Below are positions 1 through 37,392 of a stretch of 37,392 bases of DNA, one piece after another. Made by a program: the position numbers and the translations under genes. The notes beneath the pieces are model-generated. The model was given only the letters and a program-made list of their open reading frames with translations, was not told the DNA's origin and did no database searches. The stretch is from a virus. Lineage: Duplodnaviria; Caudoviricetes. The DNA is taken from IMG/VR virus record IMGVR_UViG_3300025103_000064, positions 1 to 37,392 of that record; one strand, 5' to 3'. The stretch's first letter is position 1, and each line of letters opens with the position of its first letter.

Positions 1-1
1 A

Positions 2-106
2 CGAGCTATAAATACTTTAACTAAAGCTGGTAAGTTAACTAAAACCGATGAGTTACAGAAGAGTAGCTATGGTAAGAACGCACATATATGGAGATTAAAT
101 GATTAA
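2..106 (+). CDS. 3' end of an ORF truncated by the window edge; probable winged-HTH DNA-binding protein
   Basis: Open frame RAINTLTKAGKLTKTDELQKSSYGKNAHIWRLND* ending TAA at 104-106 and overlapping the next ATG (99). A helix followed by G-x-L-x-K and a beta-wing ending in W is typical of phage wHTH C-termini. Confidence 0.45.
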   Translation, partial: RAINTLTKAGKLTKTDELQKSSYGKNAHIWRLND

Positions 107-431
107 GCTGCTTGATAAGAAAATAACACTAAATTCAGATGTTGGTAGCCGTAGATGCATTCTGACTAAAGATGAGCATCAATGGATATTAATAACAGGT
201 CCCCCTCATGTGACTGAAGAACAGATGATTAAAAGAGGGACTAGATATTTTTATAAAGACGTAGAAGCATTCTTAACTGCCTTATTATTCAAGAGATTTA
301 GGGCATTAGTAGATGATTGGGATGAAAATAAAGTAATTAATGCTGTTAATATGGCTAAGACTGAAGTAATAGCAGTAGGACGTGAAGTAGAAGCAAATAC
401 GAAAGGATTATTAATATATGAATCAAGTTGA
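99..431 (+). CDS. hypothetical phage protein (110 aa)
   Basis: GGAG RBS at 90-93 before ATG; overlaps the upstream stop; no recognised motif. Confidence 0.7.
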   Translation: MIKLLDKKITLNSDVGSRRCILTKDEHQWILITGPPHVTEEQMIKRGTRYFYKDVEAFLTALLFKRFRALVDDWDENKVINAVNMAKTEVIAVGREVEANTKGLLIYESS

Positions 432-537
432 TGCGCCCGTATGTTTAGAATGCGGGGATTATATTGTAGGATATGCTGCAGAACTAGAACAAAAGGTATG
501 TTCTGACTGTCAGGAGGCATTAGATGCCAAGGCTTAG
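418..537 (+). CDS. small zinc-ribbon protein (39 aa, not in ORF track)
   Basis: MNQVDAPVCLECGDYIVGYAAELEQKVCSDCQEALDAKA*; CxxC...CxxC; GAAAGGA RBS at 401-407; overlaps both neighbours. Confidence 0.65.
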   Translation: MNQVDAPVCLECGDYIVGYAAELEQKVCSDCQEALDAKA

Positions 538-757
538 AGATAAAGAAGCAAATCCGACATCAAGAGTTAAAGTTTGCCAATCATGTAGGCGAACATGGGA
601 ACGTTGGTGCTATGGGTCACAATCAGGGATAGAGTTTTATGATGATTTTCCGACCCGTGGTATCGAAAGACAACGATGCATACATTGCATAAAGGAGATG
701 AAAAATGAAATACAGTTTACAATCAAAGATTACAGACCACAGTATAGACTTAAATAA
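524..757 (+). CDS. small zinc-finger protein (77 aa)
   Basis: AGGAGG RBS at 512-517; CQSC...CIHC motifs. Confidence 0.7.
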   Translation: MPRLRDKEANPTSRVKVCQSCRRTWERWCYGSQSGIEFYDDFPTRGIERQRCIHCIKEMKNEIQFTIKDYRPQYRLK

Positions 758-2423
758 TCTAGCTGAGAGAGTAATAGTAGGTCCACAAGAAGAAGTATTA
801 AGAGATATTGAGAGCTTTAATCATAGATTTAGAACAGATATTAGATGTACTAAAACATTTAGATGGGAGCCAGGATTCTATAAGAAGCTAAAGGCACTGC
901 AACTAAAGACAATGGGCTTTGATAAATCTTCTAGAACAGTAAGGACATCGTTTACTAAAGTTGCTAATAATGACTGGTATTATAGACAATTAAAGCAATC
1001 AGTTACAAGAATAGATGGAATGTTATATACATTAAGATCTAACAACATGACATTTCAGGATAACACTGAATCTGTAACTGAAAGTACATATGAGTGGTTT
1101 AATAATATCATGAGTACAACTGAAGTCATAAATAATGGTGATAATCCATATACATTTAATGTTTATCATGCTAAAGGTGGTGATGAATTGCAAAAGGATT
1201 ATATTGTATTTATCATTGAAGTAGATGAATTTAACATGGATATAGGTAATAATGATGCTTATGCACCCATTAAAACGGGCAAGGTTAAAATGTTTGTTGC
1301 ATTAGACTTGGTTAGAGTAATCGGTGCAGTTATATCCGATAGAGTTACAAACTTCGGCAATGAATATATGCATCATGGTCATAGACTAGGTGGACAGTAT
1401 CTACCCACGGCGAGAGGTTTATATTTTCCATACATAAGTAGTGGTAGAGGTTATCACTCTAGGCTTATTGATCATAGCCTAGTAGATGATTATAGTAGAA
1501 TGAATACACCTGATCTAGAAGACTATGATGGAAACTATGGATATGGAAATGATGTAGATGGTTATACATCTTTATGCTTTGGAGATTTAAAAGATAAGAT
1601 TTTAATTCCAATGGCTAAAGGTAGGCTTGATGAAGTTGTGTTTTGGTTAAATAAGTGGGGTAGTTTCTATAATATTAATACAACAGGACCATTGAACAAT
1701 TATACTAAAATGTATCATGGATCTCCAGCTATATTGTATAATGATGATATGGATGGAATCCTTAGCCTTCGTTCATCTAGAAACTGCGAGTATACTGTAC
1801 CAATCGTTCAATCTGAATCTTATTGTGATATGTATGAATGCACAATGAGAGATCTTTGCAGTAGATATGAAAATGCTTATACTATTGTGGATGATGAAGT
1901 TAAAGCGATGAGAGAGCAAGTATTAGCCAATTATATGATATCTAAACGGTATACATTCGAACGATTAGCTGATTCAAATGAACATGCTGACATGTTAGAT
2001 AGAGCATTAAACCAAATGGATAGAAATTGGGGTACCGCAGAAGCTCATGTTGATGATATGATATCTAGTATAAGGTCATATTTTAATGTAAATGTAGCGC
2101 CTGACTCCATTATGTATATAATGGCTTCTCTTGCTAGAGAGGTGAGTTATGGTGATACCATGGAATATATGGATGACTATGACAATGGTGAAATTGGGTT
2201 TTATGATTGGTTAGATCAACATTATCCTAACAGAACTATAAATCCTGAGATAATACCAATGGAAGTAGCATCATCTGAACCTGTAAGAGACACTAATGAG
2301 CTAGAAAGAATGCTATTAGAGGCTTATTCAGCATCAGGAAGAGGTATACCAATACAAGTTCATCAATCAGATCTAGATCATGAAGCTGAAATAGCACATA
2401 ATGATGCTGAAGTATCATTTTAA
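705..2423 (+). CDS. large protein with a putative prokaryotic E2 (ubiquitin-conjugating-like) domain
   Basis: AAGGAG RBS at 692-697. Motifs FPYI (res 241-244), SLCFGD (Cys291) and L..W...YN resemble the HP/FP-x-I...C[LF]G core of prokaryotic E2 families. Lies directly upstream of JAB and E1 genes. The ORF is certain; the E2 assignment is an inference. Confidence 0.55.
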   Translation: MKYSLQSKITDHSIDLNNLAERVIVGPQEEVLRDIESFNHRFRTDIRCTKTFRWEPGFYKKLKALQLKTMGFDKSSRTVRTSFTKVANNDWYYRQLKQSVTRIDGMLYTLRSNNMTFQDNTESVTESTYEWFNNIMSTTEVINNGDNPYTFNVYHAKGGDELQKDYIVFIIEVDEFNMDIGNNDAYAPIKTGKVKMFVALDLVRVIGAVISDRVTNFGNEYMHHGHRLGGQYLPTARGLYFPYISSGRGYHSRLIDHSLVDDYSRMNTPDLEDYDGNYGYGNDVDGYTSLCFGDLKDKILIPMAKGRLDEVVFWLNKWGSFYNINTTGPLNNYTKMYHGSPAILYNDDMDGILSLRSSRNCEYTVPIVQSESYCDMYECTMRDLCSRYENAYTIVDDEVKAMREQVLANYMISKRYTFERLADSNEHADMLDRALNQMDRNWGTAEAHVDDMISSIRSYFNVNVAPDSIMYIMASLAREVSYGDTMEYMDDYDNGEIGFYDWLDQHYPNRTINPEIIPMEVASSEPVRDTNELERMLLEAYSASGRGIPIQVHQSDLDHEAEIAHNDAEVSF

Positions 2424-2446
2424 ACTAATAAGAGAAAGGGGTAAAA

Positions 2447-3355
2447 ATGAATCAATCATTTTACACATCAGAGGCAAACTGGCAAAAACTGCATGATTAT
2501 GCGCAAGTAGCGTATGATAAACATAGATCAGAAATAGGTGGTATGTTAGTTGCCGTAGAGGATGAAGACGGAGACTGGATACTTCAAGATCCTGTTATAC
2601 TTAAGCAAGAAATATCTATGTCTAATTGTATATTAGATAAAGATGCTCTTGCATTATATTATACTAAGGCTGGAGTCAAGCACAAGGACTCTAACTTTAG
2701 ATTTGTATGGTGGCATAGTCATCACACAATGGATGCTTTCTGGTCAGGAACAGACTTAACTGCCATTAAAGAATATTCTGATGGTGATTTTAGCTTTGCT
2801 CTAGTAATAAACCTTAAAGGCAAGCATATATTTAGAGTTTCATGCTGGAAGCCATTTGAGATGCATATAGATACAAAGGTTGAGCTACTTGAAGGCAAAG
2901 AGAGAAAGATGCCTAAGAAAGTATTGAATGATGTTGAAAAGTTATGTAGTAAACGTAATTTTGTATATGGCAAGAACCATAAACAAACTAAATACACTCC
3001 ATATAATCCTCAGCAGACATCTTTAATCAAAGCTGTTGATGTAGACTCAGATATGGAAGCTAAAAAAGCCATAGAACTAGTTACATCTATTAACTATAGG
3101 TTTGCAGCTGGTGAGCTTGATTTTAAAGGCTGGATGAGGATTGTTAATGCATTTAATCTTAATCTTAATGATTGGTATATAGATGATGTGATAACTGAAG
3201 CTCAGCTAAAGAAAGATGTTATTCATCGTAAGTCTGAAGACTTTATTGAACCATTATATTCTGCTGAAGATATGGCTACAGTATTATCTGAAGAAGGAAT
3301 TGATGATAAGAAAGATGAATGGTATTTTAATCAAAGCTATGGAGGTATATACTAG
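2447..3355 (+). CDS. JAB/JAMM (MPN+) metallopeptidase, deubiquitinase-like
   Basis: EIGG glutamate plus an exact H-x-H-x7-S-x2-D motif, HSHHTMDAFWSGTD (nt 2714-2755). Confidence 0.9.
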   Translation: MNQSFYTSEANWQKLHDYAQVAYDKHRSEIGGMLVAVEDEDGDWILQDPVILKQEISMSNCILDKDALALYYTKAGVKHKDSNFRFVWWHSHHTMDAFWSGTDLTAIKEYSDGDFSFALVINLKGKHIFRVSCWKPFEMHIDTKVELLEGKERKMPKKVLNDVEKLCSKRNFVYGKNHKQTKYTPYNPQQTSLIKAVDVDSDMEAKKAIELVTSINYRFAAGELDFKGWMRIVNAFNLNLNDWYIDDVITEAQLKKDVIHRKSEDFIEPLYSAEDMATVLSEEGIDDKKDEWYFNQSYGGIY

Positions 3356-4014
3356 TGATTAATGAAAGATCAAGTGGATTGGTAAACAATTTAGGGGATT
3401 TTCATTTTCATATTCTTGGTTGTGGGGCTATAGGTAGCTCCACTGCCATGCAATTAGCGAGAATGGGAGCTTCTAACTTTTGTTTATATGACATGGATAC
3501 AGTAGAGAATGTAAACCTTGGAGTTTCACAATATATTATTAATGATATAGGTAAACCTAAAGTCTTAGCATTAAAAGATCATTTAGAATCTATAGGTGTC
3601 CCAAATATCTATACTTACAATGAAAGGTTCTCAGAGTTTTATCCTCAAGGAGAATCAGACATTGCAATATTAGGTTTTGACTCTATGGCAGCAAGATTAC
3701 AAGCAGTGGAAGCTTTATGCTCAAATCCTACTATTAAGCCTAAACACTTAATAGACGGCAGGATGGGGGCAGAGCACTATCAACAGTATATCATTGATAA
3801 ACCGACTGTAGGTAAATACAAGAAAACATGGTACTCAGATAGTCAAGGATCTCCTGAACCTTGTGCTGCAAAGGCTACAGCATACTGCGCATTTATGAGT
3901 GGTAGCTTTATAGCTAATGCAGTTCGCAAGTTAGCAACAGGACAACCTTACAACAAGGAATTTTCGTTCAACTTTCCAAATATGTTATTGGAAAAGTCAA
4001 CGATGACAGTGTAA
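3355..4014 (+). CDS. ThiF/MoeB/E1-family adenylyltransferase
   Basis: GTG start with GGAGGT RBS; ILGCGAIG Rossmann loop, LYDMDTVENVNL, DIGKPKV, GFDSMAAR, IDGRMG; candidate catalytic Cys170 in PEPCAAKAT. Confidence 0.92.
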   Translation: MINERSSGLVNNLGDFHFHILGCGAIGSSTAMQLARMGASNFCLYDMDTVENVNLGVSQYIINDIGKPKVLALKDHLESIGVPNIYTYNERFSEFYPQGESDIAILGFDSMAARLQAVEALCSNPTIKPKHLIDGRMGAEHYQQYIIDKPTVGKYKKTWYSDSQGSPEPCAAKATAYCAFMSGSFIANAVRKLATGQPYNKEFSFNFPNMLLEKSTMTV

Positions 4015-4028
4015 ATTATACTATAATT
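3988..4028 (+). promoter_or_regulatory. putative promoter TTGGAA-N18-TAAATT with an overlapping inverted repeat AATTATA-C-TATAATT
   Basis: Located at the end of the E1 gene ahead of the replication genes; the same architecture occurs on the - strand at 23787-23827. Confidence 0.45.
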
Positions 4029-4062
4029 ACAACACTGATACTCCTTATTTGTGTGTAACCCT

Positions 4063-4095
4063 GGGGGTAGATTCCTATGAATTTGCCCCCTTCTC
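4063..4095 (+). terminator. GC-rich stem-loop, terminator-like
   Basis: GGGGGTAGATTC-CTAT-GAATTTGCCCCC forms a 12 bp stem with two G-U pairs, followed by TTCTC (weak U-tract). Confidence 0.6.
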
Positions 4096-4124
4096 AACTA
4101 ATCCCTAAAACGTAGGAGACTTAA

Positions 4125-4640
4125 ATGTCAGATAATGAAGGAACCACCACTGTGGAAGATTATATCGACCCCAGTGAAGGACCATTTGATTATATAATGG
4201 TCGAAGAGAATACATCTAAAACTGTTGGAGCTATAGCTGGAGCATTAGCTAAGGCCCAAGGTGAGATGACAATGGTAGAAGCTAAAAGCACTAATCCATT
4301 CTTTAATAGTAAGTATGCATCACTAGCATCAGTGCTAGAGACTGCAATGCCTGCATTAAATAAACATGGAATAGCATTAGTTCAAGGTAATAGGTGGGAT
4401 AATAGCGATAATGGATTCTATATTACCTCAACATTAATGCATAGTTCAGGTGAATGGATAAAGAGTGAGATACGTATGCCTATAGCAAAGAAAGATGCTC
4501 ATGGTATAGGTGCGGCTACTACATATGGAAGACGATACTTACTAAGTTCAATGGTAGGTATAGCACAAGCAGACGACGATGGCAACCAGGCTGTAAAGCG
4601 TGCTCCACGTCCGAGTGATCAAGTAAACAAGAAAGGTTAG
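4125..4640 (+). CDS. erf: ERF-family single-strand annealing recombinase
   Basis: NPFFNSKYASL, LMHSSGEWI and GAATTYGRRYLLSSMVGI..DDDGN are signature ERF motifs; AGGAG RBS. Confidence 0.9.
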   Translation: MSDNEGTTTVEDYIDPSEGPFDYIMVEENTSKTVGAIAGALAKAQGEMTMVEAKSTNPFFNSKYASLASVLETAMPALNKHGIALVQGNRWDNSDNGFYITSTLMHSSGEWIKSEIRMPIAKKDAHGIGAATTYGRRYLLSSMVGIAQADDDGNQAVKRAPRPSDQVNKKG

Positions 4641-4642
4641 TA

Positions 4643-5176
4643 ATGGCAAGAACATTAACACTACCAAAGAAAGGTTCAGGCAACTGGACAGAAGGATGGC
4701 ACACATTAACAATATCTAATGCAGCATACGGAGAGTGGAATGGCTCTAAGTATATTGATGTATGGTTTGAAGGGTATCCTGATAACTTTAATATGCGTAT
4801 GTATGCTAAGGTTGGCAAAGATGGTGAAGAGTTTGCAATAGGCAATCTATATCGCTTTGCTAATGCTGGTATTACAGATGCATTAGAGAGTGCAGAAGGT
4901 GATACTGTGCTTAAGATTGATGATAGTGAAGAAGCATTAAAAGGTAAAGTAATTAATGCATATTTCTATAAAGATGGTAAGTTTACCAGAGTATTACCTA
5001 ACGTAGCACCAACAGAGTTCGCTAATGTAGTGGATAAGTTTGATGCTAAGGACGTACAATACTTTAAAGGTAAAGCAGAATCATTCTTTAGTAAATGGGT
5101 TGAACCTAAACTAAAGGATGTACCTCATGAAGAGACTGCAACCACTGAGGATGCCACAAGTGACATTCCTTTCTAA
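4643..5176 (+). CDS. putative single-stranded DNA-binding protein
   Basis: Follows ERF; beta-rich; acidic tail ending DIPF, typical of phage SSBs. Confidence 0.7.
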   Translation: MARTLTLPKKGSGNWTEGWHTLTISNAAYGEWNGSKYIDVWFEGYPDNFNMRMYAKVGKDGEEFAIGNLYRFANAGITDALESAEGDTVLKIDDSEEALKGKVINAYFYKDGKFTRVLPNVAPTEFANVVDKFDAKDVQYFKGKAESFFSKWVEPKLKDVPHEETATTEDATSDIPF

Positions 5177-5185
5177 ATAGATAAT

Positions 5186-5242
5186 AATAATGCAGGGTAT
5201 GGTGTATCCTACTAAGACAACTAGCGCACCTTGCATTATTTT
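5186..5242 (+). terminator. long stem-loop (terminator, attenuator or processing site)
   Basis: AATAATGCAGGGT (5186-5198) pairs with ACCTTGCATTATT (5228-5240) with one G-U; ends ATTTT just before the primase RBS. Confidence 0.5.
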
Positions 5243-5257
5243 AATAAGGAGTAATAA

Positions 5258-7045
5258 ATGATTAAAGAATTTGCTTTTGGGTTATCAGAGCGACATTATT
5301 TCCAAGATAGCTCCAGTGTATGTGACTGGATGAATATAGACAAAGATACCTATATGTCATTATATGAATTTGATGATGAGATTACTAATTTCTTTGCGAA
5401 TAAACACACTTTATCTGGTTTCGATGGCTTAGTTTATATACCTGACGAATTTATATTAGATGTAGATGGAAAGGATAAAACTGACCTTGAAAATGCCAGA
5501 CAAAAAACAATTGGACTACTCATGCTATTGGATGATCTTGGGGTTCCTTATCGTATTTATTTTAGTGGGAATAAAGGATTTCATGTCGGTATACCATCTT
5601 CTGCTTTTAGGTGGAAACCTGATGCTAATCTGCATCTCAAGGTCAAAGACGCGCTAACTAATGCAGGTATATTTGATTTTGCAGATCCATCTGTAACAGA
5701 TAAGACAAGGCTAATAAGAGTTGTAAATACAATGAATCTTAAAGCAGGTCTATGGAAGCGTGAGATAAATCGTAAAGATCTAGATAATGCATATATAACA
5801 GAACATCTACAGAAAATAGCTAGACATCCAGGTCCAGTATCTGATTTTGAACTTGAATGTGATCCAGTATTTGATGTAATGGAGAGAGTTAAGTTTGATC
5901 AACAAAAAGAACCTGAGTTTATATCACAAGGGAGAACGCCAGACCCAGTAAACTATCCATGTATAAATAGTATGTTATCCAGTAAAGAATGTGGATCAAG
6001 GCATGCTACAGCATTGCGATTAAGTGCTTGGTTTAGATGGCTATATCCAGAATCTGTTGTGCAGGTTATAATGGAGCAATGGAGACAACAAGTTGATGAC
6101 CCTGAATCACCATTTAAAGCTAAAGAAATGGAAAGTATAGTTAATAGTGCATATGATGCACATGGTGGATCAGGTAATAGATATGGTTGTGGTGATAAGA
6201 TCATGGATGACCATTGTAAAAATACATGCAAACTCTATAAGTCCAAGAAAAACCAGACAGTTATGGACTCCAACACTATGGAAACATCACTGATTAATTT
6301 CTTAACAAGCAACCAGAAGCCTCTTGACTTTGGTGATATATGGCCAGGTGAAAACTTTCCTATATATCCAGGTGAAGTAGTTGTTGTTCAAGCTCCTCCT
6401 AAGAGTATGAAGACTATGTTCTTACAGAATCTTATGAATGGGTTTAAGAGACCTACATACTTTATAGAGATGGAAATGTCTCCAAGGCAAATATGGTCTA
6501 GGTTTGTTCAGATAGAGATGGGCTGGAGTGAAGAAGAGTTACGAGCTCACTATGCTAAAGGTAAAAATGGTATGGATGAAAGATTCGGCTGGCTTACAGT
6601 TGACTATTCATGTCCATATGCAAATGAACTAGATAAGCGTATATCAATGCTATCAACGAAACCTGAAATAGTAGTGGTTGATCATATGGGATTATTTAAA
6701 TCTAAGCATAGAGATCCGAACATGAAGACAGAGGAAGCATCACAAGCATTAATGGAAGTTGCAGTTAAGCATAATATAGTAGTATTCACTGTTAGTGAGA
6801 TTACTAAAGGTGCATTCCATGAAGGCAATATGAATGTTGCTTCAGCTAAAGGTTCATTTAGAACAGCATATAATACTAATAAACTTCTATCAGTTATACC
6901 ATCTAAGAGTAAGATGACAGGACTTATTGAAGAATTACGCATTAGGTGTGAGGCTAATAGAGAACGTGAGCATGTAGACATGAAGCTAGAAGTAATAAAC
7001 AACAAGCTAATTAAGAATGAATTAGCAGTAATTGGAGAGTACTAA
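5258..7045 (+). CDS. AEP primase(-polymerase) + PriL-like Cys domain + SF4-type helicase fusion
   Basis: AEP motifs ILDVD, YFSGNKGFHV, DKTRLIR; YPCI...YGC...HC...C region; helicase VVVVQAPPKSMKT, FIEMEMS, VVVDHMG; AATAAGGAG RBS. Confidence 0.85.
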   Translation: MIKEFAFGLSERHYFQDSSSVCDWMNIDKDTYMSLYEFDDEITNFFANKHTLSGFDGLVYIPDEFILDVDGKDKTDLENARQKTIGLLMLLDDLGVPYRIYFSGNKGFHVGIPSSAFRWKPDANLHLKVKDALTNAGIFDFADPSVTDKTRLIRVVNTMNLKAGLWKREINRKDLDNAYITEHLQKIARHPGPVSDFELECDPVFDVMERVKFDQQKEPEFISQGRTPDPVNYPCINSMLSSKECGSRHATALRLSAWFRWLYPESVVQVIMEQWRQQVDDPESPFKAKEMESIVNSAYDAHGGSGNRYGCGDKIMDDHCKNTCKLYKSKKNQTVMDSNTMETSLINFLTSNQKPLDFGDIWPGENFPIYPGEVVVVQAPPKSMKTMFLQNLMNGFKRPTYFIEMEMSPRQIWSRFVQIEMGWSEEELRAHYAKGKNGMDERFGWLTVDYSCPYANELDKRISMLSTKPEIVVVDHMGLFKSKHRDPNMKTEEASQALMEVAVKHNIVVFTVSEITKGAFHEGNMNVASAKGSFRTAYNTNKLLSVIPSKSKMTGLIEELRIRCEANREREHVDMKLEVINNKLIKNELAVIGEY

Positions 7046-7467
7046 TGACAAAAGATAGATACGATGAGTTCTTTGCAGAAATCATTGATGAGATTAAAGA
7101 AACAAGAGATGAGGGACAAAAGGAGTATGCTCATGATGTAATTAATGTATTTGCAAACTTTGAAAGAACAGCAAGGCAATTAAGTACAACAAGGGATAAA
7201 GTGCTAATGACATTTTTAATGAAACATATGGATGGCATTATAGCTCATGTTAATGGGCACACATCTCAAAGAGAAGATGTACGTGGTAGGATTAAAGATG
7301 CTATTGTATATCTAACCCTATTATGGGCAATGGCTGAAGGTGAAGCTAATGTTGAATGGGGAGTAGAAGAGTTCCTAGCTGATAGTGAACTAAAGAATAA
7401 TGGAACTACATTTAACCCAGATACTGGCGAAGTATCGTATCAAGCAATAGGAGATGAAACAGTATGA
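7045..7467 (+). CDS. all-alpha nucleotide pyrophosphatase-like protein (Nmad1/DUF1599-like)
   Basis: KEYAHD..VFANF, KHMDGI and EDVRGRIKDAIVYLTLL pattern. Confidence 0.6.
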   Translation: MTKDRYDEFFAEIIDEIKETRDEGQKEYAHDVINVFANFERTARQLSTTRDKVLMTFLMKHMDGIIAHVNGHTSQREDVRGRIKDAIVYLTLLWAMAEGEANVEWGVEEFLADSELKNNGTTFNPDTGEVSYQAIGDETV

Positions 7468-7634
7468 GTATGCAAGATAGAATGGCTGATGATGCTGATT
7501 GGAAAGACAGTATAAATGCATTTAGAGAACAAACCTCAAAACGTATGCTTGATTTATTCAGGCAGATAAATGAACTGGAGCTAATAGTTGAAGAATTTGC
7601 CAACTCTAAGCAATCAGAATCAGAAGAGGGCTAG
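7464..7634 (+). CDS. small acidic helical protein (56 aa, not in ORF track)
   Basis: ATGA overlap with the upstream stop; AGGAG upstream; MSMQDRMADDADWKDSINAFREQTSKRMLDLFRQINELELIVEEFANSKQSESEEG*. Confidence 0.6.
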   Translation: MSMQDRMADDADWKDSINAFREQTSKRMLDLFRQINELELIVEEFANSKQSESEEG

Positions 7635-7815
7635 CTTTAAGTGCAAAGGCTGTAGTACAAGTTGGATAAAGCCTGTGAATGTTTTTGTTCGCAGGCCACA
7701 TCCGGCCATTGCAGCACTTGTACCTGCATATGAATATGAAATATGCAAGAAGTGTGCCATTAAAGAAATGGGATCTAAAAATAAAAAGAGAAAGTGGTTT
7801 TTTAATGAAGACTAA
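7588..7815 (+). CDS. small zinc-finger protein
   Basis: TTG start after GGAG; CKGC...CKKC. Confidence 0.6.
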   Translation: MKNLPTLSNQNQKRASFKCKGCSTSWIKPVNVFVRRPHPAIAALVPAYEYEICKKCAIKEMGSKNKKRKWFFNED

Positions 7816-8125
7816 GGAGCAAATAAAGGAGTGTTTAGAAAAGGAATACAATGATCGTGATGGAACTAAGCCTATGGATGAAATGGATTGGGCTAATAAT
7901 CAAGGGTGGATAGAAGCACTAGAGTTCGCACTCGATATAGATGTAAATATCAGGGAACAACAATCTAGAAAAGAGCGTGTAAATAATATACTTTTAACAG
8001 ATAAAGAAAGGGACACTATCATTGGAAACACAATCAAAAGAGTACAACGTGAAAATCAGTCACTCATTGACGATGAAGATAGCAAGCCTTGTAGCGTATG
8101 CACTTGTGGGGTCAACTGCTCATAA
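7805..8125 (+). CDS. hypothetical protein (likely start 7805, MKTKEQIK)
   Basis: ATG overlaps the previous ORF end; MKT.EQI...NQGWIEALEFAL is a common small-phage-protein pattern; C-terminal CSVCTC..NC. Confidence 0.65.
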   Translation: MKTKEQIKECLEKEYNDRDGTKPMDEMDWANNQGWIEALEFALDIDVNIREQQSRKERVNNILLTDKERDTIIGNTIKRVQRENQSLIDDEDSKPCSVCTCGVNCS

Positions 8126-8199
8126 GGATTTTAATAAATTGTTAGTAGAAAAAGAAGCCATTGACATTCAGTCGTGGTTAATGAAGATAAAGGAGTAGA

Positions 8200-8415
8200 A
8201 TGGAAGATGATATAAGAGAGATCAATGGCAAGGCATTGCATTGGAAAATAAATGAAGCTACAATAATATTCCAATGGTTGATGTCTATAAGAGAAGATAT
8301 AAACAAAAATATGCCAGAAGAATCTGAAATATTCGAATTGCTTGGGTCAGTCAATACATGGCTTAACCCAAGGAGAGAGTACCGAGAATCAGTAACCTTA
8401 AATATAGAGGAATAA
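8200..8415 (+). CDS. hypothetical protein (71 aa)
   Basis: AAGGAG RBS at 8190-8195. Confidence 0.7.
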   Translation: MEDDIREINGKALHWKINEATIIFQWLMSIREDINKNMPEESEIFELLGSVNTWLNPRREYRESVTLNIEE

Positions 8416-8418
8416 GAG

Positions 8419-8757
8419 ATGGGTACTCCTAAAAGCGGAAAAGCTAAAGGTAGGAGACTTCAGAACCACGTAAGAGACGCATTAATTGATGCATTTGGAT
8501 CCCTTTCACCGGATGATATCAAGTCTCAAACGATGGGTATGCCGGGGGAAGACATTGTTCTTTCCCCTGCAGCGAAGCAAGCAATACGATATAGCTTTGA
8601 ATGCAAAAACCAAGAGAGATTAAGCCTGTGGGATAGTATAGATCAGGCAAAGACTAATGCAGAAGATCGTGTTCCTGTATTAGTAATTAAAAAGAACAGA
8701 AGGGGCGCTTACGCCGTACTTAACTTTGAATCGTTTATAGATCTAATTAAGGAATAG
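8419..8757 (+). CDS. PD-(D/E)xK nuclease, Holliday junction resolvase-like
   Basis: KAKGRRLQNHVRD, GEDI, SFECKNQERLSLW, QA...A.DRVPVLVIKKNR. Confidence 0.85.
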   Translation: MGTPKSGKAKGRRLQNHVRDALIDAFGSLSPDDIKSQTMGMPGEDIVLSPAAKQAIRYSFECKNQERLSLWDSIDQAKTNAEDRVPVLVIKKNRRGAYAVLNFESFIDLIKE

Positions 8758-8895
8758 ATGAACTACAAACAAGAGGAAATAGATAGTCCAGAAGAGCTAT
8801 TAAAGATGCTCGTAAAAGAAATAAGGATTATATCTACAAAAATACAAGATATGGAGAAACAAGCAGACCGTATGATCAGGAAAGAACTATATTAA
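8758..8895 (+). CDS. small coiled-coil protein (45 aa, not in ORF track)
   Basis: ATG immediately after the resolvase TAG; AAGGA RBS; its TAA overlaps the stop of the convergent - strand gene. Confidence 0.55.
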   Translation: MNYKQEEIDSPEELLKMLVKEIRIISTKIQDMEKQADRMIRKELY

Positions 8896-11800
8896 TCAAC
8901 ACTTAGAGCTTTCTGAACTTCTTCTGCAATAACTCCTACAGGCTTAGCGACAAGCCTTAATGGTAATATTAGCGCTTGTCCTAAGTCTTCCTTTTGATAC
9001 ATCTCAATAAAAATATTTACAAACATAGGTAGAAACATTCTATATGTTTCCTGAAATACCTTTTCCTCCTCATCATCATCAAAGAAATCAAAGATAGTAC
9101 CAATTGAGAATAATGTTTGAAGCGCTGCTTGAATCATAACTGATGATCCACCCCTAACAGCTGGGCCAATTCCTTGACCAGTTATTCCCCTTATTACATT
9201 ATATATACCTCTATATACACCACTAAGGAAAGGTATTTGAACATGAGATAGACTACCTGCTATAGCCCATAAAGCTCTAGTAGTCAGGAATCTTTTCATT
9301 CTCATCTCAACCCTAGACTTAGGTATATAGTTGGGATTAAATAACTTAGCATACTCTATCTTCCTTTGAGCAGCACTTAAATGAGATTTACTTTTTCTAT
9401 AAGTATCAATATATTTCCATTCAGCACGCATTTGATGCCATTGATATGGTTTGAATTTCCAAAGTGTTTGACCTATAGCTCCCCTGAACATCTTACTCAA
9501 GAATTGCTGAGACATACCAAACATAGTAGCATTAACCATTTCTCTACCTGCTTCTAATGCAAGTGGATGCAGCAATGGGCTGTCATATTTATCAGACCAA
9601 TTCTCTGGAACTACACCATTTTGCCAAGCTAAGTATGCTCCAGTAAGAGCAGCCTCTTCACGCATCTTAATCTCAACTCCTGTAAATGCTAATAATTTAT
9701 CAGCACCTATCTTTCTAAACATTCCATGAAGTATACCCCCACCAAGACCCCATGTAGTCCACTGTCGAACTAAATCATCAGATATAACCCCAGACGTCTT
9801 TTCTATTAAAGCTTTTCTTTCCTTCTCTGTGAAATGTTTATTCTGGCCCTTCTTATCAACCACTCCATTAGTGATCTCCCATATACCTTCCATAACATCA
9901 TCAAATTTAGCTGCAGCTGCTACTGAATCTAATCCTAAATCTTTTGTAGCTTCTGCAATCCATGTCTGCCAATGATTACTCTTCCTAACTTTAGCCATCC
10001 ATTTTTGCTTACTAAGCTTAATGCCAACCCAATCCCTCATGGTTATAAAACCAGTCATTCCAGTCATCTTAGAGTTTGCGCTACCAACTAAAGCATCACC
10101 AATAGCGATCATAACATCTGTAACACCTGACTCTTTTGCAACTCTTTCAGACAAGGTAGGATCTAATTCATTTAGATCTTCTAAGTCAATCTCTAGAGCT
10201 GCCATAACTTCTGCATATGTATTAAGCCTCTGAAAATTATTATTCAGCGCTGAACCCATTTGAAGTGAACTACCAGATATAATTGAGCTAAGTGTATGCA
10301 ATGGTTTATATAGCATATTAGAAGTCACTGTAATATTCTTAAAGATAGGGACCTTTCTAAGGTTACGTTGTATTTTATTCGCTACATGCTCAGTGCCGTA
10401 GTTTAGCCCCATAAAACCAGCAGATGCATCATGTCTACCCATGGTAGCTTTAGTCTGATCTACTATATAATCACGAACAGGTTTATCAACAGCCAATGAA
10501 GATTCCAATAGAGATAACTTTAAGTGATTTTGATTCATTTGCTTTGTTATATTCTCAGCATATTCAAGGAATACATTAAAATCTAATCTTCTACCAGCAT
10601 GTATTTCTATCCCAGTTTCTTTGTGATATATTGGGAACGGAGATAGTAATCCAGATCTCTGCTTAGCATATTTAATTACATCTTGTAATCCCATGGGGAC
10701 GGCTTCATGCTTTTCTTTTAGAGCTAAAGCAATATCCCGTTTTTCAACAGCAACATCAAGCATATCTTGCTTATCTTCCATATTTGAATGCGCTAATATT
10801 GCAGCAGGTGAAGAGGCTCCTTCTTGTTCAACTAACCTATTGTATTTAGCCTGAGCAGTTCGTAAATTAGAATCAGCAAATACTATATTCTTAGAAAATG
10901 CTCTTAAGCTATCATGCAATGCAAACATCCAAGTACTATAGTCGTTCCTTTCACCCATAATTTTAAATGCAGATACAACAACACCTTCTTTAACCCAGGT
11001 ATTATTGTTTACATCTAATCCCATTATCTCATTAATTACGGCATCTAATTCTTTCTTGGTAAACTTTTCTCCAAGCCTAGTTTTAGTAACAATCCTATTC
11101 AATTCTTTATTAGCTTTAGATGCAGAATTATTTTCCTCAAGGAATACTTGCTTTAATATCTTTCTCATAGAATCTACAAAGTCATAAAATTCTTGAGGCA
11201 ATGTTTCTTCTTCGGTCAAGCCATCAACATCAGGGTATCTAGAGTCTTCACTACTCAATACAAAACCACCATAAGCTTGAGTGTCTATATCCTGTCTTTG
11301 GCCCTTTTTATTTATTTTGTAGCCAGACAGTTGTTCATTAGCAGTAGCACTGTACCAACCCTCTTGCATGCTACCAGCTACCTGCGCACCAGCTTCATTA
11401 ATAGTGGGAGCTAACCTTCTTGAGGTTCTTGGAGTTCCATCAGCATTTTTAGCTCCAAGGAACCATTCAAACCACACTTCCTGCCTATCAGTACGATTAG
11501 GTGGTTGAGCTATGCCTGTAAAGGTAGTTCCACCTTCTTGAGTATATGTTTGCATTGGAACTTCATAAGCTCTCCATACAATCCTTCCGTCAATTTCTTT
11601 CCTAATTGGTATATATGCAAATTCTTCTTTAGTTTGAGGGTTAATGTATGTCTGTATATGACCACCCTTAAAGATATGATTAGTATGAGCCATATCTAAT
11701 AGCTTAAATATTTCTTTCTCATCCTCAGCAAATTCCTTTGTCTTGGCAGGCTTACCATTAATAGAAGTGAATAATGCAGTAGGTACAATACGCCTAGTCT

Positions 11801-12647
11801 GTCCATCTAATATACGATGAGCTAGTGAAACTAGGTTGGCCATTGTGCCAGTCCTTCTTTCCTCTTTGGATTTTGTTATAACTCTTTCGCCATCAGCATT
11901 AACATCATCAACATTATATGCATAATTATTGTATGACACATATTGATTTAGTTTAGAGAAACTAATTTTCATTCTATCTTTAAAGTAGTTTGCATCTGAG
12001 GAAGATTTAGACAGGAAGTCTTTAGTATCTTGAACAAACTTAACCGCCCATCCACTTTGGTCAAGTTCAGCCATTGCCATTACAGGGTCCATAACCTGAT
12101 CTTGCCACCAGCTTAAATCACCTGGCTTATATCTCTTGAATAATTTAGCAAGCATACTTGTTTTCGCTTTGCCTGCAGACTTAGCCTGCCTTTTAAATAT
12201 ATCTACTAAATCATTACCTATTGATATCAAATCTTCTGCAGATAGCTGATTAAGATGGCCAAATGCACCATACCTCTTCTTCAATAGATCTTTAATAGCA
12301 TTTAATTGGATATTAATATCCAAATCTACAATTGCACCTTCTGATAGGAAGTCATCAATTTGATCAACTAGCAACTCTCTTACAGTAGATAATGCTTTGA
12401 ATTTTAAAGGGTATTGTTTGAGGTCATTATCTGATTTAATAATCTCATACTGAATGCTTTTAAGCTCTCTCTTTAACCTAGTCTTTTCTTTGAAGTCTTT
12501 AGCCTTTTTGAGATCCATCTTTAAATCTCTTTGCTTTCTCTTCTTGTTTTTATTGTCATCCTCGATAAGACTTCGATTGTTTATAATATTACCAAAGATC
12601 TGATTAAAACTAGCTTTTATTCTAGGTCTATTTACACTACACGCCAC
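8892..12647 (-). CDS. large internal virion/ejection protein (1251 aa)
   Basis: GTG start with GAGGGG RBS, overlapping the RNAP stop; helical, Cys-poor; C-terminal region with MFG.......FK.Y pattern and hydrophobic helices typical of podovirus ejection proteins. Confidence 0.7.
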   Translation of the reverse strand: MACSVNRPRIKASFNQIFGNIINNRSLIEDDNKNKKRKQRDLKMDLKKAKDFKEKTRLKRELKSIQYEIIKSDNDLKQYPLKFKALSTVRELLVDQIDDFLSEGAIVDLDINIQLNAIKDLLKKRYGAFGHLNQLSAEDLISIGNDLVDIFKRQAKSAGKAKTSMLAKLFKRYKPGDLSWWQDQVMDPVMAMAELDQSGWAVKFVQDTKDFLSKSSSDANYFKDRMKISFSKLNQYVSYNNYAYNVDDVNADGERVITKSKEERRTGTMANLVSLAHRILDGQTRRIVPTALFTSINGKPAKTKEFAEDEKEIFKLLDMAHTNHIFKGGHIQTYINPQTKEEFAYIPIRKEIDGRIVWRAYEVPMQTYTQEGGTTFTGIAQPPNRTDRQEVWFEWFLGAKNADGTPRTSRRLAPTINEAGAQVAGSMQEGWYSATANEQLSGYKINKKGQRQDIDTQAYGGFVLSSEDSRYPDVDGLTEEETLPQEFYDFVDSMRKILKQVFLEENNSASKANKELNRIVTKTRLGEKFTKKELDAVINEIMGLDVNNNTWVKEGVVVSAFKIMGERNDYSTWMFALHDSLRAFSKNIVFADSNLRTAQAKYNRLVEQEGASSPAAILAHSNMEDKQDMLDVAVEKRDIALALKEKHEAVPMGLQDVIKYAKQRSGLLSPFPIYHKETGIEIHAGRRLDFNVFLEYAENITKQMNQNHLKLSLLESSLAVDKPVRDYIVDQTKATMGRHDASAGFMGLNYGTEHVANKIQRNLRKVPIFKNITVTSNMLYKPLHTLSSIISGSSLQMGSALNNNFQRLNTYAEVMAALEIDLEDLNELDPTLSERVAKESGVTDVMIAIGDALVGSANSKMTGMTGFITMRDWVGIKLSKQKWMAKVRKSNHWQTWIAEATKDLGLDSVAAAAKFDDVMEGIWEITNGVVDKKGQNKHFTEKERKALIEKTSGVISDDLVRQWTTWGLGGGILHGMFRKIGADKLLAFTGVEIKMREEAALTGAYLAWQNGVVPENWSDKYDSPLLHPLALEAGREMVNATMFGMSQQFLSKMFRGAIGQTLWKFKPYQWHQMRAEWKYIDTYRKSKSHLSAAQRKIEYAKLFNPNYIPKSRVEMRMKRFLTTRALWAIAGSLSHVQIPFLSGVYRGIYNVIRGITGQGIGPAVRGGSSVMIQAALQTLFSIGTIFDFFDDDEEEKVFQETYRMFLPMFVNIFIEMYQKEDLGQALILPLRLVAKPVGVIAEEVQKALSVD

Positions 12648-15600
12648 TACAAGGCCCCTCTCTATCAGTTAACATTCCAAGGACATCATCTCTATCACTA
12701 ACCAGCCTTTCATTTACCGCTTTTGAATCATATTTATTGAAAGTCTGCCCCTTAGCATTTGTCTCTTTATAATATTGTATATCTTCCTGTTTTTGCTTGT
12801 ACACTTTGTATACACCTTCATGAAGAACAGGTAATGGAGGTAACTGCTTAATGTTTATAGCTGAAGCATCTCCTTCTGCATCTAATATAGCTACTCTATT
12901 TAATATAGAAACTGTAACTGCAGCAGAGAATCCTTCTCCATACTTTTCTACATTCTTCCCAAGCTGAAACTCCATAGCAGATGTTAATGCTAACAAATCT
13001 GCATCATAATTTACAGAATTTTGCGTATATACTCCACCTAGATTCTTTATAATACCCCAGTACTTATTCATTAAGTCAATAGCAAAAGCCTCAGCTTTAG
13101 TTACTGCCTCGGAACTAAGGCCATATCCTTGATTCATAGCCCATGTAGCAGCGTCTCTAGCTGCAATAAGGTGTGCGTTGTTATCTAACTCTTCACTCCA
13201 CTCCATTGGAGACTGCTGTCCATCTTCTCCAAACTTCTTCCTCAATTGAGTTATCGGGTTTAAAAGCAACTCTTCTTCATAGGTGAGTATTTTATTCATG
13301 CTAATGTCACTAATCTTTAGAGATATCTCTTTAGTTTTCCCATTGATAATTTCTTTATCAGCCATTAATGACTCTGCTTGACCCTCTGCACTTAAATCAA
13401 AAAATGCATGTAGATTTGTAAGCTTATAGTATATCTGATCAATACTCATCTTATTACCAACACCATCTCTACCCTTCTTTAATGCAGAAAAGCTAAAGTT
13501 GTCTAATAGGCCCGGTAAATACTTACCTCCTACTCTACGACCTTTTAACAAGCTAACATGACCATTGGTTAACTCACCTCCCTCGATATTGAATATTCTT
13601 TCATATATCCATGATGGCTTTTCATAACCCCACTTAGTCGTAAGGATTGTATTCTTAGGGTGATCTACTGCAGCATTAACAATAAGCAGCATCTCATGCT
13701 CAGCAGTAGTCTTTAAATATCTCTTGCCATTAACAACTACAATGCTAGCCCATGTCCAGCCCATCTCATGCAATATATCAGTAGTAAGAGGCACCATCAC
13801 TTTTTTACCCTTACTATTAAAGCGTTCAACTTTATCTTCTAATGGCGCATAGTCCATAACAGACATATCATCTGGTTTTTTAGGTGTAAGAGTAACAACA
13901 TTACCATTCTTTTCAGTGAACTCAATGCTATTAAAGTGCTTAGATAAGGTGAATAGCAAGTTTTTAGCATTAGTCATAATCCCTTGAGTATAATGCCCCT
14001 TAACTGTATCTGACATATCTTGCAATGTGCCTGAGAAACTAGCTAAAGAGCTAGACTCTGATACCTCAAATATATCAAGCTCTGAAGATTTCTTTCTTTG
14101 CTCTTTAAAGAACACGCTGTTCTGGAACTTCTCGAATGCTTTTGCTTGCTTGTCTGTTAACAATACAACTCCAGCCTCATCAATATCAAAGTCACCAACT
14201 AGTCTTGTATATACATCTAATGGGTGGTGATATATAGCATTCCCCTCGTCTTCAACGAACTCTAAAATCCTTCGTGACTCTACTGCATTAATACTAACAA
14301 TCGGAGCTCTGTAATCATAAACACTTATTGGATTAGCCTTTAATTCAGTATTGACCAGCTTAATTTGCTGGCTCTTGTTTGCTGAATCAAACCCTTGAGG
14401 TAACATCTTTTTCGCTTTCATAATCTTAACTATCTTATTATATATAGCATGATTATCTGCAGATAAGATAACCCCTTGAGGAACACCATTTTCATCAAGT
14501 CCTATTCTTCCTGGGTCTGGTTTAAGGATATAGTGGCTACCTACCTGACCTTTAGCACTCTTAAGCATACGGGGATCAGTGGTCCGTGCCTGGGTAGCGC
14601 CCTTATTAAATATCAAATTAGTCAATAAAGATTCAAACAATGCTCTAAACTCAGGAGAGTTAATACCAATACCATCTAACACTGTAAGTTTATCTGCAAT
14701 GTGATTCTTTTGTACATTCTTCTCAGCAAAAATATACCCAATAAGTTTACGCATCTTATTAGGATCCTCTACCGCATCCAATAAAGAGTTGATATACTCA
14801 CTAGACTGATCTAATAGCATATCTGTAAAGAATCTACCAAACTCATCTATAACATCCTGATGAGCATCACTGGTATAGCTAAGCACATTTAAATATTGTG
14901 TAGCATTAAATACATTCCCAGCTGATCTTGCATGAGGAGCTATCACAAGTCTCCTTGAGGTATTAGGTAATGAGAATGAATGAGATGTTCTGCCAGTTAA
15001 ATCATACTCTCCAGTATTAGTCTTAACAGCATCCTTATCACTTATCATATCTACAGGGGTATATCTTCCATCCTGAACTTTGAATATTCTAACCTGATCA
15101 CCCTCTTTAATAATGTCAGCTACTATATTATCAACAACATCAGGGTCTTTGCCTTTCTTAACAATCTTAAGTCCAGCAATACCTACTTGCTCTGAATGCT
15201 TCATCTCTATATAGTTCTCACCATCCTCAGAGAGCTCTACAAGTACAGTCTTAATTTCTCTTAAATTATGCTCATTCTCATATACTGCAAATACTCCATA
15301 GCCATCTGCAGTTGCATCTGCAAACTCAGTAGATATAAATGATATACCATCAGCCCAGTTCTTAGGGTTAACTAGTCCAGGTAATTTTGATATATTCTCA
15401 ATCTTCTCGCCATTATAATATACATCCACATTCTCGTGATCATAAATCAAATGGTTAGAGTCTCTTGCATCAGGGTTAATTAAGCCCTTAGTTACTGATA
15501 GCCTAGACCTATTAAAGTTATGTCTAGTTCCCTTCTCTAGATAGCCATTGCCGCGCACTGCCTTCCACCATTCATGCTTAGCTATGATACCAGCCATGTG

Positions 15601-17196
15601 TTGCCAGCCAGGATAAGCTCTTCTACCATTAATCTTAGGTATATCTTTTAAGCTGCCTATAAATTCATTCTTAACATTGCTGTCTTGAGTTTGAGTCTCA
15701 ATGTACTTTTGAAAGTTATTAAATGCTAGTATATCTGCAACCTGTAATGCCTTGATATAAACTATAGCTCTATTCATTAACTCTCTAGTATTCTCTGTAA
15801 TTGCAACGCCCTCAGTCTTTGCAACGAATCCACCCTTACCATCTATCTTGATAAGTCCCTCAAGCTCCTTGTCTGTTATCTTCCTAAACATTGTATCGAG
15901 CTTAGTAAATATAGAAGTCTTGCTACCAGCTAGCTCATTCATAAACCATTTAGGTAGCTTCATCTTCTTGAATGCAGCCAATAACTCTTTCTCTGTCAAT
16001 AATTCTGTTACATGCTCCCCTAATACTTCAGTAATTATAAAGTTACCCTTATCACCAGCACTCATGCCAACTAGAACTTGTGGCATTAATTGAGTTTTAG
16101 ACCTTTGACCCATAAGGCTTACAGCCCAGCTATTAAGCATGCTAGGGGATATCTCAGACAATACATCCTTTGCAAACCAAGTACTTCCTGCCTTAACAAT
16201 TTCCTTTAAGTCACTTAATGTCATGTACTTAGTAACTTCACCTACTCTTATACCTCTGACTTGAGTCTTTAGACCATCTATAAAGTTGGTATTTAACCAT
16301 TCAGGGTTATCTATTTTGGTAGAGAGATTGAATGGGAGTATAGTTTGAAACATCTTTATAACTTTATTAGCAGTCATAGCAGTAGCTAGCTTCTCTTTAA
16401 CTATAGATAAGACTCCTTTTGACTCACGCATTAAACTAGCTAGCTTCCCTCTGCTAATATTAGTATATGTAAGTTGAACCCGCTCATTAGATTTAATCTT
16501 ATTAATGCCCTGATTTACAACCCAGAATGCTTTTATTTTTCTAAAGTTGTTTAATGCATCTTTTAATTCTCTCTCAGTATATGCTTCATTAGTCTCTGGG
16601 TTTATATCAACACCAGCAGTAATGCCTTCAATGTCATTCTTATCTAATATTATTGCATTAAAATTATTCTCTGTCCAATCCCAGAAGTCAACAAAAGGCA
16701 AACTGCGAACCTTATTATATACTTTTGCAATATCCTTTTCGGGTAAAATCTCTCCAACTAAGTCAAAGAATAATCCATCATATACCTTGGGCCCACCATC
16801 ACCAACCCTAATGCTAGGAGAATTATTATCATCTCCGCTATAATTACCCTGCTCATCTGACTCCTCTACAACCTCTATCTTCTTTTCAATTGCAAACAAC
16901 TCATGAATAGCACTTAAGTTATAGGTTTCAGTCCCAGCTTGAGCTAAAGATAAATCAACCTCCTCTGTAATAAAGCTTTCACCCAAGCCTTTTCCTGGGA
17001 ATGCTTTCATTGCAGCCTCATTAAGGAGCTCTATATCTGTTATATGAAATCCATCAGTGCTTCTTATACGATGCCTGAGCATTTGTAATGCACTAAGAGG
17101 ATCATCTGAATAGTTCTTTAGATAATCTTGCAATTGAGACTTTAGCTCATCAACTACACCTTCCCTAGTTGTAGGACATACTCCATTAAACCCCAT
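12637..17196 (-). CDS. virion-encapsidated two-barrel RNA polymerase, crAss-like/RdRP-related (likely start 17196, 1519 aa)
   Basis: YRAP...RLVGDFDID catalytic motif (nt 14179-14193); WADGISFIS, EIKT and MKHS beta-like motifs; NAAVDHPK; located in the ejection-protein cluster; TAATG coupling with a GGAGAGG RBS. Confidence 0.85.
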   Translation of the reverse strand: MGFNGVCPTTREGVVDELKSQLQDYLKNYSDDPLSALQMLRHRIRSTDGFHITDIELLNEAAMKAFPGKGLGESFITEEVDLSLAQAGTETYNLSAIHELFAIEKKIEVVEESDEQGNYSGDDNNSPSIRVGDGGPKVYDGLFFDLVGEILPEKDIAKVYNKVRSLPFVDFWDWTENNFNAIILDKNDIEGITAGVDINPETNEAYTERELKDALNNFRKIKAFWVVNQGINKIKSNERVQLTYTNISRGKLASLMRESKGVLSIVKEKLATAMTANKVIKMFQTILPFNLSTKIDNPEWLNTNFIDGLKTQVRGIRVGEVTKYMTLSDLKEIVKAGSTWFAKDVLSEISPSMLNSWAVSLMGQRSKTQLMPQVLVGMSAGDKGNFIITEVLGEHVTELLTEKELLAAFKKMKLPKWFMNELAGSKTSIFTKLDTMFRKITDKELEGLIKIDGKGGFVAKTEGVAITENTRELMNRAIVYIKALQVADILAFNNFQKYIETQTQDSNVKNEFIGSLKDIPKINGRRAYPGWQHMAGIIAKHEWWKAVRGNGYLEKGTRHNFNRSRLSVTKGLINPDARDSNHLIYDHENVDVYYNGEKIENISKLPGLVNPKNWADGISFISTEFADATADGYGVFAVYENEHNLREIKTVLVELSEDGENYIEMKHSEQVGIAGLKIVKKGKDPDVVDNIVADIIKEGDQVRIFKVQDGRYTPVDMISDKDAVKTNTGEYDLTGRTSHSFSLPNTSRRLVIAPHARSAGNVFNATQYLNVLSYTSDAHQDVIDEFGRFFTDMLLDQSSEYINSLLDAVEDPNKMRKLIGYIFAEKNVQKNHIADKLTVLDGIGINSPEFRALFESLLTNLIFNKGATQARTTDPRMLKSAKGQVGSHYILKPDPGRIGLDENGVPQGVILSADNHAIYNKIVKIMKAKKMLPQGFDSANKSQQIKLVNTELKANPISVYDYRAPIVSINAVESRRILEFVEDEGNAIYHHPLDVYTRLVGDFDIDEAGVVLLTDKQAKAFEKFQNSVFFKEQRKKSSELDIFEVSESSSLASFSGTLQDMSDTVKGHYTQGIMTNAKNLLFTLSKHFNSIEFTEKNGNVVTLTPKKPDDMSVMDYAPLEDKVERFNSKGKKVMVPLTTDILHEMGWTWASIVVVNGKRYLKTTAEHEMLLIVNAAVDHPKNTILTTKWGYEKPSWIYERIFNIEGGELTNGHVSLLKGRRVGGKYLPGLLDNFSFSALKKGRDGVGNKMSIDQIYYKLTNLHAFFDLSAEGQAESLMADKEIINGKTKEISLKISDISMNKILTYEEELLLNPITQLRKKFGEDGQQSPMEWSEELDNNAHLIAARDAATWAMNQGYGLSSEAVTKAEAFAIDLMNKYWGIIKNLGGVYTQNSVNYDADLLALTSAMEFQLGKNVEKYGEGFSAAVTVSILNRVAILDAEGDASAINIKQLPPLPVLHEGVYKVYKQKQEDIQYYKETNAKGQTFNKYDSKAVNERLVSDRDDVLGMLTDREGPCSGV

Positions 17197-20100
17197 TATA
17201 TACCTCTCCCGCAATTATTAATAATATCTGATATATCATCTGTCTCTTCTTCAACATTGTCATAGTTATCTTCGTTTAATTCTTGTGCTGATTCATCTGC
17301 AAAATTAGACGCATCCTCACTATCTATCATATCCAATCCCTTGGCTACAGCAGAGGCAGGAGTAACTCCTTCTCCAGTAGGCGTGATCGTAATAGTCTCT
17401 CCAGTATCAGTTTTAACTTCTTCTTCTGTAATCTTTTCTTTTTTAGGCTCCACCTCTACCTTAGGCTTAGGCTTAGTACCTAAACTTAATTGCTTTTGCT
17501 GTTTCCTTAATGCCCCAATAGCCATCTTTAATTGGGTTGCTCCTGGTCCATCCATCTTGGGCAAGGCTCTTTCTAGCTTATCTATCTCGGCCTGTATCTC
17601 AGATGCCTTAGTTTCAATAGGATCTTCCACTGGAGTAGACTCTTCTTCACCAAAGAATGCATCCATTTTTTGAGCTGTAGTTTTAGGCTTCTTCTTAGCA
17701 GGCTTATCTTTCTGGGAGGTTTTAATGTTAATCTCAGATACAGCCTGTTTTGCCATAGCCTTCATTAAGGCTGAAATCATATCCTCCCTTTTAGTTTTGG
17801 TAGTATACTTAAGCCCATAGGCATCCATTAGGACTTTAAGGCTCATCTTGGTTAAGCCTCTAAATCCAGGCTTACTTTTAGTCCCCTGTGTGCCCCCAAG
17901 GAAAGCTTTTAATCCGTTTATACCCCTCTGTTCAAATGCTACTTGTGCTGCATAAGCTAAATCTTTAACATCCCATCCTTTATTAGGGTCTAAGAAAATA
18001 TCTTTAACTCTAGATCTTCTTGCATTTCCTTCATCTATTTTTTGTTGTTCAGCTGGACCAGGAGCTTTTGAACTCTGATATGTTGCTCCTGTATCTACAT
18101 TCCCCTCTAGAAATTCATTTAATTGATTTGTAAACTCTGTTTCATCATTATAGACTTTTATGAAATCATCATTATCCTCTAAAGCCTTATCGAGAAACTC
18201 ATCTGCTTTATCGCCTACTTCTTGCCCGCTTTCACCTGGGGCAATGCTTGATTTTACTTCCCTTTTGTAATTTATTCTTAATTCCGATATAATAGTATTC
18301 TTGATAGACTCATCTTGGATTTCATCAAGCACACCAATGCCAGCTTTATCAATAACCATTTGTATAGCTTGGCTAACATCAGCCATAAGCCTGTTATCTT
18401 TGCTTAGTTTATTTAATATAATTTGAGCATCAGTTAAATCTTGATGGTCCTTTGATCTACCCCTATTGCCTTTATCCCATATTCGTGCAATTGCCCCTAA
18501 CCTACCATCACTTGATTGATGAGCCAGTGCAATTAATAATTCCCCCATAGTACTTATATCTTCAATGTTCTTATTAAGCTCTGGTACAGCAAAACCTTCG
18601 TCTTCTGCTTTTTTTTGCACAGTGCTTGTTATTATTTTAGCCGTATCCTTGTCTTTAGTAATAAACCTTTTTATTTTCCCGCCAATACCAACTAATATAC
18701 CTGGCTTGCCGTCAGGAGAATCTTCATCAACTCCAATAGTTACTTGGTCTTTGGCATCTTTATTACCCATTAAATAAGATATACCTTTAGTCCCTGCAGA
18801 CATACCACCACCACCAGCTGTACCAGTAAAGAATGCCTGGAGTGCTTCAGGAGATGATGCCATTTCTTTCATATTTTCCATATTAGAAAATTGTCTATGG
18901 TATAAATCCATAGCTTCTTCAGGGGTTGCAGCATGCCCAGATTCTAATGCTTTACTCATAGCTAATCCATTAATCTCTTGCATTGCCTCTATAACACCTT
19001 CTTCAATGTTATCTACTAAGAACTCACCACCCTTACTCATCCACTTAGCAACACCTCCAGCTTTCATTGCATCATCATAAAATTTTCTTAATACAGTAGA
19101 GGTAAGCAGGGTTTTAGCCTGATCGTCAAATGCTCCATACTTTGCTATCTTGGTGAATTGTAATTTCTCTAGTAAACCATTAGTGATACCAACAACTAAT
19201 GCTGTTGATGCAGCTATTGGCACAGCCTGTCCTGGATCCATCTTAAGCTCATTAACAAGAATGTCTAATGACTCTTCCATCTGGCCACTACCTTCCATTA
19301 ATGTCATACCGCCTACCTGGGCAAAGCTACCTACTGTTAAATTCTTTAATCCTTGTTTTACTGTCTGAGTACCAATAGCTGCGCCAAAGGTTTGCCTAAC
19401 TGCTCCAGGAGCTCCACCTAACAGTGTACCAACAGTCATACTTGGCAGCATATCTGCAACAGCCCGAGCTATCATTTGAGGGTGTACAAATTGCCTAACT
19501 CCATGATCTTCATAGCTGAATGGTGTTTCTTTTTGCCATTGCAAGTAGCCCTGTACGCCAGGGTTATTAATAAGATACTCATCTTGTCTTTTTTTATGCT
19601 CAGTCCAGAAGTCAATAGTTTTATTTGTCAGCCATTCCTCAGCTTCTTTCCAGTTTGGACCAATCCCAAATGGTAGGAACGATGAGCTTCTTAGCTTATC
19701 AGCTCTTTCAAGCATATCTTCTTTAGTAACTTTATGTATATTCCCGCTACCATCAACCCAATCCATCATCCCATTTTCATCAAGGATAGGATTTCCACTA
19801 CCATCTTTTGTAATGCTCTCTGTTACCATCGCATAAGCTGATTGCTCATCAAAGCCTCCAGCTACTTGCCCTGCAATAAAGGTTGGGATTCCACTTATAA
19901 ATCTTTGACCAGTATACCATGCCTTACTATCATCGCCAAATATATGAGCTCCAACAGCAGTCTCCTCACCATCAACCATGATGCTTTGAGGTTTTCTTGT
20001 ACCAATATTTAATGCTGCATCTATTGCACCACCAACAATAGGAATCTTAGACACCATTGAACCTGTTGGAGTCATTTCCATATCGTATTCAGAAAAGTCT

Positions 20101-20255
20101 ACAATGCTATCAATATCCAATGTAGAGCGCATAGCATCTGCAAATTCAGCAGGATCTGTTATATCTTGGTATCTAAAATAGTTTGGGTTTTCTTGTCTGA
20201 ATTGAGTCCCCCACTCAGCAGGGGTCAACTTAGTAGCGACTTGAGGGTCGGCCAT
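17196..20255 (-). CDS. large internal virion/ejection protein (1019 aa)
   Basis: Gly/Ala-rich hydrophobic helices with an E..EEG..E..QE pattern, HeH-like motif near the C-terminus, acidic tail; TAATG coupling. Confidence 0.7.
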   Translation of the reverse strand: MADPQVATKLTPAEWGTQFRQENPNYFRYQDITDPAEFADAMRSTLDIDSIVDFSEYDMEMTPTGSMVSKIPIVGGAIDAALNIGTRKPQSIMVDGEETAVGAHIFGDDSKAWYTGQRFISGIPTFIAGQVAGGFDEQSAYAMVTESITKDGSGNPILDENGMMDWVDGSGNIHKVTKEDMLERADKLRSSSFLPFGIGPNWKEAEEWLTNKTIDFWTEHKKRQDEYLINNPGVQGYLQWQKETPFSYEDHGVRQFVHPQMIARAVADMLPSMTVGTLLGGAPGAVRQTFGAAIGTQTVKQGLKNLTVGSFAQVGGMTLMEGSGQMEESLDILVNELKMDPGQAVPIAASTALVVGITNGLLEKLQFTKIAKYGAFDDQAKTLLTSTVLRKFYDDAMKAGGVAKWMSKGGEFLVDNIEEGVIEAMQEINGLAMSKALESGHAATPEEAMDLYHRQFSNMENMKEMASSPEALQAFFTGTAGGGGMSAGTKGISYLMGNKDAKDQVTIGVDEDSPDGKPGILVGIGGKIKRFITKDKDTAKIITSTVQKKAEDEGFAVPELNKNIEDISTMGELLIALAHQSSDGRLGAIARIWDKGNRGRSKDHQDLTDAQIILNKLSKDNRLMADVSQAIQMVIDKAGIGVLDEIQDESIKNTIISELRINYKREVKSSIAPGESGQEVGDKADEFLDKALEDNDDFIKVYNDETEFTNQLNEFLEGNVDTGATYQSSKAPGPAEQQKIDEGNARRSRVKDIFLDPNKGWDVKDLAYAAQVAFEQRGINGLKAFLGGTQGTKSKPGFRGLTKMSLKVLMDAYGLKYTTKTKREDMISALMKAMAKQAVSEINIKTSQKDKPAKKKPKTTAQKMDAFFGEEESTPVEDPIETKASEIQAEIDKLERALPKMDGPGATQLKMAIGALRKQQKQLSLGTKPKPKVEVEPKKEKITEEEVKTDTGETITITPTGEGVTPASAVAKGLDMIDSEDASNFADESAQELNEDNYDNVEEETDDISDIINNCGRGI

Positions 20256-22360
20256 TATTCTACTCCTATTTTGCCGTCACTAAGACTGGCAATAAAATCA
20301 TCCACTCCTTCATACTGAGATGCATTAAGAGCATACATATACTCTAGCATCCCTTTACTAATTTTATTTACACCAGCAGTATTAAACTCTTTGAGTAATC
20401 TTCTAAGCTTAGGTAATTCCTTAGCAACCATAGCAGCATCAGCATCACCTCTCATGCCTTGTAGTTCTTTAATAGTTTCTTGCAGCTCTTTTTTAGCTGA
20501 ACTCTTTAGCTTACGAGTAACATTCTTGTCAGACCATATTCCAATTTTTCTTAATTGCTTAGAGTCTATAGAATTAATATAAGACATATCATCTTGATCT
20601 GGTGATTGAGATGGTACTGATACTCTGATATCAGCTACTCTTTCAGCCTCTGCACGTTTAGCAACAGCCTCAGGACTCTTATCTTGAGCTAATCCACCTA
20701 ATACCTTGCCTAGTGATAGTTTGCCTTTATCAGGAACTGCAGCAGGTTTACTTGGTTTAGATGTAGGCTTAGGATCTATTGATGCAATAATATCTGTGAC
20801 ATCTACCCCTTTAGCCATAGTGAATGTGCTCTTGGGCTCTGTAGATGGAGCTTTTCTTACCTCATCCCATTCGCTCTCTGGTATTTGTGCAAATTCTTCA
20901 GCTCTCTTCTTGTCTGCTATAGTCTTAACTAAATCCAATATATTGCTCTGACCCTTCATTATACTTTGACCAGCAGCAGTTTGCTTTCCTGCAGGAGTTC
21001 CACCAACAGTTTTGGGAGGAGCTAATACTCCAACTGGTTGAGTGGTAGATGGTATAAATGGACTTGGAGAAGTAGACATCTTTGTGCCAGTTGCAGGAGG
21101 TACTACGGGAGCTGTAGGCTCCTGTTCATCTACAGCTAAATTAACAAGCCTATTAGTATATGCTGATATAGAACTATCTACATTAGTATTGCTCTGAGCA
21201 TCAAGGATTTGGTCTTGAATGTCGCCGGTCTTCATATATAGATCTAGCATCTTAGAGAAATGAAGTCTTTGGTTCCTGGCAGTCGCAGTATCAGGATCAC
21301 CAGGCTTAAGCCCATAGCCCCATGTATCTACATTGCCTTCAAGTATATCATATACAGATTGGTTGGGATTTTCTTTTAACTTATCTTTAATGAAGTTCTC
21401 AAGGCCATCAATATTCTTTGAGTAAGATCTTCCATTCTTCTTCTTAGGTAAATCAATAAATCCAGTATTAAATACATTGGTTATATTCTCACCGACACTA
21501 CTTCTAACATATGAAATATTATCAGGAGTAATTTCTTTCTCGGTAAACTGTAGTGCACTAAAGTCACTCGTTAAAGTCTTTTTATAGTCATCATTAAGTT
21601 CACCGTAATTAAAGTCTTTTAGCTCTCTATCTAACAAGCGCATGTCTTTAGTGCCGTAATTAAGGATTGCCCCTACATTGCCTGCATTAATATCTTTAGA
21701 TATCTTAAACAATTCCTTCATAGCATCTTTGTTAGATATTGCCCCTACTTTATTCATCTCATAAAGATTCTTAAGTCCAGTAGTAGCAGATTGTATACCT
21801 GGAGCAACTATTATATTACCGTTCTCATCTGTTTCGCCCAATGCTAAATCATCTATATAGTTAAACATAGACTTAGTCTTAATATCATCCCCAAGAGCTT
21901 CTATTTCTTTTTGATATGCACTATATTCAGTAGAATTAAAGTATTGCTTCTTAGCCTCAAAGGTAGTCATCATAGAATTGTATAGCTCTTGCATACCTGA
22001 AGTAGTATCTTCTAGTTTTAATTCCTTGGCTTTAGCAAATGATTGGTTAAAACTAACAACTGCCTCTTGCTTGTTTACAAAGTTATCCCTTAATCTGCCC
22101 ATTGCTTTTAGTGCATTGTTTCCTGCCATAGCTATAGTGGGGTCATTACCATGGGGAGTTAATTCATCCATCATAGAGGCTGCAGCTGCATCAAATTGAG
22201 CTACACTTGTATAATTAGCAGCTTCCTTTAAGTACCCTTCAGTAGCAGCTATAGATAGTTTCTTCATTTGAGAGTTTTCAGCCATACTCCTTTGTATCAT
22301 CAACTTAGGGAGATCACTCATTAATTTTTCTAAACCTGTTGCTATTCTACTTCTAGCCAT
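20255..22360 (-). CDS. internal virion/ejection protein (likely start 22360, 701 aa)
   Basis: TAATG coupling; helical N-terminus, Pro/Thr-rich linker, no Cys. Confidence 0.6.
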   Translation of the reverse strand: MARSRIATGLEKLMSDLPKLMIQRSMAENSQMKKLSIAATEGYLKEAANYTSVAQFDAAAASMMDELTPHGNDPTIAMAGNNALKAMGRLRDNFVNKQEAVVSFNQSFAKAKELKLEDTTSGMQELYNSMMTTFEAKKQYFNSTEYSAYQKEIEALGDDIKTKSMFNYIDDLALGETDENGNIIVAPGIQSATTGLKNLYEMNKVGAISNKDAMKELFKISKDINAGNVGAILNYGTKDMRLLDRELKDFNYGELNDDYKKTLTSDFSALQFTEKEITPDNISYVRSSVGENITNVFNTGFIDLPKKKNGRSYSKNIDGLENFIKDKLKENPNQSVYDILEGNVDTWGYGLKPGDPDTATARNQRLHFSKMLDLYMKTGDIQDQILDAQSNTNVDSSISAYTNRLVNLAVDEQEPTAPVVPPATGTKMSTSPSPFIPSTTQPVGVLAPPKTVGGTPAGKQTAAGQSIMKGQSNILDLVKTIADKKRAEEFAQIPESEWDEVRKAPSTEPKSTFTMAKGVDVTDIIASIDPKPTSKPSKPAAVPDKGKLSLGKVLGGLAQDKSPEAVAKRAEAERVADIRVSVPSQSPDQDDMSYINSIDSKQLRKIGIWSDKNVTRKLKSSAKKELQETIKELQGMRGDADAAMVAKELPKLRRLLKEFNTAGVNKISKGMLEYMYALNASQYEGVDDFIASLSDGKIGVE

Positions 22361-23127
22361 TACCAATGACCCCCTTTACCACTTTTCCAATGTCCATCAT
22401 AAAAGACGCCTTCATCATAATAATGATATGGTTGTTTTGTATCCGTTTTATACCAAGTATCACCATGTTCACCCCAACCATTATTATGGCCAGCACTTTG
22501 AGTGCCATACCCGTGTCTCTCAGTACCGTCTCCATCCCAATCTAAGCCAAAAGCAGTCTGATAGCGGGCTAATTCTATATCTCCTCCTGCAGCTCTAATA
22601 TTCGCTTCTGTTACACCATCTGCAGCTACTTCAGCATCAATTTCATTTTGAGTTGCTCCATCACCCCCTACAGCTGTATTATATGCCTCAACTGATGAGG
22701 CCATATCAGATTCATATTGTTCTCTTAATGAACCTATAGCCTCTCCTAGCCCACGTTTAGCACTTCCTTGAGCCCTATATAACCCTGCTTGTGCTCTAGA
22801 TGCAGCAGCCATACCTTCTTCTTCCATAGACTCCATTGTGCCAGAAGTAAGGCCACCTTTTATACTTTTAGATAATGCTTTTCTTTCTGCAATAGCTTTA
22901 GTGCGCACGTCCTCTGTCTTATCTCCTAAATCTGTAAGCCCAGACATATAGTCTGCTAATAAATTTTGTTCTTTAAGTGGGTCGTATGTGTATAAGTAAT
23001 CTGAAACATCAACATCATCACTTACTATTGTATCTCCCATGTACTCATCATATATAGAACTACCAAACTCTTCGGAAGAGCCACCAAATCCCTCACCATA
23101 GTTTAAATTATCTGTACCGAATGGCAT
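22360..23127 (-). CDS. putative ejection protein (255 aa)
   Basis: Acidic, Gly/Ala-rich, coiled middle; position in the ejection cluster. Confidence 0.55.
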   Translation of the reverse strand: MPFGTDNLNYGEGFGGSSEEFGSSIYDEYMGDTIVSDDVDVSDYLYTYDPLKEQNLLADYMSGLTDLGDKTEDVRTKAIAERKALSKSIKGGLTSGTMESMEEEGMAAASRAQAGLYRAQGSAKRGLGEAIGSLREQYESDMASSVEAYNTAVGGDGATQNEIDAEVAADGVTEANIRAAGGDIELARYQTAFGLDWDGDGTERHGYGTQSAGHNNGWGEHGDTWYKTDTKQPYHYYDEGVFYDGHWKSGKGGHW

Positions 23128-23771
23128 TATTTATTATCCTTAATATAAGCTTCATAAACATCTAATCCTAGCTTCTGCTTTCCATAGTTTTTAGCACCTC
23201 GACCAATCAATTGTTTTGCCTGCTCCTGAGCTAAGTAAGAATAAGAACTAGCCCCTCCTTGCCCAACCTTAGCTGCAGATGATGCAAAAGCACCAGTGCC
23301 ACCTTGCAATCCAGTGCCAGCATTTAATCCACCTCCCGCAGTATATACACTAAACGCATCACTAGCGGCGTTCATAAGTCTATCCTCATTAACACCTTTT
23401 TTATAGTCCTCAAGAGATTTATTCATGTCAGCCACCTTATCTCTACCAAATCCACCAGATTCAACAGTAGTGTCTATACCTCCTGCTGCTCTTTCACCTG
23501 CCTTACTACCAGTATATGAACCTATTCCAGCTCCTATTGTAGCAGCTGTAAGTCCAGACATAACAGCTAAGCTTGCACCTCCGGTTAGTGGAGCTAATGC
23601 AAGGCCAGCAAGTGCGCCTAATCCTGCTCCACCCAGTCTACCCCAAAAAGAACTATCAGCAGCAGCTTCATTTTGTTCTTGGGCTCGCTGTGCTGAACTC
23701 TTTAGAATGTTATCTGATTTTCTTATATCCTTTGCGAGGTTATATCTTGCTCTTACTCTGCCACTAGCCAT
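23127..23771 (-). CDS. putative ejection/DNA-transfer protein with glycine-zipper membrane segment (214 aa)
   Basis: GRLGGAGLGALAGLALAPLTGGASLAVMSGLTAATIGAGIG; TAAGGAG RBS. Confidence 0.65.
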   Translation of the reverse strand: MASGRVRARYNLAKDIRKSDNILKSSAQRAQEQNEAAADSSFWGRLGGAGLGALAGLALAPLTGGASLAVMSGLTAATIGAGIGSYTGSKAGERAAGGIDTTVESGGFGRDKVADMNKSLEDYKKGVNEDRLMNAASDAFSVYTAGGGLNAGTGLQGGTGAFASSAAKVGQGGASSYSYLAQEQAKQLIGRGAKNYGKQKLGLDVYEAYIKDNK

Positions 23772-23786
23772 TGTATTTACTCCTTA

Positions 23787-23827
23787 AAATTGCTTGCAAT
23801 TTAACTCCTTGTTAATAACATATCCAA
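23787..23827 (-). promoter_or_regulatory. putative promoter TTGGAT-N18-TAAATT with inverted repeat AAATTGC-AA-GCAATTT
   Basis: Lies in the intergenic gap upstream of the ejection cluster; same spacing and hexamers as the motif at 3988-4017. Confidence 0.45.
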
Positions 23828-23832
23828 ATAAT

Positions 23833-23961
23833 TTATTGTGCATTGATCCAATCTACTATTTCATTAATTTTATCTATCAGAACAATAATCATTGCCCCTT
23901 CTTCAGATCCCTCAATAAGAGCCTTATCTTCATCAGTATTACTTATTTTTTCTATTGCCAT
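23833..23961 (-). CDS. small tail-associated peptide (42 aa, not in ORF track)
   Basis: ATG directly after the stop of the 440 aa gene; MAIEKISNTDEDKALIEGSEEGAMIIVLIDKINEIVDWINAQ*; KINEIVDWIN trimeric coiled-coil-like motif. Confidence 0.6.
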   Translation of the reverse strand: MAIEKISNTDEDKALIEGSEEGAMIIVLIDKINEIVDWINAQ

Positions 23962-25284
23962 CTAACTAATCTCGCAAACTATACTAAATGATAATTCAAA
24001 ATAAAATTGTGACACACTGTCAAGCGTAGTTCTTCTTACAAAAGGGACTAGCATATCTCCCTTTGACAAACTAACAGATAGTCCTGTTTCACCTAGAGAA
24101 TATAAAATATAACCAGTCGCAGCTTGTGACTGTGTTGTCCCCACATTGCTTAAAGTATAATCCCCGGCACTACCATAAGTAACTCCAGTACCTTTCAGAA
24201 GTGCGACCTCATAGGTTTGTGAACTAGAAAAATTGCCAGTAAAGTTATATTCTTTAAGAGTGCAGTCTTTTGGTACTACTATCATTGGGTTATTGCTATC
24301 GGACCAAGTTGATGGCAAGGATGTACTACTGGTATTAGTGTTCCAATTATAATAAGCGATCCCATAAGTAGAGTTTGGGCGATACCAATTTAAATTTTTT
24401 GTATATGCCCTTGCTCCCCACTGCTGAATCCAATAAGAAGTTCCACCACCTCCGCCTCCTGCCATACTTGAACCACTAGTAATTTGGATATCATTACCAG
24501 CATCATTAGTAAAGTATAATTCATTTGGTGTAGCGTTCTTAACCCATATTTGACCATATGCAACTTGATCCGCATCTGCTGATGCTTGCTCTTGTTGGAA
24601 CATGCTTTTTCTAATCATTAAAGTTCCTGTTGGCTGAAACGTTAATGTGCTAACAGGATTTAGTGTCAATTGGCCATCAGGAGTAATATTAAGATGAGCA
24701 GTAGCCCCAGTAGCATCAAATGTAATAATGTCAGAATCGCCATTTGCCCCGCACTTTATAGCAAAATAATCACTTGTTGATGCTCCTACATTTTCATATA
24801 AAGTAAAATATGTATTAGCATGGTGCCCTGTTATATCTCCAACCTTAGTGCCATTTAGAAGGAATTGCAGTCCTTGGCCACCGCTTGCATTTGCTGCGTC
24901 AAGAACAAGATTATTGGCTGAATCTAATGTTAAGTTCTCACTAGAGTCAAATTTAACTCCACTACTAGATCCTTGCTGGGTAATAACATTATCGCCTAAT
25001 ATTATCTTACCACCCATCCTAAGAGATTCATCTCCCCTGTCTATTGATGTAGCTAATTTTCCGCCCCCCTGTGAAGCTATGCTTTGTGTGGGGAATTGTC
25101 CGCTTGAAGATATTGCAGCATCTCCTAATTGATACCATCTATTTCCATACTTAGCATACAAGAAGATTCCTTTAGATGTAATGCCTAATCTAAGTTCTCC
25201 ATTGTTACCTTCGTTTGGAGATGGAACTCCTTTAGATATTTCTATCCTATTAGATTTAGTATGCTGTAGTCCTCTTAAACTCAT
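23962..25284 (-). CDS. tail fibre/needle-like protein (440 aa)
   Basis: N-terminal GVPS..EG..GE...LYAK.G..W module, beta-rich Gly/Ser/Thr body, GGGGGG hinge, C-terminal beta-sandwich knob. Confidence 0.6.
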   Translation of the reverse strand: MSLRGLQHTKSNRIEISKGVPSPNEGNNGELRLGITSKGIFLYAKYGNRWYQLGDAAISSSGQFPTQSIASQGGGKLATSIDRGDESLRMGGKIILGDNVITQQGSSSGVKFDSSENLTLDSANNLVLDAANASGGQGLQFLLNGTKVGDITGHHANTYFTLYENVGASTSDYFAIKCGANGDSDIITFDATGATAHLNITPDGQLTLNPVSTLTFQPTGTLMIRKSMFQQEQASADADQVAYGQIWVKNATPNELYFTNDAGNDIQITSGSSMAGGGGGGTSYWIQQWGARAYTKNLNWYRPNSTYGIAYYNWNTNTSSTSLPSTWSDSNNPMIVVPKDCTLKEYNFTGNFSSSQTYEVALLKGTGVTYGSAGDYTLSNVGTTQSQAATGYILYSLGETGLSVSLSKGDMLVPFVRRTTLDSVSQFYFELSFSIVCEIS

Positions 25285-28200
25285 TAAAGAACTTTCTCCC
25301 TATAAACAATGCTTATATCATTTAACTCAAAGCCTTCACCGTCAATAATTTCTATCCTTAATTGAATAGAGTTGCAATTTTTAATAGAACCTTTAACTTT
25401 TTGGAATCTAAAAGTCTTAAAGTTAAGATTATCATCAAATGGTACAGACGTTACAAGTTCATCAATAGATTCTCTATTAAAATTGCCAGAATTATTAAGG
25501 GCATAGGATATCTTTAGTGAACCAGTACCCTTTGCTGATATGTCAACATAATTAATATTCTTAAGAGATGAAGGATTACCAAAATCAAAATCTTTCGTTT
25601 CAATAAAGGCCCCTCCACCTGTTGGATACTCACTATCATTATCCACTAAATCTGCAAATGTACTATTATTATTAAACTGTAATACCTTTAATTCGCCTGT
25701 ATATCCACCACTGATAAACAAGTCTGACTTAATAGTGCTTGATCCACCATCCTTAAAATGTAATGCTCCACAAGTAAGAGATTCTGTACTAGCTGTATCA
25801 GCACTATCAATTGCAGTTAATACTCCATGGCCAGTACCATTGATATTAGTATCTATTGCAATAGTTGTTTTTCCATAATTAGCTGAATTATCATTGCCAT
25901 CATATGTAACAGTTAAGGCCCTATACCTTTTATTAACAGATGATAAATAAATAATATCTCCAGCAGCAATATATTCTTGTAATGATATTGTATATGATTC
26001 TCCAGCATTGACATTAAAATCTTCTGCCTTTAAGATAATTTCTGTTCCCGTTGCACTACTAAAATTATCAGTTATTCTTGGATAATTAGAAGAACCAGAG
26101 CCATTAATAGTTACAAAGGCAGGATTCTCACTAAATATACCCGCAGTACCGCTTATTTGAGTTTTCAATTCATTATTAACATCATAGGAGTCATCATAAT
26201 CTCCGCTTGTCCACTTAATATCAGAAATGCTCTTACTGATAGGAGAATTTGCATTATCTGTTTTAGTAATTAACATATTTGCTTGAAGAGGATTAGTTTG
26301 CTCAGCACTAAGACTTCTTGAATTGTGTAATATAATCTCTCTTTTTTCTCCATTATCTCCAAGAGAAAAGAGTTGAAATCCTGCTACTGCTCCAGCACCA
26401 CTTGACTCAATGTTCCCATTTTCTGCTCCACTTATATCCGTCAAGTCTCTAGGATCTATATTATAATCAAATGATGTATCTTTTGCTTTTGGCGGATAGA
26501 ATGTACTTAATGTATCTAGCTCTCCATTGGCATGGGCAGAATGATTTTCATTCTTTAAAGGATTATTCCAAAATGCAACAGTACCTGGACCAGCAGCTAA
26601 AAGTTCGATTGATTGCTTAGTGCTTACAGATAATTGCTCGGACTTAAGGAATCTTAATTTACAATAACCATTTATACCCCAAGGGTAATTATGTATAGGA
26701 TCATAAATCTGCCCTTCATATCCATCATCATTTATATCATTTTCAAGCCAAGGATTGGAAAGATTGACCACCTTGTTATTTTGGACATCAATAACTTCAC
26801 CTCCGCTTAAAATCATGTCTGAAAACTCATAGTTTAAGTTAGGGCTATCAGTAGCAGGCAAAGACCATTCATATTTATTTCCTATAACATGAGCATGTTT
26901 ATTAAGTGTATAATCACAAATATAATGTAAAATAATCTCAGAATGAGTTACTTCAATAACTAAATAAGGCACAGAGCTATAACTAACTGCACTTGGCAAT
27001 TTGCCTGAAGCATCTACTTGTTCTCCCACTCCTGCATCAGAGTAAAATAAAGTAGAGTCTTCCCAAGCTTTTGAATTGTCTCCATTCATAATAGCTATAG
27101 ATTGTAATCCTGAGTTCCGATTTATATGATTAGCTTTAGGCCTTGTGCTACTTGATTCATCAGATTCAAATCCATTAGTAGAAATTTTTGTCTCAAATAC
27201 AATTCCATTTTGCCCTATGCTTTCAGGCTCTTTAAATAACATTGAGTCTCTAGTCAACATATTGTCTCTTGCCTCACAAGTTAATGCATCTGATGGAGAT
27301 TGTTGATTAAACGGTATACTATTTCCATAAACTCTTGTTTCTTTATCTTCATCTTCAAAATTAGGGAATATCCCATCAGCATCAGGAAAAGAATTTGAAA
27401 ATCCATAGTAATTTTTACTGCTGTTATAGCCATAGCCATTGCCAATATTATTAAAAGGTTCAATATTATCGGGATTAGAATATTTTATACCAGGTGTATA
27501 CATTAGATCACCAAAATCTTTAAATAAATAGTTTGAGCCAGAATCTAGTAAGTCCTTACTAATAAAATATTCAGCCTTACTTTGTACATTCTCTAAGCTA
27601 CTTGAGAAATCATTAAATGTAGTTTGCCATCCAATAAAATAATTATTTGCATATAGATTGCTATCAACCCGCATATTCATTGTCGGGTCTGATGCAAAAG
27701 GAGTTTCTACATAATTTAATACTTCAAGATCGCTTTTATTTATAAGTTCGTTAGATGACGTTTTGCCAACACCTTCTACAATTTTGCAATTAGGATTATC
27801 TTTTCCAAAACCAAAATAAAAATAACCATTAGGCCATTGAGTATCTTGTTGTGAACCAGAGTTATCTCTATAAAATCCATTTCCATTCTTTTGGTCTTCT
27901 CCAGAATTACTCCCTCCATCGCTAACAAACTTTGCATGCAAATCCTCTGAGTCTGTAGACCATGACTGAGTAAATATTAATCCAGGGGATACATATGCTC
28001 CTGAGTTTATATCATTAGGAAGTACATAGCCAGGACCATTGGACATATCGAGGGATTCACTGCTGTAATTTTTTAATGAATCATTGTGCGTAAAGTTACA
28101 CATATATCTAACTAATCTAGGATTTGTTCTTGCGGCACAAGCAATGTTATATTGACCATCATCACCACTAGTAGTATAAGACCAATGGTTCTCTGCGTCT

Positions 28201-31124
28201 GAATATGTCATATCTCTTCCGCCTAATGGATTGATTACAAACCCAGTATAGGAGTATAGAGGAGAAGTTAAGCTATTACGAGCATTTAATTCTTCTTGAG
28301 CAATGAATATTTCATTGTAGGGATCATTATTTGCTTTATATCCAGTAAACAATCCAGATCCCCAAGGCAATCCTTTTAATAATGCTTCTTCATTTATAGG
28401 AACTGGATCTGCAACCCAATCAGGAGTACCAAAAGTTAACTGATAGTCTTCATAAAATTGTTGCTGAGGCAATCCTAGATATAGTGCCGCCTTATTCACA
28501 AGCCATTTATATATATAATTTCTCGGAGCAAAAGCTGGAAATGTTGTATAGTATGCTGGACCCTCCGATGGATTTGAATTATCAATCTCTTTATATGGAT
28601 AGTTTTGCAATCCCCCCCAAGTATTTTTTAGCTCTGTCAATAATTCACCAGGCTCGTTTAAAATTATGTTCCCAGTATAATTACTGTGCCCTGTCATAGC
28701 CTCTTCTTGATACCAAGAGCGAATAGGAGCAATCCCACACCCAAGCCCTGAATTAAAAAATTGTACTCCTGATGCACTTGACGATGGAGCTACATAACCT
28801 TCTGCAGTATTCCAAACAATTTCTTTATTAAATATAAATGGTGCTATACCATTACTACCTGTAGTATCAGGGGCAGTAAATGTTACTTTTATCTTATAGG
28901 CAAATCCATCAGAATCTAATGATATATCTTCTGCTAAAATATTGTTAGTAGAGTATTCATCATTATAGAGCATAATTTGAGTTGCTATTTTATTAGCAAA
29001 AGATTGCGAATTATCCACAAATGAAGTTGCTTGTTCTTCTGCATTCCAAGTAAAGTCTCCGGTTAAATCTGTTAAATTACCTTGACTATCTTTTAATAAT
29101 AGTTGATAGTTAGTATTAGCTGGAGATATCTGATCATTTGTTATTCCGTGTAATTCTTGATGAAAGTTAGAATAAGGTCTTCCCTCCTTTAATATAGTAG
29201 TAGTAATAGTATTGCTACCTGAACTAACATTCCCTAAGAATAAACAGCTTTTATTAACTCCACTAATAATATTAGATCTAGAATAATTGCTTATCCTGTT
29301 TGTAGAATATGTCCAGGAGCCACTCTTTAAATCTAATATCATCATATTACCTTGGATATTAGCATCAGTTACATTTGCAGAGTTTCCATATGGAGTATCA
29401 AATATCAATAAATGCTTTTCTTCTGGTAAATAACCTAATTGTCCTCCAGAGCTACCTATAAAATTAGACCAGCCTGGCATTTGATCTCCATCAGCAGTTA
29501 ATTCAGGCGATATATATGGGTCTATTTTTCCTTCTATTAAATTTGTTAATTTCTCTCCATCATATAAATATGCTCCTTTAGGATTGACCCAAACAATACC
29601 AAATTCTGTGGCCATAGAATTATAAGGAGATGCTATCCCTGCAAACTTAAATTCATTTTCTATATACTCAATGTCCCCTGATATATTTATAACATATGTA
29701 GTATTTCTTTTTAATACAATTATCCTATCAGCAAATGATTCTAGTTTAATAATCTCATCACCATCACCAGATGCTACTTCTAAAAAATCAGTAGAAGGGA
29801 ATATCCCTGCTCTTTTAGATAAAGGTGGAGGGATAACTCTTAATATATTATCTGGCTCTGGGATTTCATTAGCAGAGCTCACAGAGTCATCTTTATATCT
29901 CCTTACGTTACCAACAAATATTTGATTGCCCATTACAGTAGAAGTTTTCCATTTTGCTCTAACAGTAGGCACATCATATGAATATAAATTTTCCATCTCA
30001 AATGTAGTTGTTGGTAATGTAGATATAACTAATCCAGTTGCATTCCCATATATAGTAGGATTAGCTTCTGAAACTCCTGAGATACGTAAAAATGATTGAG
30101 AATTACCTTCATGGCTTACAATAGTCTCTTTATTCATATCAGCAGTAGCAATTAATTCAGGGTCCTTACGCAAAGTAGGGCTTGAACTAGAAGCTCCATC
30201 TGCCATTAGGTATATCTTAAAACCAACAATCCTCTTGTCTAATGCACTATCAGGAGTGGTGCTTGTATAACTTCCATCAAGAGCAATCTGAAGACCTAAA
30301 CTTAATTCCCCGTAATCTCCTGCTGCCGGACCGTCAAATGTATGATATTTAGAAGTATTATATAATATTGGTGATTCTTCTCCATGATAATATATACTAG
30401 AAATACCAAACCAATAAAAATGATCAGTAGATTGATCTCCTTGATAACTCCCTGTATCTGTAGTATTGTTATCTGCTGTAATTTTAAATTTTAATGCAGT
30501 ACTCGTTGGAGCTTCTGGAGCAATATTACTCGCTACTTCAAAATTATCATTAAGCATAGATGGATAACTAACAGAAGAACCATACCAGCCAGCAGGCCAT
30601 TTAATATCATGATCAGCATCTGTAGGGAATAATGTATTATCTAAAAATTCATATACATAAGGCATATTAGAAGTATTATCAAAATTGGCATCAGATACAA
30701 ATAATCTTTCGTTTGTATAATGAAAGACAGTATTTAATGCACCTGACCATCCAGGAGTAAATCCAGCAGTTATACCCTCAATAGCGGTATCAGGATCATA
30801 GATAATTCCATTTTGTGCTATATTGAATTGATTTCCATTTTGATATACTACAAATACATTACCATCATTAGTTGCAGCTCCAGATAAATCATGGTCAGCC
30901 TTAAACGCAAATAATCCATAGCCAGGAGTAACACCCCCAGCTATGTCAACTGTATTTGCCAATTGTTCAAAAGGCATATCTCTACCCATCATCCTTACCT
31001 TGCCGGGTATATCAACCATTACATTTGATGCATTGACTAATGCATTATCAGGAGTATCTCTCTTGTCTCGATAGTTATTTAATCCACCATGGAACTGGTT
31101 AATCTTTAGGCTTTTTTTCGGCAC
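25284..31124 (-). CDS. tail nozzle/muzzle (tubular-B/stabilisation-like) protein with a large insertion (1946 aa)
   Basis: N-terminal INQFHGGLN, propeller-like GDGDEIIKL...IIVLK, GIVW.N..GAYLYDG; C-terminal IETKDFDFGNP..K...IQLRI..FELNDISIVYR. Confidence 0.7.
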   Translation of the reverse strand: MPKKSLKINQFHGGLNNYRDKRDTPDNALVNASNVMVDIPGKVRMMGRDMPFEQLANTVDIAGGVTPGYGLFAFKADHDLSGAATNDGNVFVVYQNGNQFNIAQNGIIYDPDTAIEGITAGFTPGWSGALNTVFHYTNERLFVSDANFDNTSNMPYVYEFLDNTLFPTDADHDIKWPAGWYGSSVSYPSMLNDNFEVASNIAPEAPTSTALKFKITADNNTTDTGSYQGDQSTDHFYWFGISSIYYHGEESPILYNTSKYHTFDGPAAGDYGELSLGLQIALDGSYTSTTPDSALDKRIVGFKIYLMADGASSSSPTLRKDPELIATADMNKETIVSHEGNSQSFLRISGVSEANPTIYGNATGLVISTLPTTTFEMENLYSYDVPTVRAKWKTSTVMGNQIFVGNVRRYKDDSVSSANEIPEPDNILRVIPPPLSKRAGIFPSTDFLEVASGDGDEIIKLESFADRIIVLKRNTTYVINISGDIEYIENEFKFAGIASPYNSMATEFGIVWVNPKGAYLYDGEKLTNLIEGKIDPYISPELTADGDQMPGWSNFIGSSGGQLGYLPEEKHLLIFDTPYGNSANVTDANIQGNMMILDLKSGSWTYSTNRISNYSRSNIISGVNKSCLFLGNVSSGSNTITTTILKEGRPYSNFHQELHGITNDQISPANTNYQLLLKDSQGNLTDLTGDFTWNAEEQATSFVDNSQSFANKIATQIMLYNDEYSTNNILAEDISLDSDGFAYKIKVTFTAPDTTGSNGIAPFIFNKEIVWNTAEGYVAPSSSASGVQFFNSGLGCGIAPIRSWYQEEAMTGHSNYTGNIILNEPGELLTELKNTWGGLQNYPYKEIDNSNPSEGPAYYTTFPAFAPRNYIYKWLVNKAALYLGLPQQQFYEDYQLTFGTPDWVADPVPINEEALLKGLPWGSGLFTGYKANNDPYNEIFIAQEELNARNSLTSPLYSYTGFVINPLGGRDMTYSDAENHWSYTTSGDDGQYNIACAARTNPRLVRYMCNFTHNDSLKNYSSESLDMSNGPGYVLPNDINSGAYVSPGLIFTQSWSTDSEDLHAKFVSDGGSNSGEDQKNGNGFYRDNSGSQQDTQWPNGYFYFGFGKDNPNCKIVEGVGKTSSNELINKSDLEVLNYVETPFASDPTMNMRVDSNLYANNYFIGWQTTFNDFSSSLENVQSKAEYFISKDLLDSGSNYLFKDFGDLMYTPGIKYSNPDNIEPFNNIGNGYGYNSSKNYYGFSNSFPDADGIFPNFEDEDKETRVYGNSIPFNQQSPSDALTCEARDNMLTRDSMLFKEPESIGQNGIVFETKISTNGFESDESSSTRPKANHINRNSGLQSIAIMNGDNSKAWEDSTLFYSDAGVGEQVDASGKLPSAVSYSSVPYLVIEVTHSEIILHYICDYTLNKHAHVIGNKYEWSLPATDSPNLNYEFSDMILSGGEVIDVQNNKVVNLSNPWLENDINDDGYEGQIYDPIHNYPWGINGYCKLRFLKSEQLSVSTKQSIELLAAGPGTVAFWNNPLKNENHSAHANGELDTLSTFYPPKAKDTSFDYNIDPRDLTDISGAENGNIESSGAGAVAGFQLFSLGDNGEKREIILHNSRSLSAEQTNPLQANMLITKTDNANSPISKSISDIKWTSGDYDDSYDVNNELKTQISGTAGIFSENPAFVTINGSGSSNYPRITDNFSSATGTEIILKAEDFNVNAGESYTISLQEYIAAGDIIYLSSVNKRYRALTVTYDGNDNSANYGKTTIAIDTNINGTGHGVLTAIDSADTASTESLTCGALHFKDGGSSTIKSDLFISGGYTGELKVLQFNNNSTFADLVDNDSEYPTGGGAFIETKDFDFGNPSSLKNINYVDISAKGTGSLKISYALNNSGNFNRESIDELVTSVPFDDNLNFKTFRFQKVKGSIKNCNSIQLRIEIIDGEGFELNDISIVYREKVL

Positions 31125-31230
31125 GTTTATGCTTTCCTTTTTTCTTTAAATATGAATATAACTCTTTGCCAAATGATTCATACCTTTCATTCAACTCTTC
31201 GTAATTATTAGGATCTATCTTCTTTTTCAT
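31099..31230 (-). CDS. small basic protein (43 aa, not in ORF track)
   Basis: TAATG-coupled ORF MKKKIDPNNYEELNERYESFGKELYSYLKKKGKHKRAEKKPKD* filling the gap before the nozzle gene. Confidence 0.45.
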   Translation of the reverse strand: MKKKIDPNNYEELNERYESFGKELYSYLKKKGKHKRAEKKPKD

Positions 31231-31427
31231 TAAAGAGCTTTTTTCAATGCCGCCTTTATTACACCCTCTACTGTATCATATACAGCATTCATAATCTTCT
31301 CTTCAGTCTTCTCTGATAAGAAAGGAATATCTACACTATCATTTAATGCTTTTACTACTTCTTTCTGTAGCTCATCATTAAATACCTCATCTATAATGTC
31401 ATCCCCTAATTTGCTAAATATACTCAT
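31230..31427 (-). CDS. small acidic helical protein (65 aa)
   Basis: ATGA overlap; AAGGA RBS; LND.VDIPFLSE.TE pattern. Confidence 0.7.
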   Translation of the reverse strand: MSIFSKLGDDIIDEVFNDELQKEVVKALNDSVDIPFLSEKTEEKIMNAVYDTVEGVIKAALKKAL

Positions 31428-31687
31428 TTTGTATCCTTTTTCATTAACTTTGTTATTATAGTCACTATTGACTTATAGGATTTTTCAATCCCCTTCTGTT
31501 CTATCTGCATTAACTTCTGCTGATTAATCAACTGAATTATAATGCCTTCCAATCTTTTAAAACTCTCCTCCAGCTCCTCCATTAGAGTATCTTGGATGAA
31601 GTGATTTTGCTTCCAAATAAAGTAACCAAAGGCCATTGATACAGCCACCGGTATTCCGAACTTCTCTATTATCGCAAATATATCCAT
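31424..31687 (-). CDS. holin-like membrane protein (87 aa)
   Basis: N-terminal TM segment IIEKFGIPVAVSMAFGYFIW followed by a coiled coil (BhlA-like layout). Confidence 0.55.
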   Translation of the reverse strand: MDIFAIIEKFGIPVAVSMAFGYFIWKQNHFIQDTLMEELEESFKRLEGIIIQLINQQKLMQIEQKGIEKSYKSIVTIITKLMKKDTK

Positions 31688-32472
31688 TAATTACCATCCA
31701 ATACTTCTCCCCATAGACTTGTTTTCCCATTTACTATCTGCACGACATGAACAGTAAATAGCCCCTTGTCATAGAAGTCTACTACAGCAAAGGCATGAGA
31801 CCAATTATGCTGTCTCCCACCTAACCATGAGTTCTTCTCCTTGCTCATGTCTTTTAAGCAGCCAATACTCCATGCAGACTTCTGCCCGCCTAAGTGAGTA
31901 ACGCTAGCTTGCTGTATATCATGGTGATGCCCATACATTACATTAGTACCAAGTTTGGTTAAATGATTTCTAGTATGATTCACAGTAGCATAATGATTAC
32001 CATGATAAAAGTTTAACTTCCCTATTGTCAAAAAATCACCATTCTTATGGTAATTATATCCTCTCTCTTTCAACCTCACCGCATTCTTAAATAAGTAATC
32101 ACTCTTTAAGAAGGGATTTTCTGCTACGAAGGCATTCATCCAAGCATCATGATTTCCTTCGATCATATGCCTCTGCCTACACTTCGCCTTATCTAAGGCT
32201 TTATCTACCTGATCCATACCTAGATTAACATCATGTATGTCTTCATCGATAAATGGTATTTGATATTCTAATGGCGGTCTCTTCTTTCGATTCCACTGCC
32301 AATGAGAACATCCTCCCCATTCTCCTACATCCCCCAGATCAATATAAATATCTGGCTTAACTATTTCAATTGCCTGCGTTAGACAACTCATTGCTGGTTT
32401 ATCTGCAAGTGGGAAGTGTTTGTCTGGAGTTACAATTGCTCTCTTGACAGTTCCCTTTTTCCATCTACCCAT
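31687..32472 (-). CDS. calcineurin-like metallophosphoesterase
   Basis: PDKHFP, LGDVGE, EGNHD, FYHG and MYGHHHD motifs. Confidence 0.9.
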   Translation of the reverse strand: MGRWKKGTVKRAIVTPDKHFPLADKPAMSCLTQAIEIVKPDIYIDLGDVGEWGGCSHWQWNRKKRPPLEYQIPFIDEDIHDVNLGMDQVDKALDKAKCRQRHMIEGNHDAWMNAFVAENPFLKSDYLFKNAVRLKERGYNYHKNGDFLTIGKLNFYHGNHYATVNHTRNHLTKLGTNVMYGHHHDIQQASVTHLGGQKSAWSIGCLKDMSKEKNSWLGGRQHNWSHAFAVVDFYDKGLFTVHVVQIVNGKTSLWGEVLDGN

Positions 32473-32490
32473 TTTCTCTCCCTAGTTAAC

Positions 32491-32637
32491 TTATTTAGTA
32501 ATTGCCTTAATTTTCAGTAGTAAATATACTATATTTATTATGATTAATAAAACTCCTAACATCTCAGGGACTACATCCCATACATTTAATAGTAGAGTAC
32601 TAGTGCTACTCCCTATAGTCTTTAAAGAATCATTCAC
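32491..32637 (-). CDS. small membrane peptide, holin-like (48 aa, not in ORF track)
   Basis: GTG start; MNDSLKTIGSSTSTLLLNVWDVVPEMLGVLLIIINIVYLLLKIKAITK*; strong TM helix with a basic tail. Confidence 0.55.
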   Translation of the reverse strand: MNDSLKTIGSSTSTLLLNVWDVVPEMLGVLLIIINIVYLLLKIKAITK

Positions 32638-32986
32638 CTGTAAATGTCCCGCTTTGCGCTAAAGTCTGTGCCTCAGCTTTGGTTAATACACTATTATTAG
32701 GATATGCTTTTGAAGCCCCTAAAGCTATGATAGAGGACATTTCTCCTGTAAGTAGGGAGAATGCACCTTTTACAATAATATAAGCTCCATCGTGCGATTC
32801 TCGTGGTACACCTAATTTACCTTTAAATGCAGCATCTTTCCAAGTAGGTGTATAAACTGTAGAGCTTTCTACTTCACCATCCTCATCATAGGTATAATTA
32901 GTCCATCCTAATTGCGATTGCAACTCAGAGGGTATTGCACTCTCATAGGTTGCTTTATTTAAACATATGTACATTTCGTAAGCCAT
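32630..32986 (-). CDS. hypothetical tail-associated protein (118 aa)
   Basis: TAATG-coupled to the LamG protein gene. Confidence 0.65.
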   Translation of the reverse strand: MAYEMYICLNKATYESAIPSELQSQLGWTNYTYDEDGEVESSTVYTPTWKDAAFKGKLGVPRESHDGAYIIVKGAFSLLTGEMSSIIALGASKAYPNNSVLTKAEAQTLAQSGTFTGE

Positions 32987-35900
32987 TAGTTTTTATGTCT
33001 CCTTTTACCTGCTTTATAATTTCTTGCTACTTGGTTTGCTGTTAATTCGGTATTATATACAACTACATCATCTATTTGACCTTTATAGCTATCATTTGGA
33101 GTCACCCCAAGAGGAGCATGAGCCCCTATAGCAAAATTACATGTAGTCATATCACCTGTTGTAGTTGCAAAAGACTGACCACTAACAGAAGTCCATTCTT
33201 CTACCCATACGCCATTTGCATATACTTTTGTCATATCTGCAGCATCACCAGTAGTACCAGAGTTATATGTTCTTGCACCATTAAATGTCCATGTAATATG
33301 AGTCCATGTATCATATGCTAGCCCTAAGTCTGTTTCATCATCATATCTTACCCAACCTATATTAGAGCTAGTATTGCTCATAACAAAATACACTAACCCC
33401 CCAAGAATATAAATTCTTATACTTTCATTAGTTCCTTTATGATTACTAATAATATATTGTAATGACGAGAAGTCTCTTGGCTTCATCCAAAAAGATATAG
33501 AAAAAGTAGCAGTTTCATCTAGGCTGTCTATATGTGGACACAATATATGTTGTGGGCTAGAATCCCCTTGAGGATTATTCAAGCCAACTCTATTTCTAGT
33601 CATCAAGAACCCTTGAGTATCCCTATTATTGTTTCCTTCAGGTAGTATTAAATGTTCTGTTATACTTGTTGCAGTACCATTATTACTATTGGTAGATAAG
33701 TCTGTCCATTCAGAACTACCTTCATTTCTCCAATATCCCGATAGATTAGCTACACTTGAATGAGTGAGAGCATCTAATGCTTCTCCATCATTGTATAGTT
33801 CTTGGACTTGGGTTAATGTTAATTGGGTATTCCATAAAGATACTTCTGTGATTGCACCTTCAGCAAAAACAGTATCAGAGCCAATAACACCCTTCCCTAT
33901 TAGCAGAGGGTCTGGACCATCAACTAAGGATTGAGTGCCATTAGAATTACCATTGGTATCTTGCAGTACACCATTAACATAAATATATATGCCTGCATTA
34001 CTATTCTCCGTTCCATTCCAAGTACCAACTACATGATGCCATTTACCTGAAGTTAATGCTGAACCAGTACTTATTCTCCCATCATAATGTCCATCAGTGC
34101 CATCCTTACCAATTCTAAATATAGGTTTGGCATTAGTATGCGTATATAAAACATATTCCATATCTCCTTCATCTGTTCCTTTAAGAACAATAGGCATGCT
34201 CGCATTAGAATTAGGCATTGCAAATACCCATGCTGATACAGTAAATCCATCAGTAGTAGGAGTTATTGCAGCATTATCGCTAATAGATACATAATCAGCA
34301 GTTCCATCAAACCATGCTAATTGATTATATGATTGGAATCCAAGTTGTGGTATTGTTGGTTGAGCATCTGCATCTGTCCAGCCTGTAGCAAAGCCTACTT
34401 CTTTGAGACTAAAGTCACTAATCCATACTTCATCACCTGTGCTAAGGTTTCTCAACTGAAAGTAAGCGCTAGTAGCACTGCCAGCTGTAAAAGTGGCTGT
34501 AACAGTCTGAAAAGTAGTATTATCATATGCCCCTAAATTAGTATAAGTAGTCCCAGTATGAATGTATCCATTAACAGTATCCCCTGAGCTAACTTTCAGT
34601 TGACAGCTAAACTTATATTGTCGCCCTATTACAAGGTCATCTGCAAACTCAGTATTAGCATCCTGAAATTTTATATACAAGCCATATTCAGAATAGGTGG
34701 CGACACTACCCATAGTCATTTTTACTCTCAATGCATCATCTTCTTCTACAATAGAATATGTATTCCCACGATAACCAATCCATCCAAAGTCAAGCAACCA
34801 AGCCTTGTCATTAGAATCCATAGTTGGGACACTACTTCCATCAGCATGAGCTACTTGAAATTTTGTACCTATATTATTATCAGGCGCTCCATATGTAGTA
34901 AAGTCAATACCATCTTGAGCAGTTATTTCATACCATTTAGCATTTGATAATGCACCACTTGCTATTTCAGAGCCAGTTCTTAATTCACTTACAGAATCAG
35001 TATCAAGCAAGGCTTCATCATTTGCCCATAGCTCATCCCCATAGAATGTAGAAGTTCCGTGGTTTTTGGCGTTGACAGGAAGGACTGAAATGTTGTCTAT
35101 GTAATACTCATTTGTTACGCCAGCGGAAGAGCTATAAAATCGAAGATAAATATCTCCTGCAGTCCAGAGATAAGTATAACTTGTCCAAGATGAATCTGTA
35201 AAATTTCCTCCACCTACTTTATTGTTATCTTTACCTAAATATATACCACCAGCAATTACTTTAATATCAAAAGATACTTTATATACTTGCCCTACGGTCA
35301 GAACATTTTGATTATACCCTTTATCTGAAGTAGATGCAACAATATGGGCAGCTGTACTATGTCCATCGTGTGATACAACTTCTGCCGTACTTATAGATAC
35401 AGCACCAGCTACAGTCCAACCTGTAAAATCACCTGTGTCAAAATTTGAATTAGTTAAAGGTGTAGTCCCTAATCCAGTATTAGACCCATCCATTACATTG
35501 ATTTGCTGACCTCTTGTGGTATCATTCATAGGATACCATAGCTTGAGGTCTGAATAAGTGAGGGAAGTGCTAGAGTTGTCTAAGGCTAGTTTTTCAGGGT
35601 TAGCATAAGCATAAGCCACATCAGAGGCAGTTAATACTGTATCCCATATTTGCACATTAGATAGAAGCCCTTGATGAAGCCCTGCACCTTGCTCATATAG
35701 AGTTCCGCTACTAATGTATCCCTGAAATCCTATAGTACTGTTTAGGCTTCCAGTCCTTAAGTCTGTTTCATTTGTATTAGCGTCAGTATCAATCAACAAC
35801 CCATCAAGATATAAACTTGCTAGACCACTTGAGTAGCTCCATGTCAATGTAGCGTAATGCCAGTTCCCATCATTAACATCTATAGTTGATGTGAGGTCGC

Positions 35901-36210
35901 TTGTAGCAGCTTTATTAGCATTAATATTCGCAGTAAGTTTCCCTCCTTCGACATTAATCCACCACGCATATATAGAGCTGCTTGCATATTTAGCAATCAT
36001 ACCACTATTTGATTCAGTAGTATTAAACCATAATGATATTGATACTGCTGTAGCTCCATTCATAAAAGTTAATGGCATAGTTATATAGTCAGCTACCCCA
36101 TCAAACTCTAATGCTTGACCTGTATATGCAGTACCATGATTGTTATTCCCAGAAGTATCTAATGCTCTTGGGCGTAAAGGCTTTGAAGTTTGTGTTATAG
36201 TAGCTGCCAT
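32986..36210 (-). CDS. multi-LamG (concanavalin A-like) tail/receptor-binding protein with CBM-like domains (1074 aa)
   Basis: Three LamG-type repeats (ALEFDG, SISLWF, WHYATLTW, FTVSAWV, WHHVVGTW, FSISFWMK, IDDVVVYN) and two CBM4/9-like modules (NSNFDTGDFTGW...YIDNISV; YKFSCQLK...ISDFSLKEV). Confidence 0.8.
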   Translation of the reverse strand: MAATITQTSKPLRPRALDTSGNNNHGTAYTGQALEFDGVADYITMPLTFMNGATAVSISLWFNTTESNSGMIAKYASSSIYAWWINVEGGKLTANINANKAATSDLTSTIDVNDGNWHYATLTWSYSSGLASLYLDGLLIDTDANTNETDLRTGSLNSTIGFQGYISSGTLYEQGAGLHQGLLSNVQIWDTVLTASDVAYAYANPEKLALDNSSTSLTYSDLKLWYPMNDTTRGQQINVMDGSNTGLGTTPLTNSNFDTGDFTGWTVAGAVSISTAEVVSHDGHSTAAHIVASTSDKGYNQNVLTVGQVYKVSFDIKVIAGGIYLGKDNNKVGGGNFTDSSWTSYTYLWTAGDIYLRFYSSSAGVTNEYYIDNISVLPVNAKNHGTSTFYGDELWANDEALLDTDSVSELRTGSEIASGALSNAKWYEITAQDGIDFTTYGAPDNNIGTKFQVAHADGSSVPTMDSNDKAWLLDFGWIGYRGNTYSIVEEDDALRVKMTMGSVATYSEYGLYIKFQDANTEFADDLVIGRQYKFSCQLKVSSGDTVNGYIHTGTTYTNLGAYDNTTFQTVTATFTAGSATSAYFQLRNLSTGDEVWISDFSLKEVGFATGWTDADAQPTIPQLGFQSYNQLAWFDGTADYVSISDNAAITPTTDGFTVSAWVFAMPNSNASMPIVLKGTDEGDMEYVLYTHTNAKPIFRIGKDGTDGHYDGRISTGSALTSGKWHHVVGTWNGTENSNAGIYIYVNGVLQDTNGNSNGTQSLVDGPDPLLIGKGVIGSDTVFAEGAITEVSLWNTQLTLTQVQELYNDGEALDALTHSSVANLSGYWRNEGSSEWTDLSTNSNNGTATSITEHLILPEGNNNRDTQGFLMTRNRVGLNNPQGDSSPQHILCPHIDSLDETATFSISFWMKPRDFSSLQYIISNHKGTNESIRIYILGGLVYFVMSNTSSNIGWVRYDDETDLGLAYDTWTHITWTFNGARTYNSGTTGDAADMTKVYANGVWVEEWTSVSGQSFATTTGDMTTCNFAIGAHAPLGVTPNDSYKGQIDDVVVYNTELTANQVARNYKAGKRRHKN

Positions 36211-36965
36211 TATGAGAGTGTCCCATTATTTGAACCATGATTATCATTAGCGTCTGCACTAAGATTCCACCATGATACTAAATTTGTTGTTTCTGAACTA
36301 GTTAAGCCTGAATAGTTTTTATACATAATAGATTTGATTTGAGCTTGAGTTAATGCTGATGTCCACATACCTACATTGCAAATATTCCCTTTCCACTCTT
36401 CAAGTAAAGCTGAACTAACACCTATCTTAAAAGAAACATCTGCTGCAGTCAAAATATCCTGAGAAAGAGTTTTAGTCTCTACCTGAACTCCATCTAGGTA
36501 AAAAGAAGATACAGCTCCTGTGCCTCCATTTACCCAAACAATATGATACCAAGTGCCTGCGGAAAGAGTTACATTATGTGAAATACTATTGTATCCCCCT
36601 GATTTTGCTTGGAATAATATAAATCGATAATTAGCCCCACTCTTCTCATATTTCATGTAGTACCCACTTGTACCTGCACCAACACCACGGCTAAAGAATG
36701 TTAATTTCCCATCAGTTGCGACATCGTGTCCAGGTTCTATTCTATACCACCCTGAAATAGTAAAAGCTCCTGATGTTACATCAGGCATACCTGTCCCGCA
36801 AGCTACATGCTGGTCACTAGCACCACTAAGGCTTACTGACCCATCACTTATGGGTGTAACTTCTCCTATGTCAAAGTTAGACTTTAATACTAATCCGTCA
36901 CTTATGATTCCAGGGGTTGTTAGGGCTTGCTTCCCTATGTTTGCGCCTAATCCTAGTTTAGGCAT
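36210..36965 (-). CDS. LamG domain virion protein (251 aa)
   Basis: MPKLGLG N-terminal anchor, FTISGWY, WYHIVW, GNICNVGMW, LVSWW, NNGTL. Confidence 0.8.
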   Translation of the reverse strand: MPKLGLGANIGKQALTTPGIISDGLVLKSNFDIGEVTPISDGSVSLSGASDQHVACGTGMPDVTSGAFTISGWYRIEPGHDVATDGKLTFFSRGVGAGTSGYYMKYEKSGANYRFILFQAKSGGYNSISHNVTLSAGTWYHIVWVNGGTGAVSSFYLDGVQVETKTLSQDILTAADVSFKIGVSSALLEEWKGNICNVGMWTSALTQAQIKSIMYKNYSGLTSSETTNLVSWWNLSADANDNHGSNNGTLS

Positions 36966-36968
36966 ATC

Positions 36969-37298
36969 TTAACCTAAATATAAAATTGCTTTACAGGAAG
37001 ATGTCATATGGACAGAGGTAAATCTTCCATATATAGTCACCCCTGAAGGAATCGTTAAAGCTCCCATTGCATCTCCACCACTTGAATGAGCTGCAGCTGG
37101 GCTTGCATAGTTAGTACTTTCTGATGCAGTATCAGTTTCAAAAGTACAATCATCTATTGCCTGTATAGCTACTACAACAGATCCTGTTGGGGGAGTATAT
37201 GGATCCCCATCACTTAAATATGCTACTCCTGCTTGACCCATACTAACATTCTGAGCTTCTTGTACTGTATATCCTTGTATTCCACCTTTTTTTGCCAT
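36969..37298 (-). CDS. small virion structural protein (109 aa)
   Basis: AGGAGG RBS; C-terminal TIPSGVTIYGRFT....S...ILY pattern seen in small phage tail/fibre proteins. Confidence 0.65.
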   Translation of the reverse strand: MAKKGGIQGYTVQEAQNVSMGQAGVAYLSDGDPYTPPTGSVVVAIQAIDDCTFETDTASESTNYASPAAAHSSGGDAMGALTIPSGVTIYGRFTSVHMTSSCKAILYLG

Positions 37299-37309
37299 GT
37301 TTACCTCCT

Positions 37310-37339
37310 GCCCTAAGGACTGACCGTCCGTGAATGGGC
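37310..37339 (-). promoter_or_regulatory. structured RNA leader abutting the RBS
   Basis: On the - strand GCCC-ATTCAC-GGAC-GGTCA-GTCC-TTA-GGGC is followed immediately by AGGAGG and ATG. Confidence 0.45.
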
Positions 37340-37346
37340 TCGTTTA

Positions 37347-37391
37347 TTATGTTATTGAACTTGGTCCATATGGGCCTAATACCCTTGGTCC
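37347..37391 (-). CDS. 3' end of an upstream structural gene truncated by the window edge
   Basis: Frame ...GPRVLGPYGPSSIT* followed by a second TAA. Confidence 0.35.
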   Translation of the reverse strand, partial: GPRVLGPYGPSSIT

Positions 37392-37392
37392 T

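Follow-up and report, generated by a model that had tools for sequence, protein, structure and literature searches.

The stretch of viral DNA analysed here and called the window below (37,392 nt, positions 1 to 37,392 of IMG/VR record IMGVR_UViG_3300025103_000064) raises the question why the cysteines of three consecutive giant proteins should be confined to the ends that face each other. Taken together, the ORFs of protein A, the RNA polymerase (RNAP, protein B), protein C and the 701/703, 255 and 214 aa proteins contain four Cys in 4,959 aa, where about 40 would be expected at the rate seen in the window's remaining 18 ORFs, which hold 55 Cys in 6,832 aa (0.8%). The RNAP has exactly two, at residues 7 and 1516, and the 214, 255 and 701/703 aa ORFs have none. 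If the three large proteins are taken to have four Cys between them, the probability of finding every one no more than 10 aa from one of the six ends is about 6e-8. A sequence-only reading of the window had already noted these four Cys at abutting termini, with each C-terminal Cys facing an N-terminal Cys of the next product and none at the outer ends; both observations were confirmed, including the residue and nucleotide positions. The features concerned are the following.

17196..20255, minus strand: protein A, 1019 aa, sole Cys at residue 1015
17211..17213, minus strand: Cys codon at the C-terminal end of A, junction 1 (13/13 complete A C-termini in the clade)
12637..17196, minus strand: protein B, 1519 aa, putative two-barrel RNAP of the phi14:2 gp66 type, ATG at 17196
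17176..17178, minus strand: Cys codon at the N-terminal end of B (residue 7), junction 1 (13/13 complete B N-termini)
12649..12651, minus strand: Cys codon at the C-terminal end of B (residue 1516), junction 2 (16/16 complete B C-termini)
8892..12647, minus strand: protein C, 1251 aa, probable GTG start at 12647, sole Cys at residue 3
12639..12641, minus strand: Cys codon at the N-terminal end of C, junction 2 (15/15 complete C N-termini)
20255..22360, minus strand: 701 aa Cys-free protein (counterparts upstream in relatives also lack Cys)
22360..23127, minus strand: 255 aa acidic Cys-free protein
23127..23771, minus strand: 214 aa protein lacking Cys, with a single hydrophobic stretch, rich in Gly/Ala, near residue 53

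The GTG at 12647 is supported as the start of C, and the proposal made earlier for this codon holds. The two closest relatives (L009, L011) have ATG at this position, M1 and C3 are unchanged in 10/10 aligned homologues, and upstream lies a GAGAGGGG stretch whose end is 7 nt away, the first ATG being codon 44. The TGTAGTG direct repeat that had been pointed out at the second junction is indeed present; it is absent from all 10 related B/C junctions printed and therefore incidental, and we rejected it as a meaningful feature.

Nature of the encoded proteins

Structure prediction supports protein B as a single-chain two-barrel RNAP of the phi14:2 gp66 type. The AlphaFold model, folded from an alignment, reached a pLDDT of 88.5 (a single-sequence fold gave 33), its best Foldseek match was the phi14:2 virion RNAP (6vr4, E 2.3e-13), followed by QDE-1, and all its fold matches were two-barrel polymerases. 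The catalytic motif DFDID is found at residues 1002-1006, and D-x-D-x-D is unchanged in 45/45 aligned sequences. No match was obtained in PDB sequence searches with the RNAP profile or with phi14:2 gp65 and gp67, so there is no solved complex to compare.

The block resembles that of the crassviruses (phi14:2 gp67-gp66-gp65, which are GenBank gp078-gp077-gp076; crAss001 gp47-gp50-gp49) in its three-gene order, in the RNAP fold and in the placement of Cys. More specifically, profile comparison with hhalign makes A a distant homologue of the gp67/gp47-type cargo protein (probability 89%, E 2e-6) and relates B to the crassvirus B profile (87%, E 4e-6), whereas C is a positional counterpart of gp65/gp49 with weak homology (3.7%, E 0.011). 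The atlas neighbours of C are unnamed viral clusters, with LPD39 on 28% of one cluster. The crassvirus cargo proteins have been located in the virion by MS; from the homology we infer that A, B and C are virion cargo, and homology and gene position suggest that the RNAP is packaged and active.

Its position and the absence of Cys make the 701 aa protein a likely channel-type ejection protein that stands apart from the chain discussed below; the 255 aa protein is likely a small ejection protein, also outside it, and the 214 aa protein likely a membrane-inserting small ejection protein. Counterparts of the 255 aa protein are Cys-rich in some relatives (L003, L004, L005, L024), and this protein is therefore not under the Cys rule. 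Searches of Pfam, PHROGs and NCBIfam gave no family name for any of the six proteins, the only matches being below cutoff (MakA for the 214 aa protein, histidinol-phosphatase for B), and in a scan for promoters and terminators, hits were no more frequent than in shuffled sequence.

By the tests run here the clade of the window would not belong to the Crassvirales. Its RNAPs measure 1,435-1,683 aa versus at least 2,090 in crassviruses, and its genomes about 54-57 kb (three relatives rated 100% complete have 53.5-56.6 kb) versus 88-103 kb for complete crassvirus records. A tblastn search of the clade against 50,697 phage records returned no match; nor did phmmer, a single-sequence test, relate the capsid protein of a relative and the 1946 aa protein of the window to the crAss001 MCP and muzzle. 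A genome collection searched for RNAP relatives that would reveal the host yielded none.

Conservation of the terminal cysteines

That the terminal Cys should recur in homologues, as the sequence-only reading predicted, was borne out. Among 16 loci of the clade (the window and 15 relatives, RNAP identity 26-79%) a Cys occupies 57/57 facing ends and 0/20 outer ends, and the 51,097 aa tallied include no internal one. In alignments of A and C the junction Cys forms an invariant column within unconserved flanks; C1015 of A is unchanged in 9/9 aligned sequences. The 44 crassvirus loci with separate genes have a Cys at 167/167 facing and 0/73 outer ends, which brings both groups pooled to 224/224 versus 0/93; these tallies count related genomes, which are not independent events. 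In crAss001 and DAC15 the rule is obeyed although the A gene lies on the opposite strand, and gene overlap can therefore not be its source.

The stipulation that these are the only Cys is not universal: internal Cys occur in 16/44 crassvirus loci, with a total of 126 over 224,302 aa and as many as 38 in a single RNAP, and in L128/L129 protein C carries a further Cys at residue 27. In L078, where the RNAP is split, 287 aa separate the last Cys of its N-half from the stop. A 307 aa ORF in L099 with Cys at both ends, considered as an extra link, proved to be a frameshifted N-terminus of C. The idea that partners are chosen by charge was likewise rejected, since the sign reverses between the groups: in the clade the A tails are the more acidic (-4.7 vs +0.2 for B tails, 11 loci), in the crassviruses the B tails (-2.2 vs -0.2 for A tails, 32 loci).

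Natural fusions

Nature has joined neighbouring members of the block in various combinations, and A+B, B+C and A+B+C fusions were found in many lineages. Fused junctions lose exactly their own Cys pair. The 11 A+B fusions keep the C-terminal Cys, the four B+C fusions keep the N-terminal one, and the A+B+C fusions (5,472-5,639 aa) have no Cys in 3/3 complete cases; the loss in fused homologues expected from the sequence-only reading was thus observed. As B+C proteins retain only the A-tail/B-head pair and A+B proteins only the B-tail/C-head pair, the pairing is fixed by the data. In the wider clade, 8/8 complete proteins matching both the A and B profiles have a single, C-terminal Cys, and in 8/8 loci with a long RNAP protein (2,167-2,704 aa, or 5'-cut) this protein carries its only Cys at the C-terminus, and the gene that follows starts with a Cys. 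ProJPt-Bp1, considered as a case split inside the RNAP, turned out to be an A+B fusion. It should be kept in mind that a fusion removes two termini by definition, and therefore the loss of terminal Cys alone names no chemistry.

Precedents in other phages

A disulfide of this kind has been resolved in cyanophage A4 (Anabaena phage A-4L). According to the available part of the cryo-EM report, gp27 Cys1715 and gp26 Cys5 are bonded in the virion, the C-terminal helix of gp27 sitting in a cleft where the single S-S locks it; the bond is presented there as stabilising, and that part mentions neither the sole-Cys pattern nor a general rule (PMC12002296). The bonded Cys are in fact the sole Cys of gp27 (1,717 aa) and gp26 (1,114 aa). 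As in the window, the partners are encoded next to each other by giant genes of the cargo block, here for pre-ejectosome proteins, with the Cys third from the C-terminus of the upstream protein and at residue 5 of the downstream one. A4 differs in having one junction, two proteins and no DxDxD RNAP motif. Phmmer and profile comparison of gp27/gp26 with A, B and C detected no similarity (best E 0.34), and the precedent is therefore an analogy.

The virion RNAPs of coliphage N4 (gp50) and other Schitoviridae (DEV gp71) are ejected as a Cys-free NTD-RNAP-CTD chain of about 3,500 aa. They are T7-type enzymes of unrelated fold and usually one polypeptide, whereas the RNAP of the window is not T7-type. 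In Alteromonas phage AD45-P1, an unrelated lineage, the N4-like vRNAP is split, and its Cys are confined to positions 2493 of 2495 and 4 of 1409.

A probable disulfide-joined chain and its alternatives

Relatives keep the Cys pair when the proteins are split and lose it when they are fused, and for this reason A, RNAP and C are likely tied by disulfides. In our view each facing pair probably forms a disulfide that replaces a peptide bond and gives one A-RNAP-C chain. The likely bonds are A Cys1015-RNAP Cys7 and RNAP Cys1516-C Cys3, by which three separately translated proteins would be held in the particle as one chain of about 3,800 residues. The head-to-tail pairing put forward in the sequence-only reading is supported by both comparative tests and by the A4 bond. 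In the RNAP model helices reach six residues before the C-terminal Cys, the last seven residues having a pLDDT below 50; when the last 218 aa of the RNAP and the first 175 aa of C were modelled as a complex, the score was 0.00 and was counted neither way.

The cytoplasm reduces disulfides, and one might suppose that the purpose of the chain is its cleavage on entry by thioredoxin or glutathione of the host, which would free and activate the RNAP. We regard such a redox switch as unlikely. It would suit the auto-inhibition of phi14:2 gp66, whose activation is unexplained in the available part of its description, which also suggests that a protease could cut the fusions instead (bioRxiv 2020.03.07.982082), and the finding that the CTD of N4 represses the RNAP when in contact (PMC13434306). 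However, the A+B, B+C and A+B+C fusions of many lineages could not be released by reduction, and the N4 RNAP has been proposed to remain tethered after ejection (PMC13434306). Moreover, gp66 produced recombinantly on its own remained auto-inhibited after purification with DTT and crystallisation with TCEP, as far as the accessible text goes (bioRxiv 2020.03.07.982082), so freedom from partners is insufficient. The permanent Cys-free A+B+C chains imply that release by reduction is not generally required, which leaves reductive release as the activation mechanism, as first imagined, unsupported.

That the facing Cys share a metal ion is quite improbable. A Zn clasp could already form under the reducing conditions of the cytoplasm; it would account for assembly that precedes oxidation and for the Cys being kept in phages of anaerobes, and in 4/8 loci the B-head Cys has a His no more than 12 aa away. 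Each end, however, offers only one Cys, and a four-ligand site would require two chains meeting; a His near the C-head Cys occurs in just 1/8 loci and near the A-tail or B-tail Cys in none of 8, all 16 C-terminal Cys examined lacking one, and the sole resolved case, A4, was modelled as a disulfide in what is available of that report (PMC12002296). The shared metal sites offered as an option in the sequence-only reading are disfavoured on these grounds. It is very improbable that the Cys act independently, in a homodimer, a tether to portal or channel, an RNAP loop or a modification site. Terminal residues are accessible and the window encodes ThiF- and JAB-like proteins, which might serve such a modification, but the outer ends have no Cys (0/93), triple fusions have none, single fusions keep only the remaining facing pair, and the neighbouring 701 aa protein offers no Cys partner; fused RNAPs keep one of their two Cys, which excludes an intramolecular RNAP loop. 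Chance survival of Cys in unconstrained ends or overlapping codons of otherwise purged proteins is hardly credible. Cys purging has been documented for the Schitoviridae, with stray Cys in non-conserved regions (PMC11445570), and A, B and C abut or overlap in the window, but tolerance is refuted by the asymmetry of 224/224 facing versus 0/93 outer ends, by the invariant Cys column amid unconserved flanks and by non-adjacent and inverted genes that follow the rule.

For the disulfide-joined chain the course of events may be pictured as follows. During assembly in the reducing cytoplasm each tail would dock non-covalently on the head of the next protein, and the docked junctions would be oxidised at or after lysis, as the accessible part of the A4 structure report suggests. 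The chain would hold A, RNAP and C at 1:1:1, and A, following the channel proteins, would draw the other two after it through the tail, much as in the NTD-RNAP-CTD that N4 makes in one piece. Other Cys would have been purged to prevent wrong cross-links in particle and periplasm. After entry the bonds would probably be reduced, as a by-product and not as a needed switch.

Implications

A literature search found no paper that states the terminal-Cys rule, and no mention of cargo Cys or cargo disulfides was found in the crassvirus literature searched. The sequence-only reading had left open whether such a link was described before; a disulfide is known for one junction in one phage (A4, from the available part of that report), so it is not wholly undescribed. 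Virions of crAss001 grown anaerobically contain inter-subunit disulfides, and their MS was done in reduced and non-reduced form (PMC10172136).

It is possible, albeit doubtful, that tailed phages, as a general device, repeatedly invented disulfide rejoining of split giant injected proteins, a Cys arising on either side of each break, with links cut in the host cytoplasm to release the RNAP from its flanking partners; the lineages in this reading are the clade of the window, the Crassvirales, N4-like phages and cyanophage A4. If true, it would amount to a reversible polyprotein with a built-in entry sensor.

The window extends the Cys rule to a 54-57 kb clade that would lie outside the Crassvirales, where it is absolute. 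Under the rule a Cys can no longer be taken as evidence against injection, as was done in the AD45 paper (PMC3821669), and the rule provides a sequence-only means to spot ejected cargo, to settle which start codon is used and to put subunits in order when a phage lacks annotation. For the crassviruses the question is by what means a cargo of several MDa, with an RNA polymerase among it, is metered into the head and comes out in order, and a 2026 N4 paper lists as unresolved how their three RNAP-associated proteins relate to the NTD, core and CTD of N4 (PMC13434306). The rule gives a testable answer: these three proteins would be one chain, with predicted pairs gp47 C2339-gp50 C5 and gp50 C2404-gp49 C5 in crAss001, and gp67 C1797-gp66 C3 and gp66 C2179-gp65 C3 in phi14:2.

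Results

The six ORFs of 8892-23771, all on the minus strand, encode 4,959 aa with a total of four Cys, where the Cys content of the window's 18 other ORFs (0.8%) predicts about 40. The sequence-only reading had placed these four at the abutting termini of three giant predicted cargo proteins, and the ORFs and residues agree with its description:

Cys positions in the three giant predicted cargo proteins
A, 1019 aa, minus strand: sole Cys at residue 1015
B (predicted RNAP), 1519 aa, minus strand: Cys at residues 7 and 1516 only
C, 1251 aa, minus strand: sole Cys at residue 3

The facing ends (tail of A, head and tail of B, head of C) thereby each carry one Cys and the outer ends (head of A, tail of C) none; the proteins of 214, 255 and 701 aa are Cys-free. 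The GTG start assumed for C is correct: two close relatives have an ATG at the same position, and 10/10 homologues (22-80% identity) share both M1 and C3. The TGTAGTG repeat from which both Cys codons of the B/C junction were said to derive is present in the window, but is missing from the 10 related B/C junctions compared.

No family name was obtained for any of the six proteins from Pfam, PHROGs or NCBIfam. B contains a DFDID motif (residues 1002-1006), and its predicted model, built on an alignment of 45 rows, is of high confidence (pLDDT 88.5) and best matches the virion RNAP of crassvirus phi14:2 (6vr4, E 2.3e-13), with QDE-1 as the next match. Comparison of profiles of the window's clade with those of the crassviruses connected A with A (E 2e-6), B with B (E 4e-6) and, weakly, C with C (E 0.011), the six off-diagonal pairs all being at E 0.16 or worse. 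Since the crassvirus counterparts are recorded as virion proteins by mass spectrometry (GenBank notes; PMC10172136), A, B and C of the window phage are presumably virion proteins as well. By the tests run the phage itself lies outside the crassviruses, considering that three complete relatives measure 53.5-56.6 kb, that the capsid protein of one relative gave no match to that of crAss001, and that B had no tblastn match in the 50,697 phage records searched. Most relatives conserve, downstream of the chain genes and on the strand opposite to them, a 595 aa primase-polymerase/DnaB helicase fusion (5258-7045 in the window, plus strand), which makes a handy marker of this unclassified 50-60 kb clade.

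The window also holds a plus-strand block of three genes (705-4014) that looks like a putative phage-borne ubiquitin-like conjugation module. It encodes a 572 aa protein whose only lead comes from the atlas (a cluster, matched at score 0.79, in which 13% of the members carry Prok-E2_D), a JAB-like protein (Pfam E 1.8e-4, below the cut-off) and a ThiF protein (E 6e-19). The first two genes were found again in relatives L121 and L124; no ubiquitin-like substrate of the block was identified.

The search of the window's clade returned 24 loci, of which 16, including the window's own contig, were tallied; seven duplicates or near-duplicates (L007, L008, L016, L021, L022, L023, L025) and a fragment without ends (L012) were left out. 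Down to an RNAP identity of 26%, terminal Cys are conserved at every facing end (A tail 13/13, B head 13/13, B tail 16/16, C head 15/15) and at no outer end (A head 0/9, C tail 0/11). All lie at most 8 residues from the protein end, and 51,097 aa contain no internal Cys. In several relatives one of the small genes that lie upstream of the chain encodes a Cys-rich protein (6-10 Cys), in contrast to the Cys-free 255 aa protein of the window:

Cys-rich small genes upstream of the chain in relatives
L003, 1089-2624
L004, 3345-4499
L005, 997-2400
L024, 2090-3199

The same arrangement is found in the Crassvirales. In phi14:2 the Cys are at 1797 of 1797 in A, 3 and 2179 of 2180 in the RNAP and 3 in C; crAss001 (A, 2339 of 2341; RNAP, 5, 1334 and 2404 of 2412; C, 5) fits despite having its A gene on the other strand. 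From 80 of 99 matching loci, 42 with separate genes were tallied together with crAss001 and DAC15, with windows of 30 aa at the N-terminus, counted from the earliest possible start, and 20 aa at the C-terminus. Another fourteen are complete fusions, and 24 were omitted: 15 as near-duplicates, 6 as partial fusions and 3 (L073, L078 and L099) because their RNAP is broken or split. The IAS virus record, which contains Ns, was omitted too. Cys occurred at 167/167 facing ends and 0/73 outer ends of the 44 loci, and the omitted duplicates and partial fusions have the same pattern as far as their sequence reaches. The strict rule of terminal Cys only is weakened by internal Cys in 16/44 loci (126 in total, up to 38 in one RNAP). 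Some crAss-like lineages (L089, L090, L097, L101, L102, L108 and L109) retain the terminal Cys while the purge of internal ones has been relaxed, with 6-38 in the RNAP protein; a tie to anaerobic hosts would be a guess. Cargo-type proteins outside the chain have one close internal Cys pair each, possibly a single intramolecular disulfide:

Close internal Cys pairs of off-chain cargo-type proteins
L026, gp45: 390/398
L027, gp080: 369/378
L073, 15816-17537: 122/129
L078, 13197-16682: 353/360

Fused homologues lose the Cys of the fused junction. All A+B fusions (n=11) retain the C-terminal Cys, with at most one other Cys in 7/11; all B+C fusions (n=4) retain the N-terminal one; and the complete A+B+C fusions (n=3, 5,472-5,639 aa) have none. 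The A part was confirmed by profile in L061, L064, L091 and L095 and the C part in L062, L069, L109, L095, L098 and L106, the remaining fusions being assigned from length and the missing separate gene. Of 17 long homologues tested from the wider clade of the window, nine match both A and B profiles; the eight complete ones have a single, C-terminal Cys and the truncated one none. Of a further 10 loci nine were examined (L133 duplicates L002): in eight, a long RNAP protein with its sole Cys at the C-terminus precedes a gene with an N-terminal Cys, and the ninth has three separate genes with the full pattern. In the crAss-like loci L082-L087, which are readable only with NCBI table 15 (TAG recoded), the rule is obeyed by a 4,483 aa A+B fusion.

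In crAss-like L078 (7373-21777) a break past the catalytic motif divides the RNAP into two halves, between which lies a 1161 aa gene. Its C-half, an 871 aa gene, has Cys only at 3 and 871, which suggests Cys gain at the new break and possibly a fourth link. The case is imperfect, since the last Cys of the N-half lies 287 aa before the stop.

Discussion

The terminal-Cys pattern is real and strongly conserved; it has passed a clear comparative test and has one structural precedent. In cyanophage A4, cryo-EM placed the C-terminal helix of gp27 in a cleft of gp26, locked by a Cys1715-Cys5 disulfide (PMC12002296), and in the genome gp27 (1,717 aa) and gp26 (1,114 aa) contain no other Cys. The pair has the terminal-Cys signature of the proposed window chain with the bond observed; no similarity of gp27 or gp26 to A, B or C was detected. 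In Alteromonas phage AD45-P1, whose N4-like vRNAP is split, the only Cys of the two parts are at 2493 of 2495 and at 4 of 1409, and its describers took the Cys as a sign of non-injection (PMC3821669); one-piece Schitoviridae vRNAPs are described as nearly Cys-free (PMC11445570).

Each facing Cys pair most probably forms a disulfide in place of a peptide bond. During assembly each tail would dock on the head of the next protein, the docked pair would be oxidised at or after lysis, and the resulting single A-RNAP-C chain would set the stoichiometry of its members and may leave the particle in order. Such a chain would be the counterpart of the one-piece NTD-RNAP-CTD of N4, which has been proposed to exit like beads on a string (PMC13434306). 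Because A+B fusions leave only the B-tail/C-head pair and B+C fusions only the A-tail/B-head pair, the partners are A with B and B with C. Once fused, the chain needs no Cys, which argues against a loop within the RNAP, against homodimers and against anchoring to another protein, and a metal site at the facing Cys would be without co-ligands. The last step of the sequence-only reading, activation of the RNAP by reductive release in the cytoplasm, is unlikely: many lineages fuse the proteins permanently, and gp66, the phi14:2 RNAP, stays auto-inhibited on its own under reducing conditions (bioRxiv 2020.03.07.982082). The same preprint's untested suggestion that a protease cuts fused forms leaves room for release as such.

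No statement of a terminal-Cys rule, or of disulfides that chain a virion RNAP to its neighbours, was found in the full-text literature searched, which included few subscription papers. Neither 'cysteine' nor 'disulfide' occurs in the preprint on gp66, in a review of the Crassvirales (PMC10136315) or in the N4 paper of 2026 (PMC13434306), and in the accessible part of the crAss001 atlas (PMC10172136) the only proteins given disulfides are those of tail and vertex. What appears new is a probable chain of three links with a virion RNAP in its middle, carried by a clade that is not part of the Crassvirales.
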